Position numbers and translations under genes: made by a program
NCBI GenBank assembly: GCA_018657885.1
Contig: JABHWG010000082.1
Span: 190 to 64,189 of the forward strand
Direction of reading: 5' to 3'
Length of the DNA stretch: 64,000 bases
Source of the DNA: Pelagibacteraceae bacterium
GTDB taxonomy: Bacteria > Pseudomonadota > Alphaproteobacteria > HIMB59 > GCA-002718135
Shown: positions 1 through 64,000 of the stretch, in pieces
Position numbering within the stretch: position 1 is the first letter of the stretch
Layout of the letters: each line of letters opens with the position of its first letter
The notes under the pieces: generated by a model
The model's input: only the letters and a program-made list of their open reading frames with translations
Database searches by the model: none
What the model was told of the DNA's origin: nothing

Positions 1-918
1 TCAAAATCAATATTAGAATCAAAAAAACATTCTTATTCAGAAAAACCTCTTTCTATTGAGTTTGATGATGGAAAAAAATTAAATGAATTAGCTCAAGAAA
101 ATAATGTTTACGTTGGTTGTGCTCCGGATACTTTTTTAGGAGCAGGAATCCAAACAGCTAGAAAACTTCTTGATAATAATGCAATTGGTAATGTGCAACT
201 AGGGAGTATCTCTATGGCAGTGCCCGGTCATGAAATGTGGCATCCTAATCCTGACTTTTATTACAAGTATGGTGGTGGGCCTATTTTAGATATGGGGCCA
301 TACTATTTTACTGCTTTGGTTAGTTTATTAGGATCAGTTGTAAATGTTGATAGTAAAATTAAATCTGTCTATGAAAAAAGAGTTATTGGCAGTGGTAATA
401 GAAAAGGTCAGGAAATTAAAGTAGATATTCCAACAAGTATTATTTCGCATTTAGAGTTTAAATCAGGTGCATTAATTGATACTTTCTTTTCTTTTGATAT
501 TTGGAAACACAACAAGAGTCATATTGAACTATATGGTGACAAAGGCTCTCTGAGTGTGCCAGATCCAAATATGTTTGGAGGAGAGCTTTTAAAGTGTGCT
601 TCCAAAGGAGGTGAATGGGAGTCTATTCCTACAACCCATATGAATTTAGGAAAGTATAACATTGAGAAAAATCATGAGAGAGTCAATGAAGACCCAACAG
701 TGGCAAATTACAGAGGTATTGGTGTTTCAGAAATGATTGATTCAATTAAAAAAGGTAAAAAAAATAGATGTAGTGGGGAATTGAGTTTACATGTCCTAGA
801 TATTATGGATAGTATATTAGAGTCGGGAAAAAGTAGAAAAAAAGTTAATTTAAGAAGTGAGTGTGAAAAACCTGAATATTTTTCTGAAGAGGAAAATAAG
901 AAATTGTTGAAAGGATAG
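1..918 (+). CDS. Gfo/Idh/MocA family oxidoreductase, 5' end cut by the window edge
   Basis: Frame 1 is open from base 1 (SKSILESKKHSYSEKPLSIEFDDGKKLNELAQENNVYVGCAPDTFLGAG...), so the track start at 193 (GTG) is internal. The C-terminal domain pattern fits this family. A ThuA-domain gene, a frequent partner, follows 4 nt later. Confidence 0.8.
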   Translation, partial: SKSILESKKHSYSEKPLSIEFDDGKKLNELAQENNVYVGCAPDTFLGAGIQTARKLLDNNAIGNVQLGSISMAVPGHEMWHPNPDFYYKYGGGPILDMGPYYFTALVSLLGSVVNVDSKIKSVYEKRVIGSGNRKGQEIKVDIPTSIISHLEFKSGALIDTFFSFDIWKHNKSHIELYGDKGSLSVPDPNMFGGELLKCASKGGEWESIPTTHMNLGKYNIEKNHERVNEDPTVANYRGIGVSEMIDSIKKGKKNRCSGELSLHVLDIMDSILESGKSRKKVNLRSECEKPEYFSEEENKKLLKG

Positions 919-922
919 TAAA

Positions 923-1636
923 ATGAAAAAAGCCCTGATTGTATATGGTGGATGGCCAGGACATGAACCTGAAAAATGTACTGAAATATTAACTGAAATG
1001 TTAGAATCTGATGGATATGAAGTTAGAGCTGAATATCAAACTTCTGCTTTTGCAGAAGATTATGTTCATGAAATGGATCTAATTATTCCTCTTGTTACAA
1101 TGGCATTCCATTTTGACCCCAGAGGTGAAATAAAAAAAAATGCAGTCAATAATGTTGTTAAGGCTGTTATTAATGGAGCCGGATTAGCAGGTCATCACGG
1201 CGGTATGTGTGATGCTTTTAGACAATCAATTGATTGGCAATTTTTAACTGGTGGACAGTGGGTCAGTCATCCAAGTGGTATTCATGATTATAAAGTTAAT
1301 ATTACTAAAACAGATGATCCTATTATGGAAGGGATTGAAGATTTTGATTATCATTCGGAACAATATTATATGCATGTAGATCCAATGAACGAAGTATTAG
1401 CTACAACGACCTTTAAAGGAAACGAGGTTTGGAATCTTGAGCAAGAACCAGGCTCATCCAATGGTGATGCTTATACAACTGATTGGTTAAAGGGTGTTAG
1501 AATGCCAGTGGTATGGAAGCGTTGTATTGGTAAAGGAAAAATATTTTATACCTCTCTTGGTCATTTTGCTAAAGAACTGCATCACCCAGAAATGAGAAAA
1601 ATATATCACCGTGGATTACTCTGGGCTTCTAGATAA
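923..1636 (+). CDS. ThuA-domain protein (trehalose-utilisation-like, GATase1 fold)
   Basis: 237 aa. The sequences MKKALIVYGGWPGHEP, GLAGHHGGMCDAFR, FLTGGQWVSHP, HSEQYYMHVDP and VVWKR..GKGKIFYTSLGH match my recollection of ThuA-family proteins. Confidence 0.75.
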   Translation: MKKALIVYGGWPGHEPEKCTEILTEMLESDGYEVRAEYQTSAFAEDYVHEMDLIIPLVTMAFHFDPRGEIKKNAVNNVVKAVINGAGLAGHHGGMCDAFRQSIDWQFLTGGQWVSHPSGIHDYKVNITKTDDPIMEGIEDFDYHSEQYYMHVDPMNEVLATTTFKGNEVWNLEQEPGSSNGDAYTTDWLKGVRMPVVWKRCIGKGKIFYTSLGHFAKELHHPEMRKIYHRGLLWASR

Positions 1637-1647
1637 TTTAGATAATT

Positions 1648-3132
1648 ATGTTCATTGGCATTGATTTAGGAACTTCATCTGTAAAAACTATCCTTATTGA
1701 TGAAAACCAAAATACTCTTGCCTCTAAAACTGAGTTAATTTCAATCGAGAATCCTCAAAATGGATATTATGAGCAAGATCCTGATCAATGGTACGAAGCT
1801 ACTGTAAGATGTTTTGATTTTCTTAAAAAAGAAAAACCTAGAGAGTTTGCTGAAACACTTGCTTTATCTATTTCAGGACAAATGCACGGTGCAAATCTTT
1901 TAGATAAAGAGGGGAAAATCTTAAGAAGTTGCATCTTGTGGAATGACACACGTTCATCAAAAGAATGTGATGAGATGGAAAAAAAATGTTCAAATCTTAG
2001 AGAGATTTCAGGTAATATAGCTATGCCAGGTTTTACAGCTCCAAAAGTTTTATGGGTAAAGAATAATGAGCCTGATGTTTTTAAAGAAATTGATAAAGTT
2101 TTGCTTCCAAAGGATTATTTGAGATATAGATTATCTGGTGAGTTTGTAACAGATACTTCAGATGCATCAGGTACCTTGTGGCTTGATGTTCAAAAAAGAA
2201 ATTGGTCAGAAGAGTTATTGGAATCAACATCCCTGAACATAAAGCATATGCCAAGAATTGTAGAAGGTTCAGAGCAGTCAGCAACCATATCTAAATCAAT
2301 TAAAGATCAATTTGGTTTCAATCATCATGTTATTATAGCTGGTGGGGCAGGTGATCAGGCAGCAGGAGCAGCTGGATCTGGTGTTATTAATTCATCTCAA
2401 GCCGTTTTATCTTTAGGAACATCAGGAGTTTATTTTTCTCCAACTTCAAAATTTTCTTCTAATACTAGAAAAGCTGTCCATTCTTTTTGTCATTGCTTAC
2501 CAAATACTTGGCATCATATGTCCGTTATGCTTAGTGCTGCCAATTGCATGGATTGGGTATCAGGAATGTATGGGATTTCAATTGAAGATTTTTATAAAAT
2601 TGTCGGTGATTTTTCTAATGATATTACAAATATCAAAAATGCACCATTTTTTTTACCTTATCTAAGTGGTGAGAGAACTCCGCATAATAATGCTTTTATA
2701 AGAGCAGGATTTCATTCAATAACAACATCTTCTTCAAAGGCAGGAATGTTATATGCTCTACTTGAGGGAGTAACTTTTGGATTAAAAGATGGTTTTGAAG
2801 CAGTAAATGAAATTAATGAAAAAACTGATGAAACTTATGTCGTTGGTGGTGGAGCAAAAAGTGAAACCTGGCTTAAGCTTCTAAGTTCAGCAATTAATAC
2901 ACAAATTATTCAGGGAGAAGATTCAAATCTTGGACCATCACTTGGTGTTGCAAGACTTGCTATGATCTCAACGGGAAAATTTGATCAAGAAAATGTGATG
3001 AAAAAAATACATACTCAAAAAATAATTAATACTAGCTCTCAGCTAGTTGATATTTTAAATAAACGATATGAAGTTTGGTCTCAAATAGTATCGGCAAATC
3101 TTAAAATAGCAAAAAATATAATAAACCATTAG
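1648..3132 (+). CDS. xylB: xylulokinase (FGGY family)
   Basis: 494 aa with the FGGY N-terminal motif MFIGIDLGTSSVK, GGGAGDQAAGAAG and a C-terminal GGGAKS. It lies directly upstream of xylA. Confidence 0.85.
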   Translation: MFIGIDLGTSSVKTILIDENQNTLASKTELISIENPQNGYYEQDPDQWYEATVRCFDFLKKEKPREFAETLALSISGQMHGANLLDKEGKILRSCILWNDTRSSKECDEMEKKCSNLREISGNIAMPGFTAPKVLWVKNNEPDVFKEIDKVLLPKDYLRYRLSGEFVTDTSDASGTLWLDVQKRNWSEELLESTSLNIKHMPRIVEGSEQSATISKSIKDQFGFNHHVIIAGGAGDQAAGAAGSGVINSSQAVLSLGTSGVYFSPTSKFSSNTRKAVHSFCHCLPNTWHHMSVMLSAANCMDWVSGMYGISIEDFYKIVGDFSNDITNIKNAPFFLPYLSGERTPHNNAFIRAGFHSITTSSSKAGMLYALLEGVTFGLKDGFEAVNEINEKTDETYVVGGGAKSETWLKLLSSAINTQIIQGEDSNLGPSLGVARLAMISTGKFDQENVMKKIHTQKIINTSSQLVDILNKRYEVWSQIVSANLKIAKNIINH

Positions 3133-3138
3133 GAGGAA

Positions 3139-4455
3139 ATGATGAGTGATTACTTTAAAAATATTAATGAAATAAACTTTGAAGGTGAAAGCAGTAATAA
3201 TCCTTTAAGCTTTAAATATTATGATGAAAATAAAATGGTTTTGGGAAAAACGATGAAAGAACATCTTCGTTTCGCAACTTGTTATTGGCATACTTTCACT
3301 TGGCCAGGCTTAGATCCTTTTGGTGGCGCTACTTTTGATCGACCTTGGATGTCAAGTGGTGACCCTCTTAAAATGGCTGAAATAAAACTTGATGAAGCTT
3401 TTGATTTTTTTAAAAAAATCAAAACCCCTTTCTTTTGTTTTCATGATAGAGATATTTCTCCTGAAGGATCTAACTATAAAGAAACACAATCTAATTTTTT
3501 TCACATTATTGATATGATGGAATCAAAAATGCAATACTCAGGTACTAAACTTTTATGGGGAACAGCAAATGCCTTTTCACACAAAAGGTATATGAGTGGT
3601 GCTTCAACAAATCCAGACCCAGAAGTTTTTGCCTATAAAGCGGCTCAAGTAAAAGACTGTATGGATGCAACGAAGAGATTAGGTGGAAGTAATTATGTAT
3701 TATGGGGAGGAAGAGAGGGATATGAAACTATCCTTAATACCAACATGACATTGGAAATGGATAATTTAAGACGTTTTCTTGAGCTTGTCGTTGATTATAA
3801 ACATAAGATTGGTTTTGATGGACAAATACTTCTGGAACCAAAACCTCATGAACCAACAAAACATCAATATGATTTTGACTCTGCATCTTGCTTAGCTTTT
3901 TTAAGAAGTGCAGGTTTAGAAAAAGAAATAAAGTTAAATATTGAAGCTAATCATGCAACTCTAGCAGGCCATAGTTTTGAACATGAAATAGCTTATGCGA
4001 TAGCTAATAAGGCTTTAGGAAGTCTTGATATTAACAGAGGTGATCCACTTCTTGGATGGGATACTGACCAATTCCCCAATAGTGTGTCAGAACTCATACT
4101 TCCTTTTTATCACATTTTCTCCAATGGTGGTTTGGAACAAGGTGGACTAAACTTTGATGCAAAAATAAGAAGACAATCAATTGATCCTGAAGATTTATTT
4201 TATGCTCACATAGGAGGGATGGATGTTTGTGCAAAAACACTACTAGCTGTCGAAAAAATGATAAATGATAACATTTTGCCAGATTATGTATCAAAAAGAT
4301 ATGAGGATTGGGATAAAGATCTTGGAAATTTCATTCACTCTAAGGATGCAACATTAGAAGCAATTCATCAAAAAGTTATTGATGATACTATTGAGCCAAC
4401 TCCACGATCAGGTAATCAAGAATATTTAGAAAATATTTTAAACAAGTACCTATAG
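3139..4455 (+). CDS. xylA: xylose isomerase
   Basis: 438 aa. FEGESSNNPLSFKYYD, LRFATCYWHTF, FFCFHDRD, LWGGREGY, LLEPKPHEPTKHQYDFD and NIEANHATLAGHSFEHE are hallmark XylA blocks. An AGGAGG RBS sits at 3131-3136. Confidence 0.93.
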   Translation: MMSDYFKNINEINFEGESSNNPLSFKYYDENKMVLGKTMKEHLRFATCYWHTFTWPGLDPFGGATFDRPWMSSGDPLKMAEIKLDEAFDFFKKIKTPFFCFHDRDISPEGSNYKETQSNFFHIIDMMESKMQYSGTKLLWGTANAFSHKRYMSGASTNPDPEVFAYKAAQVKDCMDATKRLGGSNYVLWGGREGYETILNTNMTLEMDNLRRFLELVVDYKHKIGFDGQILLEPKPHEPTKHQYDFDSASCLAFLRSAGLEKEIKLNIEANHATLAGHSFEHEIAYAIANKALGSLDINRGDPLLGWDTDQFPNSVSELILPFYHIFSNGGLEQGGLNFDAKIRRQSIDPEDLFYAHIGGMDVCAKTLLAVEKMINDNILPDYVSKRYEDWDKDLGNFIHSKDATLEAIHQKVIDDTIEPTPRSGNQEYLENILNKYL

Positions 4456-4467
4456 TTCAAATATTAT

Positions 4468-4507
4468 TTCTAGTTTATAGGTGTTATAAAATATTTATAA
4501 ACTAGAA
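4468..4507. repeat. perfect 12-bp inverted repeat (ttctagtttata / tataaactagaa, 16-nt loop) between xylA and ribF
   Basis: Read directly: arms at 4468-4479 and 4496-4507. No U-run follows, so a terminator role is uncertain. Confidence 0.5.
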
Positions 4508-5437
4508 GTGAAACTACATAAATTAAATATAAATAAAACATTTAGGGCAAAAAACCTTTGTCTTTGTATTGGTAATTTTGATGGTATTCATATTGGCCAT
4601 CAACATGTAATAAAAAAAATATTAAAGAGTTCTCAAGAACATAAAATGAAGTCAGCTATAATGACTTTTACTCCACATCCAAAAATTTTTTTTAAAAAAA
4701 ATAATAAAAATTTTAATATTACAACAAATAACTTTAAAAAAAAATTTCTTAGTGATCTTGGTATTGAGCATTACATTGAATATAGTTTTAATAAATCATT
4801 ATCCAATTTAGATGGAATAGATTTTATTAAAAAAATTTTAGTTAAACAACTTCATGTTAAAAAAATTATCGTTGGTAAAGATTTTAGATTTGGTAAAGAC
4901 AGATCTGGTGATACTAAATTATTAAAAAAATTATCTTCTATATGTGATTATAAACTTCAAATAATTGAACATGTTAAAAATAAAAATAATAACTTAAAGT
5001 TTTCCTCTTCATCTATTAGAAAAAATATTACCAATGGAGCTTTTGAAAAAGTAGCTGATGCTCTTGGTAGAAATTGGCATATGAAAGGAAAAATAATTAA
5101 AGGTAATCAAAAAGCTAGATTAATTAATTTTCCTACGGCAAATATGACACCAGGAACTCATATTATTCCAAGAAAGGGTGTTTATTGTGTTAAAGTTATC
5201 ATTAATGACAATGAATACAAAGGTATTGCTAATTTTGGAGAAAGACCAACTGTCAATGGTACTAACTTACTTTTAGAAACACATATATTTGAATACAATG
5301 AAGATATTTATGGTAAACAATTGACTGTTGAATTTCTAACATTTATTAGACCTGAAAAAAAATATAAGGATTTTAAAACACTAACAAGTCAAATTCGCAA
5401 AGACGTAATCAAAGCAGAAAAATATCATAAAATTTAA
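4508..5437 (+). CDS. ribF: bifunctional riboflavin kinase / FAD synthetase
   Basis: 309 aa with a GTG start. It has GNFDGIHIGHQHV, GKDFRFGKDRSGD and a C-terminal riboflavin kinase region (PTANM..., ETHIFEYNEDIYGK). Confidence 0.9.
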   Translation: MKLHKLNINKTFRAKNLCLCIGNFDGIHIGHQHVIKKILKSSQEHKMKSAIMTFTPHPKIFFKKNNKNFNITTNNFKKKFLSDLGIEHYIEYSFNKSLSNLDGIDFIKKILVKQLHVKKIIVGKDFRFGKDRSGDTKLLKKLSSICDYKLQIIEHVKNKNNNLKFSSSSIRKNITNGAFEKVADALGRNWHMKGKIIKGNQKARLINFPTANMTPGTHIIPRKGVYCVKVIINDNEYKGIANFGERPTVNGTNLLLETHIFEYNEDIYGKQLTVEFLTFIRPEKKYKDFKTLTSQIRKDVIKAEKYHKI

Positions 5438-8211
5438 TGGAATATAAAGATACTATTTTTTTACCTAAATCCTCTTTTGAAATGAGAGCTAATTTACCTG
5501 TCAAAGAACCAAAAATTTTAGAAAAATGGGAGGAAGAAAAAATTTTTTATAAATTAAGAGAAAAATCAAAAGGTAGAGAAAAGTTTGTTCTTCATGACGG
5601 CCCTCCATATGCAAATGGAAACATTCATATGGGAACAGCATTAAATAAAATATTAAAAGATGTAATTGTAAGAACTCAACAAATGTCAGGTAAGGATTCT
5701 ATTTATGTCCCTGGTTGGGATTGTCATGGTCTTCCAATTGAATGGAAAATTGAAGAAGGATATAGAAAAAAAGGAAAAAATAAAGATGATGTGCCTGTAG
5801 TTCAGTTTCGACAGGAGTGCAGAGATTTTGCAAAAAAATGGATTGATATACAAAAAGCAGAATTTAGAAGGTTGGGCGTAGAAGGTGATTGGGCCAATCC
5901 ATATCTAACGATGTCGAATGAGGCAGAAGCCCAAATTGTTCGTGAAATTGGAAAGTTTCTACTAGATGAAAGTTTATACAAAGGTGCTAAACCTGTTCTA
6001 TGGTCAGTTGTCGAAAAAACAGCTCTAGCAGATGCTGAAGTTGAATATGAAGATCATACATCTAATACAATCTATGTTAAATTTTTAATTAATAGTTCTG
6101 CAGATAAAGATCTTGAAGGTTCTAATATAGTCATTTGGACAACTACACCTTGGACTATACCAGGTAATAGGGCGCTAGCTTTTGGGAAAGATTTAAAATA
6201 TTCTTTAATTGAAGTTCAAAGTATATCTGATGAATCACTAGCAAAAGTAGGCGATAAACTTATTTTCGCTGAAGAATTAATAAATCAGGTAAGTGAAGAA
6301 ATTGGAATAAAAACTTTTAAAATTATTAAAATTTTTCAAGGCAACAATCTAAATGATTGTCAGTGTGAGCATCCATTTAAAAATATAGGGTACGATTTTA
6401 TAGTTAGACCATATCATGGAGATTTTGTTAATCTAGAGCAAGGAACAGGCATAGTTCATATTGCCCCTGGACACGGAGTTGATGATTATAATTTAGGTAT
6501 TCAAAATGGTGTAGATATCATTCAAACAGTTCAAGATGATGGTAAATACAATCACTATGCAAAGGGTTTTGAGGGAGAGCATATATATAAGGTTGATGAT
6601 AAAATTGCTGAAAAGCTAAAAGAGTTTTCTAAATTATTATTTAAAGGAACACTTCGGCATAGCTACCCTCATTCTTGGAGATCAAAAGCACCCTTAATTT
6701 ATAGAAATACACCTCAGTGGTTTATCTCGATGGAAAAAAATAACCTTAGAGATATTGCCTTAAAGTCAATTGATGACACTATATTTTATCCACCTCAAGG
6801 ACAAAAGCGTTTGCGATCAATGATTGAGACAAGGCCGGATTGGTGTGTTTCAAGACAAAGAGTGTGGGGAGTTCCTTTACCACTTTTTGTCCATAAAGAA
6901 ACTGGTCAGCCTTTAAGAGATCAAGAAGTAGTTGACAGAATAGCTGATATTTATGAAAAAGAAGGCACTGATACGTGGTTTACTGAAAATCCTCAGAGAT
7001 TTCTAGGGGATAAGTATTCAATAAAAGATTATGATCAAGTCAAAGATGTGGTTGAGGTATGGTTTGATAGCGGATCTACACATGCTTTTTGCTTAGAAAA
7101 AAGAGATGATCTTAAATGGCCAGCATCAATGTATCTTGAAGGAAGCGATCAACACCGTGGATGGTTTCATTCTTCTTTATTAGAATCATCTGGTACAAGA
7201 GGAAGAGCTCCTTATGAGAGTGTCTTAACCCATGGATTTGTCGTTGATGGTAAAGGCAGAAAAATGTCAAAATCTCTAGGTAATGTTATTTCACCAAATG
7301 ATATTCTTAAAAAATATGGAGTTGATATTTTACGATTATGGGTTGTGGCTTCTGATTACTACGATGATTTAAAATTAGACAATGCAATATTACAATCACA
7401 AACAGATTCTTATAGAAGAATAAGGAATACTTTTCGATACTTAATAGGCAATCTTGATGGTTTTGATGAGAATGAAAAAATTACAGAAAATGATTTCCCT
7501 GATTTAGAAAAATTTATCTTGCACAGACTGTGGGAAACTGATCAAATAATTAAAGATTGTGTAAAATCTTTTAACTTTCACCTAATGTTTACTACTCTTT
7601 TAAATTTTTGCTCTAATGACTTATCTTCTTTTTATTTTGATATTCGTAAAGATGTTATTTATTGCGATTCCACTAAATCTAAAGAAAGAAGATCTGCAAG
7701 AACACTTCTAGATATTACTTTTAACTATCTGGTTAGATGGCTTGCTCCATCATTGTCTTTTACGACAGAAGAGGCATGGAAGTCTAGAGGTAATCAAACA
7801 AGCATACATTTAGAAGATTTTTTACAGACCCCTGATGCTTATAAAAATTCTGATATTAATGAGACTTGGATAGTTCTTAAACAAATAAGAAAAGTTATTA
7901 CAGGCGCTCTTGAGAAAAAAAGAGCTGATAAAATCATTGGTTCAAGCCTAGAGGCACATTTAGATATTTATGTTGAAAAGCCAGTTTTAGAAAAAATTAA
8001 AAACTATCAAATGGATGAAATTAGTATTACCTCTTCGTTTTCATATCATGAAATAAGTGATGCAATTGAAGGTTTTTCTATAGAAGAAATTCCAAATGTT
8101 AAAATAATCGTATCAAAAACAAGCTCAAAAAAATGTCAAAGGTGCTGGAAATATAAGGAAGAATTAATTCGTGATGAGATATGTGATCGTTGCGATGATG
8201 CAATATCATAG
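5437..8211 (+). CDS. ileS: isoleucine--tRNA ligase
   Basis: 924 aa with HDGPPYANGNIHMGTALNK (HIGH region), KMSKSLGN and a C-terminal Cys cluster (CQRCWKY...CDRC). Its start overlaps the ribF stop (TAATG). Confidence 0.97.
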   Translation: MEYKDTIFLPKSSFEMRANLPVKEPKILEKWEEEKIFYKLREKSKGREKFVLHDGPPYANGNIHMGTALNKILKDVIVRTQQMSGKDSIYVPGWDCHGLPIEWKIEEGYRKKGKNKDDVPVVQFRQECRDFAKKWIDIQKAEFRRLGVEGDWANPYLTMSNEAEAQIVREIGKFLLDESLYKGAKPVLWSVVEKTALADAEVEYEDHTSNTIYVKFLINSSADKDLEGSNIVIWTTTPWTIPGNRALAFGKDLKYSLIEVQSISDESLAKVGDKLIFAEELINQVSEEIGIKTFKIIKIFQGNNLNDCQCEHPFKNIGYDFIVRPYHGDFVNLEQGTGIVHIAPGHGVDDYNLGIQNGVDIIQTVQDDGKYNHYAKGFEGEHIYKVDDKIAEKLKEFSKLLFKGTLRHSYPHSWRSKAPLIYRNTPQWFISMEKNNLRDIALKSIDDTIFYPPQGQKRLRSMIETRPDWCVSRQRVWGVPLPLFVHKETGQPLRDQEVVDRIADIYEKEGTDTWFTENPQRFLGDKYSIKDYDQVKDVVEVWFDSGSTHAFCLEKRDDLKWPASMYLEGSDQHRGWFHSSLLESSGTRGRAPYESVLTHGFVVDGKGRKMSKSLGNVISPNDILKKYGVDILRLWVVASDYYDDLKLDNAILQSQTDSYRRIRNTFRYLIGNLDGFDENEKITENDFPDLEKFILHRLWETDQIIKDCVKSFNFHLMFTTLLNFCSNDLSSFYFDIRKDVIYCDSTKSKERRSARTLLDITFNYLVRWLAPSLSFTTEEAWKSRGNQTSIHLEDFLQTPDAYKNSDINETWIVLKQIRKVITGALEKKRADKIIGSSLEAHLDIYVEKPVLEKIKNYQMDEISITSSFSYHEISDAIEGFSIEEIPNVKIIVSKTSSKKCQRCWKYKEELIRDEICDRCDDAIS

Positions 8212-8677
8212 GCTGTTAAGATTGAATAAAATAATTACTTTTATATTATTAATTTTTGCTGATTTATTTTCAAAATATCTTATCTTTAATTTCATAGATC
8301 TATTTCGATTTATAAAGATAACTAATTTTCTTGATATAACGCATATCCATAATTTTGGTGTTTCATTCGGATTATTTTCAGAAATAATTCCATCTTACAT
8401 ACTTATAGTAATTGGTTTAGCAGTAGTGTGTTTTCTTACCTATCTTTTAGTAAACTCTAGAGATGATTTAGAAACCTGGGGTTTATTTATTATTATTTGT
8501 GGAGCAATAGCCAACATAGTTGATAGATTTATGAATGGCTACGTCATAGATTTTATTTACTTTCACGTAAATCAATTTTATTGGCCAGCTTTCAATTTTG
8601 CTGATATTTATATCTCTATTGGGATAATAATGATAATATTAAACATGATTAATAAAATAAGAAATCAAAAAAAATGA
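8171..8677 (+). CDS. lspA: lipoprotein signal peptidase II
   Basis: Four predicted TM segments, NFGVSFG, and IANIVDR...VIDF....WPAFNFAD. The true start may be an internal Met (e.g. 8198) because the first 41 nt overlap ileS. Confidence 0.85.
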   Translation: MMRYVIVAMMQYHRLLRLNKIITFILLIFADLFSKYLIFNFIDLFRFIKITNFLDITHIHNFGVSFGLFSEIIPSYILIVIGLAVVCFLTYLLVNSRDDLETWGLFIIICGAIANIVDRFMNGYVIDFIYFHVNQFYWPAFNFADIYISIGIIMIILNMINKIRNQKK

Positions 8678-9201
8678 AAGCATCAGTAGTAGTATTTTTA
8701 TTCTTATCTATTTTCTTAGTTTCGTGCTCACAAATAAGAGATAGTGCTGGAGTAAACAGGAAAAATATAGATGAATTTCGAGTAATTGAAAATCCCCCAC
8801 TAGTGATTCCTCCTGATTTTAATTTATTACCTCCTGAGCAGCTTAAAGAAAAAAATATTGCAAACGTAGAGAGTGATTTAGCAAAAGAAATTCTTTTTGG
8901 ATTAAATGAAGAATCCAATGTTAATGAATCTAATACATCAACAATGGAAAATATTTTGAATCAAACTAATGCAGATCAATCTAATAATGACATAAGACAA
9001 GAGATAGATGAACAATTTGCTTCAGAAAAAAATATAGATTCTAGTACCTGGGACAATGAAATTGAAATTCTTGATTCTGTTGCTGAATCTCAAAGATTAC
9101 GAAATAAACTTTTAAGTGATGACACAAATATTAATGAAGAAGTACCAACAATTAAAATTGAAAATAAATCTAAAAAGAAAAAAAGATTCTTCTTTTTTTA
9201 A
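8674..9201 (+). CDS. lipoprotein (DUF3035-like), acidic/Asn-rich
   Basis: Signal peptide plus lipobox (FLVSC), followed by the PPLVIPPDFNLLPP motif I associate with the DUF3035 proteins that follow lspA in alphaproteobacteria. Confidence 0.6.
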   Translation: MKASVVVFLFLSIFLVSCSQIRDSAGVNRKNIDEFRVIENPPLVIPPDFNLLPPEQLKEKNIANVESDLAKEILFGLNEESNVNESNTSTMENILNQTNADQSNNDIRQEIDEQFASEKNIDSSTWDNEIEILDSVAESQRLRNKLLSDDTNINEEVPTIKIENKSKKKKRFFFF

Positions 9202-9208
9202 TTTATAA

Positions 9209-10420
9209 ATGTCAACAAATTTTACAAATATAAATTTTAACGAAGATATTAATTTGCCTAATAATATAGATCAACTCAATCAAGAGATCACAACTATATG
9301 TAATAATCTTCCTGCACTTAATATTGTTAAAGATAAAGAACTATTAGAATTCACATTAGAGAAAACTGAGATATTTAAAAAAAATAAAAAAAATTTTGTA
9401 GTTTTTGGAACAGGAGGATCAAATCTAGGAGCTAGAGCTTTAATTAATATTTTAACAAATCGGCCAAAAAATATCTTTTTTTTTGATAATATAGACCCTT
9501 TATTTTTTCAAAATGAAGTAATGAGTTTAGATATTAAGACAACTGGATTTGTAGTAATTTCAAAATCTGGCACTACACCTGAAACCCTCTCTCAATTTGG
9601 AGCTGTTATAAATTTAGCATATGAAAAAAATATTTTAGACACATTATATGCTAACACATTAGTTGTAACAGAATTCAAAAACTCTCCTTTATTTAATATT
9701 GCTAAAAAAAATAATTGCCTTCTTTTAGAGCATCAAAAAGATATTGGTGGTCGCTACTCAATTTTTTCAAATGTTGGAATGATACCTGCAATCATTGCTG
9801 GGTTGGATGTAAAAAAAATACATCAAGGAGCACTAAGTATTATTAATAAAAATAATTTCACTAATACTTTTAAATTTGCCCAATTATATAGATTTTGTAA
9901 CGCTAATAATTTTTTGTCAAATGTTATAATGACTTACTCAGATGGATTAAATTATTTTGGAAAATGGTATCTTCAATTATGGGCTGAAAGTATTGGTAAA
10001 AAAAATAGAGGTATTACCGCTTTACATGCAACTGGAACCACAGATCAACATAGTCAATTACAACTTTATTTAGATGGACCAAAAGATAAATTTTTTACGT
10101 TTATTAAGAGTAATTACAAAAATAAAGGTTTAAAGATTAATTCTGAAATAATGAGAGGTGAATCAGTTAATTATTTAGTTGATAAGACAATGGGAGACTT
10201 GATGCATGCTGAACAGAATGCAACAATTGATACATTCAAATTAAATAATTTTAAGTTTAGAGAAATCACTATTGAGGATATTAACGAAGAGTCCATTGGG
10301 TCTTTGATGGCTAATAGTATAATAGAGACTATAGCTGCATGTGTTTATTTCGATGTAGATCCTTTTGATCAGCCGGCAGTAGAGCAAGGTAAAATTTTGA
10401 CCAAAAAGTATCTTAGTTAA
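9209..10420 (+). CDS. pgi: glucose-6-phosphate isomerase (short form)
   Basis: 403 aa with FGTGGSNLGARAL, ISKSGTTPETL, GGRYSIFSNVG and GTTDQHSQLQLYLDGP. Confidence 0.85.
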   Translation: MSTNFTNINFNEDINLPNNIDQLNQEITTICNNLPALNIVKDKELLEFTLEKTEIFKKNKKNFVVFGTGGSNLGARALINILTNRPKNIFFFDNIDPLFFQNEVMSLDIKTTGFVVISKSGTTPETLSQFGAVINLAYEKNILDTLYANTLVVTEFKNSPLFNIAKKNNCLLLEHQKDIGGRYSIFSNVGMIPAIIAGLDVKKIHQGALSIINKNNFTNTFKFAQLYRFCNANNFLSNVIMTYSDGLNYFGKWYLQLWAESIGKKNRGITALHATGTTDQHSQLQLYLDGPKDKFFTFIKSNYKNKGLKINSEIMRGESVNYLVDKTMGDLMHAEQNATIDTFKLNNFKFREITIEDINEESIGSLMANSIIETIAACVYFDVDPFDQPAVEQGKILTKKYLS

Positions 10421-10977
10421 TTTATAAATAATAGTTTAGTTTTTCCGTAATTTTTTTCTTTAAAAACAGTTAGTTCTGTTGGAATAATCACCTTTTCTTC
10501 CCTTCCTGTTTCAATAATAATAATAGTGTTATTAATTTTTATTTTTCTTTCTATAATTTTTATTAAAATTAAATTAATATTTTCTTTTTTATATGGAGGG
10601 TCGATAAATATTATTGATGGTTTAACATTAAAAATGTGTTCTAATGCAGTTATCGCTTTGTTCAAAATAATTTCATATTCTTGATTTTTACAAATTTTCT
10701 TACAATTTTTTTCAAGAATTTTTGCAACACTATTATTACTTTCAATAAAATAAGACATACTCATACCTCTTGAAATTGCCTCTAGACCAATCAAGCCAGA
10801 CCCTGCAAAAATATCTATTATTGATTTATTTTTATATATTTCAATAGAGTGTTTAATTGAAAAACTTTCAATTATTGAAAATATCGCTTCTCTTTTAAGG
10901 GCAGAAGTAGGTCTTACAAGATTACTTGGCACATCCAATTTTGTTCTTTTGTATTTTCCACCAATTATATTAGGCAT
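10417..10977 (-). CDS. rsmD: 16S rRNA (guanine966-N2)-methyltransferase
   Basis: 186 aa with RPTSALKREAIFSII, DIFAGSGLIGLEAISRG and FIDPPY. Confidence 0.85.
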   Translation of the reverse strand: MPNIIGGKYKRTKLDVPSNLVRPTSALKREAIFSIIESFSIKHSIEIYKNKSIIDIFAGSGLIGLEAISRGMSMSYFIESNNSVAKILEKNCKKICKNQEYEIILNKAITALEHIFNVKPSIIFIDPPYKKENINLILIKIIERKIKINNTIIIIETGREEKVIIPTELTVFKEKNYGKTKLLFIN

Positions 10978-11671
10978 TTTTTACGACTTTAATTTCTTGT
11001 ATTTGTCCCTCTTTTAAATTTCCAAGCTTATACGGCCCATATTGAATCCTAATTAATTTAACAATCTGCCAAGAAAAATATTTACAAATATTTCTTATTT
11101 CTCGATTTTTACCTTCTCTAAGTTTTATAATCAACCATGTAAAATTATTATTTAATTTATCTATTTTTATTTTAACTTTCTCGTAGGTTGCATTATCAAT
11201 TTTTATTCCTTTATTTGTTTTATCTACATCTGCTCGTTTTATTTGTCCTCTTAAACACACTCTATATATTCTTTCATAACCTTTGCTTGGAAGTTCCAAA
11301 TTTCTTGAATAATCTCCATTATTTGTAAATAGAAGGAGCCCTTCACTCATAAAATCTAATCTACCAATGCTAATCATTCTTGGAAAAGTTTTTGGAATTA
11401 AATCAAATATTTTTTTTCTATTTTGCTCATCCTTTGTTGAGCAGATATATTTTATAGGTTTATATATTTTCCAGAGTCTTAAAGTATTATTTAGTTTTAT
11501 TATCTGTTTACCAATTGTAACTTTGTCATCTTCATTAACAGTATTACTTGGATGATCGCATAGTATATTGTTTATTTTTACAATCTTTTTTTCAATCAAT
11601 TTCTCCGCTTCTCTTCTAGAACAAAATCCTGCGTTAGCAATATATTTTGCTATCCTCATTTTATTTAGCAT
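10970..11671 (-). CDS. pseudouridine synthase, RsuA/RluB family
   Basis: 233 aa. N-terminal S4 domain (MRIAKYIANAGFCSRREAEKLI), catalytic GRLDFMSEGLLLFTNNG, and REGKNREIR. Confidence 0.85.
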   Translation of the reverse strand: MLNKMRIAKYIANAGFCSRREAEKLIEKKIVKINNILCDHPSNTVNEDDKVTIGKQIIKLNNTLRLWKIYKPIKYICSTKDEQNRKKIFDLIPKTFPRMISIGRLDFMSEGLLLFTNNGDYSRNLELPSKGYERIYRVCLRGQIKRADVDKTNKGIKIDNATYEKVKIKIDKLNNNFTWLIIKLREGKNREIRNICKYFSWQIVKLIRIQYGPYKLGNLKEGQIQEIKVVKNA

Positions 11672-12368
11672 GATCTACAAAATCTTTAATTATAGCCATG
11701 TCATCATTAGTTATTAAAAATTCAGGATGCCATTGTAAACCAAGACACCATCTATGATGAGTATGTTCTATTGCCTCAATTACTCCGTCAGCGGCTATTG
11801 CTGCTGATACAAAATTTTTACCTAAGTTATCTACTGACTGATGGTGTGCACTATTCACTTGTATGCTTTCTTTATTGATAATTGTGTGAAGCTTTGAATC
11901 TTTTTTTATAATTACTTCATGGCTAACTTGATCTCTTGGATTAGGTTGCTCATGCTCTATTTTAGTTTTAATTGAATGATTAATATCCTGAATTAGATCT
12001 CCACCACTAGCTACATTCATTAATTGCTCTCCCCCACATATGCCTAGAATTGGCTTTGATGTCTCAAGAAATTTATGAAATATATCTATTTCATAATTAG
12101 TTCTTTTATCTTTAATATTTCGGGAGCCGTTAGAGAATTTTGAGTATAATTGGGGATCTATATCAAAGTTTCCTCCTGTGATAACTAAACCATCTAGCGC
12201 TTCAATGAAGTAATTATTTAGCGAATTTTCATGAAATAAAGGAAAAGGTATGGCGCCAAACTTATGCAAACAAGTTAAATAATTTTCTCTTATAGCATAC
12301 CAGGGAAACTTAGAGTATCCACTGTTAATTTCAAAATCTAGAGTAATCCCTATGATTGGATTTTTCAT
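11661..12368 (-). CDS. gamma-glutamyl-GABA hydrolase-like class I glutamine amidotransferase (peptidase C26)
   Basis: 235 aa with ITGGNFDIDP, the nucleophile elbow GICGGEQLMNV, and GLQWHPE. Confidence 0.8.
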   Translation of the reverse strand: MKNPIIGITLDFEINSGYSKFPWYAIRENYLTCLHKFGAIPFPLFHENSLNNYFIEALDGLVITGGNFDIDPQLYSKFSNGSRNIKDKRTNYEIDIFHKFLETSKPILGICGGEQLMNVASGGDLIQDINHSIKTKIEHEQPNPRDQVSHEVIIKKDSKLHTIINKESIQVNSAHHQSVDNLGKNFVSAAIAADGVIEAIEHTHHRWCLGLQWHPEFLITNDDMAIIKDFVDHAK

Positions 12369-12404
12369 TAAATTATAATATAATTTTATTTAGATATTTA
12401 CTAT

Positions 12405-12857
12405 ATGAACATCAATTATTTTATGAATGAAGCAATTAAAGAGGCCAAATTAGCTTTTGACAATAATGAGGTGCCTGTTGGAGGAGTGTTAATAGATAAT
12501 AAAACTAATGAAATTATTGAAAGAAGTTATAATAAAATTAATGTAAAAAAAAATGCTATTTATCATTGTGAAATAGATTTAATTATTAATTCTTGTGAAA
12601 AGTTGTCACAAAAATATTTAAATGATACTGTGATGTTTGTTACTCTAGAACCATGTACAATGTGCGCATCTGCAATTAGTGAGGTCCATATAGATAAATT
12701 GTATTTTGGCGCTTATGATGAAAAAAATGGAGGTATTGAAGAAAGAAAAGTTATTTTAAAAAAACAACATACTTTTAATACTGAAATTTATGGCGGGATA
12801 ATGGAAAAAGAATGCAGAAGCTTATTAAAAAATTTTTTTAAAAAAATTAGAAAATGA
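12405..12857 (+). CDS. tadA: tRNA adenosine(34) deaminase
   Basis: 150 aa with the CDA zinc motifs HCEIDLI and TLEPCTMCASAI. Confidence 0.88.
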   Translation: MNINYFMNEAIKEAKLAFDNNEVPVGGVLIDNKTNEIIERSYNKINVKKNAIYHCEIDLIINSCEKLSQKYLNDTVMFVTLEPCTMCASAISEVHIDKLYFGAYDEKNGGIEERKVILKKQHTFNTEIYGGIMEKECRSLLKNFFKKIRK

Positions 12858-14185
12858 ATTTGAATCTTAATATACCCCAATACGGAGTTACTCAATTCAA
12901 TAGAGCTCTTAAAGATATGATTGAAGATCACTTTAGTTATGTAAGTATAAAAGGTGAAATATCAGAAATACGTATTGCAACAAAAGGGCAAATTTATCTT
13001 ACACTTAAAGATGAAACATCAATTTTGAGTGCTGTAGTATGGGAGCAAAAAACAAGATCACTGGCATTTGAGCCAGAAGTAGGAATGGAAGTAACTTTGA
13101 TTGGCAAGGTCACAACTTGGTCTAAGTTTAAAACAACTTATCAAATAGATGTAGATAAAATAGAGATTGCTGGAGAAGGGGCTCTATTAAAATTAATTGA
13201 GGAGAGAAAAAAAAGATTAGAAGAGAAAGGTTATTTTGAAGAGGTAAATAAGAAAAAAATTCCATATTTGCCATCAAGAATTGGGGTTATTACATCTCCA
13301 ACGGGTTCAGTAATACATGATATTATAAATAGAGTTTCAAATCGATTTAAAATACCTATTGATCTATGGCCAGTAGCTGTGCAAGGAGCAGAAGCAGCTA
13401 AAAATATTATTGGGGCAATAAATGGATTTAATGAAATGATAGATAATCAACCTGATGTAATTATTATTGCAAGAGGCGGTGGAAGTACCGAAGATCTAAT
13501 GGCTTTTAATGATGAGAAATTAGCTGAAGTTGTCAGCTTATCTAAAATTCCAATTATTTCAGCAGTTGGTCATGAAACAGATACAACTATAATAGATTTT
13601 GTGTCTGATTTAAGAGCTTCGACACCAACAGCCGCAGCAGAATTAGTTGTTCCTGTAAAAACTGAACTTATAAATATGATAAGTGGGCTTAGTCAAAGAA
13701 TGAGTTATGGTATAGGAAATATTTTCAAAGAAAATTCAGCAGATTTACAAAAGTTAATTTCTCTAATCAAAACACCAGAGCAAATAATAAATTCATATAA
13801 AGAGAGGTTAGGTTATATAAAAATTAGATTAAGGAGAGTTATTAATAATAATATAGAATTAGCATCTAAAGACTTATCAGCATTATTTGGAAATTTAAAA
13901 ATTCCATATGATTTGATCAAATTTCAAAACTCAAAGATTGAAAATTTAAGTAAGAATCTAAGTTCGATTATTGAGAGGGAATTATTTAATAAAAGGCAAA
14001 ATTATAAAAATTATTTAAGATTAATAGAAACAAATTCAATTCAATCAAATCTTAAAAAAGGTTATTCAATTTTATCTAAAGTTAATAAAATTATTAATAA
14101 CTCAAAACAAGTAAAAGAAAATGATGTTATTAGTGCAAGATTAATGGACAAGACTATAAAATTAAAAGTTAAAAAAATTAATTAA
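12854..14185 (+). CDS. xseA: exodeoxyribonuclease VII large subunit
   Basis: 443 aa. It has an N-terminal OB fold (VSIKGEISE....GQIYLTLKD), IGVITSPTGSVIHDI, ARGGGSTEDLMAFNDE and GHETDTTIIDFVSD. There is a 4-nt overlap with tadA. Confidence 0.9.
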   Translation: MNLNLNIPQYGVTQFNRALKDMIEDHFSYVSIKGEISEIRIATKGQIYLTLKDETSILSAVVWEQKTRSLAFEPEVGMEVTLIGKVTTWSKFKTTYQIDVDKIEIAGEGALLKLIEERKKRLEEKGYFEEVNKKKIPYLPSRIGVITSPTGSVIHDIINRVSNRFKIPIDLWPVAVQGAEAAKNIIGAINGFNEMIDNQPDVIIIARGGGSTEDLMAFNDEKLAEVVSLSKIPIISAVGHETDTTIIDFVSDLRASTPTAAAELVVPVKTELINMISGLSQRMSYGIGNIFKENSADLQKLISLIKTPEQIINSYKERLGYIKIRLRRVINNNIELASKDLSALFGNLKIPYDLIKFQNSKIENLSKNLSSIIERELFNKRQNYKNYLRLIETNSIQSNLKKGYSILSKVNKIINNSKQVKENDVISARLMDKTIKLKVKKIN

Positions 14186-15053
14186 ATCTTTTATGTTGCC
14201 AAAACCAGTTTTCTGGATTTTCTTTAATCCACTTTTCAATGATATTATTTATTTCTAGCATTTTTTCTTCATCACTAATTAAGTTATTATTATGCTCAAG
14301 AGGTTTTTCAAAAGTAATTTTAAATTTATTATTAGGTAAGCGTATATTTCTCATAGGAATTAATTGTAAATTATATTTTCTTGCAATCTTTAAAAACCCA
14401 ATTTGAGTTTTCACTTTATTTCCAAAAAAATCTATAAACACCCCGGCAGAGTCTTTTTGATCAACCAATAAAAAAATATTTTTATTATTATTAACTCCAT
14501 TAAGAATTTCTTTTGCACTAATTTTACCTTTTGGGGTATAAAAACTATATTTGGAATTTAATGCTTCATTTCTTTTTTTATAAATATATTTATCAAAAAA
14601 TTTATTATTAATATGCCTATATATTGCTCCAATATTAAAGCCCTTTTGATCTAATATTGGTACACATATTTCCCAATTACTAGCGTGTATACTAAAAAAA
14701 ATTACAGGCGCTGCTTTTTTTTTTATTTTTTCAAGAACTTCTAAGCCTTCAAACTCAATTAAATTTTTTTGATTAATTAATTTTTTTAAATAAGTTAATT
14801 CAAAAAGATTGTTTCCTAAATTCTTCCAACTATTGTTGATAATTTTAATAATTGCATCATCACTTAAATTTGGAAAAACAATTTTGCAGTTATTTTTTGC
14901 AATAATATGATATTTTGAAAATTTACCCAAAAACAACAAAAAATTCCTAATTATTTTAGAGGATAAGCTTTTTGAAAATAGATTTAATATTAATAAGATT
15001 ATTTTGAAAAGAAAAAACTCAATAAAATGTCGAATAAAAATTAATAATTTCAT
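14178..15053 (-). CDS. lipid A biosynthesis lauroyl/late acyltransferase family protein
   Basis: 291 aa with an N-terminal TM segment, an LpxL/HtrB-like layout, and a C-terminal ENPENWFWQHKRF. It sits in the lipid A cluster. Confidence 0.8.
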   Translation of the reverse strand: MKLLIFIRHFIEFFLFKIILLILNLFSKSLSSKIIRNFLLFLGKFSKYHIIAKNNCKIVFPNLSDDAIIKIINNSWKNLGNNLFELTYLKKLINQKNLIEFEGLEVLEKIKKKAAPVIFFSIHASNWEICVPILDQKGFNIGAIYRHINNKFFDKYIYKKRNEALNSKYSFYTPKGKISAKEILNGVNNNKNIFLLVDQKDSAGVFIDFFGNKVKTQIGFLKIARKYNLQLIPMRNIRLPNNKFKITFEKPLEHNNNLISDEEKMLEINNIIEKWIKENPENWFWQHKRFN

Positions 15054-16042
15054 TAATTATTTATTTTATTTTCGATTAAGTTACTTAATATTTCTAACAA
15101 TAATTTTTCATCATCAAGCTGAATGAAGCCATCAATTGTTCTTACTAATGATCTAAATGATTTAGGAATTCTAACAAAATCTTTTTTTGTTGTTACAAGT
15201 ATCGAATTATTTTTATTTGCTATTTCTGCTAAATATAAAAGATCATCTTCAGTATAAATATGATGATCAGAATAACTTCTCTTATCAACAATATTTGCCT
15301 TAACTAATTTTAGAGAGTTAAAAAATTTTTCAGGATAAGCAATACCAGCAAACGCAGTAATTTTCTGACCTTTTAGCATCAAATCATCTTCTTGAATTTT
15401 AAAATTTGCTTCAATTACAGGAATATGTTTTGGTATTTTGTTTTTTACAGTTTCTGCAATATCACCAATTGTTATGACTAAGTTTGTTCTAGATAACCCT
15501 CTGTGAATACTTTCTCTTAAAGGACCTGCTGGAATTACTCTCTTATTTCCAAAACCCTGGTCAGCATTAATGACAATTATTGAAAAATCTTTCTGAAGAG
15601 TGGGGTTTTGAAATCCATCATCCATTACAATACAATCTGCTCCATTTTCATTTGCCAATTCAAAGGATTTGTTTCTATCTAATCCAATCCAAGTTGGTGC
15701 TATCTCAGATAATAATAATGGCTCATCGCCAACACTTTTAGGAGAGTGCCAATCATTTACTAATGTATTATTTTTTTCTAACCCACCATACCCTTTTGAG
15801 ACAAAGTGTGGATTGTAGCCTGCTTGCTTGAGCATATTTCCTATTTTCAATGCTACTGGAGTTTTTCCAGCACCACCAATTACAATATTGCCAATACAAA
15901 TTATTGGTAATTTTGATTTTCTCTCTCTGCTAACTAAGTTTCTTAATTTTGTACCTAGTCTAAAAATAAGAGAAAAAGGATATAAAGAATTTGATAAAAA
16001 ACTATCTCTTTTTATATACCAAAATTTAGGTGCCTTAAGCAT
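15053..16042 (-). CDS. lpxK: tetraacyldisaccharide 4'-kinase
   Basis: 329 aa with the P-loop GNIVIGGAGKTP, then SKGYGG and DDGFQN. Confidence 0.9.
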   Translation of the reverse strand: MLKAPKFWYIKRDSFLSNSLYPFSLIFRLGTKLRNLVSRERKSKLPIICIGNIVIGGAGKTPVALKIGNMLKQAGYNPHFVSKGYGGLEKNNTLVNDWHSPKSVGDEPLLLSEIAPTWIGLDRNKSFELANENGADCIVMDDGFQNPTLQKDFSIIVINADQGFGNKRVIPAGPLRESIHRGLSRTNLVITIGDIAETVKNKIPKHIPVIEANFKIQEDDLMLKGQKITAFAGIAYPEKFFNSLKLVKANIVDKRSYSDHHIYTEDDLLYLAEIANKNNSILVTTKKDFVRIPKSFRSLVRTIDGFIQLDDEKLLLEILSNLIENKINN

Positions 16043-17267
16043 TGGGACTCAATTTTCTTTTTAACAAATTTAATAATTTTTCTTCTTCAAAAAAAACTTT
16101 ATCAGCAAAATTAAATGCATTATTTTTTAAATTTTTAATTAAATTTCTATTGTCCATTAATTGTAATATTTTCATTTTTAATTCTTTTGGTGTGCCTACT
16201 ATTATACAAGAATTTTTATCACTCATATCTTCGAATAAGTTTTGCCAATTAAATACATTAGGACCTGTTAAGATAGCACATTTTTCGACTGCAGCTTCAA
16301 TTGGATTATGGCCACCATTTTTTGTAAAAGATCCACCTAGAAACACTATATCACTTTTACTGTAAAATTCACTCATTTTGCCAAAACTATCAATTATTAA
16401 AAACTTATAGTCATTATTTTTTAAAGAACTTTCATACTTAGTATCCAGACTTTCAGATTTTAATAAATTATAAATTATTTTTGATCTTTTAGGATGTCTA
16501 GGTGAAATAAAAAATTTAGTTAGAGGATATTTTTCACTTATAATTTTTAATTGAGGAATAATTAATTCATCTTCTTTATCATGAGTGCTAGCAATCATTA
16601 TTGTAATATTTTCAGAAATTTCATAACTAGGCGTTGATATTTTCTTTTTTGTAAGTTTTAAATTTCCTAAATATTCTATATTTATATTAGTAAGTTTTTG
16701 GATTCTGTTAACATCATTTATGCTTTGAGCGTATATGCTACTAAAAGTTTGAACAATAAATTTATAGTATGAAGAAATATATTTCCATTTAATAAATGAT
16801 TTTGGTGAAACTCTTGCATTTAAATAAATTGATAAAATATTCTTTTCTTTTAATCTCACAATAGTATTTGGCCAAAGATCTGATTCAATCCATATTACTA
16901 ATTTAGGTTTCCAATTATTTAAGAAATTGTTTATCCAAAACAAAACATCAAAAGGTGCATATTGATGAATAATTTTTTCACCATAATTTTTTAAAGCATA
17001 ATCTGAAGCAGTTTTAGTAGTAGTTGTCACTAATATGCAATAATTTTTATAAAAATTATTTATTATAAAGTCACTAGATTTAAATTCACCTACACTTGCC
17101 GCGTGTATCCATATAACATCTTTTTTATTGGGCTTTTTTATATTTGTAAGCCCGAATCTTTCTTTATATCTATTTTTATCCTCTTTGTTTCTAAATACTC
17201 TCAAGTATGTATTGATCAGTATGAAAGGAATTAAAAGATATGAAATTATTGTATATAATTTATGCAT
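16035..17267 (-). CDS. waaA: 3-deoxy-D-manno-octulosonic acid (Kdo) transferase
   Basis: 410 aa with IWIHAASVGEF, WPN, and GGSF...GGHNPIEAA. Confidence 0.9.
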   Translation of the reverse strand: MHKLYTIISYLLIPFILINTYLRVFRNKEDKNRYKERFGLTNIKKPNKKDVIWIHAASVGEFKSSDFIINNFYKNYCILVTTTTKTASDYALKNYGEKIIHQYAPFDVLFWINNFLNNWKPKLVIWIESDLWPNTIVRLKEKNILSIYLNARVSPKSFIKWKYISSYYKFIVQTFSSIYAQSINDVNRIQKLTNINIEYLGNLKLTKKKISTPSYEISENITIMIASTHDKEDELIIPQLKIISEKYPLTKFFISPRHPKRSKIIYNLLKSESLDTKYESSLKNNDYKFLIIDSFGKMSEFYSKSDIVFLGGSFTKNGGHNPIEAAVEKCAILTGPNVFNWQNLFEDMSDKNSCIIVGTPKELKMKILQLMDNRNLIKNLKNNAFNFADKVFFEEEKLLNLLKRKLSPNA

Positions 17268-17931
17268 TAATTTCTTTTTTAGCTAAATCTACACAATTAT
17301 TTATTTTAATTTCTAATTTGTTTTTTAGTTCTTCAATTTCATTTTCAGTACAATTTTTTGGTATTGAAATAGACTCACCCCAAACAAATGCACATTTTGA
17401 AAATGGTTTAGTAATTAAAAAAGAATCCCATGACTTAAGTTGATTAAACTTAGATGAAGCATAGCCAACAGGTATTATTGGTACTTGAGTTGTTTTCGAG
17501 ATTTTTATTATACCATCGGACACTTTTTTATTTGGCCCCCTAGGCCCATCTGGAGTAATACCTATATAATTAGAATTTTTTAATAATTTAAAGATAGGTT
17601 TTAGTGAAATAGATTTTTCAGTTGAGAAAGTCTGAATGTTATTTAGTTTAAAATAATTTCCAACTATTGCTCCAAATCTTCCATCACTATGACCTGAAGC
17701 CAGAATATTAATTTTAGTATTGGATTTCCAGCAAAAGCTTATCATCATTAATTGACTGTGCCAAAAAGCTAATATGAATGGTTTATTATTATTCCAATAA
17801 TATTCTGGGTTATGAGTATTTTTTTCAACTATTACAGATGTTGCACTTACTAATTTTATATATAAAAAAGTTATAAATGCTAAAAAATGTTGAACAAAAA
17901 AATTTTTAATGATTTTTTTTTTAATTTTCAT
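17260..17931 (-). CDS. DUF374 / lysophospholipid acyltransferase-like protein
   Basis: 223 aa with an N-terminal TM segment, FWHSQLMM and ITPDGPRGP. The position between msbA and waaA is conserved in alphaproteobacteria. Confidence 0.7.
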   Translation of the reverse strand: MKIKKKIIKNFFVQHFLAFITFLYIKLVSATSVIVEKNTHNPEYYWNNNKPFILAFWHSQLMMISFCWKSNTKINILASGHSDGRFGAIVGNYFKLNNIQTFSTEKSISLKPIFKLLKNSNYIGITPDGPRGPNKKVSDGIIKISKTTQVPIIPVGYASSKFNQLKSWDSFLITKPFSKCAFVWGESISIPKNCTENEIEELKNKLEIKINNCVDLAKKEINA

Positions 17932-19672
17932 TCGATTTTTCTTGCAATTGTAATTTTTTATAAACTACAGAATTTTTTATTAAATATTCATGGTTGCCTT
18001 TACTTTCAACTTTACCATTTTCGATTGTGTAAATAACATCTGCATTTTGTATTGTGCTTAATCTATGAGCAATGATTATTGTCGTTTTATTCTTCATTAG
18101 CTCATCAAGTGCGGATTGTATTTCTCTTTCTGTTAGATTATCCAAGGATGATGTTGCTTCATCCATAATAAGTATAGGGGCATTTTTAACAAGGGCTCTG
18201 GCGATTGCTATACGTTGTCTTTGCCCACCTGATAATTTTATTCCACTTTCCCCAACTATAGTATCTAAATTACTTGATAGTTTATTTGCAAACTTACTTA
18301 CGCCTGACAAATTTGCTATTTCTTGAATTCTTTCATCGCTACAAGACATATCTCCATATCTAATATTATCTAAAATACTTTCATTAAATAAAAGTGTCTC
18401 TTGTGTAATTAGTGCTATGTTTTCTCTTAAATCAAAAAGAGACAATGATCTAATATCTTTTTGATCAATATTTATATCACCACTGTAATTGTCATAAAAT
18501 CTCAACAGTAAATTTATCAAGGTTGATTTTCCACTGCCTGATAAACCAACAAAAGCAGTTTTTTTACCTGACTCTATGGTTAGGTTTATATTATTGAGAA
18601 CATTATTTTTACCATAAGAAAAATTTATATTATTGTATTCAATATTCCCCTTTAATTTAATATTTTTTGGCTCTTCATGTTTTTCTGATTTATCAATTGA
18701 AGTATCTAGTAATAAGAAAATTCTTTCTGCACTAGCTAAACCTTCTTGAACACTAACATTTAAGTTTCCAAGTGCTTTAACGGGCTGATACGCTAAAAGT
18801 AGACTAACAAGAAAACTCATGAACTGACCAGTAGTCATATTTTCATTCAATACAAAAACACCTCCAGCGTATATAGAAACCGCAACTGCTAAACTTCCAA
18901 TAAATTCCATTAAGGGACTTAGTCTATTGCTTATGAAAGCCGATCTAATGAAAAATTTCTTTATGAAATTAATGTTTTTAAAAGCTCTTCTCTTTTCATA
19001 CTCCTCTCGATTATAAGCTTTAACCTGACGAATTCCCTTAATGCTTTCTGTTAATATATTAGAAAATTTGGCAATTTCATTTTGTATTTCATAAGTGATT
19101 TTTCTAATACTTTTTCCAATTTTTCTAATTGGCCATATAGCTAAGGGAAAAGCAAAAAATGCAAAAAGTGTAAGTGACCAACTTTGATAAAACATATTTC
19201 CTAATAAAAAAATAATTACTAAAATATCTTTTATGACAGCTGTTACAGATTTAACAATTGCTGCTCTCAAGTAATAAGTGTCATTAATAAGTCGAGAGAT
19301 CAAGTTTCCAGACTTTGAGTCATTAAAATATGTTAAGTTTAAATACATTAGCTTTTCAAACATTTGAGTTTGAAGTTTAGCTATTATAGAGTGTGCAACT
19401 TTACTCATTTGATAAGAATGAGTGTAAGTTGCAAGACCTTTACATAAAGTTACCAAAATGATTGCAATTGGAATTAGGAGTAACATATCTTTATTACCTT
19501 TAATTAAAACTTCATCTAAAGCAGGTCTGACTAACCATGCATGAAGCCCTGTAGCTCCAGCTGAAACAATCATCATTAATAATGCTATAAAAATTGTAAA
19601 TTTGTGGTTAATTAAATAATCAAAAATAAGGCGAATAATTGCAGATCTTTTTTTTTTATGGACTGAAGACAT
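17921..19672 (-). CDS. msbA: ABC transporter permease/ATPase, lipid A exporter type
   Basis: 583 aa: six-TM domain plus NBD, with Walker A GLSGSGKST, signature LSGGQRQR and Walker B ILIMDEATS. It sits in the lipid A cluster. Confidence 0.85.
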   Translation of the reverse strand: MSSVHKKKRSAIIRLIFDYLINHKFTIFIALLMMIVSAGATGLHAWLVRPALDEVLIKGNKDMLLLIPIAIILVTLCKGLATYTHSYQMSKVAHSIIAKLQTQMFEKLMYLNLTYFNDSKSGNLISRLINDTYYLRAAIVKSVTAVIKDILVIIFLLGNMFYQSWSLTLFAFFAFPLAIWPIRKIGKSIRKITYEIQNEIAKFSNILTESIKGIRQVKAYNREEYEKRRAFKNINFIKKFFIRSAFISNRLSPLMEFIGSLAVAVSIYAGGVFVLNENMTTGQFMSFLVSLLLAYQPVKALGNLNVSVQEGLASAERIFLLLDTSIDKSEKHEEPKNIKLKGNIEYNNINFSYGKNNVLNNINLTIESGKKTAFVGLSGSGKSTLINLLLRFYDNYSGDINIDQKDIRSLSLFDLRENIALITQETLLFNESILDNIRYGDMSCSDERIQEIANLSGVSKFANKLSSNLDTIVGESGIKLSGGQRQRIAIARALVKNAPILIMDEATSSLDNLTEREIQSALDELMKNKTTIIIAHRLSTIQNADVIYTIENGKVESKGNHEYLIKNSVVYKKLQLQEKSNEN

Positions 19673-20536
19673 TTAAAAAAACAATAAATATAAAAAAATT
19701 ACACCACCCAAAAAATTATTTTTTAGAAAATAATAACTTGAACTTTGGGCAGCGTCTGGTTTCCAATTATTTATAAACATGTTTATACCAATAAGTATAG
19801 CAATTATCACCCCTAAACTAGCTAGATTTTCTGATGATATCCAAGATAAATAACCAATTAAGCTTAACATACAAAAATAGCTAAATCTTACAAATAATTT
19901 ACCCTTTTTTCCTAAAAGTACAGCTGTCGATTTTACATTATTATTAATATCATCTTGTCTGTCTTGATAAGCATAAATGGTGTCGTAGCTTAATGTCCAA
20001 AAAATACAGGCAAGGTAAAGTAAGCAATAATCTAATTTTATTTTTCCAAATAACTCAGCAGAAGTAATCAATACGCCCCAACTGAAAACTAAGCCAAGAA
20101 CTAGTTGAGGCCAATATGTAATTCTTTTCATAAATGGATAAAGAATAATAATAGGAACACTTAATAATCCAATGATTATAGTCAATATTGAAAATTGAAT
20201 TAAAATAATGAAACTAAGCAGAAGTAAAACAAAAAGAAAAATTAGTGCACTTAAAATACTAATTTTTTTTGAAGCTAGAGGGCGATTTAAAGTACGTTTT
20301 ATTTGACTGTCAATTTTAATATCAATTAGATCATTAATAATACAGCCAGCACTTCTCATTAAAAATGATCCTAAAAAAAATAAAAAATATAAGTAAATTA
20401 AATTATAAAAAGATTTGCCTGAATAAGCTAGTCCAAACCAGCAAGGCCACATCAATAACATAAAACCTATGGGTTTATTGAATCTGATTAAATCAAGAAA
20501 ATAAAAAAATTTTTTTGGGATAAATGTATCCAACAT
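19673..20536 (-). CDS. ubiA: 4-hydroxybenzoate polyprenyltransferase
   Basis: 287 aa polytopic protein with NDLIDIKIDSQIKRTLNRPLAS and YAYQDRQDD (the two Asp-rich UbiA motifs). Confidence 0.88.
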   Translation of the reverse strand: MLDTFIPKKFFYFLDLIRFNKPIGFMLLMWPCWFGLAYSGKSFYNLIYLYFLFFLGSFLMRSAGCIINDLIDIKIDSQIKRTLNRPLASKKISILSALIFLFVLLLLSFIILIQFSILTIIIGLLSVPIIILYPFMKRITYWPQLVLGLVFSWGVLITSAELFGKIKLDYCLLYLACIFWTLSYDTIYAYQDRQDDINNNVKSTAVLLGKKGKLFVRFSYFCMLSLIGYLSWISSENLASLGVIIAILIGINMFINNWKPDAAQSSSYYFLKNNFLGGVIFLYLLFF

Positions 20537-20688
20537 AATAAAAGATTTGAGTGCCGATCTAATAAAAAAATCTGTTATAACAAAAACTTAATTTCTACTA
20601 TAATTATTTAACTAAAAGCATCTTTTTTATTTAAATTAGCAGTTTTTATTGTTTTTACAAAGTTAATTAATTAGCATAGAATAATCAA

Positions 20689-20895
20689 ATGAATGAAGAA
20701 AATTTAAATTTGGAGATTAGAAAATTTTTAAAAAAAGTAGGCATTTCCTCTCAGAGAGTTATAGAAAATTATATTATTAAAGCTGTAGAAGAAGGTAATT
20801 TAAAAAAAAAAGATGAAGTGGAAATTGAGATGAAAATGATTCTTAAGAATCAAAATATTGAGCATACAATTTCAGATAAAATAAAAATTGAATAA
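20689..20895 (+). CDS. small conserved hypothetical protein (68 aa)
   Basis: An isolated ORF in its own intergenic space. The N-terminus LNLEIRKFLKKVGISSQRVIE resembles a widespread small proteobacterial protein family (I recall DUF6494, unverified). Confidence 0.5.
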   Translation: MNEENLNLEIRKFLKKVGISSQRVIENYIIKAVEEGNLKKKDEVEIEMKMILKNQNIEHTISDKIKIE

Positions 20896-20909
20896 TTTTT
20901 TAAGAATTA

Positions 20910-21005
20910 ATGAAGTTTCCCCTTAAAGAAATAATTATTTTTTTAATATTAGCTATTTTAATATTCATTGGTCTGTCTGTTTTTTGGACTATTCTATCAA
21001 TATAA
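20910..21005 (+). CDS. possible 31-aa single-TM micro-ORF
   Basis: Hand-translated as MKFPLKEIIIFLILAILIFIGLSVFWTILSI*. It fills the gap after the 68-aa ORF. There is no homology support. Confidence 0.2.
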   Translation: MKFPLKEIIIFLILAILIFIGLSVFWTILSI

Positions 21006-21022
21006 TTTAATAATTTTTTATA

Positions 21023-22276
21023 TTAATTTAATCTAGCTTGAATTTTATCTAGTGTTTCAAGTTTCTTTATTGGACCAATGCTTGAAATAGTTAATGGTTG
21101 TGACACAATCAATTGGGATATTTTTTTTACTGATTCCAGATTAACATTTTCAATTTTTTTTAAAATTTCAGACGTTTCAATCACACGATTAAAAACTAAT
21201 AGTTGTCTTGCGGCACTTTCACAGCAACGAAATGCACTTTCTCTACCCATCATTAAACTTGCTTTTAATTGAGCTTTTCCTCTTTTAATTTCTTGTTCAG
21301 TAATAGTACTTGGGCTTGTATTCAATTGATCACATAAAACAGGTACCAGTTCAGTAATTTGATTTTCTCCTGTTCCACAATATATTCCAAAAATACCCGT
21401 ATCAGTATAAGATGAACTAAAAGAGGAAATCCCATATACTAATCCTCTTTTTTCTCTAATTTCCTGAAATAACCTTGAAGACATCCCACCACCTAAAAGT
21501 GAAGAATAGATAAGTAGAGAATAATAATCATCACTGTGATAATTAATTCCTTCAAAACCTAATAGTAGATGAATTTGTTCTAGTTTTTTTTCTTCCCTAT
21601 ATTCTCCTGAATTGTAATTTGCTTTAATTCGATTATTATTAGTACCATTAGGTAAATTATTGCAAACTTTTTCAATATTTGCAACAAAGGCAGAGTGATC
21701 AATTTTACCTGCAGCACTTATAGTCATTTTTTTTGGATTATAATGGGAATTCATAAAGTCTTTTACCTGTTCCCTTGTAAGATTTTTTATTATATCTGTT
21801 TTGCCTAATATTGATCTTCCCATTGGTTGATTAGGATAAGCCTTATCTTGCCAATAATCAAAAATCATATCATCAGGTGTATCAAGATACATTCCGATTT
21901 CTTGAATAATAACGCCCCTTTCACGATTCAATTCATCTTCTGCAAAAGTAGAATTTTGAAGAATATCAGTTAATATATCAATGCCATACGGAAGATCATC
22001 TGCAAGTAACTTAACATAATAAGCGGTAATTTCTTTAGATGTATATGCATTTATATCTCCCCCAACATTTTCAATAGTTTCTGCAATTTGTAATGCAGAT
22101 TTTGATGTAGTTCCTTTAAATGCCATATGTTCTAAGAGGTGAGCAACACCATTTACTTTTTCTTCTTCATCTCTTCCACCAACGAAATTCCATATACCCA
22201 TTGATACAGTTTCCAAACCAGGCATATTTTGTGTGACAATACGTAGTCCATTATCAAGAGTTGTAATTTGATGCAT
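21023..22276 (-). CDS. M16 family zinc peptidase (pitrilysin/MPP-like)
   Basis: 417 aa with the inverted zinc motif HLLEHMAFKGT and the downstream Glu in ERGVIIQEI. Confidence 0.88.
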   Translation of the reverse strand: MHQITTLDNGLRIVTQNMPGLETVSMGIWNFVGGRDEEEKVNGVAHLLEHMAFKGTTSKSALQIAETIENVGGDINAYTSKEITAYYVKLLADDLPYGIDILTDILQNSTFAEDELNRERGVIIQEIGMYLDTPDDMIFDYWQDKAYPNQPMGRSILGKTDIIKNLTREQVKDFMNSHYNPKKMTISAAGKIDHSAFVANIEKVCNNLPNGTNNNRIKANYNSGEYREEKKLEQIHLLLGFEGINYHSDDYYSLLIYSSLLGGGMSSRLFQEIREKRGLVYGISSFSSSYTDTGIFGIYCGTGENQITELVPVLCDQLNTSPSTITEQEIKRGKAQLKASLMMGRESAFRCCESAARQLLVFNRVIETSEILKKIENVNLESVKKISQLIVSQPLTISSIGPIKKLETLDKIQARLN

Positions 22277-22278
22277 AT

Positions 22279-23646
22279 TTAAATTAATTTTAAAATTTCT
22301 TCTTTAACTAATTTTTTATTATTGTCTAATATAATCATCTTTTCTTCTTTATCAAAAATATTTTTAAGTCCTGCAGGAATAGGAGGGTCTTGATTAATAG
22401 CATCAAAAATTGCATTTTTAAATTTAGCAGGATGCGCACAAGCTAAACTAATATTTGCAACATTGTTATTTAGTTTGTTTAATACATTTAATCCAGTTGC
22501 TGTATGAGGATCAGATAAATAATGATATTTATTATAAAATTCTTTAATTGTTTGCAATACTTCAGAATCAGTCACAGCGTGAGTTTTATAGAGTGATTGC
22601 ATATCTTTAACAATATTCTCTGGTATGGTAGCCTCTTTATCTTTAGAAAAAGATACCATTAACTGATTTATAAAATTACTATTTCTCTCTGAGCTTTCAA
22701 ATAATTGTCGTTCAAAATTACTGGAGATTTGTATATCCATACTAGGACTGTAGGTTTGTTTAACTTTAAGAATTTTCATTTCACCAGTATTAATAGAACG
22801 ATGTAATATATCATTTTCATTTGTTACTATATGAAGTTCATTTATTGGAAGTCCCATATATTTTGCTACTCTAGCAGAAAAAATATTGCCAAAATTTCCT
22901 GAGGGTACGATAAAATTAATCTTTTCTTCATTTAATTGTAAATAAGACCAAAAATAATAAACTGTTTGAGCGATTATTCTTATCCAATTAATTGAATTTA
23001 TTGCAGTTAAAGAGGTCTTGGATTGGATTTCTTCATCAATAAAAAGTTCTTTTACAATTCTTTGGCAATCATCAAAAGTACCGTCAATAGCGAAATTATG
23101 TATATTATTTTCTTCTACTGTAGTCATCTGTCGACGTTGTACTTCAGAAACATTATTGTGTGGATGTAAAATAAAAACTTCAATATCATTTTTTCCTTTA
23201 AAAGCATTTATTGCTGCTGAACCTGTATCTCCAGATGTTGCACCTAAAACAGTAATTTTCTTTGTTCTTTGATTTAGTAGGTAAGAAAATAAGTTCCCTA
23301 AAAATTGAAGGGCATAATCTTTAAAAGCAAATGTAGGTCCATAAAAAAGTTCTAATATATATTTATTTTGATCAATATTAACCAGCGGTGCAATTTTTTT
23401 ATGATCAAAATTTTCATAGGCTGTATTAATAATTAATTGTAAATCAGAATCTGAAATATCATCTTGAATATATGGATAAATTATAGAATGAGCAACTTCT
23501 TGATAGGATTTACCTCGTAATTTTTCTAAAGAAATAGTTGGCCACTCTGAAGGTAAAAATAACCCTCCATCTTTTGACAATCCTCTAAAAAGAATATTTA
23601 AAAAAGATTCTTTAAGTTGATTATTACGCGTACTTAGATAATGCAC
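22279..23646 (-). CDS. thrC: threonine synthase
   Basis: 455 aa with the PLP lysine block GPTFAFKD, then GATSGDTGSA and VPSGNFGN. Confidence 0.92.
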   Translation of the reverse strand: MHYLSTRNNQLKESFLNILFRGLSKDGGLFLPSEWPTISLEKLRGKSYQEVAHSIIYPYIQDDISDSDLQLIINTAYENFDHKKIAPLVNIDQNKYILELFYGPTFAFKDYALQFLGNLFSYLLNQRTKKITVLGATSGDTGSAAINAFKGKNDIEVFILHPHNNVSEVQRRQMTTVEENNIHNFAIDGTFDDCQRIVKELFIDEEIQSKTSLTAINSINWIRIIAQTVYYFWSYLQLNEEKINFIVPSGNFGNIFSARVAKYMGLPINELHIVTNENDILHRSINTGEMKILKVKQTYSPSMDIQISSNFERQLFESSERNSNFINQLMVSFSKDKEATIPENIVKDMQSLYKTHAVTDSEVLQTIKEFYNKYHYLSDPHTATGLNVLNKLNNNVANISLACAHPAKFKNAIFDAINQDPPIPAGLKNIFDKEEKMIILDNNKKLVKEEILKLI

Positions 23647-23675
23647 TTTTCTCCTAGTTTATAAATATTAAAAGT

Positions 23676-24215
23676 TTAACTTTTATATTCTGAAAACTCG
23701 TATGTGAATACTAGATCTTCTAAATCATTAAAATACCAGTCTGAATCAAGGGCAGGGTCAACATAAAAAACCATTGTAAATATTTGACTTTCGCCAGATT
23801 TAAGAGTTTGTTCAGTAAAACAAAAACATTCAGTTTTTATTAAATACACTTGTGCTGCAATAGGATCGACAATAAAATTTGCTGTTGAAGTAATAGTTTT
23901 ATTGGATACGTTTTTACCCTTATATTTTATTATGTTATTTTCTCCAATGTTTACTTTTATATTTTCTTGTAAAGGTTCAAATTCCAAATTTAAAGATTGA
24001 TCAACTTTTGCTATAAACTTTATGTTAAGTTTTCTATCTAATATAGCGGGTGATTTTGCTTCAGGATTTATAATTACTTGACCTTTTACAAACTCATTAT
24101 CCGCTACATTACCTTTACTTAAATATTTATAAGTAGGAATTGCCAATAATAAAATACATGAAATAAATAAAACATTGATTGCAATAATAATAAAAATTTT
24201 TTTTTTATATTGCAC
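23676..24215 (-). CDS. ctaG: cytochrome c oxidase assembly protein CtaG/Cox11
   Basis: 179 aa with an N-terminal TM segment, the copper-binding CFCF motif (KTECFCFTEQTL) and MVFYVDP. Confidence 0.85.
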   Translation of the reverse strand: MQYKKKIFIIIAINVLFISCILLLAIPTYKYLSKGNVADNEFVKGQVIINPEAKSPAILDRKLNIKFIAKVDQSLNLEFEPLQENIKVNIGENNIIKYKGKNVSNKTITSTANFIVDPIAAQVYLIKTECFCFTEQTLKSGESQIFTMVFYVDPALDSDWYFNDLEDLVFTYEFSEYKS

Positions 24216-24229
24216 AATATTATTTAACT

Positions 24230-24661
24230 TTATCCTTCAATCTCAGCAATAAGTGATGGTGCTATTTTTTTTGACTTACCCACATATTTAACTTTTTTTA
24301 TTGATTCCAAATTAGATAAATCATTCCCTACAATTATAAAACCAATCATTCCCATTGATTTGTGTGGAGTACACCAATAAGCATATATACCTGGAATAGT
24401 AAAAGTATATTCTGCATCTTTTGAAACTTTAGATTTGAATTTAACTACACCTTCTGGAACACCGTTTTTTTTAATAAATTCTACATTATGCCCTTTATCA
24501 ACAGATTTCCAAAAGACAGTATCGCCCACATCGATCATAACAATTTCTTTACTAAAAACCATACTTCTATCTTCGCCCTTGTTTAGCATTTCAATAGTTG
24601 TATCTTCTGCTAATGCTGAATGTGAAAATAATAAACCAAATAGAATAACGACAAGTTTCAT
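24230..24661 (-). CDS. pseudoazurin-type blue copper protein
   Basis: 143 aa with a signal peptide (SALA), and type-1 Cu ligands GHNVE and YAYWCTPHKSMGMIG (His...Cys-x2-His-x4-Met). Confidence 0.85.
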   Translation of the reverse strand: MKLVVILFGLLFSHSALAEDTTIEMLNKGEDRSMVFSKEIVMIDVGDTVFWKSVDKGHNVEFIKKNGVPEGVVKFKSKVSKDAEYTFTIPGIYAYWCTPHKSMGMIGFIIVGNDLSNLESIKKVKYVGKSKKIAPSLIAEIEG

Positions 24662-24873
24662 AAATATTACCTCTTATTTTATAATTAATAATACTTACAT
24701 AGATAATAAATTTAGCAAATCAAAAAAAAATATTAAAAATTTCTAGTAATACAAAGACCAAAGGTCGCACAGCATAATCTTTATAGAAAAGCTATCTTTT
24801 ATATTAGTCTTTTTTTAATTTTTTAAAAAATTTATTTGATTTCATAGAATATTCTATTATGTAGGACCCCTGA

Positions 24874-25719
24874 ATGATAGTAGCACTTTTAGTTTTATTA
24901 GTTACCTTAGGCTCAGTTGCTTTTCATTTGTGGTCACCGTGGTGGTGGAGTGAAATTGCTTCAAATTGGGTTGGCATGGATAATACAATTCTGCTTTCTT
25001 TTTGGATTACAGGAGCCGTCTTCGTAGCAATAGGTTTATTTACAGCATATTGTATTTGGAAATATAAGTATAATAAAAATAGAAGAGCTGATTATGAGCC
25101 TGAAAATTCAAAATTAGAATGGTTTCTTACTATAATAACATCGATAGGTGTAATAGCATTACTAGCCCCTGGACTCATTGTTTGGAATAATTTTGTTACA
25201 GTCCCTAAGGGAGCTTATGAGATAGAAGTAGTAGGCCAACAATGGGCTTGGATGTATCGTTTACCAGGTAAAGACGGAGTTTTAGGTACTACGGATATTA
25301 AAAATATTGATGATGATAATATTTTTGGGATGAATACCGATGATCCTTACGGGCTAGATGATATTTTAATAGATGCAGATGATCTTCACCTATTAAAAGA
25401 TCAAGCAGTAAAATTGAATTTACGTGCTTTAGATGTTCTTCATGATTTTTATGTACCTCAATTTAGAGCAAAAATGGATATGGTTCCTGGAATGATAACG
25501 TATTATTGGTTTACGCCTATAAGAACAGGTGAATTTGAAATTTTATGTGCAGAGTATTGTGGAACCGGTCACTATGCTATGCTTGGATATGTAATAGTAG
25601 ATGAACAAGAAGATTATGATGAATGGTTGAGTGAACAAATGACTTTTGAAGAAATTATGGCTAGTAATGGAAAAAGTGATTTGATAAAATTAGCTTTAAA
25701 TAAAAAAAATGATTTATAA
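24874..25719 (+). CDS. coxB: cytochrome c oxidase subunit II (CuA type, no fused cytochrome c domain)
   Basis: 281 aa with two N-terminal TM helices and the CuA site HDFYVPQF...CAEYCGTGHYAM. Confidence 0.92.
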   Translation: MIVALLVLLVTLGSVAFHLWSPWWWSEIASNWVGMDNTILLSFWITGAVFVAIGLFTAYCIWKYKYNKNRRADYEPENSKLEWFLTIITSIGVIALLAPGLIVWNNFVTVPKGAYEIEVVGQQWAWMYRLPGKDGVLGTTDIKNIDDDNIFGMNTDDPYGLDDILIDADDLHLLKDQAVKLNLRALDVLHDFYVPQFRAKMDMVPGMITYYWFTPIRTGEFEILCAEYCGTGHYAMLGYVIVDEQEDYDEWLSEQMTFEEIMASNGKSDLIKLALNKKNDL

Positions 25720-25731
25720 AGGAGTTTAATA

Positions 25732-27522
25732 ATGGCTGCTGATAGTTATGATGATGTTGCAAAAAATAAAGAATCTATTCCTGAATTAGAAGTAGCTCCT
25801 CAAGATCTTTATCATGCAAAAAGTTTTTGGACAAAATATATTTTTTGTCAGGATGCAAAAGTTATAGGTATTCAATATGCTTTAACAGCAGCTGCTATTG
25901 GTATGGTTGGTTTAGTTTCTTCATGGTTAATGAGAATGCAAATAGCATTTCCAGGAGTAATTCCTATGGATGCTGCTGCGTATTATCAACTAGTTACAAT
26001 GCATGGAATGATAATGGTTGTTTATCTTTTAACAGCTTTATTTTTAGGAGGTTTTGGTAACTTTCTTATTCCGTTGATGGTAGGGGCACGTGACATGGTG
26101 TTCCCGTATGTTAACATGGTTAGTTACTGGGTATTTTTCATAGCAGTGTTGATTTTAGGAGCAAGTTATTTTGTTCCAGGGGGCCCAACCGGTGCAGGTT
26201 GGACATTGTATCCCCCACAGGCCATCACCTCAGGTACGCCTGGTGGAGACGGTTTAGGTATTGTGCTTATGTTAGTATCATTAGCTGTTTTTGTTATTGG
26301 TTTCACAATGGGTGGTTTAAATTATGTAATTACTATTTTACAAGCAAGAACAAGAGGTATGACCTTAATGAGAATGCCTTTAACTATATGGGGTATATTA
26401 ACTGCAACAGTTTTAGCTTTATTTGCGTTCCCAGCACTTTTTGTTGCAGGCATCATGATGACTCTTGATAATATGCTTGGCACTAGTTTTTTTATGCCAG
26501 CCATTGTACAATTTGGTGAACGTTTAACATATGACGGAGGAAGTCCAATACTTTTTCAGCATCTTTTTTGGTTTTTTGGACATCCTGAAGTTTATATTGT
26601 TGCCTTACCAGCTTTTGGTATTGTATCAGATTTAATTTCTGTTCATGCTCGAAAAAATATTTTTGGATACCGTATGATGGTTTGGGCAATTGTAATTATT
26701 GGAGCTCTGAGTTTTATTGTTTGGGCACATCATATGTATGTAGCCGGAATGAATCCATGGTTTGGTTTTTTCTTTGCGACAACCACTTTAATAATTGCAG
26801 TTCCAACAGCTATTAAAGTTTATAACTGGGTTCTTACTCTTTGGAGAGGAAATATTAAATTAACAATTCCAATGTTGTTCTCCATAGCCTTTATTATTAC
26901 TTTTGTTAATGGTGGATTAACAGGATTATTTTTAGGAAACGTTGCTGTTGATGTCCCATTATCAGACACCTATTTTGTTGTAGCACATTTTCATATGGTT
27001 ATGGGTATAGCTCCCGTTTTAGTTATTCTTGGATCAATTTATCATTGGTTTCCACTTATTACTGGTCGTTTTTTGAATGAGCGACTTGGAAGAATTCATT
27101 TCTGGGTAACTTTTATCGGTTCTTACTCCATATATTTCCCGATGCATTATTTAGGTTTTATGGGAGTAACTAGAAGATATTTTGAAGTTTTTGAAGGAGA
27201 TAACTTTACTTATTCTATTACGGGCATTAATCAATTTATAACTGTTGCAGCTTTAATTACTGGTGCAGCGCAATTTCTATTTTTTTATAATATAATTGTA
27301 AGTTCTAAATTTGGAAAAAAGGCTGGAAAAAATCCTTGGAAAGCATGTTCTTTAGAATGGCAAACTCCAGATGTACCACCTACGCATGGGAATTTTGGTA
27401 AAGAACTCCCTGTCGTTTACAGATGGCCTTATGACTTCAGTGTTCCGGGAGCAGATGAAGATTATATTACACAAGATACTCCTCCTAGTGCAGTTGCAAA
27501 TGCAAAAGCAGAACAAACATGA
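25732..27522 (+). CDS. coxA: cytochrome c oxidase subunit I
   Basis: 596 aa with GFGNFLIPLM, WFFGHPEVY, WAHHMY and VVAHFHMV. It is the heme-copper catalytic subunit. Confidence 0.97.
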   Translation: MAADSYDDVAKNKESIPELEVAPQDLYHAKSFWTKYIFCQDAKVIGIQYALTAAAIGMVGLVSSWLMRMQIAFPGVIPMDAAAYYQLVTMHGMIMVVYLLTALFLGGFGNFLIPLMVGARDMVFPYVNMVSYWVFFIAVLILGASYFVPGGPTGAGWTLYPPQAITSGTPGGDGLGIVLMLVSLAVFVIGFTMGGLNYVITILQARTRGMTLMRMPLTIWGILTATVLALFAFPALFVAGIMMTLDNMLGTSFFMPAIVQFGERLTYDGGSPILFQHLFWFFGHPEVYIVALPAFGIVSDLISVHARKNIFGYRMMVWAIVIIGALSFIVWAHHMYVAGMNPWFGFFFATTTLIIAVPTAIKVYNWVLTLWRGNIKLTIPMLFSIAFIITFVNGGLTGLFLGNVAVDVPLSDTYFVVAHFHMVMGIAPVLVILGSIYHWFPLITGRFLNERLGRIHFWVTFIGSYSIYFPMHYLGFMGVTRRYFEVFEGDNFTYSITGINQFITVAALITGAAQFLFFYNIIVSSKFGKKAGKNPWKACSLEWQTPDVPPTHGNFGKELPVVYRWPYDFSVPGADEDYITQDTPPSAVANAKAEQT

Positions 27523-28160
27523 GCAATAATAAAGAAAGTTTAATTAATTTATTAACTCAGAAACCTTGGGAACCTGCACAGGCAAAGGTTGATAATTTAC
27601 ATGAGGGTAAAACCTTTAATTTACATGTAGGAAAACTTGGCCTTCGTTATATTATGGTTGTTAGCACAATCATGTTTTGTTTATTTATCGTCACTTATGC
27701 CGACAGAATGGTCTACGATGACTGGATTAGAATGCCTGAGCCATTTTTGCTTTGGATAAATTCTTTAATACTTGTTATTAGTAGCCTTTTTTTTATTCGT
27801 ATTCAGTTAGCATCAAAGAAAAATAATTTTGAAAAAGTAAGAAGAGAGTTAGTCTTAATTGGAGTTTTAGCTATAATATTTCTTATAGGGCAATTACTAG
27901 TATGGCAAAATATGATAGAAGCAGGGTATTATGTTTCTGGGAGCCCAGCAAATGGATATTTTTATGTATTTACAACTCTTCATGGCCTTCATCTTTTAGG
28001 TGGCTTAATATATTGGGTGATGACAATAAAAAAAGTTTGGAAACTTGATGATAGTATAGTTATTAGAAAAGCTAAACATACAGTAGAATTATGTGCAATA
28101 TATTGGCATTTTTTATTAGCTGTATGGATAGTGTTATTTGGATTAATGTTATTTTCATGA
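27519..28160 (+). CDS. heme-copper oxidase subunit III family protein (first of two paralogs)
   Basis: 213 aa and about 5 TM segments, with FYVFTTLHGLHLLGG and AIYWHFLLAVWIVLF. There is a 4-nt overlap with subunit I. Confidence 0.8.
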   Translation: MSNNKESLINLLTQKPWEPAQAKVDNLHEGKTFNLHVGKLGLRYIMVVSTIMFCLFIVTYADRMVYDDWIRMPEPFLLWINSLILVISSLFFIRIQLASKKNNFEKVRRELVLIGVLAIIFLIGQLLVWQNMIEAGYYVSGSPANGYFYVFTTLHGLHLLGGLIYWVMTIKKVWKLDDSIVIRKAKHTVELCAIYWHFLLAVWIVLFGLMLFS

Positions 28161-28174
28161 TGAAAGGTTAATTA

Positions 28175-28885
28175 ATGGAAGAATCAAATCAAAATGTTAA
28201 AGTAGTAATACCTGAAAAAAAATCATTCTCTAAAGAATGGGCTTCTGACCAAAAAGCTTTTAAAGGTGTTCCTTGGGGAAAAGCCATGATGTGGATTTTC
28301 CTCGTTAGTGATACATTTGTATTTAGTATTTTTTTAATTTCTTATATGACAGTAAGGTTTTCTACAAAATCAGAATGGCCTAATCCAAGTGAAGTGTTTG
28401 GATTACATGTTGGGCATTATAATGTTCCTTTGCTTTTAATTGCTATTATGACCTTTATTTTAATTACCAGTAGTGGAACTATGGCTCTGGCAGTAAAATA
28501 TGGGTATGAGAAAAATCGCAAAATGTGTGGATATCTTATGCTAGCTACCGCTGTATTTGGCGCATCATTTGTAGGGATGCAAGCTTTTGAGTGGACAAAA
28601 TTAATTATGGAAGGTGTTCGTCCTTGGGAGAATCCATTTGGAGCTCCTCAATTTGGATCTATATTTTTTATGATTACCGGTTTTCATGGAACTCACGTTA
28701 CAATAGGGGTTATCTTTCTTGTTATTATGACCAGAAAAGTATTTCGAGGAGATTTTGATACTGGTAAAAGAGGTTTTTTTACATCGCAAAAATCAAATTA
28801 TGAAGCAATAGAAATAATGGGCCTATATTGGCACTTTGTTGATTTGGTTTGGGTTTTCATTTTTGCATTTTTTTATTTATGGTGA
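28175..28885 (+). CDS. coxC: cytochrome c oxidase subunit III
   Basis: 236 aa with FFMITGFHGTHVTIGV and GLYWHFVDLVWVFIF. Confidence 0.88.
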   Translation: MEESNQNVKVVIPEKKSFSKEWASDQKAFKGVPWGKAMMWIFLVSDTFVFSIFLISYMTVRFSTKSEWPNPSEVFGLHVGHYNVPLLLIAIMTFILITSSGTMALAVKYGYEKNRKMCGYLMLATAVFGASFVGMQAFEWTKLIMEGVRPWENPFGAPQFGSIFFMITGFHGTHVTIGVIFLVIMTRKVFRGDFDTGKRGFFTSQKSNYEAIEIMGLYWHFVDLVWVFIFAFFYLW

Positions 28886-28892
28886 GGTAATT

Positions 28893-29216
28893 ATGGCAGA
28901 AGGTACACAGCAACATCCACTAAAAATTTATTTTTTTGTATGGACACTTCTTTTCGTGCTTAGCGCATTCTCTTATTGGGTTGATTGGTACGGATTTGAA
29001 AGTTTTACTAGGTGGGGTTTGATCATGTTATTTATGATTCTTAAAGCAGGCTTTATTTGTGCAATTTTTATGCATTTGTATTGGGAACGTCTACCTATTA
29101 TTGCAGCTATTCTACTCCCATGTTCAGCAATATTAGTATTTGTATTCATTATGTGGCATGAGTCTTATTGGACATTAATAGTAAGAAGAATTTATTTTGC
29201 TATTACTGGATCTTAG
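28893..29216 (+). CDS. prokaryotic oxidase subunit IV-like small membrane protein
   Basis: I prefer the ATG at 28893 (MAEGTQQHPLKIYFFVW...), which is preceded by GGTGAGG at 28881-28887. The track start at 28836 overlaps coxC. The protein has three TM helices, a CyoD/CtaF-like size, and the matching operon position. Confidence 0.7.
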   Translation: MAEGTQQHPLKIYFFVWTLLFVLSAFSYWVDWYGFESFTRWGLIMLFMILKAGFICAIFMHLYWERLPIIAAILLPCSAILVFVFIMWHESYWTLIVRRIYFAITGS

Positions 29217-29233
29217 GATCTATTGAATCTTAA

Positions 29234-30127
29234 ATGACGCAAAGAATATTATCAAATAATACTTTTCTATTTAATCTTAATAGCTTTTATCAATTAATGA
29301 AACCAAGGGTTATGTCCTTAGTTATTTTTACTTGTGTTGTTGGTTTGATCGCGGCTCCAGTTAAAGTAGATTTTATAACTTCAGTATTATCATTAAGTGC
29401 AGTTGCTTTAGGTGCTGGCTCAGCTGGCGCTTTAAACATGTGGTATGAGGCAGACTTAGATTCGCTTATGAAAAGAACTTGTTTAAGACCTATTCCTACT
29501 GGCAAGGTTTCAAAGAACCAGGCGCTTATTTTTGGTCTAGTAACTTCATTTATATCTGTAATTGCCCTTTATTATTTTTCTAATTTTTTGTCTGCTTTAA
29601 TGTTAACCTTAACAATATTTTTTTATTTAGTGATTTACACAATGTGGTTAAAAAAACTTACTGCTCAAAATATAGTTATTGGCGGGGCAGCAGGAGCCTT
29701 CCCTCCAATTATTGGGTGGACAATCGCTACTGGGAATATAACATTAGAGCCAATTTTATATTTTCTAATCATATTTTTTTGGACACCATCACATTTTTGG
29801 GCATTAAGCATTTATAAAACTGAAGATTATGATAATGCAAATATTCCTATGCTACCTGTTGTAGCAGGTATTAAAACAACAAAAATAAACATATTTGTTT
29901 ATGGATTAATATTATTTGCTATTTCATTAACTCCATATTTTTTTGGGTACTTAGGCTTTATATATTTTTTTACCAGTTTGGTATTAGGTATTTATTACGT
30001 ATATTTATGTTACAAATTACTTAAAGAAACTGTTGATGAAAATAAATTTGCAAAAAAGATATTTATATATTCAATTTTATATTTATTTTTGATTTTCATC
30101 ACTATATTAATAGATGGGATCATTTAA
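29234..30127 (+). CDS. ctaB: protoheme IX farnesyltransferase (heme O synthase)
   Basis: 297 aa polytopic UbiA-superfamily protein with NMWYEADLDSLMKRTCLRP, GGAAGAFPPIIGW and FFWTPSHFWALS. Confidence 0.92.
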   Translation: MTQRILSNNTFLFNLNSFYQLMKPRVMSLVIFTCVVGLIAAPVKVDFITSVLSLSAVALGAGSAGALNMWYEADLDSLMKRTCLRPIPTGKVSKNQALIFGLVTSFISVIALYYFSNFLSALMLTLTIFFYLVIYTMWLKKLTAQNIVIGGAAGAFPPIIGWTIATGNITLEPILYFLIIFFWTPSHFWALSIYKTEDYDNANIPMLPVVAGIKTTKINIFVYGLILFAISLTPYFFGYLGFIYFFTSLVLGIYYVYLCYKLLKETVDENKFAKKIFIYSILYLFLIFITILIDGII

Positions 30128-30321
30128 TGAACCAAATATTTAATTTTTCAATTGCCTTAATATTAACCTTAATACCGGGTACAGTTTTCGCTAGATGTGC
30201 AATTTGTTATACCCAAGGTTTGTCAGGTGCAAGCATCGCTGTAATTGTTATTGTTTTATCAGCGATTTTTCTTTTTATTGCTAATAAATTTTTACAAAAA
30301 TTTTTGGAAAAATATAATTAA
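30127..30321 (+). CDS. 64-aa membrane protein with a CxxC motif, translationally coupled to ctaB
   Basis: Its ATG overlaps the ctaB stop (TAATG). A hydrophobic N-terminus is followed by ARCAICYTQG and then a second TM helix. I recognise no family. Confidence 0.45.
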   Translation: MNQIFNFSIALILTLIPGTVFARCAICYTQGLSGASIAVIVIVLSAIFLFIANKFLQKFLEKYN

Positions 30322-30327
30322 AATTTA

Positions 30328-30468
30328 TTAACTATTTTTATTTTCTTCTGAGGATGAATTTCTATTTCTTTCATCTGCTTTTATCCAAACCCAAGTTATT
30401 AAAAAATAGCAAAATAAATACATACCTAAAACTAGATAAAGCAATATTGATTCTGATGTAAATTCCAT
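30328..30468 (-). CDS. possible 46-aa single-TM micro-ORF
   Basis: Hand-translated as MEFTSESILLYLVLGMYLFCYFLITWVWIKADERNRNSSSEENKNS*. It is below the track length cutoff and fills an otherwise empty 190-nt gap. Confidence 0.25.
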   Translation of the reverse strand: MEFTSESILLYLVLGMYLFCYFLITWVWIKADERNRNSSSEENKNS

Positions 30469-30515
30469 AATAGATATCTTTATAAATCAAATTATTTATT
30501 GATGAAATAACAAAT

Positions 30516-31247
30516 TTATGATGTTATTTCTTTTATACAAAATAGAGCTACCGTTATAGCAGTATCAGAACGAAGTATAGTATTCCCAAGGGATACTGAT
30601 ATTACGCCATTATTTTGTAAAATTAAATCCTTTTCTCTATCGGAGAACCCCCCCTCTGGACCTATAAGAACTGACCATTTTTTAGTGGAATTTTTTAATG
30701 GCATAATAGTTTCAATTATAGATTTATTATCTGTATTTTTTTCATCACAATAAATTAATTTTCTATCTTTTGGCCAACTATTTAATAAGGATTTAAGACC
30801 CACTTCTTTTTCTATACTGGGGATATCTAATCTTTCAGATTGTTCTGAAGCCTCGATAGCATTTTGATATAAGTTTTTTACATTAATATTTTTGATATTT
30901 GTATATTCTGTAGTGCAGGGAATGATTTTTGATACTCCTAATTCAGTTGCTTTTTGAATAGCTATACTCATTCGGTTTTGTTTTATCGGGGCAAAAATTA
31001 ACCATAGATCAGGTGAAGATTGCATTTTTTTAAAATTTTGAGTAACATGTAATGCTGTATTTTCTCTATTTACCGCAATTACTTTTGAAGTCCATTCCCC
31101 AGAAATTCCATCAAAAACATTTATTTCATCATTAATTTTTATTCGCATAACATTTCTTAGAAAATGATGTTGTTTATCCTTTATAAAAATTATTAAATTT
31201 GATGATATTGAATTGTTAACAAAAATGCGTGTTTTAGATTTTTTCAT
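30516..31247 (-). CDS. rsmE: 16S rRNA (uracil1498-N3)-methyltransferase
   Basis: 243 aa with a PUA-like N-terminus (HHFLRNVMRIKINDEINVFDG) and a SPOUT C-terminus (LIGPEGGFSDRE...LGNTILRSDTA). Confidence 0.88.
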   Translation of the reverse strand: MKKSKTRIFVNNSISSNLIIFIKDKQHHFLRNVMRIKINDEINVFDGISGEWTSKVIAVNRENTALHVTQNFKKMQSSPDLWLIFAPIKQNRMSIAIQKATELGVSKIIPCTTEYTNIKNINVKNLYQNAIEASEQSERLDIPSIEKEVGLKSLLNSWPKDRKLIYCDEKNTDNKSIIETIMPLKNSTKKWSVLIGPEGGFSDREKDLILQNNGVISVSLGNTILRSDTAITVALFCIKEITS

Positions 31248-31489
31248 AATAAGTAATAATACTATTATAAAAAAACATTATTAGTAAATATTTTTTTGTA
31301 CTAATGTTTATTTGTAATCAAAGAAACATCTTTTAGACAATATCTAGATATATTAATATTAAAGCAGTTAATTAATATATTGATCATTTTCTTGAATTAA
31401 TGTTAAATTAAAAATTAATGGAGAACATATTATTTAATTTGAATAACTTGTATTTTATTATTTTTATAATTTTGTTTTTAGGAGATTAA

Positions 31490-32095
31490 ATGTTTTATGA
31501 ACCAAAAAAAGGACATCCGTTTTCTATTGATCCATACAAATCACTTATTTTTCCTCGCCCCATTGGTTGGATCTCTTCTATTAGCAAGAAGGGGATAGCT
31601 AATTTAGCACCTTTTTCATATTTTAATGCACTAGCTGATGATCCACCTCAAGTCATGTTTGCAGCAGGAGCACCTGTTAAACCTCTAAATAAAAAAGATA
31701 CTTTATCAAATATTTTAGTAACTAAAGAATTTGTTGTTAATTTTGCAACAACTACAACAAGAAAACAAATGAATTTATCTTCTGTTGAAGCACCGCAAGA
31801 TGTAGATGAGTTTCTTCTTACTAAACTAAAAAAACGTAAATCTAAATTGGTAAGAGCACCATCGGTAGCAGATAGTCCTGTTAATTTAGAATGTAAATTA
31901 CTTAAAACTTTAAAATTAAAATCTAATACAAAAAAATATACCACTATGATTATTGGAGAAGTTATAGGTATTTATATTAAAGATACCTTTATACAAAAAG
32001 GTAGGGTTAATAGTGTAGCAATGCGATACGTAGCAAGGATGGGGTATTCTGAATATACTACTGTTTCTTCCCGATTTAGAATGAAACGACCATAA
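31490..32095 (+). CDS. flavin reductase family protein (FMN-binding split barrel)
   Basis: 201 aa with PRPIGWISSISKKGIANLAPFSYFNA, typical of flavin reductase-like domain proteins. Confidence 0.8.
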   Translation: MFYEPKKGHPFSIDPYKSLIFPRPIGWISSISKKGIANLAPFSYFNALADDPPQVMFAAGAPVKPLNKKDTLSNILVTKEFVVNFATTTTRKQMNLSSVEAPQDVDEFLLTKLKKRKSKLVRAPSVADSPVNLECKLLKTLKLKSNTKKYTTMIIGEVIGIYIKDTFIQKGRVNSVAMRYVARMGYSEYTTVSSRFRMKRP

Positions 32096-32208
32096 AAATA
32101 GAATTGTGTTTAATTTGCAATTGTAATGTACGATGTATTTCAATCAGTAAAGTAAATTTCTTTATGGATTAGCATTGAAATAATTTTTTTTTATAGTAGG
32201 TTTTTATT

Positions 32209-32652
32209 ATGAATACTCTTAGTTTTTATAGTTCTATTGGTTGGATAACTCTATCAGAGGAAAATAGTCTTATTACTTCTGTTAAGTTTGGAAAGAAAAA
32301 AAATAAAGGTAAAAATGCTGTTTTAATTAAATTAAAAAAACAAATTATGGAATTTACCAAAGGAAAAAGAAAAAAGTTTTCCGTGAAACTTAATATTGAA
32401 GGTTCGGCATTGCAAAAAAATATATGGAAACAATTAAGTAAAATTAGTTATGGTACTACTAAAACATACAGGGATATTGCAAAGACATTACGAACATCCC
32501 CGCGCTATGTTGGAAATGTGTGCGGACAAAATAATCATCTACTTGTCATTCCTTGTCACCGTGTTGTACGATCAGATGGTACTCTTGGAGGCTTTTCAGG
32601 ACTTGGCGGTATAAAATTAAAAAAGAAACTTTTACAACTCGAACAATCATGA
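32209..32652 (+). CDS. ogt: methylated-DNA--protein-cysteine methyltransferase
   Basis: 147 aa with the active site IPCHRVV, preceded by YGTTKTYRDIA. Confidence 0.88.
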   Translation: MNTLSFYSSIGWITLSEENSLITSVKFGKKKNKGKNAVLIKLKKQIMEFTKGKRKKFSVKLNIEGSALQKNIWKQLSKISYGTTKTYRDIAKTLRTSPRYVGNVCGQNNHLLVIPCHRVVRSDGTLGGFSGLGGIKLKKKLLQLEQS

Positions 32653-33374
32653 GTAAAAATATCTTAATTCTTCAACATATTGATATTGAAACACCTGGTT
32701 ACATCTTAGATCTTATGCAAAGAGATAAATTTAATCTTACCGCTATTGAATTAGATGAAGGAGAGAAGATACCAAATAACTTAGATCAATTTGATGGAAT
32801 GTTTTGCATGGGAGGTCCTATGGATACTTGGATGGAAACAGATTATCCCTGGCTTATTGAAGAAAAGAAAAAAATAAAAGAATTTGTTGTTGATTTATCA
32901 AAGCCTTATCTAGGATTTTGTTTAGGATGTCAGTTATTAGGTGAGGTAGTAGGTGGTAATGTGGTTAAATCAACACCTCCTGAAATAGGTATTTTAGATA
33001 TTACTATGAGTGAAACTTATCCTAATGATCATTTATTTGGTAAATTTGATTCAACAATTAAAGCCTTGCAATGGCATAGCTATGAAGTACAAAATTTAGA
33101 ATCAAACAATGATGTGACTTTATTGGGATCTTCACCAACAACAAAATATCAAATCTTTAAATATAAAAACCATGCATATGGTATTCAGTTTCACATTGAG
33201 ATAAAAAACAATACTGTATCGCAGTGGGCATGTGTACCAGAATACGAAATAGCTCTTGAGGATTCTCTTGGAAAAGGCGCTCTTCAAAAATTTGATCAAT
33301 TAGCAAAAGATAATATGAGTTCGATGAATTTTAATGCAGAAAATTTGTATAATAATTTTAAAAAAATTTTGTAA
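32649..33374 (+). CDS. type 1 glutamine amidotransferase (GMP-synthase-like GATase domain protein)
   Basis: I prefer the ATG at 32649 (MSKNILILQH...), which overlaps the ogt stop. The track start at 32553 lies inside ogt. The protein has the nucleophile FCLGCQLLG and the His-Glu pair QFHIE. Confidence 0.8.
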   Translation: MSKNILILQHIDIETPGYILDLMQRDKFNLTAIELDEGEKIPNNLDQFDGMFCMGGPMDTWMETDYPWLIEEKKKIKEFVVDLSKPYLGFCLGCQLLGEVVGGNVVKSTPPEIGILDITMSETYPNDHLFGKFDSTIKALQWHSYEVQNLESNNDVTLLGSSPTTKYQIFKYKNHAYGIQFHIEIKNNTVSQWACVPEYEIALEDSLGKGALQKFDQLAKDNMSSMNFNAENLYNNFKKIL

Positions 33375-33526
33375 AGAGTAATTTAAAATAATCTGTAAAA
33401 TTTTTTTTACTACAAGAATTTGATACTTATTTTTTATCTACCACACTAATAGTTTTACTCAATATAAATAAATAATTCATATTAGACATTTGTAATTTTC
33501 TATCATTTAAATATAAGTATAAAAAA

Positions 33527-34441
33527 ATGAAATTAGGAATTTTAACAGCACCTTTTGAGAATAAAACATTAGAAGAAGTAGCTGATTGGGCTGAAAAAAG
33601 CAGTTTCCACGCCCTTGAAATTGCATGTTGGCCATTGTCAAATGATAAAAAAAGACGATATGCTGGAACAGCTCATATTGATGTTGCAAATATTTCAGAA
33701 ATGCAAGCAAGTGAAATTGTAGAATTTTTATCTAGTAAAAATATAACTATATCTGGATTAGGATATTATCCAAATCCACTTCATCCAGATCCTGAACATC
33801 GAAAAGATATTTTTGATCATTTAAAAAATATAGTTGATTGTGCAAAAAAATTAAAAGTTCCTGTTGTTAATACCTTTTGTGGTGGAGATGCAAAATTAAA
33901 TATAGATGAAAACTGGAAAAGAGCTCAAGAAATTTGGCCAGAATTTATCAAATACACAACAGATCAAGGTGTTCAATTAGCTTTTGAGAATTGCCCAATG
34001 ATATTTAGTTATGATGAGTGGCCAGGTGGACATAACATAGCTTATTCCCCTAATATTTGGAGAAGAATTATTGAAGAATGGAACGGAGCAGTTGGAATGA
34101 ATTTTGATCCAAGTCATTTAATTCTTCAAATGATTAATCAAAAAAAATTTATTTCTGAATTTGGCCCGCACATTAAACATGTACATGCAAAAGATTTAAC
34201 GATTGATGCCGACGGATTATATGAAAATGGTATTTTGTCAAAAGGGATGGGCTGGCAGGTTCCTAAAATGCCAGGACTTGGTGATGTAGATTGGTCTGTT
34301 TTTTTCTCTGAACTTTTAAAGGTAGGTTATGAAGGATCAATTATTATTGAGCATGAAGATAGAAATTTTGAAGAAACAGAAGCTCTACTTAAAGAAGGTT
34401 TTATTCTGGCAAGAGATAATTTAATTCCTTATCTTAAATAA
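33527..34441 (+). CDS. sugar phosphate isomerase/epimerase (xylose-isomerase-like TIM barrel)
   Basis: 304 aa with LEIACWP, LAFENCP, NFDPSHL and IIIEHEDRNFE. Confidence 0.85.
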   Translation: MKLGILTAPFENKTLEEVADWAEKSSFHALEIACWPLSNDKKRRYAGTAHIDVANISEMQASEIVEFLSSKNITISGLGYYPNPLHPDPEHRKDIFDHLKNIVDCAKKLKVPVVNTFCGGDAKLNIDENWKRAQEIWPEFIKYTTDQGVQLAFENCPMIFSYDEWPGGHNIAYSPNIWRRIIEEWNGAVGMNFDPSHLILQMINQKKFISEFGPHIKHVHAKDLTIDADGLYENGILSKGMGWQVPKMPGLGDVDWSVFFSELLKVGYEGSIIIEHEDRNFEETEALLKEGFILARDNLIPYLK

Positions 34442-34682
34442 ATAATTATTTTAAAAAATAATTATAATAAAAAGGAATTATTTTTCTTGAATTATCATCA
34501 CCAATAAAAATTATACTTTTTTTTGTAAATTTTAAATCTTTTAAAAATTTCCAATTTAATGGTGCTGGAATACAGCCAAAGCAGTATTTGATTTTCACTT
34601 TTTTATTATTTGTAGGATATATTCCCATTGGATGATCTAATTTAGATTTTTTAAACTTGCAGATAATTTATGATTTTCATGA

Positions 34683-35134
34683 CAGCTTGTTGATGCTTCT
34701 ATTCTTATTCAGATGAATGAAGGAGCAAAGGGAAGTCTTTCTATTTCTCAGATTGCTACTGGAGAAGAAAAATTTTTTCTGTTTCAGTTTATGGTGATAA
34801 TGGAGCTTTGCATTGGCGACAGGAGAATCCAAACTTTGCAACATTTAATAAAGTAGGTAAACCAAACCAAATCATTACTCGTGGAGGACCAATTCAGCAA
34901 GATGGATTATTAGCTAAATTAAGAATTCCTCCTGGACATCCTGAAGGTTTTTTAGAAGCTTTTGCTCAAATATATACAGATTTAGCTGATGTTATTCAGG
35001 GTTCTGATAATTCTGAAGAAATTAAAATAATATTACCGAATGAAAATGACGGTCTACAGATAATGAAATTTATAAATGCCTCAGTAAACTCAAGTAAAAA
35101 TAATAGTATTTGGAAAGATTTAAGTTCTATTTAA
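34683..35134 (+). pseudogene. Gfo/Idh/MocA oxidoreductase remnant: C-terminal third only, with a frameshift
   Basis: One frame (34683-34790) reads ..DASILIQMNEGAKGSLSISQIATGEE. After the homopolymer tract gaagaaaaatttttt (about 34764-34778), the frame shifted by -1 reads FSVSVYGDNGALHWRQENPNF...PGHPEGFLEAFAQIYTDLADVI through to the stop at 35134. Together they form a typical C-terminal domain of this family. No N-terminal Rossmann domain lies upstream on this strand. Confidence 0.7.
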
Positions 35135-35162
35135 AAAACGCATAACTATATATGCGTTTTTT
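35133..35162 (+). terminator. rho-independent terminator hairpin
   Basis: aaaaaacgcata / tatgcgtttttt form a 12-bp stem (35133-35144 and 35151-35162) with a 6-nt loop. The 3' arm ends in a T-run. Confidence 0.6.
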
Positions 35163-35224
35163 GCATATTTATCATTCTTTAATTAAACTTTAAAAATTTA
35201 ATATTTTAATTAAATATAATATTA

Positions 35225-35272
35225 CGTTCATCATGTTTTCATGACGGAAGTAGACGTAAGTCGAAGGAACGC
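35225..35272 (+). promoter_or_regulatory. glutamine riboswitch-like aptamer (glnA RNA motif), copy 1
   Basis: CGUUCA-UCAUG-UUUU-CAUGA-CGGAAGUAG-AC-GUAA-GU-CGAAGGAACGC. This matches my recollection of the glnA RNA core (CGUUCA...CGGAAGUAG...CGAAGGAACGC), with P1 formed by CGUUC/GAACG. Confidence 0.75.
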
Positions 35273-35289
35273 ATGCAAAGTTATTAAAT

Positions 35290-35338
35290 CGTTCAATTTG
35301 TGAAAGCAGATCGGAAGTAGGTTTTACCGAAGGAACGC
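35290..35338 (+). promoter_or_regulatory. glutamine riboswitch-like aptamer (glnA RNA motif), copy 2
   Basis: CGUUCA-AUUUG-UGAAAG-CAGAU-CGGAAGUAG-GGU-UUU-ACC-GAAGGAACGC. The core strings are identical to copy 1. Both variable helices have different sequences but still pair, which is compensatory change. Confidence 0.75.
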
Positions 35339-35430
35339 GGAACTTATATATTAATTTCCATAGCTAAGCATGAAAAGTAGCACATAACTTATGGTAAGTT
35401 ATGTCATGTGAAATTTATAATGGAGGATTA

Positions 35431-36717
35431 ATGTTTAGAAGATCTCTTTATTTTTTAAGTATTTTATCATTTTTTTTACTATTCAGTTCTTATGCAAAAG
35501 CTGGCGTTGATGCTGAGGTTGCATATATATTGAATACATTTTCTTTCTTAGTTTGTGGCTTTCTTGTAATGTGGATGGCTGCTGGCTTTCTATTTTTAGA
35601 GTCAGGATTAGTGACAACAAAAAGTGTCTCAACTATTGCGGCTAAAAATATTGGAAAATTTGCAATTGTATCAGTTGTATTTTATTTTATTGGTTATAAC
35701 CTTGGATATGGTGTGCCTGAAGGTGGCTTTATTGGAAGTTTATCAATTTGGTCTGATTCAAGTAATTTAGAAACAGGTTATTCAGATGCTTCTGATTGGT
35801 TTTTTCAAGCTTTGTTTGTTTGTGCTACTGCATCTATAGTCTCTGGTGCAGTCTCAGAAAGAATTAAAATTTGGCCATTTTTTTTATTTTCTGCAATATT
35901 AGGAGGATTTATTTATCCTATACAAATGGGTTGGGAGTGGGGCGGTGGCTGGCTTGATGCTCTTGGTTTTGCTGATTTTGCTGGATCTACTCTTGTACAT
36001 GCTTGTGGTGGATCAGCAGCTCTTGCTGGTGTTATAATATTAGGACCTCGTCTTGGCAGATTTTCTCCTACAGGGGAACCTGTTAACATGGCGCCTTTTG
36101 CACCATCTTCAATTCCACTTGTTGCTCTTGGTACTTTTATTTTATGGATGGGCTGGTTTGGATTCAATGGTGGCTCCCAGTTAGCCCTTGGATCTTTTGA
36201 AGATGCAACTGCAATGTCTAAAATATTTATGAATACTCAATTAGCTGCATGTGGAGGTGTTATATCTGGAGCCGTCATCTCACGTTTAGTTGGAGGTAAA
36301 ACAGATGTTGTCATGATGCTGAATGGAGCTCTTGCAGGATTAGTATCAATTACTGCTGAACCTTTAATGCCAAGTCCGATACTTGCTATATGTATTGGAT
36401 TAGTTGGTGGTATAATTATGTATTATGGAACTGCATTCCTTAATTATTTAAAATTAGATGATGTTGTTGGAGCGATACCTGTACATATGTTTGCAGGAAT
36501 TTTTGGAACGATGATCGTCCCTTTAAGTAATCCTAATGCATTATTTACAATTCAGTTATTAGGCGTGGTGTCAGTATGTGTCTTTGTTTTTATTACATCT
36601 TACATCGTAATTTCTGCTATTAAATCCACAATAGGATTAAGAATAAGCGAGGAGGCTGAAAAACTAGGAACAGACAAAGCTGAAGTTGGTGTTATTGCTT
36701 ATTCAATTCGAGATTAA
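35431..36717 (+). CDS. amtB: ammonium transporter
   Basis: I prefer the ATG at 35431 (MFRRSLYFLSILSFF..., with a signal-like N-terminus), which follows GGAGG at 35422-35426. The protein has Amt/MEP blocks FADFAGSTLVHACGG, WMGWFGFNGGS, NGALAGLVSIT and DDVVGAIPVHMFAGIFG. Confidence 0.93.
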   Translation: MFRRSLYFLSILSFFLLFSSYAKAGVDAEVAYILNTFSFLVCGFLVMWMAAGFLFLESGLVTTKSVSTIAAKNIGKFAIVSVVFYFIGYNLGYGVPEGGFIGSLSIWSDSSNLETGYSDASDWFFQALFVCATASIVSGAVSERIKIWPFFLFSAILGGFIYPIQMGWEWGGGWLDALGFADFAGSTLVHACGGSAALAGVIILGPRLGRFSPTGEPVNMAPFAPSSIPLVALGTFILWMGWFGFNGGSQLALGSFEDATAMSKIFMNTQLAACGGVISGAVISRLVGGKTDVVMMLNGALAGLVSITAEPLMPSPILAICIGLVGGIIMYYGTAFLNYLKLDDVVGAIPVHMFAGIFGTMIVPLSNPNALFTIQLLGVVSVCVFVFITSYIVISAIKSTIGLRISEEAEKLGTDKAEVGVIAYSIRD

Positions 36718-36766
36718 TTTTTTTGAAATAGACTTGAATTCGATAAAAATGTCATAAATATAGTAG

Positions 36767-36785
36767 TAGAGGAGTTTCTCCTCTA
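36767..36785 (+). terminator. hairpin after amtB (tagaggag-ttt-ctcctcta) followed by a T-rich stretch
   Basis: Read directly: an 8-bp stem and 3-nt loop, 50 nt after the amtB stop. Confidence 0.45.
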
Positions 36786-36801
36786 TTTACTTTCAATACT
36801 T

Positions 36802-37164
36802 ATGAATGCTGAAGAAATTATAAAATTAATGAAAAAAGCTTTGTATTCTAGTATCAAAAGTCCTGAAATTTTTGGAAAATTTTTTAATAAGTCTATTTTA
36901 CATAATGCCGTTGTTATGGAAATTTTTTCTAATAATATAAATGGTATTTGTTATGAAAAATTATGTTTTAATATTCCAAAATCACTGGGTTCAAGATCAA
37001 GTATTCAAAATTTACTAAAGGAAGGTCTAGATAAAAAATTATTTAATAAAATTGAGAGTCAGGAAGATAAAAGAATAAAAAATTTTTATTTATCAGATCT
37101 ATCTTCTCAAATGGTATTAGATTGGGTTAAAGAGCAAAAAAAAATTTTTAATGGTCAGGATTAA
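36802..37164 (+). CDS. hypothetical protein (120 aa), possibly winged-helix-like
   Basis: A clean ORF in its own space. I see no recognisable motifs, and the weak resemblance to MarR-like wHTH spacing is not supportable without a search. Confidence 0.45.
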   Translation: MNAEEIIKLMKKALYSSIKSPEIFGKFFNKSILHNAVVMEIFSNNINGICYEKLCFNIPKSLGSRSSIQNLLKEGLDKKLFNKIESQEDKRIKNFYLSDLSSQMVLDWVKEQKKIFNGQD

Positions 37165-37169
37165 ATTTT

Positions 37170-37361
37170 ATGAAAACAGTTTTTGTCATCTCTAAAATAA
37201 AATACGCTCTAAAGTATGAAAGAAAGATGCCTGAAAAAGAGGTTCTTAAAATGCAGCCCTTTGTTACTAATAATGGTATTAAACTTGTCAAAACAGAGAA
37301 TTTTAAGATAAAGAAAATTAGTGAAAAAGATAATGAGCGTACATTTGAAATTAACCTGTAA
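37170..37361 (+). CDS. hypothetical small basic protein (63 aa)
   Basis: It starts 6 nt after the previous ORF, on the same strand. The competing antisense ORF (37148-37408) overlaps yqgE and is less plausible. Confidence 0.3.
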   Translation: MKTVFVISKIKYALKYERKMPEKEVLKMQPFVTNNGIKLVKTENFKIKKISEKDNERTFEINL

Positions 37362-37913
37362 CTAAGCTCTACCTGAAAACTGTGATAATTTGTTTGGATC
37401 GACACCAAGTAACCTATAGGCTTTATTCCACTTGTTAGTTACTTCCTCATCAAATAAAAAAGCTGAGTCAGCTGATAAAGTCATCCAACTATTCCCGAGG
37501 ATTTCCTTTTCAATTTGATCTGGCCCCCAACCGGCATAACCTAAGGCAAGAATACTATTTTTTGGACCGTTTCCTTTTGACAAATCTTCAAAAAATTCCG
37601 ATGTACTGGTAAGAGCTACTCCTTTTTCAATAGAAAGAGTTTCTTTTTGTATCACTTCATCAGAGTGTAAGACAAATCCTCTTCCACTTTCAACTGGTCC
37701 GCCATAACGAATATATAATTTTTTATTCCCAAGAGGTTTATCAATTCCAAGTTGCTCCAATAAGTCAGGATATAAATCATAATCTATTTTTTTATTGATA
37801 ATAATACCCATTGCTCCTTCAGATGAATGAGCACACATATATATAACCGTCTTGTAAAATCTTTCATCTTCTAGTGAAGGCATTGAGATTAATAGTTTTC
37901 CAGTTAAATTCAT
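37362..37913 (-). CDS. yqgE: YqgE/AlgH family protein (UPF0301)
   Basis: 183 aa with LLISMPSLEDERFYKTVIYMCAHSSEGAMGIIINK and GYAGWGPDQIEKEI. Confidence 0.88.
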   Translation of the reverse strand: MNLTGKLLISMPSLEDERFYKTVIYMCAHSSEGAMGIIINKKIDYDLYPDLLEQLGIDKPLGNKKLYIRYGGPVESGRGFVLHSDEVIQKETLSIEKGVALTSTSEFFEDLSKGNGPKNSILALGYAGWGPDQIEKEILGNSWMTLSADSAFLFDEEVTNKWNKAYRLLGVDPNKLSQFSGRA

Positions 37914-37981
37914 AATTATATATATTCGTATTATTTATAGTATTTCAATAGCTTATTACTATATATTAGTTATTATTTTAG

Positions 37982-40030
37982 ATGAGCATTTTGCATAATA
38001 TATTTAAGCTTCTAAGCTATGTTATTGTTATTAGTTGTTTTATTACTAGTGTTAGTGCAAACTCAAGTGATTGGGATATAAGTGAAACTTCTAAAGTAAG
38101 GTTAATCTCCCCATTTTCTCAAAATAATGCAAAAGATTTTATCGTTGGGCTTGAGTATGAAATGGAACAAGGTTGGAAAACTTATTGGAAATCACCAGGT
38201 GATGGAGGGTTTGCCCAATCTATTTCATGGGATTATTCTTCTAATGTCAAAAATGTTAGCATTTTATGGCCAACCCCTGTTGAGTTTGAAATATTAGGAT
38301 TAAAATCATTAGGTTATCAAAATAATGTTATTTTTCCTCTTGAAATAGAGCTTGAAGATGCATCTCAAGATACATTTTTAAATTTACAGGTAAGCTTTTT
38401 AATCTGCAAAGACATATGTATTCCAGGAGATGCAAAAGTTTTTTTGGATATCCCTTTTGGAGAAAAAAAATTAAATGATAATTATTTCAATTTGGAACGA
38501 GCATTATCTTTCTTGCCGGAAAAAGATTTTAATAGCTCTTATATAAAAAAAATAAACGCTGATGTTTTTACAAATAATAAATTTTCAAGAATGCAAATTA
38601 AATTTGAGTCAGATAAAAGTTTTTATAATCCAAAAATTTTTTTACATACACCTTTTGGTCTTCCTGTACTAAAAAATTCTTTTACTTATTCAAGTGATAA
38701 CAAATTACTAACTGCAAATTTTAATTTTGATAAAGATTTAATATCTGAGCAAAATTTTCCACTTGAGATAATAATCAAAGATAATAATCATAACTTTAAA
38801 AAAATATTTAATGTTCAAACGAAGGAAGAACTTTCAAATTTAGAAATTAATAAATCATACTTATACTATCTATTTATTTCATTATTAGCGGGACTGATTT
38901 TAAATATTATGCCTTGTGTATTTCCTATTCTTTCCATAAAATTAATGTCAATTCTCTCTTCAGATAATTATAATGCTAGAACTAGTTTCTTAACTACTGC
39001 TTTTGGAATAATTTCGTCTTTTGTTTTGTTAGGATTAGTGTTTTTATTTCTACAGTACTTTAAGGTATCTATCGCGTGGGGTATGCAATTTCAACAGCCT
39101 TATTTTTTAGTTTTTATTACTTTAGTAATTTTTTTATTTATGATGAATATGTTTGGTCAGTTTGAGATCAATTTACCAAATCAACTAAGTAGTATAGGAT
39201 TTACTGGGAATAAAAAACCTTATCTAAAAGATTTTTTTAATGGTTTCTTTGCGACTATAATGGCAACTCCTTGTTCTGCGCCTTTTGTTGGTACTGCAAT
39301 TACTGCTGCATTTACCCAATCCTATGTAATTGGTGTCAGTATATTTTTGTTTATGGGTGTGGGTATGAGTTTACCTTATTTGCTAATTGCAATGTTTCCA
39401 AAACTAGTAAACTTTATACCAAAACCAGGAAAGTGGATGATCTATGTAAAATATTTTCTTGGATTAATGCTTTTAGTGACAGTTTTTTGGCTCTCAAATA
39501 TATTATTAAATTTTTATAATTATTATTTTATTTTATTATCTTTTTTATTATTTGTAGTTTTATCTTATCGTCAAAAATTATTTTTTTTTAAAAAAACAAT
39601 TCCATCATTAGTTTTATTAGTTTTATTCTTTTCATCTTCTCTAAAAATATTTGAACAAAATTCCAACCTTAAAAATGATAAAGACTGGTTAAATTTTTTT
39701 GAGACAGATATAGATAAAATTGTACAACAGGATAAAATAGTTTTTCTAGATATTACAGCAGATTGGTGCGCAACTTGTCAATTCAACAAAATTAATGTTC
39801 TTGATTCTAATACAGTTAATAAAGCTTTTAAAGATAATAATGTTACCCTTATAAGAGCTGATTGGACTAAACCCAGTACTAAGATAAATTTATTTTTAGA
39901 AAAATACGATCGATTTGGAATACCTTTTAATGCTTTTTTTTCTGTAAACTTTCCTGACGGAATTTTATTATCTGAGTTGCTTTCTGAAAAAGATATATTA
40001 AAGACTATTAATCAAATAAATAATGAATAA
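37982..40030 (+). CDS. DsbD/ScsB-like thiol:disulfide interchange protein
   Basis: 682 aa with a signal peptide and a periplasmic N-domain (FLICKDICIP). The central multi-TM DsbD core has the Cys-containing helices MPCVFPILS and ATPCSAPF. The C-terminal thioredoxin domain has WCATC. Confidence 0.85.
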   Translation: MSILHNIFKLLSYVIVISCFITSVSANSSDWDISETSKVRLISPFSQNNAKDFIVGLEYEMEQGWKTYWKSPGDGGFAQSISWDYSSNVKNVSILWPTPVEFEILGLKSLGYQNNVIFPLEIELEDASQDTFLNLQVSFLICKDICIPGDAKVFLDIPFGEKKLNDNYFNLERALSFLPEKDFNSSYIKKINADVFTNNKFSRMQIKFESDKSFYNPKIFLHTPFGLPVLKNSFTYSSDNKLLTANFNFDKDLISEQNFPLEIIIKDNNHNFKKIFNVQTKEELSNLEINKSYLYYLFISLLAGLILNIMPCVFPILSIKLMSILSSDNYNARTSFLTTAFGIISSFVLLGLVFLFLQYFKVSIAWGMQFQQPYFLVFITLVIFLFMMNMFGQFEINLPNQLSSIGFTGNKKPYLKDFFNGFFATIMATPCSAPFVGTAITAAFTQSYVIGVSIFLFMGVGMSLPYLLIAMFPKLVNFIPKPGKWMIYVKYFLGLMLLVTVFWLSNILLNFYNYYFILLSFLLFVVLSYRQKLFFFKKTIPSLVLLVLFFSSSLKIFEQNSNLKNDKDWLNFFETDIDKIVQQDKIVFLDITADWCATCQFNKINVLDSNTVNKAFKDNNVTLIRADWTKPSTKINLFLEKYDRFGIPFNAFFSVNFPDGILLSELLSEKDILKTINQINNE

Positions 40031-40493
40031 AATAATCCCATCAATAAAAGTCCCTGTTATCGAAAAAGGCATTACCTCTAAAGTGCTGCTTTCTGATAAG
40101 TTAAAAGGAAAAAAGGTTATTATTTTTGGTGTCCCTGGAGCATTTACACCTACTTGCTCTGAAAAACATATGCCTAGCTATATTAAATTACATAAACAAT
40201 TCAGTGAAAAGGGAATAGATGATATATATTGTTTATCAGTAAATGATGAGTTTGTGATGAATGCATGGTTATTAAGTTACACTGATGGAAATAAAATAAA
40301 AGGTGTAGCTGATGGTAACGGCGATATATCTAAAAGTCTTGACCTGCTCGTTGATAAATCAAGTAATCATATGGGTATGCGCTCCACAAGATTTGCAATG
40401 ATAGTTAATGATAATAATATTATGGAAACTTTTATTGAAAAGCCAGGAGAGTATAAAAATACCTCAGCAGAAAATCTATTAACAAAAATTTAA
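40023..40493 (+). CDS. peroxiredoxin, Prx5 type
   Basis: 156 aa with the FGVPGAFTPTCS peroxidatic Cys motif. There is an 8-nt overlap with the dsbD-like gene. Confidence 0.88.
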   Translation: MNKIIPSIKVPVIEKGITSKVLLSDKLKGKKVIIFGVPGAFTPTCSEKHMPSYIKLHKQFSEKGIDDIYCLSVNDEFVMNAWLLSYTDGNKIKGVADGNGDISKSLDLLVDKSSNHMGMRSTRFAMIVNDNNIMETFIEKPGEYKNTSAENLLTKI

Positions 40494-40513
40494 TAATTAA
40501 TAATAAAACTTAG

Positions 40514-41491
40514 TTAAGTTTTCTTTCGCTGAATTATTGCATATATTGTTACGGCTGAAGTTATCATAATTCCATTAATAAACTGAACGTAAAAACCTGA
40601 TAATCCCAGAGCAATTATTCCAGATTCTAAAGAACCGATAATTAAAACGCCTATGAATGTTCCAAATATTGTTCCTTTGCCACCAAAAACAGATGTGCCT
40701 CCAACAAAAACAGCTGCCAAAGTTGTGAGCATTAAGCCCGATCCTTGAGTAGGCCAAAAATACAGCATTTCATACATAGTAAATATCCCTGCTAGAGAAG
40801 AGAAAAAACCTAACTGCACAAAAGCAATAATTTTTACATTATCAACATTAATTCCCATCATTTGAGAACTAGCTTTATTGTCACCAACAAAGTGTATGTG
40901 ATTACCAAATTTATGATAACGATAAATCCACTGCATTATAATTGTTAAAACAATAAACCAAATAAACTGCGCAGGAATTTTACCAAAAATTTTATCAACA
41001 AATAGAGTGTGATGCCAAGTTCCATCAGCGACATCTACTATAGCTACACCACTTCCTTGAGAAATAACATTAACCAAACCCCTCCAAAAATAAAGTGTTC
41101 CAATTGTAGCGACGATAGACGGTATTCCTATCTTAGTAACAAGTAGACCATTGATAAGTCCAGCAAACATACCAAGCGCTGAAGCTAAAGCAAAAGCAAT
41201 AAAAAAGTTACCACCAGTTGCTGTTAGTACCAAGCCAAAAACAAGAGAAGTGATACCTACAATAGAGGGAAATGATAAATCAATCTCTCCAAGAGTAACT
41301 ACAAAAGTTGCTGATATGGCAATTATACCAAAGAATGGCATAGATTGCATGAAGGCTCTATATATTGGAAATCTTGTAAAAACGTGCGGTGCTCCTAAAA
41401 AATAAATTAGAAAAAGAACAATTGCTATGATTGTTATACTAATTTCTAATCGGTGGGTTTTTACAAAATAACTATTTAGGAAAGTACTCAT
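40514..41491 (-). CDS. sugar-type (CUT2-like) ABC transporter permease, system A
   Basis: 325 aa and about 9-10 TM segments. The GEIDLS motif, GGTSVFGGKGT and overall similarity to RbsC-family permeases support the call. Confidence 0.88.
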   Translation of the reverse strand: MSTFLNSYFVKTHRLEISITIIAIVLFLIYFLGAPHVFTRFPIYRAFMQSMPFFGIIAISATFVVTLGEIDLSFPSIVGITSLVFGLVLTATGGNFFIAFALASALGMFAGLINGLLVTKIGIPSIVATIGTLYFWRGLVNVISQGSGVAIVDVADGTWHHTLFVDKIFGKIPAQFIWFIVLTIIMQWIYRYHKFGNHIHFVGDNKASSQMMGINVDNVKIIAFVQLGFFSSLAGIFTMYEMLYFWPTQGSGLMLTTLAAVFVGGTSVFGGKGTIFGTFIGVLIIGSLESGIIALGLSGFYVQFINGIMITSAVTIYAIIQRKKT

Positions 41492-42259
41492 TTAAGCCTC
41501 TACTTTTATTTTACCAGACTCATGTAATTGAATCATTTTTTGAACAAGTTCTTCTCTTGATATTTCATCCTTATTAAACTCTCCGACAACCTCACCTCTA
41601 TCTAATATAATAAAACGATCAGCTGCTCCATAAACATGAATAATATTATGATCTATGAAAATTGCTGATTTATTTTTTTTCTTTAATCCTTTTACAAAAT
41701 TTAAAACCTTTTCCGTCTCTTGAATTGATAAGCCCATTGTTGGTTCATCTAGTACAATTAAATCAGAGTCAAAATACAAAGATCTACCAAATGCTACTCC
41801 TTGTTTTTCTCCTCCAGATAAACCCGTTATGATTGAGTCAACAGTAATAGCTTTGGATGTAAAACCAATATAGTCCCTTAATATTTTCTCTGCTTCTTTT
41901 CTTTGCTTCTTTATGTCTAAAAATCCAAAAGAGTTAGTAATTTCTCTTCCAGCAAAAATATTTCGCCATAATTCTTGTTGATCACATAAAGCTCTTTCTT
42001 GATACACTGCTTCGATACCCATTTTTCTAGACTGAGACACAGATTTAATTACCACCTCTTCTCCATTAAAAAATACTTCACCCGAAGAAGGTTTATGAAC
42101 GCCTGTGATAACTTTAATTAAAGTTGATTTTCCTGCACCATTATCGCCAATAAGAGCTACAACTTCCCCCTTATTTATTTTGATGTTAACATCTTTTAGT
42201 ACTTTAACATTGCCAAAATTTTTATAAATGTTTTGTAATTTTAAAAGTTCTTCACTCAT
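41492..42259 (-). CDS. ABC transporter ATP-binding protein (single NBD), system A
   Basis: Walker A GDNGAGKST, signature LSGGEKQG, Walker B LIVLDEPT. I prefer the start at MSEELLKLQ (42259) because the track start at 42283 abuts the upstream terminator hairpin. Confidence 0.88.
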   Translation of the reverse strand: MSEELLKLQNIYKNFGNVKVLKDVNIKINKGEVVALIGDNGAGKSTLIKVITGVHKPSSGEVFFNGEEVVIKSVSQSRKMGIEAVYQERALCDQQELWRNIFAGREITNSFGFLDIKKQRKEAEKILRDYIGFTSKAITVDSIITGLSGGEKQGVAFGRSLYFDSDLIVLDEPTMGLSIQETEKVLNFVKGLKKKNKSAIFIDHNIIHVYGAADRFIILDRGEVVGEFNKDEISREELVQKMIQLHESGKIKVEA

Positions 42260-42279
42260 TTTTTTAATTTCTAAAAAAA

Positions 42280-42305
42280 ACAAACCTGCCGAAGGGCAGG
42301 TTTGT
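42280..42305 (-). terminator. GC-rich intercistronic hairpin plus U-run right after the SBP gene of system A
   Basis: The minus strand reads acaaacctgcc-cttc-ggcaggtttgt followed by tttttttt. The 11-bp stem stands out in AT-rich DNA. Confidence 0.65.
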
Positions 42306-42315
42306 TATAAATTAA

Positions 42316-43296
42316 TTATCTAATTTGTAGAGCAGCTAATGGAGCTACTGCATCAATATTTGCTTTTGTCACAAATGCTGCACCAGTATCCATTGCTAAA
42401 CCAGCCATACCAAATTTTGTAGTAAGATAAAGCTGAACAATAGGCATATATCCTTGGATAAATGGCTGTTGATCAATTACAATATCAATGTATCCAGAAT
42501 TAATTCCATCAACGATAGGAGCTGACAAATCAAATCCAGCACCACAAACCTCTTCAGATCCGTGACCAGCTGCTTTCATGTAAGTTGGAAGACTTGCTGT
42601 TAACCCACCATGGTCTGTAATAGCCATTTTAATATCAGGGTTAGCACTGTAAGTAGCAACATACATTGGCGTACCTTGAGAAGCATCTGAATTTACGTTA
42701 TCAGGAATTTCCTGATACACAACTTCAACACCCATTTCTTCAACGCCTGCGATAGCACCTTTGGTTCTCTCACCTCTGTTTGGCATACTTGCAAGACCCC
42801 AAACAAAAGCTTTGTCTCCAGCTGATAAACCACAAACTTCAACAGCTTTTTTTCCAAGATTAAAACCGGCAGCAAATAAATCTGCACCTGCATAGCCAAA
42901 GCCTTCAGTTTTAAATTCAGCTTCTAAATCAGGAAGTGGAGTGTTCATAGTAGTAATTACTATTCCCATCTCTCTAGCTTCTTTAATGATTGGTCTCATA
43001 GCAGCATCACCAGGAAAACCATAAATAGCAATTCCATCTGGTTGAAGCGCTACAGCTTCTTTAAATTGTTTAATCATGATTTCAGAATTCCATTGTGACC
43101 AATAATAATCAACATCACAACCTGTATGTTCTGCAGCAGCTACTGCTCCATTATAAACAATAGTTCCAAATGGCCCACCTTCTGGTCCACCTGGGAAAAA
43201 GATAAATTTCTTATCACAACTATAGTCATTTTTAGCAATTGCCGAAGTTGATGCAAAAGCGAAAAATAAAGCTACTAAAGCTAAAATTTTTTTCAT
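42316..43296 (-). CDS. periplasmic sugar-type (PBP type I) substrate-binding protein, system A
   Basis: 326 aa with a signal peptide (FASTSAIA) and a ribose-binding-protein-like two-lobe pattern. A GGAGGA RBS lies upstream. Confidence 0.88.
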   Translation of the reverse strand: MKKILALVALFFAFASTSAIAKNDYSCDKKFIFFPGGPEGGPFGTIVYNGAVAAAEHTGCDVDYYWSQWNSEIMIKQFKEAVALQPDGIAIYGFPGDAAMRPIIKEAREMGIVITTMNTPLPDLEAEFKTEGFGYAGADLFAAGFNLGKKAVEVCGLSAGDKAFVWGLASMPNRGERTKGAIAGVEEMGVEVVYQEIPDNVNSDASQGTPMYVATYSANPDIKMAITDHGGLTASLPTYMKAAGHGSEEVCGAGFDLSAPIVDGINSGYIDIVIDQQPFIQGYMPIVQLYLTTKFGMAGLAMDTGAAFVTKANIDAVAPLAALQIR

Positions 43297-43488
43297 TTTT
43301 CCTCCATGAATTTATTTTATATATAATTACTGTTTTTATAGGTGAAAATTAATATTTTACAAACTTTATCTAATGAAAGAACAGAAAATCATTATTTGAC
43401 AAAAAAACTATCATTCTTTTATAACTCTACGACTTAAAACTTTAGTTTATAGTTTGATATAGAAAAGAAATAATGATAAATTTATTAA

Positions 43489-44469
43489 ATGGAAGTTAAT
43501 TTAGACAAATGGTATAAGTGTGAGATAGATAAAAAAGAGTTTAAAGAACTCTCTAAAAAATCTGATTGGCAGGGTTTTAAACACATTATTATCTATTTTT
43601 CTTTTTTAGGACTATTTGGTTATTTGGCTTTTGCTACATGGGGTACCTGGTGGTCTTTATTGTTTTTTTTAATATACGGAAATATATGGGGTTGCAGTGA
43701 TGCCATATGGCATGAAACAGGTCATAGAACAGCATTTAAGTCTAAATTTTGGAATGACCTCTTTTATTATATTGCAAGTTTCATGGATAATTTTGAACCT
43801 ATAAGGTGGAGATATTCACATTATCATCATCATACTTATACAATATTTACTGATCCAGTAGATTTCGAAATTCATGTTAAAAAACCAACTGACTTATTAA
43901 TTTTCTTTACTCATTATATTCCATTTTCTGGTTTTATTTTTTTTAAAAACTCCCTTCAATGGGAGACAATTAAACATGCTTTTGGAGTAACTACTGAAGT
44001 AATGAAAGTTTGTATTCCTCAGAATGAAGTTTCCAAATGTCGTTGGTCAGCAAGAAGCCATGTTTTTATTTGGGCTTTAACAATTTTTTGTTCTGTATAT
44101 TTCCAAACATGGTTACCAGTTTTATTTATTGTGCTTCCTAATTTTTATGGAAAGACATTAGTTATGTTAATGGGACTTACTCAGCATGCTGGATTACAAG
44201 AAGATATTAAAGATCATAGGCTAACAACTAGAACAGTTTATTTAAATCCAATATTCAGTTTTTTGTATTGGCATATGGAATATCATGTTGAACATCATAT
44301 GTTTCCACAGGTGCCATCACATAATTTAAAAAAGTTACATGCTTTGATTAAGGATCAAATGCCAGCAGCTAGAAAAGGTTTGTGGGGTGCATATAAAGAA
44401 ATTGTTCCTGCTTTAGTTAAACAAGCTAAAGATCCAAAATATAAAATACCTTTAGCAGTCCCTAACTAA
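43489..44469 (+). CDS. membrane di-iron oxygenase, fatty acid desaturase/AlkB superfamily (paralog D1)
   Basis: 326 aa with two pairs of TM helices and His boxes HETGH, HYHHH and HVEHH, plus GLTQHAGL (reminiscent of the AlkB NYxEHYGL block). It is divergent from the system A SBP. Confidence 0.85.
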   Translation: MEVNLDKWYKCEIDKKEFKELSKKSDWQGFKHIIIYFSFLGLFGYLAFATWGTWWSLLFFLIYGNIWGCSDAIWHETGHRTAFKSKFWNDLFYYIASFMDNFEPIRWRYSHYHHHTYTIFTDPVDFEIHVKKPTDLLIFFTHYIPFSGFIFFKNSLQWETIKHAFGVTTEVMKVCIPQNEVSKCRWSARSHVFIWALTIFCSVYFQTWLPVLFIVLPNFYGKTLVMLMGLTQHAGLQEDIKDHRLTTRTVYLNPIFSFLYWHMEYHVEHHMFPQVPSHNLKKLHALIKDQMPAARKGLWGAYKEIVPALVKQAKDPKYKIPLAVPN

Positions 44470-44474
44470 TCTTT

Positions 44475-44504
44475 ATTATAATTATAATTATAATTATAAT
44501 TATT
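44475..44504. repeat. hexanucleotide microsatellite (ATTATA)x4 + ATTATT
   Basis: Read directly in the 56-nt convergent spacer between D1 and the system B ATPase. It is self-complementary. Confidence 0.85.
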
Positions 44505-44525
44505 AAATTATTCGGAGTATTTTAG

Positions 44526-46022
44526 TTATTTTGAAGATATATTTAATGATATTTTTTGTTCATTAAAATCTTCATGATTGAATGTATTGCTTATCAAACC
44601 TTTTTGCATAGTTATAATTCTATTACAATTAATGATTAATTCAGGAATTTCATTAGATACGACTATTACGGATCCGCCCTCATTTGTAAATTCAGAAATT
44701 AATTTCCATATTTGTGTCTTAGCTGCAATATCAATTCCTCTAGTTGGTTCATCAAATAAAAGTATTTTACAATTTTTTACAAGCCATTTTGCAATAACTA
44801 CTTTTTGTTGGTTTCCTCCAGAGAGATTCATAACAAAGCTATCAATATTAGAAGCTTTAATGTCTAATTTTTTAACATAGTTATTTGTAGTTTTTGCAGC
44901 TGCATTAAATTTAAAAAACCCCATCTTGGTTAATTTGTTAAAAATAGTAAGAACACTATTATCTTTAATTGAATTATTTTGAATTAAGCCTTCATTTTTT
45001 CTATCAGAAGGTATGTATCCTATACCATTAACTATCGCATCTCTCGGCTTATTGATAGTAACAACTTTATCATTTAGAGAAAGTTGACCGTTATCTTGCT
45101 TTATTATTCCAAAAATACATCTTAAAAGTTCATTAGCCCCAGATCCTAAAAGTCCACTTAAACCTAAAATTTCTCCTTCATAAAGATCCATGCGTATTTT
45201 TTTAAATGTGTTTGAATAACTATAATTATTTATCTTAAGTATTGGTTTTTGAAAATTAATTATATTTTGATTGTTATTTTTTATCGAAATATTTTTTCCA
45301 ATCATAGATTTGATTAAACCTTCTTCATTCACTTCATTTTTTAAGAATGAATCATTTATTTTTCCATCTTTTAAAACTGTTATTCTATCTGAAATATGAA
45401 TAATTTCTTTTAATTTATGAGAAATATAAATTATACCAATACCATTGTTTTTTAATGTATTTATGATTTCAAATAAATTATCAATTTGTTTTTCATCTAA
45501 GGAAGCAGTAGGCTCATCCATTACAATAAATTTTGGTTTTTTTGCTAGAGCTTTACAAATTTCTATTATTTGCCATTGAGAAGTATTAAGGTTACCGACT
45601 ATTTTATTGGTACTTAGATTAACATTTATACTTTCTAAAAGAATTTTTGCATCTAAATGCATCTTTTTATAGTTAACAAAACCAGACTTATTATGGGGTT
45701 CATCACCTAAGTAAATATTTTCTGCTACAGTTAAGTTATTACATAATGCAAATTCTTGATGAACTATGGAAAGATTAAGATTGAATGCATCTTTTGGATC
45801 ATCAATTTTAACTACTTTATTATTAAATAATATTTGCCCATCATCTGGCTTCGTTATACCATTTAAAATTCCCATTAAAGTGGATTTACCAGCACCGTTT
45901 TGACCAATTAAAGAATGAACTTCTCCAGAAATAATTTCAAAAGACACTTCATCGAGTGCTTTAACACCTGGAAAGGTTTTTGATATACCTTTCATTATTA
46001 ATTGGTCTTTTTGTATACTCAT
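44526..46022 (-). CDS. sugar ABC transporter ATP-binding protein (fused double NBD), system B
   Basis: 498 aa with two NBDs: GQNGAGKST / MDEPTASL, and LSGGNQQKV / FDEPTRGID. The architecture is RbsA/MglA-like. Confidence 0.9.
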   Translation of the reverse strand: MSIQKDQLIMKGISKTFPGVKALDEVSFEIISGEVHSLIGQNGAGKSTLMGILNGITKPDDGQILFNNKVVKIDDPKDAFNLNLSIVHQEFALCNNLTVAENIYLGDEPHNKSGFVNYKKMHLDAKILLESINVNLSTNKIVGNLNTSQWQIIEICKALAKKPKFIVMDEPTASLDEKQIDNLFEIINTLKNNGIGIIYISHKLKEIIHISDRITVLKDGKINDSFLKNEVNEEGLIKSMIGKNISIKNNNQNIINFQKPILKINNYSYSNTFKKIRMDLYEGEILGLSGLLGSGANELLRCIFGIIKQDNGQLSLNDKVVTINKPRDAIVNGIGYIPSDRKNEGLIQNNSIKDNSVLTIFNKLTKMGFFKFNAAAKTTNNYVKKLDIKASNIDSFVMNLSGGNQQKVVIAKWLVKNCKILLFDEPTRGIDIAAKTQIWKLISEFTNEGGSVIVVSNEIPELIINCNRIITMQKGLISNTFNHEDFNEQKISLNISSK

Positions 46023-46040
46023 AAATAAATTTTATAATTC

Positions 46041-47618
46041 TTATGAAAAATTATATTTTTTTAACAATTCATGATGGTTACTCATATCATCTATTACGTT
46101 ATGATAAATACTCCGCCAAACATCAAAAAACTCACTATACATTTGGTGGTTTTGCATATTAGGTTCAAATGTCTCTTTGACTTTTACTATATCTTTAATA
46201 CTTTCAAGAGGATTTGAATAAAATCCAGCACCAACAGCAGCTAAAATTGCATCACCAAGTGGGGCTGCTTCAGGAGGAAAGCCTCTTTCTTCAGATTTTC
46301 CTACATCAGGTAAATCTAATGGCAAACCCGTGACATCAGATGTTATTTGATTCCAAAGTCTGCTTTTTGTAGGCCCTCCATTTAATGTAAATTTGTCAAT
46401 TTTTGCGCCAGCTTCTTTTGCTATTTTTACATTTGAATTACAATCAAATGCAACACCTTCAATCACTGATCTTATAAAATGCGCTTTAGAGGTCGTTGGT
46501 CTTATACCAAAAAACATGCCTGAAGCAGATGAGTTCCAATTAGGTGATAATGTGTTACCTAAATATGGAAAATACATCAAACCATCTGAGCCAGGTTTAA
46601 TTGTTTGTGCTTGCTTCGTTAAAAGATCAAATACATTTAAATTTTTCTCCTTAGCAATTTGCATTTCTAATTCAGCAAAATTATTCTTATACCAATTCAA
46701 AGACGCTCCAACAAATGCCATTGGTCCATCAAACATTGTCATACCTGGTATTACTGAAGTCCACTTTAATATTCTAAATTCATTAATTCTTTGAGATGTA
46801 GGTATCATGACACCAATATTTGCACCTGTTCCCATAGAGTAAAAAGCTTGACCTACCTCTACAACACCACAGCCAAGGGCTGCACAACTAATATCAGTTC
46901 CACCCGCGACTACTACAGCACCTTCTTTAATTCCTGTTTCTTCAGAAGCTTTTTTTGTTACCTTACCAACAACTTCATGAGAATTAAATATTGGGGGATA
47001 TTTTTCAATTGGTATTCCCAAACCTTTAGCTACTTCATCATTCCATTTTCCTGCTTGATATTCATAAGGATAAAATAATTGGGCATCACCATGATTCATA
47101 GTAAATTCGCCACACATTTTATAAGTACAATAACCAGACGGTGAAACTAGCTTATGTGTTTTTTCAAAATTTTTTGGCTCATGTTTTTTCATCCATAGAG
47201 CTTTGGGTTCTACAAACCAGGGTGCAACTCTGTTACCATTTATATTATTTATTTTTTCTTCACCTATAGTATTTCTAATATCTGTGCATTCTTCCTCAGA
47301 TCTTGAGTCCATCCAGATCATTCCAGGTCTAACTGGATTTCCTTCTTTATCTATAGGTAGCATTACTCCAACTAAGCCTGATAAAGATACTCCTGAAATT
47401 TTGTCACCATAAGAACCTTGTTTAAAACAATCTTTAACTGCATCTACTACAGCTTTCCAATAATTATCCCCTTCTTGTTCAGCATACCCAGGCTTTGGAT
47501 GAAAAAGTGGATGTTCTTTTAATGAGTGAGCAACAACCATGCCTTTGTCTACGTCAAGTACTGAAGCTTTAACTCCAGTTGTACCTATATCAATTCCTAG
47601 TGTATATTTTTCAATCAT
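46041..47618 (-). CDS. FGGY family carbohydrate/polyol kinase
   Basis: I prefer the start at MIEKYTLGIDIGTTGVKASVLD (47618), which follows GGAGGA at 47625-47630. About 525 aa, with FGGY N- and C-domain patterns (GGTDISCAALG, NGGPTKSRLWNQI). Confidence 0.85.
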   Translation of the reverse strand: MIEKYTLGIDIGTTGVKASVLDVDKGMVVAHSLKEHPLFHPKPGYAEQEGDNYWKAVVDAVKDCFKQGSYGDKISGVSLSGLVGVMLPIDKEGNPVRPGMIWMDSRSEEECTDIRNTIGEEKINNINGNRVAPWFVEPKALWMKKHEPKNFEKTHKLVSPSGYCTYKMCGEFTMNHGDAQLFYPYEYQAGKWNDEVAKGLGIPIEKYPPIFNSHEVVGKVTKKASEETGIKEGAVVVAGGTDISCAALGCGVVEVGQAFYSMGTGANIGVMIPTSQRINEFRILKWTSVIPGMTMFDGPMAFVGASLNWYKNNFAELEMQIAKEKNLNVFDLLTKQAQTIKPGSDGLMYFPYLGNTLSPNWNSSASGMFFGIRPTTSKAHFIRSVIEGVAFDCNSNVKIAKEAGAKIDKFTLNGGPTKSRLWNQITSDVTGLPLDLPDVGKSEERGFPPEAAPLGDAILAAVGAGFYSNPLESIKDIVKVKETFEPNMQNHQMYSEFFDVWRSIYHNVIDDMSNHHELLKKYNFS

Positions 47619-47619
47619 A

Positions 47620-48612
47620 TTATATCCTCCCAAAATTATTTTTTCTTTGGTCTAACATAACCACTAAGATTATGATTATACCAACAACTATATTTCTATG
47701 CCAAGTATTTAATCCCCACATTGAAAATAAACTAAATAGAGCGCCCATAACAATTGTTCCTAAAAAGGCTCTATATGGTGACCCTCTACCGCCTGTTAAA
47801 CTTACTCCACCAACGACAGCAAATGCAATTGCAGTCAGTTCGAAACCAACTGCTAACGGAGCATCAACTGTTTGTAATCTTGATGAAAATAATATCCCTG
47901 CAACAGATGCGCAAAAACCACTCATAATAAATGCTATAATAACCCAAAAAGTCACATTAATTCCCGCTAGCCTAGCAGTCTTTTCATCTCCACCAATCGA
48001 ATAAATTCTTCTTCCAACCAAAGTATATCTCATAATTATACTAGCTAAAATTGTCATTAAAACATATATCCAGGTTGAAAAAGGAATATAAAATAAATTT
48101 AATGTTCCCATCCATGTATAAGTTGGAATTTGTAAATAATAAGCATGACCATGCGTTAATACATAATTTAATCCCCATAAAGCTTTCATCATTGCAAGTG
48201 TCATAATAAACGATGTAATTTTGCCATACATAACTCCAATACCATTTATTAAACCAATAAGAATTCCTGTTAATAAAGATATAACAACTATAAAAGCCGC
48301 ACTGTTTGCATATTGATTACCCCTAACAAGAACTTTAAAATCAAACATATCACCAAAAAAAGCTAAAGAAGAAACAGCTAAAATTGGACCAAAAATTGTT
48401 AATGACCCCACAGATAAATCAATTCGTGAAACTAAAAATACAAAAGAAACTCCAAGTGCCAGCAGTCCAGGTACAGCCATGTTTCTAATCATATTTTGAA
48501 TGTTTATTATAGTAAAAAAATACTCACTTGTAAAAGTTCCAACAAGACAAATTAAAATAAATACAAAAAGTAAAAAATGATTTTTTAATATTTGTTTAAA
48601 GTTGATTTTCAT
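47620..48612 (-). CDS. sugar-type ABC transporter permease, system B (second)
   Basis: 330 aa polytopic protein with RIDLSVGS and GGVSLTGGRGS. It belongs to the RbsC family. Confidence 0.88.
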   Translation of the reverse strand: MKINFKQILKNHFLLFVFILICLVGTFTSEYFFTIINIQNMIRNMAVPGLLALGVSFVFLVSRIDLSVGSLTIFGPILAVSSLAFFGDMFDFKVLVRGNQYANSAAFIVVISLLTGILIGLINGIGVMYGKITSFIMTLAMMKALWGLNYVLTHGHAYYLQIPTYTWMGTLNLFYIPFSTWIYVLMTILASIIMRYTLVGRRIYSIGGDEKTARLAGINVTFWVIIAFIMSGFCASVAGILFSSRLQTVDAPLAVGFELTAIAFAVVGGVSLTGGRGSPYRAFLGTIVMGALFSLFSMWGLNTWHRNIVVGIIIILVVMLDQRKNNFGRI

Positions 48613-48615
48613 TTT

Positions 48616-49560
48616 TTAACTAGATTGTTTTTTTCTAAAGTTATGAATTAAAACCATGCTAACAATTATTATTGCAATAACAACCTCTTGTGAGTGATTG
48701 CTCATGCCAAGTAAATTAAGAAGATTATTAATTACTCCAATTATTAAAGTTGCAATAATTGTTCCCTCAATTGAACCTTTTCCTCCATACAAAGAGGCAC
48801 CGCCTAAAACAGCTATTGCTATTACTGTTAACTCCCAACCTATTCCCATATGCGGATCAATTTGTCCCAATCTTGCACTCTGAATTAAGCCAGCAATTGA
48901 GCAGCAAAGTCCACAAACTGTAAATGCAATAATTTTTGAAGCGTTATTACTGATTCCAGATAAAATACTTGCTACGGGATTTGAACCAACAACGTAAAAA
49001 CTCTTACCAATAGTAGAAAATCTGATAAAAATTGCACAAATAATTGAAAGTACTATGAAGATAATAACTGGGATAGGAAATATACCCACATAACCTTTTG
49101 CGCTTGCCATATAAACTTCTAATTTTGTTGGATATGCAGCTTGTCCTTTTGTCATTATATAACCAACATTCCTAATTATGGCCATTGTGCCTAAAGTCAT
49201 AATTAGAGATGGAACTTTAATAATAGTAACACCTATACCATTTAGAAAACCACAAAAGGTTCCTGCTAAAAGAGTTAAAATAATTACAATAAAAGAAGAA
49301 TTACTATCAACAAATAATCCACCAAAAGCACATGAGAAAGCTGCTATTGAGCCTACAGACAAATCAATTTCACCAAGTATCATAACCATGGTCATGCCGA
49401 AGGCAATGATACCTAAAACCATTACAGTTCTAATTATATTTTGAATATTATCAAAATCTAAAAAGGCAGGACTTATAAATACAGCAAAACAACAAAGTAT
49501 AAAAAATAGAATTAAAAGATTAATATTATTTCCAGTATTGTTTAATAACTTAAAATTCAT
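48616..49560 (-). CDS. sugar-type ABC transporter permease, system B (first)
   Basis: 314 aa polytopic protein with GEIDLSVGS and LGGASLYGGKGS. Confidence 0.88.
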   Translation of the reverse strand: MNFKLLNNTGNNINLLILFFILCCFAVFISPAFLDFDNIQNIIRTVMVLGIIAFGMTMVMILGEIDLSVGSIAAFSCAFGGLFVDSNSSFIVIILTLLAGTFCGFLNGIGVTIIKVPSLIMTLGTMAIIRNVGYIMTKGQAAYPTKLEVYMASAKGYVGIFPIPVIIFIVLSIICAIFIRFSTIGKSFYVVGSNPVASILSGISNNASKIIAFTVCGLCCSIAGLIQSARLGQIDPHMGIGWELTVIAIAVLGGASLYGGKGSIEGTIIATLIIGVINNLLNLLGMSNHSQEVVIAIIIVSMVLIHNFRKKQSS

Positions 49561-49568
49561 GAAAAAAA

Positions 49569-49598
49569 CTTTCCCCTTATTTGATCTTAAGGAGAAAG
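49569..49598 (-). promoter_or_regulatory. intercistronic hairpin between the SBP and the first permease of system B, overlapping the permease RBS
   Basis: The arms are ctttcccctta (49569-49579) and taaggagaaag (49588-49598): 11 bp with one non-Watson-Crick position. On the minus strand the 3' arm carries AAGGGGA about 10 nt before the permease ATG. Confidence 0.4.
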
Positions 49599-49628
49599 TT
49601 AAAATTATTCAATAATCAAATTAAAATT

Positions 49629-50888
49629 TTACTCAGCTTCAGGTCCATACGCATATGGCCATTCATCTGGAGTAATTGTTTCAATTCCTGCGATTACCAT
49701 TTTTTCTTTTGTAATCATTGGTAGATTAGGAGTTACAATTTGTTTAGGAGGTTTTTCATTCAAACCTTCTTTTGCTCCAATATGTAATATTGCCGCTCTA
49801 ACACCAATGCCTCCTAAAAGAGGAGTATATGGTACTACTACATCCATATTACCTTTTCTAACTTCATTAACAGTTTCTTTTGAGTCATCATTAACAAGAA
49901 TGATAATTTTTCCACCGCCAGGAGCTGAGTTTAATCTATTAGCTTCTAAAACTGCATCAAGTGCACCTAGGGCTTCCTCACCACCTGTGTTAAAAATTAC
50001 AGAAACATCATCATGAGCTTGAAGAGCGTCCTGCGTAGCTTCAAAAGCAGCTTTTCTAGAACTATTTGTATGCATAGATTCACTGATAACATAATTATAA
50101 TCACCAATAGCTTCCATGAATGCGCCAGATCTCATTGAGTCAGCAGTACTTCCAAGAGGCTTTCTATTCATAACAATATTACCTTCACCATTAGCAACAT
50201 GATTTAAATAAAGACCTTGTTGCAAACCATTAGCATAAAAGTTTCCTAAAACTTCAGAACTAATATTTGGAGCTGCAGCTCTTCTATCAAGACTGACAAC
50301 AGGAATACCAGCAGCCTCTGCTCTTTCTACAGGAGGACCCATAGGAGCTTCTCTTGCAGGCCACATTACGATAGCATCCATTTGTTTTGCAATAAAATCA
50401 TCAATCATTTGACCCATTTTATTATCATCACCCTCTGCATCTAATACTTCTATTTCTACGTTTGAATGAAGATTTGCTTCATAAACAGCAGTATCTGCAA
50501 GACTAATTAACCATGGATGAAAACCCCAATGGTAAACAAAACCTATTCTGTATGTTTTGTCTGCATTTAATACTGGACCTTCTGCAATTGGAATATAATC
50601 ACTAAATGGAGCTTTAATAGGCAACCCGCTTAAAGGTCCCTCAAACTCTCTTCCCATACCAGGTTTCCATTCAAAACCTCCAGTCAATGATGTAACAGGG
50701 TAAACATCAAGAAAGTCCCTAAATCCATCTTTCTTGAAAAATTTTCCCAATTCTTCATTTTTAAATTCTTTCCAACCTTTTTGGTTTTCAGCAATTAAAT
50801 TATTTATATGACTATGAATATCAGCAGCATATAAATTAGCTGAAAACAAAAATGTAATTCCTATAATTAAATTACGAATTAACTTCAT
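49629..50888 (-). CDS. periplasmic PBP type I substrate-binding protein with an ~100-aa N-terminal extension, system B
   Basis: I prefer the start at MKLIRNLIIGITFLFSANLYA (50888), which follows GGGAGG at 50893-50898. The C-terminal ~300 aa are sugar-SBP-like. I do not recognise the N-terminal ~100 aa after the signal peptide. Confidence 0.8.
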   Translation of the reverse strand: MKLIRNLIIGITFLFSANLYAADIHSHINNLIAENQKGWKEFKNEELGKFFKKDGFRDFLDVYPVTSLTGGFEWKPGMGREFEGPLSGLPIKAPFSDYIPIAEGPVLNADKTYRIGFVYHWGFHPWLISLADTAVYEANLHSNVEIEVLDAEGDDNKMGQMIDDFIAKQMDAIVMWPAREAPMGPPVERAEAAGIPVVSLDRRAAAPNISSEVLGNFYANGLQQGLYLNHVANGEGNIVMNRKPLGSTADSMRSGAFMEAIGDYNYVISESMHTNSSRKAAFEATQDALQAHDDVSVIFNTGGEEALGALDAVLEANRLNSAPGGGKIIILVNDDSKETVNEVRKGNMDVVVPYTPLLGGIGVRAAILHIGAKEGLNEKPPKQIVTPNLPMITKEKMVIAGIETITPDEWPYAYGPEAE

Positions 50889-51310
50889 ATTACCTCCCTT
50901 AATATTTTTAATTTTTGTTAAAGATAACAAATTAAAATTCAACCTATACAAAAATTTATACAAAATATTATATAATAAATGAATGAGAAGTATTCACAAA
51001 AAATATATATTTTAGTAATTTGTTGTGATATTTTATTGAAATGATTGAACAAATTCAAATAATTAGTTGAAATAATATTGTAATAAAGCTTTCTATAGAG
51101 TCTCTTAAAAAAAATATATACTTTTAATGTATGTTTATCATACTAATCTATTTGATTGTTTAGTTTTTATACATATAATTTTAATGCTAATAATTATTCA
51201 CCTCTAAAGTATTAATATATTATTAGTATTGTAAATTTTGCTTAGTTAAAATGAACTGTAAATATTCATTAGGAAAAAAAATTACGATTAAAAATTAAAA
51301 AAAAATTTAC

Positions 51311-52195
51311 TTATTCTAAAATAATTTTTTTAGCAGTTTCAATAAAAGCATTAACCAAATTGTCTGTTTTTTTCTTTTTTAAACATACTAAATAAGCTTG
51401 AGTAAAAATATCATAATCTTCTATATGGATTTTTTTTATATCTTTATAGTTATCAAATTCTGGCTCAGATATAAGACCAAGTCCAATATTTTCTTTAACA
51501 GCTTGAACCATCGTAGTTCTACTTACTTCCATAATTGTATTTACATTAATTGAAGCTTTGCTTAAATTTTCTTCAAAAACCCTTCTGGTTTCAGATCCAG
51601 TTTCTCTATTAATGAAATTAGTTCCATTTAATTCATGTAACTTAATTGTTTTATTGTTGTAAAACTTATTACCTTTACCAGCAATAATTACAATTTTTTG
51701 TTTTAAGTAAGGGATATGATATAAGTCTGACTTAAAATTTTCCTTAAGGGGCTTTCCAATGACGCCTAAATCTATTTGAAAATTATATAATTTATCTAAA
51801 ATTTCATTTGAATTACTTGAAATAATTTTTAATTCAATTCCTGGATGTAATTTTTTAAATTCTTTTATTAGTTTAATAATATAATAAGTTCCTGAAGTAC
51901 CAGTTACTAAAGTCCCTTTATGTATGTTAAGGTTAGAAGAAAAAAGTTGAATAGCTTGCTCTTCAAGTTCAAAAATTCCAGATGTTATTTCAAAAAGTTT
52001 TCGCCCTAAATCTGTAAGAGAAATACCACGGGCATGCCTGTTTATTACATTAATAGAATAGAATTCTTCTAATAGCTGTATCTGTTTTGTAATAGTAGGT
52101 TGACTTATGTTTAACAGCTTTGCAGCAAGAGTAATACTTTCAGTTTTAGCTACGGCATGAAAAGATCTCAATTGGCTAAAATTAATATATTTCAT
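51311..52195 (-). CDS. LysR family transcriptional regulator
   Basis: 294 aa with the N-terminal HTH LRSFHAVAKTESITLAAKLLNISQPTITKQIQLLE and a LysR substrate-binding domain. Confidence 0.9.
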   Translation of the reverse strand: MKYINFSQLRSFHAVAKTESITLAAKLLNISQPTITKQIQLLEEFYSINVINRHARGISLTDLGRKLFEITSGIFELEEQAIQLFSSNLNIHKGTLVTGTSGTYYIIKLIKEFKKLHPGIELKIISSNSNEILDKLYNFQIDLGVIGKPLKENFKSDLYHIPYLKQKIVIIAGKGNKFYNNKTIKLHELNGTNFINRETGSETRRVFEENLSKASINVNTIMEVSRTTMVQAVKENIGLGLISEPEFDNYKDIKKIHIEDYDIFTQAYLVCLKKKKTDNLVNAFIETAKKIILE

Positions 52196-52257
52196 ATAGT
52201 TTTTACCTAAATTAAATATTTAAATATAGATAAAAACTATATTATGAAACTAAAAAA

Positions 52258-53091
52258 TTAAGAAATTAATTTTTTAAATGCTTCAAGCTCTTTTTTATTA
52301 ATATTTACAAGCTCATTACTCTTCGGAAATGTTTGATTTTGAACGGCAGACTTAAAACTTTTTATAGAATTAACTCTTTCTCTATAAATTTCATTCTTTA
52401 ACTTTAGAATATTTCCAAAAGATCTTGCATGTCTTGGAATATTTTCTTGCTCCCCACAGATATCATTTTGAAATAAATAAATTATATCTCCGCTTAAACC
52501 AGAGCCTAAAGAACTGGTAATTAGAGATGTTTTTTTACTTATTTCTAGCATTACCTCTTCTAAAATAATTTCACACTCTGCTGAAAAAGCTCCAGCACTT
52601 TCCATTGTTTTGAATTCATTAAATAATTTATAAGCTTCTTCCGCAGTCTTTCCAATTGCCCTTAAACCACCTTTCCATGATGATTTTCTTGGCACTAATC
52701 CCAAGTGGCACATAACAGGAATATCTTCCTTAGATAACATTTCAACTATGTGTGGACCCCTTGCAGTATAAATTTGATCAGCGCCTACTGACATTGCACG
52801 AAATGCTTCATTTAAAACTTCAGTAGTTGTTGGAAATAAAGCAAGATCTATAGTTGCAGTCAAAAAAATATCCGGCGCTCCCTTTCTTATTTCATCTATA
52901 AAAGGTGATTTGCACAATAACATATCTATGCCCGCTTCTTTAGCAGCTGAAGCTTCTTCAATATTAGTGGCAGTTGTTTGTAGGAATTTTTTCTTACCCT
53001 TGTTTTCTAATAAATCTGATACAGTAAGATTTCTGTCAGCAAACTTACCTCCCCAAGTATATAATTTTTTCATGAATATGTTAATTATCAT
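52258..53091 (-). CDS. PanB-like protein (ketopantoate hydroxymethyltransferase family), divergent paralog P1
   Basis: The C-terminal half aligns by eye with PanB (MCHLGLVPRKSSWKGGLRAIGKT; SSLGSGLSGDIIYLFQNDICGEQENIPRHARSF). The N-terminal region is shorter than in P2-P4. The start is uncertain (53091 or 53073). Confidence 0.72.
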   Translation of the reverse strand: MIINIFMKKLYTWGGKFADRNLTVSDLLENKGKKKFLQTTATNIEEASAAKEAGIDMLLCKSPFIDEIRKGAPDIFLTATIDLALFPTTTEVLNEAFRAMSVGADQIYTARGPHIVEMLSKEDIPVMCHLGLVPRKSSWKGGLRAIGKTAEEAYKLFNEFKTMESAGAFSAECEIILEEVMLEISKKTSLITSSLGSGLSGDIIYLFQNDICGEQENIPRHARSFGNILKLKNEIYRERVNSIKSFKSAVQNQTFPKSNELVNINKKELEAFKKLIS

Positions 53092-53204
53092 AAATCTATA
53101 TTCTTATCAAATAGACTCTATTTCCAAAACATAGTTAATAAGCATATTTTGTATTCATAAAATATATTTGATAAATATAATTTAAATATTATTTAAGTTT
53201 TAAG

Positions 53205-54170
53205 ATGGAAATTAATACAGAATATCAATGGCCCTATCATGGTTCAAAGTTAATTTCTAAAGACAAATTAAGACCTTTTTTGAAAAGAAATAATATTAGT
53301 GGTATAATACATCTTTGTATACATTTAGGACTAATACTGTTCTCGGGGATTTTAATCCATTTTTCAGCAAATATATTCCTTAAGATATTAGTAATGACAG
53401 CTCATGGAAGTTTCATAGCTTTTCTATATGCTGGACTTCACGAGTGTATACATAAATCTGCTTTTAAAAATAAGAGATTAAATGAAATTGTAGGTTATTT
53501 TATAGGTTTTGTGCTTCTAAGATCTTTTCTAAATGGAAGATATAGACACATGGCGCATCATACTTTTACACAACATCCAGAAAAAGATCCTGATAAAGTT
53601 GATTTTCCCTCAGGATATATCGATTATCTTAAGCATGTAACCAGTTTTACTTTATGGATTAGAATAATAGAAAACTTATTTAGACATTCTTTGGGTAAAA
53701 CAAGTGAATCTGAAAAAAACTATATTCCAGAAAGTGAAATCAAATCATTGATATTTGAATCAAGAATGATGTCAATTGGATACATTTTAATAATCTTTCT
53801 TTCAATTTATTTTAGTTCAACTTTTTTTCTTATTTATTGGTTTATACCAAGAATACTAGGTGAGCCTTTCTTAAGATTAGTAAGAATGGTAGAACATACA
53901 GGAAAAGATGAAACAGCGGACATGATACATAATACTAGAACATCTTTTCCAAGCGCATTTTTAAAATTTCTTTATTGGAATATGCCTTATCATATTGAGC
54001 ATCATTTATACGCCAGTGTGCCATTCCATAAACTTCCAAAATTTCATAACTTAATTAAGCCTCACACAGATGAAGTCGAGTCATCAATTTTATCAGTCCA
54101 TATAGAAATTCTTAAGCAGATATGGAAAAATAAAAAAAATAAGAAAAAAGAGAATTTATTAAGCATATAA
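53205..54170 (+). CDS. membrane di-iron oxygenase, fatty acid desaturase superfamily (divergent paralog D2)
   Basis: 321 aa with His boxes HECIH, HMAHH and HIEHH, TM helices, and a Lys-rich tail. It is divergent from P1. Confidence 0.8.
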   Translation: MEINTEYQWPYHGSKLISKDKLRPFLKRNNISGIIHLCIHLGLILFSGILIHFSANIFLKILVMTAHGSFIAFLYAGLHECIHKSAFKNKRLNEIVGYFIGFVLLRSFLNGRYRHMAHHTFTQHPEKDPDKVDFPSGYIDYLKHVTSFTLWIRIIENLFRHSLGKTSESEKNYIPESEIKSLIFESRMMSIGYILIIFLSIYFSSTFFLIYWFIPRILGEPFLRLVRMVEHTGKDETADMIHNTRTSFPSAFLKFLYWNMPYHIEHHLYASVPFHKLPKFHNLIKPHTDEVESSILSVHIEILKQIWKNKKNKKKENLLSI

Positions 54171-54217
54171 GAAAGTTACATGCTTTGATTACTGGCGCTA
54201 AAGATAGAGTTTAAGGC

Positions 54218-55045
54218 TCATTTTTTTTCAACAAAGTTTAGAAATTGATCATACTCTTTTGCATTTATTGATACTGTAATTTTTGGATCATCAAATTTTT
54301 TATTTTCAGTATCACTAATAAATTCTTTATATGCTGCTACTCTTTCTTTATGCAGTCTATCAAACTCTTTATTAAAGTTTTTATAAATTCTTGAATGTCT
54401 TGGTATGTGACCTGTGTTATAACCCAATATATCTTGAGAAAATAAATACTGACCATCACATAGTGACCCACTTCCCATTGATATGGTTAAAAGTTTAACT
54501 TTTTTAGTAATAATTTCTGCTACCTTTGTTGGAACTACTTCTAATTCAACTGCAATAGCTCCAGCATCATCTAATTCTAGAGTATGTTCCAATACTCCCA
54601 TAGCTTCTTTTGCAGTTTTGCCAATAGCTCTAAAGCCACCTAGCCAATTAGCATGTCCTGGGATTAAACCTACATGACTAATTACAGGAACTTTTTCTCT
54701 ATAAAGAGCTTTAATAATATTTGTACTATTATTGGTATAAAAAGAGTCACACCCTATTGATAACAGTTTGTAAGCCGCTCTAACTGCTTCATCTTCTGTA
54801 GCAAATGATCTTTCCGGTGCTGCACTCATTAAATGAGTGTTAGGTGCTGCCTCTCTAATTCTTTTGACATCATCAAACGTTCCATAAATACCGTGTTGAG
54901 GCATGCCATAAGCAGTCACAATCATATCTATGCCTGCTTCTTCAGCAGCAATAGCTTCTTCAACATTATTTACATACACGTCATGAATTTGTTTTTTTCC
55001 TTTTAATTTAAGCAAATCATAAACAGTTAATTTTTTTTTATTCAT
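54218..55045 (-). CDS. PanB-like protein, paralog P2 (last gene of ABC operon C)
   Basis: 275 aa with SHVGLIPGHANWLGGFRAIGKT, AVELEVVP and SMGSGSLCDGQYLFSQDILGYNTGHIPRHSRIY. There is a 12-nt gap after the ATPase gene. Confidence 0.8.
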   Translation of the reverse strand: MNKKKLTVYDLLKLKGKKQIHDVYVNNVEEAIAAEEAGIDMIVTAYGMPQHGIYGTFDDVKRIREAAPNTHLMSAAPERSFATEDEAVRAAYKLLSIGCDSFYTNNSTNIIKALYREKVPVISHVGLIPGHANWLGGFRAIGKTAKEAMGVLEHTLELDDAGAIAVELEVVPTKVAEIITKKVKLLTISMGSGSLCDGQYLFSQDILGYNTGHIPRHSRIYKNFNKEFDRLHKERVAAYKEFISDTENKKFDDPKITVSINAKEYDQFLNFVEKK

Positions 55046-55057
55046 TTAATCTCCTAA

Positions 55058-55792
55058 TTATCCAATTAATTTTATGAGTTCGTTAACTGTTGTATCCTCT
55101 TTAGGCATATCACAAACTTTCTCACCCCTTGCCATACCAACAATTCTATCGGCAATCTCATGAACATGGTATAAATTGTGACTGATAAAAATACTTCCAA
55201 TGCCGATTGATTTAAGACTTTGAACATATTCCAAGACTTTTAGAGTTTCTTTAACTGATAGATGGTTTGTTGGTTCATCTAAAATTAACATTTTAGATTT
55301 AAAGTACATCGATCTTGCAATTGCAACTCCCTGTCTTTCCCCACCTGATAATTCTTTTACTGGAATATGAGGTGATCTTAAATCCAAACCTACATCTTTT
55401 ATAGCTTTCATAGATTCTAAATTCATTTTTTTCTCATTTAAGATCGATAGAGAGCTTAATCCAAATTTTACTGGCTCCCTCCCAATAAATACATTTCTAG
55501 CAATAGACATTTCTTGAAACATGGTGTTGTATTGATGAATAGTTTCTATTCCTAAGTCCATGGCCATTTTAGGATTTTTGATATTAACTTTATGACCTTC
55601 AAAATAAATTTCTCCATTGTCTAACCCGTGCACACCACAAATAATTTTTATTAGAGTTGATTTACCTGCACCATTATCGCCAATTAAACCAATGACTTCT
55701 CCTTTGTTTATTTCCAAATCAACATTTTTTAAGGCGTGAAGATTTCCATACCATTTATTTAATTTGCTACACTTTAATAAATCTTTTGACAT
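55058..55792 (-). CDS. ABC transporter ATP-binding protein (single NBD), system C
   Basis: 244 aa with GDNGAGKST, LSGGERQG and LILDEPT. Confidence 0.88.
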   Translation of the reverse strand: MSKDLLKCSKLNKWYGNLHALKNVDLEINKGEVIGLIGDNGAGKSTLIKIICGVHGLDNGEIYFEGHKVNIKNPKMAMDLGIETIHQYNTMFQEMSIARNVFIGREPVKFGLSSLSILNEKKMNLESMKAIKDVGLDLRSPHIPVKELSGGERQGVAIARSMYFKSKMLILDEPTNHLSVKETLKVLEYVQSLKSIGIGSIFISHNLYHVHEIADRIVGMARGEKVCDMPKEDTTVNELIKLIG

Positions 55793-55808
55793 AATAATAA
55801 ATTACAAC

Positions 55809-56789
55809 TTAATCATCATCTTTCAACCTAATTTTATCAGCTGAATTTTTTGTAAGAGTATTTAAGATAACAGCAATTACAATAAGTGCTCCGACTGCAA
55901 ATTTAAACCAATTCCCGTCAATTCTCGAAAGTATTAAAATATTATCAATTATTAAAAGTAAAAATGTTCCAATTAGTGCTCCAAATGCAGATCCAATACC
56001 TCCCATAAGTGAAGCTCCGCCAACAACTGCAGAAGCTATGGCTTGTAATTCTAATCCCTGACCCAGGCTTGTAATAACAGTTTTAATTCTGAAGGATTGT
56101 ATTATTCCAGCAAAACCTGCAAGAACTGAACATATAATAAAGCAAGTTGTTTTGACCCAAAAAGTATTTATTCCAAGGTCTTTAGCTGCTTCTTTATTTT
56201 CTCCTGTGGCATATATCCAACTGCCAAAATTAGTTTTTTTAAGTATATAATTGCAGATCAAAGCTATGCCTATTAGCCAAAATATTGAAACTCTTAACAT
56301 GTCAACTCTTCCCACTAACCAATCAGTAGGTAAATCTTTAGGGACACTTGGGGGAAAGCCACCACTGATAACTACTGCTATACTTCTTGCCATAAACAGC
56401 ATACCTAAAGTAGCAATGAATGATGGAATCTTAAATTTAACAGTTACAATTGCATTTACAAATCCAATAAATGCAGCAGCCAATAAACCTAATAAAATAG
56501 ATACGATATAATGTAATTCATAATCAGCAATTAATATCATAGTAACAATAGGTGAGACGGCAAATACTGACCCTACTGATAAATCAAATTCTCCTGAAAT
56601 CATAAGTATGGTGATACCTAAAGCTACCAGAGCTAACTCTGGGTAGGTAGATAGTATAACCATAAAATTTCTTGAATTTAAAAAACGTTCATTAACAAAA
56701 GTAAAGACAACTATAAGAAAAATAAAAATAGCTAAGGCGCTGAACTCTGGTCTAGAAAGAAGGGATTTGATTTTGTTTTTGCTAAACAT
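55809..56789 (-). CDS. sugar-type ABC transporter permease, system C
   Basis: 326 aa polytopic protein with GEFDLSVGS and GGASLMGGIGS. Confidence 0.88.
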   Translation of the reverse strand: MFSKNKIKSLLSRPEFSALAIFIFLIVVFTFVNERFLNSRNFMVILSTYPELALVALGITILMISGEFDLSVGSVFAVSPIVTMILIADYELHYIVSILLGLLAAAFIGFVNAIVTVKFKIPSFIATLGMLFMARSIAVVISGGFPPSVPKDLPTDWLVGRVDMLRVSIFWLIGIALICNYILKKTNFGSWIYATGENKEAAKDLGINTFWVKTTCFIICSVLAGFAGIIQSFRIKTVITSLGQGLELQAIASAVVGGASLMGGIGSAFGALIGTFLLLIIDNILILSRIDGNWFKFAVGALIVIAVILNTLTKNSADKIRLKDDD

Positions 56790-56800
56790 GTTTAAAAATT

Positions 56801-56831
56801 ATTTGCGGTCAAATTAATATTGACCGCAAAT
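56801..56831 (-). promoter_or_regulatory. intercistronic hairpin after the SBP gene of system C
   Basis: atttgcggtca / tgaccgcaaat form a perfect 11-bp stem with a 9-nt loop. It is relatively GC-rich in an AT-rich spacer. Confidence 0.5.
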
Positions 56832-56848
56832 ATATGATTATTATAATT

Positions 56849-57817
56849 TTATCTTACGCCCATTTCAATATATTTACGAACGTCTGCAACATCTGAAGGA
56901 TATACAAATGCTTTACCTGTATTTACATCCCATGCGCTTAATCCAAATTCTTTCATTAAATACATTTGAAGTATAGGTAGGTATCCTTGAAGATATGGTT
57001 GCTGATCTATTGTTAAGTGAACATAACCTTCGTCCATTTCGTCCATAACTATATCAACAAGATCAAACATTCCCATTAATAATTCATTGGGTTTATATCC
57101 TAGATCTCTTAAGCAGTTTCCTGCTCCAGCTCCCCAAAATCCAGCATCAAAATAAGCAGTTGTTTCAGGATGTCCTTGAACATAAGCACAAATTCTTTGG
57201 CCAGTAACACTTGTATCAAGACCAGAGTCAATAGTATCCCATGTAACTTTTTTGTTTGGATTAGCAGTTTTATATTCTTCCATAAATTTTCTAACACCCC
57301 CAATACGAGCTTCCGCCCAACTTTGTCCAGGTGCTGAAAGACCTAAAAGTACATGCGTATCACCATCAGGAAAAGACTTTGATAACTCTTTACCTAATTC
57401 ATAACCTGCTTGGAATAAATCTTGTCCTACAAATGCTAATCTAGCATTACCTTCTGCTCCCTCAGAATCATCAACGTTAGTTGTGATTACGGGAATTCCA
57501 GCATCTATTGCATTTTGTACTGCTTCATCAAACATATTATCTTCAACTATAACAAGTGAAATACCGTCAATACCTTGTTCAACTAAAGCCTCAAGATTAG
57601 TTAATTGCATTTGTAAATTTCCATTTTCTTGATTGAAAACTAACTGACAATCTACTTGTAAAGTGTTGCATGCATCATCCATCCCTCTTTTGATACCTTG
57701 CCAAAAAGTGTTACTTGTATCAACTTGAGTTAGGACACTAAATTTATATTTTGCACTTGCAGGTACAGCTATCAATAAAGCTGCAAAGAATAATGCAAAT
57801 AATTTAAATATTTTCAT
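56849..57817 (-). CDS. periplasmic PBP type I sugar-type substrate-binding protein, system C
   Basis: I prefer the start at MKIFKLFALFFAALLIAVPASA (57817), which follows GGAGG. The two-lobe sugar-SBP pattern resembles the system A SBP (..IDQQPYLQGYLPILQMYL..). Confidence 0.85.
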   Translation of the reverse strand: MKIFKLFALFFAALLIAVPASAKYKFSVLTQVDTSNTFWQGIKRGMDDACNTLQVDCQLVFNQENGNLQMQLTNLEALVEQGIDGISLVIVEDNMFDEAVQNAIDAGIPVITTNVDDSEGAEGNARLAFVGQDLFQAGYELGKELSKSFPDGDTHVLLGLSAPGQSWAEARIGGVRKFMEEYKTANPNKKVTWDTIDSGLDTSVTGQRICAYVQGHPETTAYFDAGFWGAGAGNCLRDLGYKPNELLMGMFDLVDIVMDEMDEGYVHLTIDQQPYLQGYLPILQMYLMKEFGLSAWDVNTGKAFVYPSDVADVRKYIEMGVR

Positions 57818-57988
57818 TTTACCTCCATATAAATATTTCATATATGAAACTTAAACATATACGCAATTTAATTAAAAGGGTTTTTACGAAATTTTATGTA
57901 AAATTTTTTAGTATGAAATACATACTTAATGAAAATATGTGATCTTTTTTCACTTGAAAAATAATATTTACGATATAATTTACTTCAA

Positions 57989-59020
57989 ATGGTTGTAATT
58001 AGAGATACTAATATATCTGGTGACTTAGAAGAAAAGCTTGGTAAAAATATTTGGTGGAAACCAGATATTGATAAAAAAGAGTTTAAAAAACTTTGTGTCA
58101 AGAGAACCATGCCTGGAATAATTTACACCAGTATGTATTTCATAGCCTTGGCAGGCTCTGGTTATTTAGCTTATTATACCTGGGGTACTTATTGGACCAT
58201 TTTATGGTTTTGGATTTATGGAACCATATATTCTTTTAGTGGTGCATATGATCATGAAAGCAGACATAGAACTTTATTTAAGCAAAGGTGGTTAAATGAA
58301 TTTTTCCAATACATTTTTTCTTTTATGACTAACTTTGAGCCAGTACGATGGAGATGGACTCATACTCTACACCATAGTTATACTCTTCATACAAAAGAAC
58401 CTTTGGATTTTGAAATTCAAGTTGATAGACCAAGTAAACTTTTTAAATATTTTGTTAGCTTTATGCCTTTTGGCCCATTACTTTGGATTCATCAATCTTA
58501 TTTAGCAGAAACTTTAAAAAATTCCCTAGGTATCATGACACCAGTCATTGAAGACTGTGTTCCTAAAGAGCATCAATGGAAGGTTTTTCTTTCCTCTAGA
58601 ATACATATGCTTATATGGGCATCTATAATTATCTTATCAATTTACTTTAACACTATTCTCCCAGTTTTATTTTTTCTATTACCTACATTTTATGGAAATA
58701 CTTTTTTTGCACTATGTGGTTTAACTCAGCATGCAGGACTTGCATTTGATGTTAAAGATCACCGTGTAAATTCGAGAACGGTTATTTTAAATCCAATTCT
58801 TAGTTGGTTATATGTAAAGTTAGAATACCATCAAGAACATCATATGTTTCCACAAGTACCCTGGTACAACTTACCTAAACTGCACGAGATGATTAAAGAT
58901 CAAATGCCTAAACCTAATAAAGGTTTAATCAGTGCCTACAGAGATATCATTCCTGCCATTATCAAACAAGCTTATGATCCAAACTTTGTTCCAGATAGAA
59001 AGCTTCCAAAATCTGTTTAA
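57989..59020 (+). CDS. membrane di-iron oxygenase, fatty acid desaturase/AlkB superfamily (paralog D3)
   Basis: 343 aa with His boxes HESRH, HTLHH and HQEHH, plus GLTQHAGL. It is clearly paralogous to D1 and D4 (shared blocks NFEPVRWR, LPxFYGNT, DHRxxxRTVxLNP, MFPQVP, IKDQMP). Confidence 0.85.
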   Translation: MVVIRDTNISGDLEEKLGKNIWWKPDIDKKEFKKLCVKRTMPGIIYTSMYFIALAGSGYLAYYTWGTYWTILWFWIYGTIYSFSGAYDHESRHRTLFKQRWLNEFFQYIFSFMTNFEPVRWRWTHTLHHSYTLHTKEPLDFEIQVDRPSKLFKYFVSFMPFGPLLWIHQSYLAETLKNSLGIMTPVIEDCVPKEHQWKVFLSSRIHMLIWASIIILSIYFNTILPVLFFLLPTFYGNTFFALCGLTQHAGLAFDVKDHRVNSRTVILNPILSWLYVKLEYHQEHHMFPQVPWYNLPKLHEMIKDQMPKPNKGLISAYRDIIPAIIKQAYDPNFVPDRKLPKSV

Positions 59021-59115
59021 GGATTTAGTTTGAATTTCATACTAAGTAAATAAAATATTATACACTTACATATAAAATATAAATAAATTAAAGTACTTGC
59101 TTATGGTTTCAACTA

Positions 59116-60348
59116 ATGAATAAAATATCAAAAATATTAATCCTTGGCGGGGGTCAAGCTGCTGCATATGCTGCAAAAGAGATTAGATCCATTGATATTA
59201 AGTCAGATTTAACTATTATTAGTGAAGAAAAATACTTACCATATGAAAGACCACCTTTATCTAAAGATTATATTTTAGATAAAGTTACATTTGATGATCT
59301 TCTTTTTTTTCCAGAAAATTTTTATAAAGAAAATAAAATTAATTTTATTGGCAGTACCCAAATAAACAAAGTTGATTTTGATAATAAAAAAATTAGCAGT
59401 TCACTAAAAAATTATGATTATGATAAATTATTAATAGCTACAGGTTCTACTAATAGGCATTTAGTGATAAGTGGTAAAACAATTTTACCTGAAGAGAATA
59501 TAATTTATTTAAGAAATTTTGAAGAGAGTAATATTTTAAAAAATAAAATTAATGAGGCTAATAATATTACAATTATCGGAGGTGGTTTTATAGGTTTAGA
59601 AATTGCTTCATCAGCAGTACAGAAAGGAAAAAATATTACAATTCTTGAGAGAGCTAGTCAGTTGATGGGTAGAGTGATCCCATTAGAGATAGCTAATTTA
59701 ATTCAAGATAAACATAAGGCTGTAGGTACTAAAATTCATTTAAATGCTGATATTAAAGATATTAAAAAAATTAATAATTCATATGAAATTAATCATAATA
59801 ATCAAATTTTATCTGCTGATTTAATTATTATAGGTGTAGGCTCTTTACCTAATACAGAAATTTTTCAAAACACCTCTTTAAAAATTGATAATGGAATTAT
59901 CACCGATGAATTTTCAGCAACTTCAATAGAAGATGTGTATGCAGCAGGTGATGTGTCAAATTTTTATCATCCCTTTTATCAGGAATATATGCGCCTTGAG
60001 TCATTTAAACATGCGCAAAATCATGGAATAAACGCTGGTAAAAATTTAATAGGACAAAAAACTTCTTACAATAAAATACCTTGGATGTGGTCTGATCAGT
60101 TTAATTTAAATTTACAACTAACAGGCATTTGTAATAATTATGATGCTACTGCACAAAGAGGCTCAACTCTTGAAGAAGGAATAATTTATTTTTTTCTTAA
60201 AAATAGAAAAATAGTGGGTGCCTGTGGTTTGGGCGTAGGAGGAAAAATAGGAAGAGATATTCGGTTAGCTGGAAAACTTTCAGAAAAAAAAACTAAAGTA
60301 ACTAACGAATTACTTTCAGATAAAAATAATAAGTTAAATAAAATTTAA
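59116..60348 (+). CDS. FAD-dependent ferredoxin--NAD(P)+ reductase (pyridine nucleotide-disulfide oxidoreductase family)
   Basis: 410 aa with the FAD-binding ILILGGGQAAAYAA, the NAD-binding ITIIGGGFIGLEIASS, AAGDV, and a C-terminal reductase domain. It resembles putidaredoxin, rubredoxin and Rieske-ferredoxin reductases. Confidence 0.85.
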   Translation: MNKISKILILGGGQAAAYAAKEIRSIDIKSDLTIISEEKYLPYERPPLSKDYILDKVTFDDLLFFPENFYKENKINFIGSTQINKVDFDNKKISSSLKNYDYDKLLIATGSTNRHLVISGKTILPEENIIYLRNFEESNILKNKINEANNITIIGGGFIGLEIASSAVQKGKNITILERASQLMGRVIPLEIANLIQDKHKAVGTKIHLNADIKDIKKINNSYEINHNNQILSADLIIIGVGSLPNTEIFQNTSLKIDNGIITDEFSATSIEDVYAAGDVSNFYHPFYQEYMRLESFKHAQNHGINAGKNLIGQKTSYNKIPWMWSDQFNLNLQLTGICNNYDATAQRGSTLEEGIIYFFLKNRKIVGACGLGVGGKIGRDIRLAGKLSEKKTKVTNELLSDKNNKLNKI

Positions 60349-60354
60349 CTTATT

Positions 60355-60747
60355 TTAGTAATAATCATATAAAGATTCAGCTTTTTTGTTCTTAATATTT
60401 TTTATTAAAATTGTTTTATTTTTTTCTTCCCATTTAAACAAGTTATTAACTACTGGTTTAAATAGAAGACCGAAAGAAGTAATGCTATATTCTACTTTTC
60501 TTGGGAAACCTTTAAATTGTTTTTTTTTAATTAATTTATCTTTTTCTAACTGTTTAAGTAACTTTGTGAGTAATTGTTGATTTATGTTTAATAAATTATT
60601 CTTAATTTCTCCAAAACGCATTTTTTTTTGGATTAAATAATATATTATTTCAAACTTAAATTTATTATCCAAAATATAAAATATTTTTTTAAAAGGATAA
60701 TTATGATTGTTTTTTTTTAACATTAAGTATTTTAGTATGATTTTCAT
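60355..60747 (-). CDS. HxlR family winged-helix transcriptional regulator
   Basis: 130 aa with ..KFKFEIIYYLIQKKMRFGEIKNNLLNINQQLLTKLLKQLEKDKLIKKKQFKGFPRKVEYSITSFG. It is divergent from the Rieske ferredoxin operon. Confidence 0.8.
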   Translation of the reverse strand: MKIILKYLMLKKNNHNYPFKKIFYILDNKFKFEIIYYLIQKKMRFGEIKNNLLNINQQLLTKLLKQLEKDKLIKKKQFKGFPRKVEYSITSFGLLFKPVVNNLFKWEEKNKTILIKNIKNKKAESLYDYY

Positions 60748-60827
60748 ATAATGTCATTTAAGAATATTATTTTTTAAAAAAAAATGTATAAAACTTGAAT
60801 TTAATAAAATTTAACTAGGTAAATAAT

Positions 60828-61151
60828 ATGGAAACTGAAAACAAAAATTGGCAGCTTGTAAGTGGTACTGCAGATATGGATATTGAAGACATAATTCGCT
60901 TTGATTATAACAATAAAACATACTGTGTGTATAAGCTTGAAGATGGATTTTTTGCTACAGATGGAATTTGTACTCATGAAGCGGTGCATTTAGAGGAAGG
61001 CTTAGTTATGGACGGTGAAATAGAATGTCCTATGCACCAAGGAATATTTGATATTAAGTCTGGGGCAGCCATAAGCCCTCCAGCCTGTGAAGATTTAAAA
61101 ACTTATCCAGTTAAAGTTGAAAATGATTTAGTTTATATTAATATATTCTAA
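60828..61151 (+). CDS. Rieske [2Fe-2S] ferredoxin (small, stand-alone)
   Basis: 107 aa with CTHEAVHL-x-CPMHQGIF, i.e. CxH-x16-CxxH. The size and layout match ferredoxin components of multicomponent oxygenases. Confidence 0.88.
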   Translation: METENKNWQLVSGTADMDIEDIIRFDYNNKTYCVYKLEDGFFATDGICTHEAVHLEEGLVMDGEIECPMHQGIFDIKSGAAISPPACEDLKTYPVKVENDLVYINIF

Positions 61152-61167
61152 TAATTAGGAGGTATTA

Positions 61168-61995
61168 ATGAGTAGAACAAAATTAACAGTTAAAGATTAT
61201 TTACAATCTAAAGGTAAAAGACAATTAAGTGTTATGTTTGTACATAGCGCAGAAGAAGCTTCAGCTGCTGAAGAAGCAAATATTGATATGATTTGCACTT
61301 CTCATGATGCTCCTCAATTTGGAGTATATAATTCATTTGATGAATTAAAAAGAATTCGTGAAGCAGCACCAACATGTTTTATGCAATCAGGTGGAGCTGT
61401 GCGTGTTGCATCAGAATATGAAGCTATGAAATTATCACACAAGTATTTAGATATTGGAGCCGATGTTATTTATGGAGGTAACTGGAGTTATAAATGGCTG
61501 AGAGCACTTCGAGATGAATACATTCCTATAAATAGCCATGTTGGACTAGTTCCTGGAAATGCAACATGGATCGGTGGATTTAAAGCTCAAGGCAAAACAG
61601 CTGATGAAGCAATTAAAGTGCTACAACATACTCTTGAGCTACAAGATGCTGGTGTTGTTGGAGTTGAGTTTGAGGTTGTGCCTCCAAAAGTTGCAGAAAT
61701 TGTAACTAAAAAAGTAGATATCATAACTCTTTCAATGGGAAGTGGATCTGGTTGTGATGGTCAGTACTTATTTGCTAATGATGTTCTTGGTTACACAGAT
61801 GGACACACTCCACGTCACGCAAGAATTTATAGAGATTTTAAAACAGAATATGCAAAACTTCAGGTTGAGAGAGTAAATGCTTTTAAAGAGTTTCATGCTG
61901 ATACCATAAATAAAAAATTTAATGACCCCAAAATTACTGTTGGCATAGAAGACAAGGAGTATGAAAAGTTTTTAAAATTATCAGAGAAATTTTAA
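61168..61995 (+). CDS. PanB-like protein, paralog P3
   Basis: 275 aa, with an AGGAGG RBS 7 nt upstream. It has SHVGLVPGNATWIGGFKAQGKT, VEFEVVP and SMGSGSGCDGQYLFANDVLGYTDGHTPRHARIY. It is closest to P2. Confidence 0.8.
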   Translation: MSRTKLTVKDYLQSKGKRQLSVMFVHSAEEASAAEEANIDMICTSHDAPQFGVYNSFDELKRIREAAPTCFMQSGGAVRVASEYEAMKLSHKYLDIGADVIYGGNWSYKWLRALRDEYIPINSHVGLVPGNATWIGGFKAQGKTADEAIKVLQHTLELQDAGVVGVEFEVVPPKVAEIVTKKVDIITLSMGSGSGCDGQYLFANDVLGYTDGHTPRHARIYRDFKTEYAKLQVERVNAFKEFHADTINKKFNDPKITVGIEDKEYEKFLKLSEKF

Positions 61996-62000
61996 TTAAA

Positions 62001-63017
62001 ATGTTTGCCGGCGAAGTTGATTTAAATACTTGGTATAAACCAAATATTGATAAAAAAATATTGAAAGGATTGTCTAAACGATCTGATCAAAAGGGCTTTT
62101 TAGATTTTTTGTTATTTATTATAATGTTAGTTATATCAGGATATTTATGTATCATTTCATGGGGGACATGGTGGTCTCTCCCTTCGTTGTTATTATATGG
62201 GAATATTTTTTATTGTAAGGTGATCAGTGTACAACATGAAACAAATCATGAAACTTATTTTAAATCACGTTGGTTAAATAAAATATTTTATAATATAACG
62301 TCGTTGTTAGGTGGTTTTGAATCTGTCCGATGGAAATGGAGTCACTTTCATCATCATACTTATACTATTTTTACTCATGAAGAAGTATATGATTATGAGA
62401 ATAACAGTCCTAGACCAACTGAGCCTATAAGATTTTTATTAAATTTTCTTCCATTAGGCCCAATAATTAATATACAAAAAGTAAGACATTTTACGCACTT
62501 TGAAATAATCAAACATGCATTAGCTATAATTTCACCTGTAGTGAAGTTAACCGTGCCAGAAAAAGAAATTACGATGGTAATTAATAGCTCACGTTGGTAC
62601 GTTTTGTTCTGGTTAGCAATTATTATTGTGTCAATTTATTTTAATTCTTGGCTCCCAATCATTATGATTATTTTACCTCCATTTTATGGAAATACTATTT
62701 TAATGATTTGTAGCATGACTCAACATGCAGGTTTAGCTGATAACGTTAAAGACCATAGAAAAAGTACTAGAACTGTAATTCTAAATCCTTTTTTTAGCTT
62801 CTTATATTCCAATATGGAATATCATATTGAGCATCATATTTTTCCTAAAATACCCTGTCATAATTTAAAAAAATTTCATGAAGTAGTTAAAGATCAAATG
62901 CCTCTACCTTTAAAAGGTGTTTTTCATGCCTATAAATCAATAATTCCTGCAATATTTAAGCAAGCAAAAGATAAAAACTATTTTATTGATGTACAAATAC
63001 CAAATATTAAAATTTAA
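62001..63017 (+). CDS. membrane di-iron oxygenase, fatty acid desaturase/AlkB superfamily (paralog D4)
   Basis: 338 aa with His boxes HETNH, HFHHH and HIEHH, plus SMTQHAGL. It starts 5 nt after P3. Confidence 0.85.
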   Translation: MFAGEVDLNTWYKPNIDKKILKGLSKRSDQKGFLDFLLFIIMLVISGYLCIISWGTWWSLPSLLLYGNIFYCKVISVQHETNHETYFKSRWLNKIFYNITSLLGGFESVRWKWSHFHHHTYTIFTHEEVYDYENNSPRPTEPIRFLLNFLPLGPIINIQKVRHFTHFEIIKHALAIISPVVKLTVPEKEITMVINSSRWYVLFWLAIIIVSIYFNSWLPIIMIILPPFYGNTILMICSMTQHAGLADNVKDHRKSTRTVILNPFFSFLYSNMEYHIEHHIFPKIPCHNLKKFHEVVKDQMPLPLKGVFHAYKSIIPAIFKQAKDKNYFIDVQIPNIKI

Positions 63018-63080
63018 TATTTTTATTAATTGTAAGTATTAAAGTTGTTTTAAATAAAAAATTATTTATAAAAACACCTA

Positions 63081-63914
63081 ATGAGAAAAAAAATAACTGT
63101 AAAAGATCTGCAAAATTTTAAAGGTAAAAAAAAATTAGTTTGTATTCTTGTTAAGAATGAAGAAGAAGCTCTTGCAGCTGATAAAGTAGGCTTTGAAATG
63201 TTAGCAACAGGCATAGCGGGAGAATATAAAAATGATGATGATCATCCTAATTTTAGTCAGTTAGTAAAAATGAGAGAAGCTGCTCCAACAGCTTTCATGC
63301 ATTGTGGGGCGCCAGACAGTTTGATACCAACTTTAGATGAAGCTAAAAAGTTTTCTTTTAAAATATTAGAACATGGTTTTGATATGCTTTATTGTAATAC
63401 GAGGTACGATCTTATTAATAATTTATATAAGGAAGGAATTCCCTGCCTTGGTCATGTTGGTCTTGTACCACCTAAAAGGACCTGGACTGGTGGTTTTGTG
63501 GCCGTAGGTAAAACTTCATCAGAAGCAATGATGATTTATGATCAATGTTTAAAAATTGAAGAAGCAGGAGGTGTTGCAATTGAAATGGAATGCGTTCCTT
63601 ATAAAATAGCAGAAGCAATTTCAAAAAAAGTAAAACCAACAGTAATGTCAATGGGTAGTGGGCCAGGGTGTGATGTTGAATATGTTTTTGGTTGTGATAT
63701 TTTAGGAACAACAAAAGGCCGCATACCTCGTCATGCAAAAAAATATAGAGATTTTCAACAAGAATTTGCAAGATTACAGATAGAAAGAGAAAATGCATTT
63801 AAAGAATTTTATGATGATGTGCATTCCGGAATCTTTCCTGAGAAAAAAAATATTGTAGAAATTGAAGAAAATGAGCTAGATATTTTTTTAAATAATTTAG
63901 AAAAAAGAAATTAA
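63081..63914 (+). CDS. PanB-like protein, paralog P4
   Basis: 277 aa with GHVGLVPPKRTWTGGFVAVGKT, IEMECVP and SMGSGPGCDVEYVFGCDILGTTKGRIPRHAKKY. Confidence 0.8.
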   Translation: MRKKITVKDLQNFKGKKKLVCILVKNEEEALAADKVGFEMLATGIAGEYKNDDDHPNFSQLVKMREAAPTAFMHCGAPDSLIPTLDEAKKFSFKILEHGFDMLYCNTRYDLINNLYKEGIPCLGHVGLVPPKRTWTGGFVAVGKTSSEAMMIYDQCLKIEEAGGVAIEMECVPYKIAEAISKKVKPTVMSMGSGPGCDVEYVFGCDILGTTKGRIPRHAKKYRDFQQEFARLQIERENAFKEFYDDVHSGIFPEKKNIVEIEENELDIFLNNLEKRN

Positions 63915-63918
63915 TTTC

Positions 63919-64000
63919 ATGAAAGATGAAATTTTAAAAGATGAAGATTACGGAACAAGAGATAAAAGGGGTCATTGGAAACCTTTTGGTACCATAGCTG
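63919..64000 (+). CDS. start of a further gene in the same operon (cut by the window end)
   Basis: The ATG lies 4 nt after the P4 stop, and the ORF (MKDEILKDEDYGTRDKRGHWKPFGTIA...) stays open to the window end. Its function is not assignable from 27 aa. Confidence 0.3.
   Translation, partial: MKDEILKDEDYGTRDKRGHWKPFGTIA

Follow-up and report, generated by a model that had tools for sequence, protein, structure and literature searches.

At the 5' end of the amt mRNA of a SAR11 genome there are, almost certainly, two aptamers of the glutamine riboswitch class known as glnA RNA (RF01739), and both of these appear to feed one common expression platform rather than two. SAR11 bacteria are among the most abundant in the ocean and, to our knowledge, most members lack the PII/NtrBC nitrogen sensing used by other proteobacteria. 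The question of how they regulate glutamine synthetase and the uptake of ammonium dates from 2013, and the locus described here bears on it: an RNA that acts as a direct glutamine sensor precedes amt in SAR11, a related leader precedes glnA in a Pelagibacteraceae genome, and the arrangement suggests, in a form open to testing, a way in which cells without the usual PII sensor could gauge their nitrogen status. The elements concerned lie within a single stretch of 64,000 nucleotides (from here on, the window), at the following positions:

35223 to 35275, plus strand: aptamer 1, a glutamine riboswitch (RF01739 match, P2/P3 covariation), with P1 formed by 35225-35229 and 35267-35271 and the linchpin C at 35272
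35288 to 35341, plus strand: aptamer 2, a glutamine riboswitch (RF01739 match, P2/P3 covariation), with P1 formed by 35290-35294 and 35333-35337 and the linchpin C at 35338
35422 to 35433, plus strand: Shine-Dalgarno (SD) sequence GGAGG (35422-35426) and start codon AUG (35431-35433), by sequence inspection
35431 to 36717, plus strand: amt, encoding an Amt-family ammonium transporter of 428 aa (Pfam PF00909, Ammonium_transp, E 1e-95)

When the whole window was compared with 4227 Rfam families using cmscan, exactly two matches exceeded the gathering score, both to RF01739 and both on the plus strand. Aptamer 1 scored 65.5 bits (E 2.8e-12) and aptamer 2 scored 54.8 bits (E 2.7e-9), against a gathering score of 35 bits for this family, and both alignments ran over model positions 1 to 53 of 53. 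A preliminary description of this DNA, made from the sequence alone, had suggested the glnA RNA identity and named the RF01739 covariance model as the check; two full-length matches far over threshold bear it out. A permissive scan of the whole window yielded no further copy of RF01739 at E ≤ 1.

By inspection, element 1 (CGUUC...GAACGC) occupies 35225-35272 (48 nt) and element 2 occupies 35290-35338 (49 nt), leaving a gap of 17 nt (35273-35289), just as first described. The strings said to be common to both copies (CGUUCA, CGGAAGUAG and GAAGGAACGC) are indeed identical, and the variable stems differ in sequence yet still pair (UCAUG/CAUGA versus AUUUG/CAGAU, with one U-G pair; GAC/GUC versus GGU/ACC). 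The distance of 93 nt to the transporter start is likewise correct, counted from position 35338 to the amt ATG at 35431-35433. Among 31 related amt leaders, many pairs of the variable stems have changed on both sides with pairing kept, namely, four of five in P2 and all three in P3 of aptamer 1, and three of five in P2 and two of three in P3 of aptamer 2; P1 of both aptamers is invariant. Alignment to the family consensus showed that the conserved junction bases (CGGAAGUA and GAAGG) are all present in both copies, arranged as a three-stem junction of P1, P2 and P3. In addition, C35272 and C35338 lie directly 3' of GAACG, and both J2/3 junctions contain CGG, the GG of which is a ligand contact according to published work. 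Both copies, in short, carry every feature of RF01739 that can be read at the sequence level.

The start of amt at 35431 is conserved among its homologues, while an in-frame upstream ATG at 35401 is not. Among species-representative genomes, the closest relatives of amt belong to single-cell and metagenome-assembled genomes of Pelagibacterales (80 to 85% amino acid identity), and the G+C content of the window is about 30%; the window originates from Pelagibacterales (SAR11). A tblastn search with Escherichia coli GlnB revealed no PII gene across its 64 kb at E ≤ 10, which widens the earlier remark that no glnK accompanies amtB. Since this query does pick up PII genes when applied to other fetched loci, dozens of them, the negative outcome is meaningful. 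Two statements that the preliminary description had made about earlier work agree with the literature. First, ammonium transporters are among the genes associated with glnA RNAs, some copies of which occur in tandem (Weinberg 2010, PMC2864571), matching the statement that this RNA is found, often in tandem, upstream of nitrogen genes that include amt. Second, GlnB, GlnK, GlnD and NtrBC are absent from cultured SAR11 (Smith 2013, PMC3870248), as had been stated for PII and NtrBC. The suggestion that glutamine sensing by RNA serves as the nitrogen-status input is supported by the RF01739 pair before amt and by the lack of a PII gene in the window, but a plain replacement of PII is not: because the same type of leader also stands directly after glnB (PII) in related marine alphaproteobacteria, the leader is not simply a PII substitute.

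Several Pelagibacterales genomes, and one from SAR116, carry a tandem RF01739 pair ahead of amt (loci L002, L010, L011, L019, L028 and L030), and a metagenome scan for the tandem signature returned 120 loci. Together, the genome and metagenome loci comprise 77 distinct leaders of a single architectural type. The genes found behind these leaders are amt, the gene for a type I glutamine synthetase (glnA) and a circularly permuted ATP-grasp gene, the last being reached via an upstream open reading frame (ORF) of 20 codons. In a Pelagibacteraceae metagenome-assembled genome (MAG), the leader lies before glnA with no adjacent PII gene; in a related single-cell genome, the order is glnB, leader, glnA.

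All 77 leaders follow the same order: aptamer 1, linker, aptamer 2, spacer, the block UUUC(C)-AUA[GA]CU-xx-GCAUG-A, a hairpin and, finally, the SD and AUG. In the window, the parts outside the aptamers are as follows:

35272 to 35284, plus strand: 5' strand of a predicted long-range helix, in the inter-aptamer linker (CAUGC, 35272-35276; AGUUAU, 35279-35284), from complementarity and RNAalifold
35339 to 35342, plus strand: GGAA tail of aptamer 2, SD-like, with a possible pairing partner in UUCC at 35356-35359 (helix Ha)
35348 to 35361, plus strand: putative anti-SD segment AUAUUAAUUUCCAU, complementary to 35420-35434 (SD plus AUG)
35360 to 35372, plus strand: 3' strand of the predicted long-range helix (AUAGCU, 35360-35365; GCAUG, 35368-35372), overlapping the anti-SD segment by two bases (AU, 35360-35361)
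35382 to 35404, plus strand: conserved hairpin of variable sequence, 10 bp with loop UGG, from covariation

The linker (C-AUGC-(A)AA-AGUUAU-..) measures 15 to 19 nt. Its shortness, the lack of a terminator or an SD within it and its complementarity to sequence lying downstream of aptamer 2 all speak against a separate platform for aptamer 1, and the architecture, as far as sequence can tell, fits two aptamers on a single expression platform. A steeper dose response from such a tandem, as proposed in the preliminary description, is plausible. One alternative is that of two independent riboswitches: Sherlock 2022 places tandem glutamine riboswitches (157 doublets) among the systems with multiple expression platforms, termed pseudo-cooperative. 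The SAR11 leader shares with these a doublet of one class responding to one ligand; the pseudo-cooperative class, however, is defined by a platform for each aptamer, and aptamer 1 has none of its own here, the linker being too small to hold one. A switch acting by transcription termination could likewise be read from the covarying hairpin at 35382-35404, which has U-rich 3' sequence in some homologues, but the terminator scan found no intrinsic terminator inside the leader, and the hairpin in the window is AU-rich and followed by CAUGUGAAA rather than by a U-tract. We give these two possibilities, independent platforms or termination, only a slim chance taken together. The hairpin itself is well kept, with two-sided changes that preserve pairing in six of its 10 pairs and 94.8% of alignment cells paired.

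In the preferred reading, with both aptamers on one platform, the connection between aptamer 1 and the start site would be the long-range helix. Its duplex in the window (35272-35284 with 35360-35372) has a predicted energy of -10.3 kcal/mol, compared with -3.0 ± 1.7 kcal/mol for shuffled sequences, and for each of the 51 unique combinations of linker, tail and SD, the duplex between the linker and the segment after aptamer 2 fell between -7.4 and -11.4 kcal/mol (shuffles, about -3 ± 1.6 kcal/mol). The CAUGC:GCAUG part was predicted by RNAalifold unprompted, and the AUA[GA]CU..GCAUG sequence is conserved in all 77 leaders with the CAUGC linker. In the alignment of 31 amt leaders, 96% of cells are paired over the 11 pairs of the helix, of which seven are invariant and two show one-sided changes compatible with pairing (A-U to G-U, and U-G to U-A). 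Two-sided changes were seen in none of the 11 pairs in this alignment, so that support for the helix comes from its conservation and complementarity and none of it from covariation.

This near-invariance of both strands, without two-sided changes, is also what one would see if the linker and the UUUCCAUAGCUAAGCAUGA block were conserved for some other reason, such as tertiary docking between the aptamers, a binding site for a protein or small RNA, an RNase site or a short ORF starting from the AUG at 35370; regulation would then proceed in some manner outside our models. The conserved GCAUGA does always start a short ORF (two to eight codons), and the anti-SD signal described below is weak in glnA-type leaders, both of which would suit such an explanation. 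On the other hand, the mini-ORF lacks an SD as well as any conservation of length or sequence, and the complementarity holds in 51 of 51 unique combinations, including those with shifted registers (AGUUA:UAACU and GGUUA:UAACU) and those with GAA-containing linkers, which makes conservation for an unrelated reason quite unlikely in our judgment.

Leaders of other kinds lack both halves of the helix together. Type C leaders, which precede GSII-like and porin genes, and cyanophage-like leaders have no CAUGC linker and also no GCAUG partner; they carry a local helix after each aptamer instead. A scan of viral contigs returned only six loci, each either cyanophage-type or type C, with no new variant of the long-range helix among them.

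A second, shorter helix (Ha) may form between the GGAA tail of aptamer 2 and UUCC at 35356-35359. Three of its pairs (GGA with UCC) are kept in 27 to 28 of the 31 leaders, and the fourth varies (GGAA/UUCC or, in L028, L030, L100 and L149, GGAU/AUCC). With 78% of cells paired overall in these leaders, the evidence for Ha is weak.

The 3' strand of the long-range helix adjoins a UUUCCAU stretch with the potential to mask the ribosome-binding site. In the window, AUAUUAAUUUCCAU and AUGGAGGAUUAAUGU (35420-35434) can form 14 bp with one bulge (-11.1 kcal/mol), an energy equalled or bettered by 3.3% of shuffles. The pairing energy was matched by at most 5% of shuffles in 13 of 27 amt-type leaders and in one of 17 glnA-type leaders; an anti-SD is thus plausible for amt leaders and is not established as a general feature of the leaders. 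By eye, the anti-SD and the SD seemed to have changed together between the two types (UUUCCAU:AUGGAGG before amt, UUUCAUA:UGUGAGG before glnA), an idea that we dropped when the energies of cognate pairs proved no better than those of noncognate ones: the anti-SDs of the amt type gave the stronger pairing whichever SD they were set against, and those of the glnA type did not outdo shuffles.

Folding of the window RNA with both aptamers forced gave -39.5 kcal/mol for the state with the long-range helix and GGAA:UUCC, and -39.8 to -40.3 kcal/mol for the state with anti-SD:SD pairing. The two states thus differ by no more than 0.8 kcal/mol, with an ensemble free-energy difference of -0.2 kcal/mol. 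Across the 77 leaders, the modelled unpaired fraction at positions -13 to +3 was 0.56 when the helix was in place and 0.34 when its 5' strand had been freed, and the helix state was the more accessible one in 71 of them. Since modelled accessibility of the start site is higher with the helix formed, the helix state would be the translationally open one. The difference in accessibility is only indicative, because the sequences are related and forcing any helix has a generic effect; moreover, the folding models disregard tertiary structure, and a forced helix removes pairing partners of the SD, which may explain part of the difference.

These elements can be joined into a mechanism with the help of the solved cyanobacterial aptamer, in which the ligand is reported to bring J2/3 to the base of P1, to create the G23-C60 linchpin pair there and to melt a short P1-attached helix. 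In the SAR11 leader, the linchpin C of aptamer 1 (C35272) is the first base of the long-range helix, and that of aptamer 2 (C35338) lies directly 5' of the GGAA tail. In the absence of glutamine, the default state, the linker (C35272-AUGC..AGUUAU) would pair with AUAGCU..GCAUG (35360-35372) in a helix enclosing aptamer 2, and the GGAA tail would pair with UUCC (35356-35359); together, these helices would keep the anti-SD (35348-35361) off the ribosome site, allowing amt to be translated. Upon binding glutamine, each aptamer would draw its linchpin C (35272 or 35338) into the binding core, both helices would open as a result, and the released UUUCCAU would pair with AUGGAGG and the AUG (35420-35434), blocking initiation. 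Glutamine would thereby exert negative feedback on the uptake of ammonium, and complete repression would require both aptamers to be loaded. For this mechanism as a whole (two aptamers, one translational platform, glutamine switching it off), we put the chances at about even; its direction is inferred by analogy with the ligand effect in the cyanobacterial aptamer, and the coupling of the helix to SD accessibility is a product of modelling.

Cyanophage-type leaders have a CACCU tail whose direct pairing partner is the SD (AGGGUG), following the logic proposed for gifB. The logic of the SAR11-type leader would be inverted relative to this, because of an extra relay element: the helix that starts from the linchpin C holds the anti-SD. 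Repression by glutamine would also be physiologically sensible, since the same platform controls glnA and amt, and Klahn 2018 called negative regulation "reasonable" for glnA. The comparative evidence from the leaders points to glutamine as a repressor, a direction left unstated in the preliminary description, with some of our own results counting against it: no pair of the long-range helix has changed on both sides, the anti-SD:SD pairing is significant in only one of 17 glnA-type leaders and no better for cognate than for noncognate pairs, and the GGAA:UUCC helix is weak.

Published observations count against it as well and favor the opposite direction, in which glutamine would stabilize the aptamers together with the long-range helix, leaving the SD exposed, so that this Amt paralogue would be produced under ample nitrogen, where it might serve, for instance, as a release valve for ammonia. 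The sole glutamine riboswitch tested in vivo, that of gifB, activates translation (Klahn 2018); genes associated with glnA RNAs were inferred to be down-regulated upon nitrogen depletion (Weinberg 2010, PMC2864571); and the Amt protein SAR11_1310 of HTCC1062 was seen only in nitrogen-replete cells, with unchanged mRNA, which led to speculation about a glutamine-activated RNA (Smith 2013, PMC3870248). Folding of aptamer 2 would, furthermore, shorten the loop closed by the long-range helix. Nevertheless, we consider activation unlikely. An identical platform precedes glutamine synthetase genes, where it makes little sense for a product to activate the gene for its own synthesis, and the linchpin C is itself the first base of the helix, the very point at which the ligand is reported to melt attached helices. 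The SAR11_1310 intergenic region, moreover, is only 125 nt long, too short for a leader of about 210 nt.

The same holds for SAR11_0818 (146 nt), and we rejected a tie between the HTCC1062 proteomics and the tandem leader on these grounds. Among the fetched loci, those with the hupA-amtB paralogue (SAR11_0818 type) contained no RF01739 match. Because of this and of the short intergenic regions, the published HTCC1062 expression data are not attributable to the tandem riboswitch. Meyer 2009 contains no mention of glnA.

Tandem glnA RNAs before ammonium transporters have been known since 2010 from marine metagenomes (Weinberg 2010, PMC2864571), and the pairing between the linker and the downstream segment may already have been described. 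What is added here is the explicit assignment of a host, a platform common to amt and glnA and a proposal for the mechanism. The aptamers themselves are no different from those in glutamine riboswitches of type 1, also called glnA RNA (RF01739; Weinberg 2010, Ames & Breaker 2011), with which they share the three-stem layout, the position in the 5' untranslated region of a nitrogen gene and the occurrence of tandem copies in marine DNA; the host here is SAR11 and not a cyanobacterium. Klahn 2018 found genomic matches exclusively in cyanobacteria and called both the host taxon and the direction of control unknown for the marine-metagenome riboswitches upstream of glnA, which have now been assigned a host. 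An RF01739 element from a Pelagibacter MAG is also noted in a study from 2025.

Compared with the Synechocystis gifB riboswitch (Klahn 2018), which belongs to the same class and for which translational control via the bases just 3' of the linchpin C has been proposed, the SAR11 leader has two aptamers and precedes a gene that assimilates nitrogen, whereas the gifB product inhibits glutamine synthetase. In gifB, the bases next to the linchpin C are proposed to pair directly with the ribosome-binding site, making glutamine an activator; in the SAR11 leader, they are predicted to pair with the segment bearing the anti-SD, which would make it a repressor. Like the tandem glycine riboswitch, the leader joins two homologous aptamers that sense one amino acid through a short conserved linker and appears to place a single platform behind them; it differs in that the link proposed is not docking between the aptamers or cooperative binding but a long-range helix, which connects the linker with sequence downstream of aptamer 2. 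Should the proposed relay be correct, the class would hold ON and OFF members built on the same linchpin mechanism, and tandem glutamine doublets would need to be reclassified as devices with two aptamers and one platform.

Further elements flank the leader and amt:

35132 to 35163, plus strand: terminator-like hairpin closing the upstream gene (terminator scan: 13 pairs, then a T-run), its 3' arm overlapping the palindrome
35151 to 35167, no strand assigned: palindrome TATGCGTTTTTTGCATA with core ATGC-N7-GCAT, a candidate operator for a dimeric regulator
36767 to 36785, plus strand: terminator-like hairpin downstream of amt, UAGAGGAG-UUU-CUCCUCUA followed by a U-rich tail, found by sequence inspection and not flagged by the terminator scan
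36802 to 37164, plus strand: 120-aa protein downstream of amt, with a MarR-like winged helix in its predicted structure

The core of the palindrome (ATGC-N7-GCA[AT]) begins 73 to 75 nt, mostly 73 nt, before aptamer 1 in 26 of the 42 distinct upstream regions that belong to leaders of amt or other genes, and in none of the 28 glnA-type upstream regions; in shuffled controls, a mean of 0.015 regions contained the motif. It is the only intergenic match to ATGC-N7-GCAT in the window, those at 35510, 57433 and 58731 lying inside ORFs and probably being due to chance. Its fixed position suggests a transcriptional operator and, with it, an additional layer of transcriptional control. A role of the 120-aa MarR-like protein in the riboswitch system, including binding to this palindrome, is speculative. 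It is possible, if on balance doubtful, that SAR11 and its relatives use a distinct form of glutamine riboswitch, a relay through which glutamine switches translation off only with both aptamers loaded, and which along with an ATGC-N7-GCAT operator and the MarR-like gene forms a core part of the PII-independent nitrogen control that Smith 2013 could not identify.

The 120-aa protein had no Pfam match and has 397 homologues; among the 120 of these that were listed, every source name shown reads "hypothetical protein." The gene adjoins a riboswitch-controlled amt in at least 19 loci. Its AlphaFold model (pLDDT 64, a modest confidence) has the topology of a helix-turn-helix plus wing, and in a Foldseek comparison with the PDB, the top 50 matches of this model appear to be almost entirely MarR-type regulators (E 2e-3 to 1e-2).

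The tandem glutamine riboswitch (RF01739) that precedes amt in the window was also found before glnA, encoding type I glutamine synthetase, in several of the loci compared with it (L201, 1908-3934; L203, 2280-3931; additionally L085, L091, L109-L136, and L160). Since many of these riboswitch-glnA loci carry a PII gene (glnB) directly upstream, the tandem riboswitch and the nitrogen sensor PII coexist in some relatives. In the riboswitch-glnA locus of a Pelagibacteraceae MAG, tRNA genes take the place of glnB, and PII is absent.

Around the leader and gene, the window contains the following features:

34808-35134: ORF upstream of the leader, with a TTG start and without a match in a Pfam search
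35151-35167: palindrome T-ATGC-N7-GCAT-A, its core starting 73 to 75 nt (in most cases 73) before aptamer 1
35370-35387: mini-ORF MKSST*, opened by the invariant GCAUGA
36802-37164: 120-amino-acid ORF, a conserved neighbor downstream of the riboswitch-controlled amt

The palindrome recurs in L011, L019, L082, L093, L104, L142, L146, L172, L180, L187, L189, and others. Among distinct regions upstream of leaders of amt or other genes, 26 of 42 carry it, and it was found in none of the 28 regions upstream of glnA-type leaders; in shuffled upstream regions, the motif occurred in a mean of 0.015 regions. The palindrome looks like a candidate operator for a dimeric regulator.

In at least 19 loci, the 120-amino-acid ORF is a downstream neighbor of an amt gene under riboswitch control. 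A Pfam search with this ORF gave no match, and among its 397 homologues every source name listed was "hypothetical protein." Structural matches to its predicted fold (pLDDT, 64) are apparently almost all MarR-type regulators. The protein may be a nitrogen-linked regulator.

Two consecutive amt paralogues, both of them preceded by a separate tandem glutamine riboswitch, were observed in L002 (409-3947) and L010 (751-4287), with the MarR-like ORF between them. The window, with a single amt copy, shares their synteny (AlgH-like and DsbD genes downstream). On the minus strand of L023 (4590-4842), a whole tandem riboswitch leader is followed by a mere 17-codon remnant of the amt N terminus; leader and remnant run antisense into the changed 3' end of the MarR-like ORF, an arrangement that looks like a rearrangement scar. 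No RF01739 hit was obtained for the SAR11 amt paralogues downstream of hupA, the arrangement of SAR11_0818 (L007-L009, L012-L017, L020, L021, L025, L027, L029, L031, L032, L039, and L052); therefore, the nitrogen-limitation-induced AmtB of HTCC1062 is probably under control different from the riboswitch type.

The main leader type also precedes a 20-codon upstream ORF, MVKKLDNKKIFYSNLKRFTP (L104, 4916-5170; also L140, L143, L152, and L156), the stop codon of which overlaps, within TGATG, the start codon of a circularly permuted ATP-grasp gene. In these leaders, CCAUAG could pair with its complement CUAUGG, which lies at the upstream ORF's start codon. Other tandem layouts were found in type C loci (L084, L106, L124, L125, L129, and L141), where a separate local hairpin comes after each aptamer and the gene behind the leader encodes either a glutamine synthetase (GSII-like) or a Gcw_chp porin, and in phage-like loci (L169 and L205-L210), where the cyanophage-like leaders have a Shine-Dalgarno sequence (AGGGUG) complementary to the aptamer 2 tail (CACCU).

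A mini-ORF at GCAUGA is always present among the leaders, with 2 to 8 codons, no Shine-Dalgarno sequence, and neither length nor sequence conserved; it is probably incidental to the strand of the proposed long-range helix. In the region 34442-35134, the ORF at 34808-35134 follows ~360 nt that hold no long plus-strand ORF; it may represent what is left of the end of a disrupted gene. Finally, STnc370 and SurA, two enterobacterial sRNAs in Rfam, had subthreshold matches on both strands of 42237-42330 (E, 0.14 to 0.46), most likely reflecting a hairpin or terminator-like inverted repeat.

Follow-up and report, generated by a model that had tools for sequence, protein, structure and literature searches.

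The window, by which we mean the whole 64,000-nucleotide stretch of DNA analysed here, contains an island with four oxygenase genes (D1 to D4, all matching Pfam family PF00487), four PanB-like genes (P1 to P4, all matching PF02548 and lying within 12 kb) and four sugar-type ABC transporters. D2 and P1 are transcribed divergently from a common spacer. The relevant genes and features are:

43489..44469 (+), D1, clade A oxygenase paralogue (ORF, Pfam, tree)
44526..46022 (-), ABC transporter ATPase with two ABC_tran domains (Pfam; syntenic with D2 orthologues in about 40 genomes)
46041..47633 (-), FGGY-family sugar kinase (FGGY_N and FGGY_C)
47620-48612 and 48616-49560 (-), two ABC permeases (ORFs; kept beside D2 orthologues in 41/59 loci)
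49629..50963 (-), periplasmic sugar-type substrate-binding protein (Peripla_BP_4)
51311..52195 (-), LysR-type transcriptional regulator (HTH_1, 62 bits; LysR_substrate, 99 bits)
52258..53091 (-), P1, PanB-like TIM-barrel protein of subfamily clade X (PF02548, 101 bits)
53073 (-), alternative start of P1 at Met7
53092..53204 (no strand), divergent intergenic spacer between P1 and D2 (113 nt)
53205..54170 (+), D2, membrane di-iron oxygenase of the FA_desaturase family, orthogroup clade B (PF00487, 130 bits)
54218..55045 (-), P2, clade Y (ORF, Pfam, tree)
57989..59020 (+), D3, clade A oxygenase paralogue (ORF, Pfam, tree)
59116..60348 (+), ferredoxin reductase (FAD/NAD; Pyr_redox_2 and Reductase_C)
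60828..61151 (+), Rieske [2Fe-2S] ferredoxin, MocE-like (Rieske Pfam)
61168-61995, 62001-63017 and 63081-63914 (+), P3-D4-P4 operon (ORFs, Pfam, tree)

The divergent pair and its paralogues

D2 carries three His boxes (H79-x3-H83, H115-x2-H118-H119 and H263-x2-H266-H267) that are invariant among 17 orthologues and conform to the pattern HX3-4H, HX2-3HH, HX2-3HH. Together with hydrophobic stretches at about residues 30-77 and 181-216, they mark the protein as a di-iron oxygenase of the FA_desaturase family. A comparison of D2 with solved structures gave no match. The regulator has the N-terminal HTH_1 and C-terminal LysR_substrate domains that define its family. Most P1 orthologues are 271 amino acids long and start at the equivalent of Met7 of P1; with this start, the spacer would be 131 rather than 113 nucleotides. 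P1 has an N-terminal extension, MKKLYTWGGKF..RN, that an earlier note on this DNA did not mention.

That note described D2 and P1 as the outliers of their respective four-member families, and the pairwise identities agree. D2 is 27-32% identical to D1, D3 and D4, which share 46-52% with each other, and P1 is 34-38% identical to P2 through P4, which share 43-57%. The open reading frames likewise bear out the divergence of the pair from the 113-nucleotide spacer and the position of the LysR gene 3' of P1 on the same strand. The shortened N-terminal region that had been seen in P1 is a real deletion of 13 residues, common to the whole P1 subfamily. Both motifs quoted for the other P proteins are exact in P2 through P4; those quoted for the other oxygenases are exact in D1 and D3, but D4 is exact for only two of the seven.

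P2 is convergent to D2 and is the terminal gene of a second sugar-ABC operon (54218-57841) that diverges from D3. The P3-D4-P4 operon lies immediately 3' of the Rieske gene, with gaps of 16, 5 and 63 nucleotides from the Rieske gene on. D1 has no adjacent P gene in the window, and its orthologue in two other loci (L004 and L005) overlaps a P gene by 8 nucleotides. Because two of the four P genes are direct neighbours of D2, with P1 divergent and P2 convergent, the chance of finding the outlier oxygenase beside the outlier P gene is about 0.5, and within the window alone this coincidence is weak and insignificant. It is only from other genomes that the pairing of D2 with P1 is seen to be non-random.

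A widely distributed cluster around D2

Orthologues of D2 are present at 59 loci of other genomes (35-99% identity), spread over Proteobacteria and Actinobacteria. The set in these loci comprises genes for the Rieske ferredoxin, the binding protein, the two permeases, the FGGY kinase, the ATPase, D2 itself, the ferredoxin reductase and LysR; no further conserved enzymes were found in the 59 loci. The kinase is present in 50 of them (53-95% identity) and a LysR orthologue in 51, and in most the Rieske gene adjoins D2 and a ferredoxin reductase homologue lies directly 3' of it. The binding protein, which has a long N-terminal extension and probably a real start at Met26 (near 50888), is 56-75% identical to its cluster counterparts in Rhizobiales, Rhodobacterales, Burkholderiales and a few assemblies labelled actinobacterial.

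In the window, the ATPase gene is the final gene of the transporter/kinase operon. The kinase is xylulokinase-like but scores below the cut-off of TIGR01312 (342 versus 380 bits), and the Rieske ferredoxin falls just under that of the MocE family TIGR02377 (120.2 versus 136.15 bits). Among solved structures, the binding protein and the kinase have only distant ribose-binding, xylulokinase and AI-2-kinase relatives, none of them close. The ferredoxin reductase is presumed to be the electron donor common to the D oxygenases. D2 is a member of an ancient orthogroup and belongs to an old, widely distributed catabolic cluster for sugar uptake and oxidation.

Among 35 informative metagenomic contigs, 34 place the P1 orthologue beside a D2-type gene, and LysR adjoins the P1 orthologue in 32 of 39. 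In the window P1 and LysR form a unit that is divergent to D2; in a sister lineage LysR itself stands divergent to P1-D2-ferredoxin reductase-Rieske, a co-directional arrangement present in four of those P1-D2 contigs. D2, P1 and LysR are a real conserved trio in SAR11-like marine bacteria. Within this trio, LysR belongs by orthology to the D2 cluster and is not a partner specific to P1.

We infer that LysR controls the D2/P1 spacer. A DNA alignment of five orthologous spacers contains a conserved block (53129-53174), which is a candidate promoter or LysR site and whose core (53154-53174) has no second copy elsewhere in the window. An inverted-repeat search of the spacer for a LysR dyad returned many imperfect AT-rich repeats, none convincing. 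The matches from a promoter and terminator scan of 50.9-54.3 kb were not above shuffled expectation, and an Rfam scan of 40-64 kb gave only sub-threshold sRNA noise, with no THF or other riboswitch.

Pairing of D and P genes across genomes

The functional coupling of D with P suggested by the earlier note is supported by comparative evidence, as P1 keeps its place beside D2-type genes in the metagenomic contigs and operons of the form D-Rieske-(FdR)-P, where FdR is the ferredoxin reductase, occur elsewhere. Such operons were found in Aliiroseovarius, two other assemblies (one labelled Pseudomonadota), Sinorhizobium meliloti and Rhizobium leguminosarum. The D-Rieske-FdR-P operons of rhizobia sit on plasmids, and the Rieske gene of the D-E-F-P operon of R. 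leguminosarum is annotated as MocE family. For more distant clade-X relatives of P1, 26 of 29 informative contigs have a D-family gene either next to the P gene or no more than 3 kb away. Some P genes have no D gene alongside, and one locus (L002) has a D2 orthologue without P1. That homologues of D2 and P1 stay together stands when viewed from P1, but a P gene lies within 10 kb in only 10 of the 59 D2 loci, which goes partly against the expectation of the earlier note.

The D and P trees each have a deep two-clade split with 99-100% bootstrap support, and the D and P distances of 17 pairs are correlated (Mantel test, r = 0.38, p = 0.002). Within the SAR11-like lineage, the D and P identities match pair by pair (84/84, 73/72, 72/75 and 69/66%). 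The mirror trees anticipated in the earlier note were recovered in part: the deepest D split mostly maps onto the deepest P split, which together with the Mantel result also supports the coupling of D with P, but the SAR11-like pairing is recombinant. The closest relatives of P1 outside the lineage (55-60% identity) are partnered by oxygenases not of the D2 type, so partners have been swapped; for those at 55-56% the partners are clade-A oxygenases, which share 24-25% identity with D2. The nearest D2 orthologues outside SAR11 (42-45% identity to D2) come with P proteins that share only 39% with P1. Co-evolution of the two partners had been offered as the cause of their outlier status, and this is not supported. 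Instead, the phylogenies suggest that D2 and P1 look divergent since they come from different ancient subfamilies than D1/D3/D4 and P2-P4, and not through recent joint drift.

We consider it unlikely that D2 and P1 co-evolved to act in succession on one specific substrate, with P acting on the carbon skeleton, for example by a reverse-PanB removal of a new C-hydroxymethyl branch. The matching identities within the lineage, the corresponding deep splits and the Mantel correlation speak for such a history, as does the fact that each island D has its own diverged P despite a streamlined genome. However, matching rates are expected of any two adjacent, vertically inherited genes, the nearest relatives of each partner have other associates, and 49 of the 59 loci of the D2 orthogroup have no P. 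The proposed chemistry also sits poorly with the P proteins, which are without the Mg/2-oxoacid site that C-C chemistry of the PanB type requires.

Alternative genes in the position of P

A gene resembling class III alcohol dehydrogenase (ADH) occurs in 39 of the 59 D2 loci, 35 of which also have an esterase/hydrolase gene of the Abhydrolase_3 family (alpha/beta hydrolase). Not one of the 59 has both P and the ADH-like gene, and 10 have neither; the exclusivity has a Fisher p of 3e-6, which is uncorrected for phylogeny and involves few independent lineages. In one locus (L016) the esterase and ADH genes stand between LysR and D2, the same slot that P1 fills in the window. Loci of the Streptomyces type consist of D2-kinase-Rieske-LysR only, so that the step carried out by P or ADH appears to be accessory.

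Five representative ADH-like proteins, including actinobacterial ones, score 430-515 bits against the S-(hydroxymethyl)glutathione dehydrogenase model TIGR02818, under its cut-off of 543.95. Actinobacteria are not known to have glutathione, and a class III paralogue that is under the equivalog cut-off and has copies there is therefore best seen as a dedicated enzyme. The same scores and actinobacterial copies led us to reject a true glutathione-dependent formaldehyde dehydrogenase as the displacing ADH. The ADH and hydrolase pair could alternatively be a sugar dehydrogenase and a lactonase.

It is quite improbable, in our estimation, that P and the ADH-like/hydrolase pair are unrelated alternative downstream steps, their exclusivity being uninformative on one-carbon chemistry and D2 just hydroxylating or desaturating a sugar-like substrate. 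Consistent with such a view, the ADH-like proteins are under the formaldehyde-dehydrogenase equivalog cut-off, the hydrolase belongs only to a general family, and in a related cluster of the SAR116 type D-Rieske is followed by an aldehyde dehydrogenase. Against it, the nearest families of both displaced genes work on formaldehyde adducts, PanB belongs to a small number of enzyme families known to process a hydroxymethyl/methylene-THF unit, and loci without P and ADH-like genes still retain oxygenase and kinase. In addition MocDEF, the closest named system, is proposed to demethylate.

A PanB fold without the PanB site

The P proteins score far above the PF02548 gathering cut-off of 28.7 bits (P1 101, P2 139, P3 128 and P4 114 bits). 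In contrast, P1 and P2 reach only 74 and 111 bits with the PanB equivalog TIGR00222 (cut-off 207.55), and 85 and 124 bits with NF001452 (cut-off 272). The AlphaFold model of P1 (pLDDT 90.3) has PanB structures at all of ranks 1-28 in the PDB, with TM-scores of 0.59-0.72, and its predicted fold is the (beta/alpha)8 barrel of the PEP-mutase/isocitrate-lyase superfamily with PanB topology.

All 17 P sequences are without D45, S46, D84, K112 and E114 of PanB (E. coli numbering, checked on the 1m3u alignment). Positions 45 and 46 are deleted or carry other residues, D84 is changed to T, A, G or C, K112 to an invariant Tyr, and E114 to A, N, G, C or S. In the study of 1M3U, Asp45 and Asp84 are reported to be the Mg2+ ligands of PanB, and Ser46, Lys112 and Glu114 its contacts to substrate (ketopantoate); PanB is not known to have a defined folate site. 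The same 17 sequences keep H136, E181, D209 and D217, with an invariant His136-x-G-L-x-P motif, and have in addition acquired an Asp, a Tyr and a Glu, all invariant, on strands of the barrel. Alignment and model alike identify the P proteins as putative PanB-fold enzymes and not canonical PanB. That P1 is an ordinary PanB of pantothenate synthesis, lying beside D2 and LysR incidentally, is very hard to believe: its Pfam score, its fold and the RefSeq label of its relatives (3-methyl-2-oxobutanoate hydroxymethyltransferase) would favour this, but the equivalog scores of 74-111 bits, the five residues missing in all members examined, the four copies within 12 kb and the adjacency to D genes kept across lineages argue against it.

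Proposed function and comparison with known systems

Our main reading, to which we give a probability of about 0.55, is that D2, P1 and LysR represent, in its SAR11-like form, an old LysR-regulated cluster for MocDEF-like demethylation of an imported sugar-like compound, with P handling the one-carbon unit. The sugar-type ABC transporter (44526-50963) would import the compound. D2, the ferredoxin reductase and the Rieske ferredoxin would form a three-component membrane di-iron monooxygenase of the MocDEF type that hydroxylates a methyl group on it, most likely O- or N-methyl, and the FGGY kinase would pass the demethylated product to central metabolism. An accessory step would take care of what results, a hydroxymethyl group (hemiacetal) or formaldehyde. 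For most lineages, the class-III-ADH paralogue and the alpha/beta hydrolase may convert the hemiacetal to a formyl ester and then to formate. In the SAR11-like and a few other marine lineages, this step would fall to the PanB-like P, which, having lost the Mg/2-oxoacid site, probably moves the hydroxymethyl unit onto tetrahydrofolate.

P1 probably disposes of the one-carbon fragment removed by the oxygenase. We infer the demethylation chemistry, the one-carbon role of P and tetrahydrofolate as the acceptor. More tentative, and with the odds against it, is the specific proposal that D and P are a two-enzyme oxidative demethylase, in which the substrate-bound hydroxymethyl group would reach tetrahydrofolate via P and the methyl carbon would be kept as methylene-THF with no toxic formaldehyde. 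SAR11 is known for THF-linked one-carbon oxidation; no tetrahydrofolate-related genes were found in the island. That a streamlined genome keeps four diverged copies of P speaks against a generic formaldehyde scavenger and fits a substrate- or partner-specific role, which is nearer to the view of the earlier note.

MocDEF, from the rhizopine locus of S. meliloti L5-30 and R. leguminosarum, has the same three parts (FA_desaturase oxygenase, Rieske ferredoxin and FAD reductase), a likeness of components. It is likewise tied to uptake of a sugar-like compound via a Peripla_BP_4 binding protein, and its proposed O-methyl removal resembles what we propose for D2. MocDEF is said to have been put forward as a demethylating system by Bahar et al. 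in 1998; its chemistry is itself a proposal. The systems differ in regulator, MocR as opposed to LysR, and in the FGGY kinase present in the D2 cluster; no MocR-type regulator or mocABC genes were found in the window. The description of the canonical mocDEF/moc locus in PMC10107442, which also cites Bahar et al., includes neither a P-type gene nor an ADH-like/hydrolase pair.

PanB of E. coli (1M3U) and M. tuberculosis (1OY0) shares with P the TIM-barrel fold, PF02548 and residues H136, E181, D209 and D217, and its family handles a hydroxymethyl/5,10-methylene-THF unit. In contrast to PanB, P is multi-copy, lies in catabolic oxygenase clusters and is never with pan genes among the loci examined. 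The ADH-like/esterase pair follows the same logic as class III ADH (FrmA) with S-formylglutathione hydrolase (FrmB), from hemi(thio)acetal to formyl (thio)ester to formate. However, the ADH of the D2 cluster is under the equivalog cut-off and also actinobacterial, and the hydrolase is of the Abhydrolase_3 and not the esterase D family. The outcome proposed for P, a methyl carbon converted to methylene-THF, is that of DmdA, LigM and the folate sites of sarcosine and dimethylglycine oxidases; these are GcvT-fold domains, whereas P is a PanB-fold candidate encoded apart from the oxygenase, with a putative use of folate. The best NCBIfam match of D2 is GntB, the L-arginine gamma-hydroxylase of guanitoxin biosynthesis (70 bits, cut-off 380). 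GntB is a precedent for FA_desaturase-type membrane di-iron enzymes acting on small polar molecules, although it is biosynthetic and has another gene context than D2.

Implications

Full-text literature searches turned up no paper that connects PanB-like genes to an oxygenase of the MocD-like or FA_desaturase kind, and no description of this island in SAR11 or HIMB59. Metabolic reconstructions that count P genes as panB are probably wrong, since the PanB metal site is absent. The exchange of P for the ADH-like/hydrolase pair offers a genetic handle on function in culturable rhizobia. If true, the two-enzyme demethylase would add a reaction that is new to the PanB superfamily. SAR11-like bacteria rank with the most abundant marine cells and are known to oxidise methyl groups of dissolved organic matter. 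The island, with its four oxygenases, four PanB-like genes and four ABC transporters of the sugar type, suggests that a class of methylated sugar-like substrates has gone unrecognised, and the proposed pathway would give SAR11-like bacteria a new multi-copy methyl-harvesting route, with a dehydrogenase/esterase bypass in soil bacteria.

Gene layout of the island

The island spans approximately position 40514 to the window end and contains four sugar-type ABC systems, four membrane di-iron oxygenase genes of the FA_desaturase family (PF00487; D1–D4), four PanB-like genes (PF02548; P1–P4), one ferredoxin reductase (FdR), one Rieske ferredoxin and an HxlR-family regulator. Housekeeping genes (cytochrome oxidase, UbiA, Amt, DsbD and peroxiredoxin) are located upstream. 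The G+C content of the window is ~29%, and the closest database relatives carry the labels Pelagibacteraceae or marine Alphaproteobacteria. A riboswitch search of the island region returned no candidates. ORF and Pfam checks place the LysR-type regulator, P1 and D2 where the earlier note had located them.

Features of the window discussed in the text
51311-52195, minus strand, LysR-type regulator (ORF, Pfam)
52258-53091, minus strand, P1, PanB-like (ORF, Pfam)
53205-54170, plus strand, D2, FA_desaturase family (ORF, Pfam)
43489-44469, D1
57989-59020, D3
62001-63017, D4
54218-55045, minus strand, P2
61168-61995, P3
63081-63914, P4
44526-54170 plus 59116-61151, window counterparts of the D2 cluster

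The HxlR-family regulator (74 bits; 60355-60747, minus strand) lies between the FdR gene and a Rieske-P3-D4-P4 operon, from which it is divergent. The founding member of the HxlR family is formaldehyde-responsive, and such a regulator would thus fit a formaldehyde-producing island. In the binding protein of the D2 cluster (49629-50963, minus strand), ~115 extra residues separate the signal peptide from the Peripla_BP_4 domain, which begins near residue 140. The annotated TTG start is probably 75 nucleotides too far upstream, since the signal-peptide-like sequence starts at Met26.

D2 and P1 are the outliers of their families, as originally described. D2 is 27–32% identical to D1, D3 and D4, which share 46–52% identity with one another, and P1 is 34–38% identical to P2–P4 (mutually 43–57%). 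The 13-residue deletion that shortens the N-terminal region of P1 is genuine. The sequence blocks quoted as common to D1, D3 and D4 match D1 and D3 exactly, whereas most of them match D4 only approximately. The D2/P1 spacer is indeed 113 nucleotides, although the majority of P1 orthologues begin at the equivalent of Met7, a start that would make it 131 nucleotides. D2 is flanked on both sides by P genes and so touches two of the four; the prior for the outliers being neighbors is therefore about one half within the window alone, and proof of a meaningful adjacency has to come from other genomes.

D2 belongs to a widespread gene cluster

A scan for D2 relatives, limited to one genome of each species, gave 80 loci. 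In 59 of these, a D2 relative (35–99% identity) resides within a recurring set of genes for a Rieske ferredoxin, a sugar-type binding protein, two permeases, an FGGY kinase, an ABC ATPase, D2, FdR and LysR. The cluster is present in Proteobacteria including Mesorhizobium, Sinorhizobium, Rhizobium, Paracoccus, Nioella, Hoeflea, Caballeronia, Paraburkholderia and Xenophilus, as well as in Mycobacterium, Pseudonocardia and Streptomyces. Clustering of all ORFs from the 59 loci revealed no additional conserved enzyme. Because an orthologous LysR gene occurs in 51 of the 59 loci, the regulator is a member of the D2 cluster and is not specific to P1.

In MarineAlpha5_Bin5 (L002, 7100-9782) a D2 orthologue with 85% identity is accompanied by FdR and Rieske genes and preceded by a CN_hydrolase gene, with no P1, LysR, transporter or kinase gene within 7–10 kb; this locus is either a real exception or an assembly artefact of the metagenome-assembled genome. 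In the closest outgroup to the D2 orthogroup, from a SAR116 single-cell genome (L077, 8927-15616), a LysR gene is divergent from genes for D, Rieske, aldehyde dehydrogenase, a 454-amino-acid protein and FdR, in that order. With the aldehyde dehydrogenase, a third type of accessory enzyme comes after the oxygenase.

P genes and an ADH-like/hydrolase unit exclude one another

Using a P1–P4 profile, we found that just 10 of the 59 loci have a P gene within 10 kb of D2. Five are SAR11-like and share the window's divergent layout, the order is D2-FdR-Rieske-P in Hoeflea and two Nioella loci, a Rhodobiaceae locus has P-D2, and in an Afifellaceae locus P is 6 kb from D2. A paralogue of class III alcohol dehydrogenase (ADH-like) is encoded in 39 of the 59 loci, adjoined in 35 of the 39 by an alpha/beta hydrolase gene, and this unit is mostly contiguous with LysR. 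P and ADH-like genes are never found together (0 of 59; Fisher p = 3e-6, uncorrected for phylogeny), and neither the ADH-like nor the hydrolase gene is present in the window. In one locus (L016), the position that LysR-P1 has in the window, divergent from D2, is taken by LysR-hydrolase-ADH.

Against the S-(hydroxymethyl)glutathione dehydrogenase model, whose cut-off is 544, the ADH-like proteins reach 430–515 bits. These scores include copies from actinobacteria, which to our knowledge lack glutathione, and the proteins are therefore dedicated paralogues. Another 10 loci carry neither gene, so the P or ADH step is accessory; they comprise Streptomyces-type loci (D2-kinase-Rieske-LysR alone), some short contigs, L002, and two Burkholderiales-labeled loci in which only D2 was recognized.

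P1 and D2 form a stable unit in the SAR11-like lineage

The scarcity of P across D2 loci weakens the expectation that D2 and P1 homologues are found together, but within the SAR11-like lineage that expectation holds. Querying metagenomes with P1 yielded 80 contigs, in which proteins with at least 66% identity were taken as P1 orthologues. A D2-type gene is directly beside the P1 orthologue in 34 of 35 informative contigs, and is divergent as in the window in 30 of these 34. The remaining four contigs have LysR divergent from P1-D2-FdR-Rieske, an order that puts P1 and D2 in one operon. LysR is beside the P1 orthologue in 32 of 39 contigs, and a further long contig (L090) has the same architecture as the window, transporter and kinase included. 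The D2-P1-LysR trio is thus a stable unit in this lineage.

Metagenome contigs of a sister lineage (L114, L115, L117 and L124; P1 66–70% identical) show the classical arrangement, with LysR divergent from a P1-D2-FdR-Rieske operon led by P1; L114 terminates within the D2 gene. FdR and Rieske directly follow D2 in L003, L094, L097 and L100. In the window, a module of P2, ABC ATPase, permease, binding protein and D3 (54218-59020) separates D2 from FdR (59116-60348), which is only 51–55% identical to the FdR of those four loci, whereas D2, P1, P3 and D4 are 73–91% identical. This comparison suggests that the module was inserted and the reductase replaced. In two further metagenome contigs (L095 and L101), P3-D4-P4 directly follows D2 on the same strand, with no reductase or Rieske gene between. 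D/P modules are freely shuffled within the island.

Across five orthologous loci, the spacer between D2 and P1 contains a conserved block (53129-53174 in the window). This block lies 31–76 nucleotides upstream of the start codon of D2, where a LysR-type activator could plausibly bind. No second copy of its core (53154-53174) was found in the window, and promoter-like matches and inverted repeats in the region do not exceed chance for such AT-rich sequence.

Exchange of partners between D and P families

Roseobacter-type, SAR116-type and other marine bacteria encode P proteins with 49–60% identity to P1; in their loci, LacI is divergent from D-Rieske-P, D precedes P, or D and P are divergent. 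A D-family gene is adjacent or at most 3 kb away in 26 of 29 informative contigs, and in none of the 26 is it of D2 type. A few P genes lack a visible D gene. One clade-X P gene (L088, 8001-8822, on a 4.2-Mb chromosome; P0234) has no oxygenase nearby; it is directly downstream of a sulfatase gene and sits in a one-carbon neighborhood: genes for sarcosine oxidase subunits and for glutathione-dependent formaldehyde activation (GFA) are a few kb away at most.

Neighbor-joining trees with bootstrap, built separately for each family, both contain two deep clades. D clade A includes D1, D3, D4 and the Aliiroseovarius and S. meliloti oxygenases, and clade B is the D2 orthogroup. P clade X includes P1 and Roseobacter-type proteins, with the Hoeflea/Nioella type as its sister group, and clade Y includes P2, P3, P4 and the S. 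meliloti protein. The mirror trees expected of co-evolving partners are seen only in part: pairs are mostly B-X or A-Y and a Mantel test on 17 pairs is positive but modest (r = 0.38, p = 0.002), yet Roseobacter-type operons are A-X. Roseobacter-type P proteins are 55–56% identical to P1 with oxygenases only 24–25% identical to D2, whereas the Hoeflea/Nioella values are 39% and 45%; since the two identities rank these pairs oppositely, at least one partner swap has occurred. D2 and P1 diverge at equal rates within the SAR11-like lineage, as expected for adjacent genes inherited together.

Functional coupling of D and P is therefore supported by adjacency conserved in several lineages. Parallel co-evolutionary divergence, which the earlier note proposed, is not the best explanation of the two outliers: D2 and P1 belong to separate ancient subfamilies, most D2 clusters lack P, and partner exchange has taken place.

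P is a remodeled PanB-fold protein

The P-family profile aligns over its full length with E. coli PanB (1M3U). Asp45 and Ser46 (in a loop deleted in clade X) and Glu114 are lost in all 17 P proteins compared with the 1M3U sequence, Asp84 is replaced by T, A, G or C, and Lys112 by an invariant Tyr (17/17). By the numbering of the profile alignment, the lost residues are reportedly the Mg2+ and ketopantoate contacts of PanB. His136, Glu181, Asp209 and Asp217 are retained in all 17, and the P proteins have gained invariant Asp and Glu residues (positions 109 and 179, respectively) together with a Pro-Arg-His motif. Scores against NCBIfam PanB models are far below the cut-offs. The AlphaFold model of P1 is confident (pLDDT 90.3), and its best 28 PDB matches are all PanB. 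The predicted PanB fold and conserved barrel-end residues indicate that P is an enzyme, and the residue pattern that it is not PanB, the 2-oxoacid/Mg chemistry having gone.

An N-terminal extension, K-(K/R)-x-Y-x-W-x3-F-x2-R-N, is conserved in P1 (residues 7–22) and its clade-X homologues. It is restricted to clade X and the Hoeflea/Nioella sister group, is missing in P2–P4, and contains two short strands in the P1 model (residues 8–11 and 17–20). This extension may serve in docking.

Rhizobial plasmids commonly carry operons that combine genes for FA desaturase, MocE-family ferredoxin and FAD oxidoreductase with 'panB', for example in R. leguminosarum (L172, NZ_CP071401) and S. meliloti (L087, CP050561). 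The P gene there is labeled PanB and assigned a pantothenate-biosynthesis GO term, probably a misannotation given that the P family lacks the PanB metal site.

A possible role in demethylation

MocDEF, for which demethylation of the rhizopine 3-O-methyl-scyllo-inosamine has reportedly been proposed, has the same composition as the D2 system: an oxygenase, a MocE-like Rieske protein and an FAD reductase. The Rieske partner of D2 (60828-61151) scores 120 bits, below the MocE cut-off of 136, and is likewise partnered with an FAD reductase. The moc locus has been described (PMC10107442); our literature search found no paper describing a D-P module. We rate the D2/P1 system as a MocDEF-like oxygenase system with a remodeled PanB-fold partner.

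No other enzyme apart from the FGGY kinase is conserved, and the transporters are of sugar type. The accessory slot holds relatives of formaldehyde-adduct enzymes, or a relative of the PanB family, whose enzymes move hydroxymethyl groups to or from tetrahydrofolate. These components fit one demethylation scheme, whose chemistry we infer from gene associations and residue patterns. D would hydroxylate a methyl group attached to O or N, giving a hemiacetal or carbinolamine. This product would be oxidized to a formyl ester or amide and hydrolyzed, by the ADH-like protein and hydrolase, or alternatively its hydroxymethyl group would be passed to tetrahydrofolate by P. The demethylated sugar would then be phosphorylated. 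That a small genome carries four diverged copies of P argues that P recognizes its own oxygenase or a substrate-bound intermediate, not free formaldehyde, and to this extent part of the original idea of D-P partnership stays alive.

Follow-up and report, generated by a model that had tools for sequence, protein, structure and literature searches.

The 64,000 nucleotide stretch of DNA from a Pelagibacteraceae (SAR11) bacterium analysed here, referred to below as the window, carries four genes for proteins related to PanB. PanB is the ketopantoate hydroxymethyltransferase of pantothenate synthesis, and all public records of these genes bear its name. The initial annotation of the window, made by eye from the letters of one of the four genes (P3), had argued for a changed substrate or chemistry. 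The P3 open reading frame was present on the forward strand with all of the strings quoted from it, and the E. coli PanB strings used for the comparison were correct.

PanB-like paralogs and their neighbours in the window

The four paralogs are arranged as follows:

52258-53091, reverse strand: P1, the most divergent PanB-like paralog (35% identical to P3), transcribed divergently from the oxygenase gene Des1
54218-55045, reverse strand: P2, PanB-like paralog (57% identical to P3), directly downstream of sugar ABC transporter genes and in the same direction
61168-61995, forward strand: P3, PanB-like protein of 275 aa with the PanB fold, in which canonical D45/D84/K112/E114 are replaced by H46/G75/Y102/G104 and H124 and E169 (equivalent to H136 and E181) are kept
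63081-63914, forward strand: P4, PanB-like paralog (44% identical to P3), at the end of a Rieske-P3-Des3-P4 run

These identities bear out the earlier impression that P1 is the outlier. All four are full-length PanB-fold proteins according to Pfam, hhalign and AF2/Foldseek comparisons. Scores against Pantoate_transf (PF02548; gathering threshold 28.7 bits) were 101 bits for P1, 138.6 for P2, 127.8 for P3 and 113.9 for P4, and a P3-family profile built from 35 sequences aligned to E. coli PanB over 238 columns with an hhalign probability of 99.9. The AF2 model of P3 (pLDDT 93.7) predicts eight strands in a complete (beta/alpha)8 barrel, and the best 28 matches of this model in a Foldseek search of the PDB were all PanB (TM 0.61-0.70), with members of the isocitrate lyase/PEP mutase (ICL/PEPM) superfamily next. 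The C-terminal blocks that had been matched to PanB by eye are indeed conserved, but the homology is not limited to the C-terminal half, since it extends over the 238 hhalign columns and the full AF2 barrel. All four paralogs score far below the cut-offs of both NCBIfam panB models, at 74-111 bits for the equivalog TIGR00222 (cut-off 207.55) and 85-124 bits for NF001452 (cut-off 272). Their dN/dS values of 0.05-0.17 indicate strong purifying selection on each.

The genes around the paralogs encode oxygenases, their predicted electron-transfer partners, sugar transporters and regulators:

40514-50963: remaining island, with two more sugar ABC systems and the next two genes
43489-44469, forward strand: fourth FA_desaturase-family oxygenase
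46041-47633, reverse strand: FGGY carbohydrate kinase
51311-52195, reverse strand: LysR-family regulator adjoining P1
53205-54170, forward strand: Des1, MocD-like FA_desaturase-family oxygenase, paired with P1
55058-57841, reverse strand: CUT2-type sugar ABC transporter (ATPase 55058-55792, permease 55809-56789, binding protein 56849-57841)
57989-59020, forward strand: Des2, MocD-like FA_desaturase-family oxygenase, whose orthologue is a conserved neighbour of P2 orthologues in other SAR11 genomes (loci L021-L028)
59116-60348, forward strand: MocF-like ferredoxin-NAD(+) reductase (Pyr_redox_2 and Reductase_C)
60355-60747, reverse strand: HxlR-family transcription regulator, divergent from the Rieske-P3 operon
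60828-61151, forward strand: MocE-family Rieske [2Fe-2S] ferredoxin opening the P3 operon (TIGR02377, 120 bits, just below the cut-off of 136)
62001-63017, forward strand: Des3, MocD-like membrane di-iron oxygenase of the FA_desaturase family with three His boxes in its translation, starting 5 nt past the end of P3

His boxes are present in the three Des proteins and in the fourth FA_desaturase-family protein. No panC, panD or panE was found among these neighbours. The best NCBIfam match of the CUT2 binding protein was a rhizopine binding protein (NF052284), although its 111 bits are far under the cut-off of 420. The LysR-P1-Des1 arrangement is retained in a related locus (L014), and the next gene downstream of P4 in related SAR11 genomes encodes an FA_hydroxylase. 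This oxygenase link, absent from the initial annotation, is the main clue to function. A search of the window for purU (formyl-THF deformylase) found none, nor was a GFO/IDH/MocA dehydrogenase gene found at 37-64 kb. We also considered whether the HxlR regulator could be a formaldehyde sensor, but the protein has no cysteine and the idea was therefore set aside.

Active-site residues and gene context across the subfamily

Residues were mapped onto PanB by three methods, namely HMMER alignment to 1m3u, MAFFT alignment of 42-98 sequences, and hhalign comparison of the 35-sequence profile with E. coli PanB. The five PanB proteins of solved structure all share D45, S46, D84, K112, E114, H136 and E181, of which D45, D84, K112 and E114 form the Mg2+/2-oxo-acid site. 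In P3 the counterpart of D45 is H46 and that of D84 is G75, while K112 corresponds to Y102 (a gap in the HMMER alignment) and E114 to G104 (Y102 according to HMMER); H136 and E181 are both retained, as H124 and E169. Position 45 is occupied by S, Y and I in P1, P2 and P4, respectively, and position 84 by T, A and G, with Y at position 112 in all three as well. Some other clades of the subfamily have D or E at position 45, but D84 or K112 occurs in none. The earlier suspicion that P2, P3 and P4 lack the PanB Asp/Asp/Glu set is thus upheld, for P3 by agreement of the three methods, and applies likewise to P1; in P3 neither the multiple alignment nor the HMM-HMM comparison gave conserved equivalents of D45, D84 or E114.

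Equivalents of H124 and E169 are invariant in 91 subfamily sequences (the four window paralogs and 87 from related loci), and in a set of 41 non-redundant members Y112, E179 and Y212 (E. coli numbering) hardly vary. The invariants specific to the subfamily are E30, Y102, W134, E167, Y200 and H217 in P3 numbering. Its signature can be written as G84, Y112, E179, E181 and Y212 (E. coli numbering) with E30, W134 and H217 (P3 numbering), and these residues are at least 88-100% conserved in the 41 non-redundant members. P3 has the entire signature, whereas position 84 deviates in P2 (A) and P1 (T), and P1 deviates further with L at 138, I at 171 and L at 190. Positions 44-47 are hypervariable (3.1-3.4 bits against a mean of 1.5) yet constant inside orthologue groups. 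Because Y112, E179 and Y212 are near-invariant and dN/dS is low, the replacement of active-site residues is systematic and conserved and does not reflect decay. Judged from sequence alone, a new, non-canonical metal site in the subfamily is conceivable.

In sugar and cyclitol uptake loci of SAR11, rhizobia, Rhodobacterales, Chloroflexota and Actinomycetota, the PanB-like gene neighbours an oxygenase of the MocD/E/F, FA_hydroxylase or PhyH type. When members were clustered at 80% identity, an oxygenase gene (FA_desaturase, FA_hydroxylase or PhyH) was found within 2.5 kb of the PanB-like gene in 26 of 41 clusters, drawn from SAR11, Rhizobiales, Rhodobacterales, Chloroflexota, Actinomycetota, Deinococcota and SAR324; GFO/IDH/MocA genes were as close in 10 of the 41. 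About one third of the clusters are without an oxygenase neighbour, for example a clade in soil alphaproteobacterial MAGs. Rechecking the loci with no detected oxygenase for other types added one weak PhyH (L031), and the neighbours in the other orphan loci were unrelated (alpha/beta hydrolase, DUF2332, UbiA and aldo-keto reductase). Neighbours were mapped by tblastn; longest-ORF calling in high-GC loci gave antisense artefacts, and two apparent neighbour families (f12 and f17) were rejected on this account. None of the long representatives inspected (P0121, P0145, P0232, P0181, P0189 and others) is an informative domain fusion with a folate or oxygenase domain; apart from a PanB-like tandem duplication, they are probably chimeric or frameshifted.

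On plasmids, matches to MocD-like and PanB-like proteins occur in similar numbers per genus (144 and 142 in Rhizobium, 85 and 87 in Sinorhizobium, 9 and 9 in Ensifer), and of the five plasmid records appearing in both lists, four have the two genes some 2 kb from each other. The Mesorhizobium gene sits inside the oxygenase operon, between oxygenase and ferredoxin, and that of Marivivens adjoins iolG, iolC and iolD. In the moc-like (rhizopine-type) loci of R. leguminosarum and S. meliloti the PanB-like gene is followed directly by purU, which is also adjacent in loci L039, L041, L062 and L077, making at least six loci altogether, all of Rhizobiales type. Pinitol-rich root exudate is known to induce mocDEF homologues together with inositol genes (PMC5789663). 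The oxygenase can dispense with the PanB-like gene, which is missing from the MocD-like operons of Burkholderiaceae.

Candidate functions

We propose, with moderate confidence in the reading as a whole, that these genes belong to a distinct oxygenase-associated PanB-like subfamily which does not serve pantothenate synthesis and instead captures on folate the one-carbon unit of demethylated sugars or cyclitols. The subfamily has given up the Mg2+/2-oxo-acid half of the PanB site while keeping H136, the base E181 and the beta5-beta8 half. The partners of these proteins would be methyl-hydroxylating oxygenases (the membrane di-iron MocD/MocE/MocF type, the FA_hydroxylase type or the PhyH-type Fe/2OG enzymes) within loci presumably devoted to the uptake and breakdown of methylated sugars or cyclitols. 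The oxygenase would turn an O-methyl group into the hemiacetal R-O-CH2OH, and the PanB-like enzyme, performing the folate half of the reverse PanB reaction, would pass the hydroxymethyl/formaldehyde unit to tetrahydrofolate (THF), so that 5,10-methylene-THF forms and the sugar or cyclitol is set free. The one-carbon unit would then be oxidised via the folate pathway, by way of purU in rhizobia, and toxic formaldehyde would not be released. The former metal-ligand loops (44-47 and 82-86), hypervariable between paralogs, may recognise the differing R groups or the cognate oxygenase, which would account for one paralog per oxygenase in a streamlined genome.

THF-dependent transfer is suggested by the conserved half of the PanB site and by the adjacency of purU, a common companion of THF-dependent demethylation operons. 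To our knowledge there is no structural definition of the folate site of PanB itself, so the case for a retained folate half is drawn from which half of PanB is conserved. Because hemiacetals break down on their own and THF combines with formaldehyde without enzymatic help, it is not obvious that an enzyme is needed. The new invariant Glu and His residues could also build a different metal site with a different chemistry. More tentatively, we suggest that the PanB-like proteins may be an unrecognised class of folate-dependent one-carbon capture enzymes that dock functionally on non-flavin oxygenases (MocD and FA_hydroxylase of the membrane di-iron kind, PhyH of the Fe/2OG kind) and pass on the methyl groups of O-methylated sugars and cyclitols as 5,10-methylene-THF instead of free formaldehyde. 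What is new here is the gene context, that is, adjacency to oxygenases in SAR11, rhizobia, Rhodobacterales, Chloroflexota and Actinomycetota.

A related possibility, which we regard as unlikely, is a carbon-carbon lyase acting on, for example, a C-methyl or branched cyclitol or sugar: a methyl group would be hydroxylated, a GFO/IDH/MocA dehydrogenase would make the adjacent ketone, and the PanB-like enzyme would remove the C-bound hydroxymethyl group by a retro-aldol reaction, with or without THF. This would be the nearest analogue of PanB chemistry, ketopantoate being a beta-hydroxymethyl ketone, and it would agree with the retention of E181, the dehydrogenase genes near 10 of 41 clusters, the resemblance of the aromatic and acidic invariants W134, Y102, Y200, E30 and E167 to a carbohydrate pocket, and substrate-specific recognition by one paralog per oxygenase. 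A retro-aldol reaction requires stabilisation of an enolate, however, and the subfamily has lost the metal ligands and has no invariant lysine of its own. In the moc-type rhizopine loci, where the context is documented best, the methyl group is that of an O-methyl ether and is not bound to carbon.

Slightly less probable still is that the enzymes are independent of folate and catalyse an isomerase, lyase or hydrolase-like step on a sugar, a cyclitol or the oxygenase product with a newly built active site, possibly including a metal site formed by E30, E167, E169, H124 and H217. The ICL/PEPM superfamily to which PanB belongs embraces many chemistries and supplied the next-best Foldseek matches, new invariant Glu and His residues have been acquired, and about a third of clusters have no oxygenase neighbour. 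Against this stand the large and specific part conserved with PanB (HxGLxP...GG(F/Y)(K/R)xxGK, AGA...ExVP and GxGxGxxxDGQ) and the purU genes of at least six loci, which point to folate one-carbon flux.

The tight one-to-one pairing with oxygenase paralogs and the loss of the canonical catalytic metal site might also describe a non-catalytic partner that stabilises, assembles or regulates the membrane oxygenase complex. We consider this improbable, as H136, E181 and the glycine-rich loops are invariant, the new invariant polar residues lie at strand ends in a manner typical of an active enzyme, and the gene is also found without oxygenase neighbours. That the four are genuine if divergent ketopantoate hydroxymethyltransferases supplying pantothenate in SAR11 is barely credible, since PF02548 scores above threshold and the PanB name on every record are outweighed by scores under both NCBIfam panB cut-offs, the absence of D45, D84, K112 and E114, the occurrence of four copies, within catabolic operons, in a streamlined genome, and the failure of the homologue RHE_PE00443 to complement a panB mutant.

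Family scores, active site, gene context and published genetics thus support the initial argument for a changed substrate or chemistry over four redundant panB copies. The name 3-methyl-2-oxobutanoate hydroxymethyltransferase and the pantothenate GO term are almost certainly wrong for these genes, a misannotation that recurs across hundreds of genomes and in SAR11 metagenome clusters of high abundance and exaggerates the predicted autonomy for vitamin B5. The subfamily also offers a clean case of active-site repurposing, in which a TIM-barrel aldolase-type enzyme sheds its metal/keto-acid site, keeps the other half and gains new invariants. The pairing with oxygenases points to an unrecognised use of methylated sugars and cyclitols without formaldehyde release, both in the ocean, where SAR11 meets the methyl sugars of dissolved organic matter, and in the rhizosphere, with pinitol, ononitol and rhizopine. 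If our proposal is correct, four substrate-specific pairs of oxygenase and PanB-like protein would give SAR11, the most abundant marine heterotroph, a route to both the methyl groups and the carbon skeletons of methylated carbohydrates, and the rhizobial module would supply the missing demethylation and one-carbon step in pinitol, ononitol and rhizopine catabolism. In synthetic biology, the classical mocDEF unit on which rhizopine signalling relies may really consist of mocDEF, the PanB-like gene and purU.

Comparison with known systems

A literature search covering PanB-like paralogs, PF02548, MocDEF, methylated-sugar demethylation and SAR11 found no function described for the subfamily; a match to P. 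putida RB-TnSeq work was irrelevant, and the relevant terms were absent from a paper on SAR11 habitat specificity. Among the literature searched, only one study deals with a member, the 'second panB' RHE_PE00443 on p42e of Rhizobium etli CFN42, for which a missing metal-binding domain was noted in 2011 (Villasenor et al. 2011, PMC3082293). This gene did not complement a panB mutant, even under constitutive expression, and did not support pantothenate synthesis (PMC3082293). RHE_PE00443 and S. meliloti SMb20821 belong to the same subfamily as the window paralogs, sharing its signature residues and 41-43% identity with P2-P4, and both lie in a LacI-MocD-MocE-MocF-PanB-like operon; the signature and the mocDEF-like operon of RHE_PE00443 were verified here. 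The 2011 study did not describe the oxygenase linkage, the subfamily signature, the adjacency of purU or the expansion in SAR11.

PanB itself (EC 2.1.2.11; PDB 1M3U, 1OY0, 1O66, 3EZ4 and 3VAV) interconverts a C-bound hydroxymethyl group and 5,10-methylene-THF and requires a metal for enolisation (PMC7770189). Its fold is common with that of P3 (Foldseek TM approximately 0.70, E 1e-19), and H136, E181, the GG(F/Y)K.QGK loop, AGA..E.VP and G.G.G...DGQ are conserved in the subfamily. In contrast, identity is only 23-27%, the subfamily lacks D45, D84, K112 and E114 and has new invariants of its own, most members carry an insertion of approximately 7 residues in the C-terminal helix, and the context is catabolic, with a homologue that has no PanB function.

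The window shares with the MocCABRDEF system of rhizopine catabolism (S. meliloti L5-30 and R. leguminosarum) a MocD-like oxygenase, a MocE-family ferredoxin, a MocF-like reductase and a MocB-like sugar-binding protein. Where a moc-type locus has a MocR-type regulator, mocF is followed immediately by the PanB-like gene and purU. Published accounts of the rhizopine unit describe it as mocDEF and do not mention the PanB-like gene. The window differs in having no MocR, MocA or MocC, its regulators being of the LysR and HxlR families. Given these absences and the low score of the binding protein relative to its cut-off, the SAR11 substrates are probably methylated sugars or cyclitols other than rhizopine.

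Oxidative demethylation of a methylated sugar by marine bacteria is also known from Bacteroidota, in which a cytochrome P450 6-O-methyl-D-galactose demethylase makes formaldehyde that is detoxified downstream (PMC6292453, PMC9400963). That system, unlike the one proposed here, uses a P450 with ferredoxin and reductase and sends formaldehyde into separate general pathways, with no operon-encoded PanB-like protein. The logic that we propose is instead shared with the GcvT-like modules of sarcosine oxidase, dimethylglycine dehydrogenase/oxidase and TMAO demethylase, in which the one-carbon unit of oxidative demethylation is trapped on tetrahydrofolate. These THF modules are domains or subunits of N-demethylating flavoenzymes, and the unit is captured rather than freed as formaldehyde. 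The GcvT fold is unrelated to the PanB TIM barrel, and the PanB-like protein is encoded separately beside di-iron or Fe/2OG oxygenases, for which O-methyl groups are the presumed targets.

Four PanB-like paralogs in the SAR11 window

P3 is one of four paralogs resembling ketopantoate hydroxymethyltransferase (PanB, or KPHMT) in the window, which has a G+C content of ~29% and in which the four genes are interleaved with oxygenase, ferredoxin, reductase, sugar transport and regulator genes:

Starts at 43489, 53205, 57989 and 62001: four FA_desaturase-family (MocD-like) membrane oxygenases, that at 62001 being Des3
46041-47633, minus: FGGY carbohydrate kinase
52258-53091, minus: P1, PanB-like, 35% identical to P3
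54218-55045, minus: P2, PanB-like, 57% identical to P3
59116-60348: ferredoxin reductase
60828-61151: MocE-family Rieske ferredoxin
61168-61995, plus: P3, PanB-like ORF, 275 aa
63081-63914, plus: P4, PanB-like, 44% identical to P3
In the window: three CUT2 sugar ABC systems
In the window, among the PanB-like genes: LysR and HxlR regulators

The exact P3 protein is recorded from Pelagibacteraceae (SAR11) and occurs on 110 contigs; among related 90% clusters, the largest comprises 1,165 marine metagenome sequences. The Rieske ferredoxin, P3, Des3 and P4 genes are read in the same direction and closely spaced, with gaps of 16, 5 and 63 nt; P4 is an optional member of this operon since it is absent from many related SAR11 genomes. 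We also noted in related SAR11 genomes, at a place that in the present contig falls beyond the window's end (after 63914), an FA_hydroxylase-family (sterol-desaturase-like) gene 3′ of P4 or Des3 (~10.7-11.7 kb in locus L001, and equivalents). Divergent from this operon lies the HxlR-family gene (PF01638; 60355-60747, minus), found among related loci only in the window and L011. The B. subtilis HxlR is formaldehyde-responsive; the parallel is weak because the window protein has no cysteine. Upstream, the island extends over 40514-50963 with two of the CUT2 transporters, a fourth FA_desaturase oxygenase (43489-44469, plus) and the FGGY kinase. Elsewhere in the window are a xylose-isomerase-like TIM barrel gene (33527-34441) and two adjacent ORFs (27519-28160 and 28175-28885, plus) that each match cytochrome c oxidase subunit III (COX3); the cox operon around them (24874-30127), which includes a UbiA-family gene, is otherwise ordinary.

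P1-P4 belong to the PanB fold family, scoring 101-139 bits against Pfam PF02548 (threshold 28.7). A profile of 35 subfamily sequences aligned with E. coli PanB over 238 columns (hhalign, probability 99.9), and an AlphaFold2 model of P3 (pLDDT 93.7, pTM 0.85) contained a complete eight-stranded barrel whose best 28 PDB matches were all PanB (3VAV, 1M3U, 1O66/1O68, 1OY0 and 3EZ4; TM 0.61-0.70), followed by members of the ICL/PEP-mutase superfamily. Homology to PanB therefore spans the whole of P3. The initial annotation had recognised it in the C-terminal half; the N-terminal half is homologous too, if less conserved. Every peptide string that the initial annotation quoted occurs in the P3 translation, and its E. 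coli PanB strings agree with NC_000913 (b0134).

Replacement of the PanB metal site

Residues were mapped by HMMER to 1M3U, by MAFFT with 42 and 98 sequences and by hhalign, and these three independent alignments were concordant.

Residues of E. coli PanB and their counterparts in P3
D45: H46, replaced
D84: G75, replaced
K112: Y102, a gap in the HMMER alignment
E114: G104, where HMMER places Y102
H136: H124, kept
E181: E169, kept

All six residues, together with S46, are identical in 5/5 PanBs with solved structures. D45, D84 and E114, which we take to be the Mg2+ environment of PanB (1M3U), have no equivalents in P3 in any of the three alignments, bearing out the loss first read from an alignment by eye. 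The same loss, anticipated for P2 and P4, extends to P1, P2 and P4: position 45 is S, Y and I, respectively, position 84 is T, A and G, and position 112 is Y in all three (residue numbers are those of E. coli PanB unless P3 numbering is stated). The representatives P0258, P0261 and P0265 retain VGD and K112, and P0258 and P0265 also D84; these proteins bridge the subfamily to canonical PanB and show the alignment to be in register. PanB requires a divalent metal to enolise its keto-acid substrate (PMC7770189).

That P1-P4 are true KPHMTs is the weakest of the readings considered: PanB is their closest family and they share its fold, and every member in the public records for L081-L086 and L090 and in protein clusters P0001-P0120 is annotated as 3-methyl-2-oxobutanoate hydroxymethyltransferase, often with a pantothenate-biosynthesis GO term, yet functional membership fails on curated score, metal-site residues, gene context and, through a homologue, complementation. 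The four reach 74-124 bits with the equivalog and subfamily models of NCBIfam for panB, whose cut-offs are 207.55 and 272. The "second panB" of R. etli CFN42, RHE_PE00443, was described as lacking a detectable metal-binding domain; an R. etli panB mutant is auxotrophic although RHE_PE00443 is present, and constitutive expression of RHE_PE00443 does not complement it (PMC3082293). We located this gene at L086 23818-24633 (minus), in an operon of LacI, FA-desaturase, MocE ferredoxin, FAD reductase and PanB-like genes; its product is 41-43% identical to P2-P4, comparable to the P4-P3 distance, and carries the signature residues of the subfamily. Complementation of panB, which the initial annotation had set against its own reading, is thus negative for this one homologue. 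The low equivalog scores, lost residues, context and non-complementing homologue make it almost certain that P1-P4 are not PanB and have a changed substrate, as first proposed, rather than being redundant panB copies. The hydroxymethyltransferase label is probably a systematic misannotation.

A widespread subfamily beside oxygenase and purU genes

Searching 1.84 billion representative proteins with a profile returned 201 representatives at E ≤ 1e-30. A scan in which each species was represented by a single genome turned up at least 494 encoded relatives, in SAR11, Rhizobiales, Rhodobacterales, SAR324, Myxococcota, Chloroflexota (Caldilineaceae, Anaerolineales), Actinomycetota (Ilumatobacteraceae), Trueperaceae and Lentisphaeria. 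Among 87 subfamily sequences from fetched loci (41 non-redundant clusters at 80% identity), K112 is replaced by Tyr in 98%, V179 by Glu in 100% and I212 by Tyr in 95%, D84 is Gly almost throughout, and E181 and H136 are retained in 100%; E30, W134, F202 and H217 (P3 numbering) are further subfamily-specific invariants. Positions 44-47, canonically G-D-S-L, are among the most variable of the family (3.1-3.4 bits, mean 1.5) but constant inside each orthologue group (e.g. T-S-H-D-A in all P3 orthologues), which suggests that they are specificity determinants. Values of dN/dS against orthologues were 0.05-0.17 for all four paralogs (approximate, with dS near saturation), indicating that all are maintained as functional genes. 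Judged from sequence, the PanB-like proteins are a defined subfamily and not a product of decay.

Several members stood apart. P0121 (542 aa) carries two PanB-like domains in tandem on one polypeptide; none of the long representatives showed a fusion to a folate-related or oxygenase domain. A P3 homologue with 72% identity (L020 8001-8822) sits on a contig of 300 kb that is binned as Verrucomicrobia (Verrucomicrobia bacterium UBA6053), where the usual neighbours were not detected; horizontal transfer or misbinning could explain its presence there. One clade from soil or freshwater alphaproteobacterial MAGs (L038, L045, L046, L048, L049, L054 and L069) has Glu at the D45 position and adjoins alpha/beta hydrolase, DUF2332 and M17 peptidase genes with no oxygenase neighbour; its role may be different.

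An oxygenase gene lay within 2.5 kb of the PanB-like gene in 26/41 clusters (FA_desaturase 18, FA_hydroxylase 8, PhyH 4), with one further locus giving a weak PhyH match and about one third of clusters having no oxygenase neighbour. Frequent companions were Rieske ferredoxin, reductase, GFO/IDH/MocA dehydrogenase, xylose-isomerase-like TIM barrel, LacI and sugar ABC genes. MocD-MocE-MocF-PanB-like is a recurrent gene order, present in Mesorhizobium, Rhizobium, Sinorhizobium (SMb20817-20821; PMC11387232), Pararhizobium, Allorhizobium and Nitratireductor, and also in Ilumatobacteraceae and Caldilineaceae; the rhizopine literature describes the unit as mocDEF only (PMC10107442). The PanB-like gene of Mesorhizobium sp. 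131-2-1 separates a sterol-desaturase-family oxygenase from the ferredoxin and reductase that serve it, both copies in Cypionkella abut an FA_hydroxylase gene, and iolG, iolC and iolD adjoin the PanB-like/oxygenase module of marine Marivivens. The order mocF, PanB-like, purU (formyl-THF deformylase) occurs on R. leguminosarum A1 pRLa11 (L082 9001-10737), in a moc-type locus that also encodes MocA, MocB and a MocR-type regulator, and in the moc-type locus of S. meliloti KH35c pSymA (L087 11770-13508), and purU is directly beside the PanB-like gene in L039, L041, L062 and L077 too.

The loci had been seeded by the PanB-like gene, and for the reverse co-occurrence the analysis covered counts on plasmids and a sample of four MocD loci. 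Counts of MocD-like and PanB-like hits on plasmids all but matched genus by genus, at 144 and 142 in Rhizobium, 85 and 87 in Sinorhizobium and 9 and 9 in Ensifer, and the two genes were ~2 kb apart in 4/5 plasmid records common to both lists. No PanB-like gene was found within 9 kb of the MocD-like genes of two Burkholderiaceae, Caballeronia sp. NK8 (L088) and Paraburkholderia largidicola (L089), so the PanB-like partner is dispensable for a MocD-type oxygenase in some lineages; both loci have LacI-Des, with a Rieske ferredoxin next only in L088.

Proposed role and comparison with known systems

The subfamily has lost the Mg2+/2-oxo-acid half of the PanB site, keeps the beta5-beta8 loops, H136 and E181, has new conserved aromatic and acidic residues, and is linked to three unrelated methyl-hydroxylating oxygenase families and to purU. 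We consider functional coupling to oxidative demethylation likely. The oxygenase would convert R-O-CH3 to the hemiacetal R-O-CH2OH, and the PanB-like protein, running the folate half of the reverse PanB reaction, would load the hydroxymethyl/formaldehyde unit onto THF to yield 5,10-methylene-THF and R-OH, after which folate-pathway enzymes would oxidise the C1 unit. Recognition of R or of the cognate oxygenase would fall to the variable loops at the former metal site, which would account for one divergent paralog per oxygenase, rather than one generic copy, in a streamlined genome. This specific THF capture is a tentative prediction, with chances a little short of even. Candidate substrates, from the binding-protein type, iol/moc contexts and FGGY kinase, are methylated cyclitols or sugars; pinitol-dominated root exudate induces mocDEF homologues and iol genes in R. 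mesoamericanum (PMC5789663).

One rival reading is a C-C retro-aldol reaction on a hydroxymethylated keto-cyclitol. Another reaction, independent of folate and using a newly built metal site, could draw on the new acidic residues, with purU to be set against it, and a non-catalytic partner would be compatible with the lost half-site, less so with the invariant H136 and E181.

A rhizobial "second panB" without a metal domain and unable to complement has been known since 2011 (PMC3082293); full-text searches brought up no account of the signature of the subfamily, of its linkage to oxygenases and purU, of how widespread it is or of its fourfold expansion in SAR11, and there is a realistic chance that the subfamily represents a new enzyme function. 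The closest system, rhizopine catabolism by MocCABRDEF, shares the MocDEF-type oxygenase module with the window, but MocR, MocA and MocC are absent from the window, and its sugar-binding protein is, unlike that of the rhizopine system, not rhizopine-specific. The logic proposed here would parallel that of sarcosine oxidase, dimethylglycine dehydrogenase and TMAO demethylase with their GcvT-like folate modules, although the fold of these modules is unrelated to that of the PanB-like proteins and the oxygenase partners differ.
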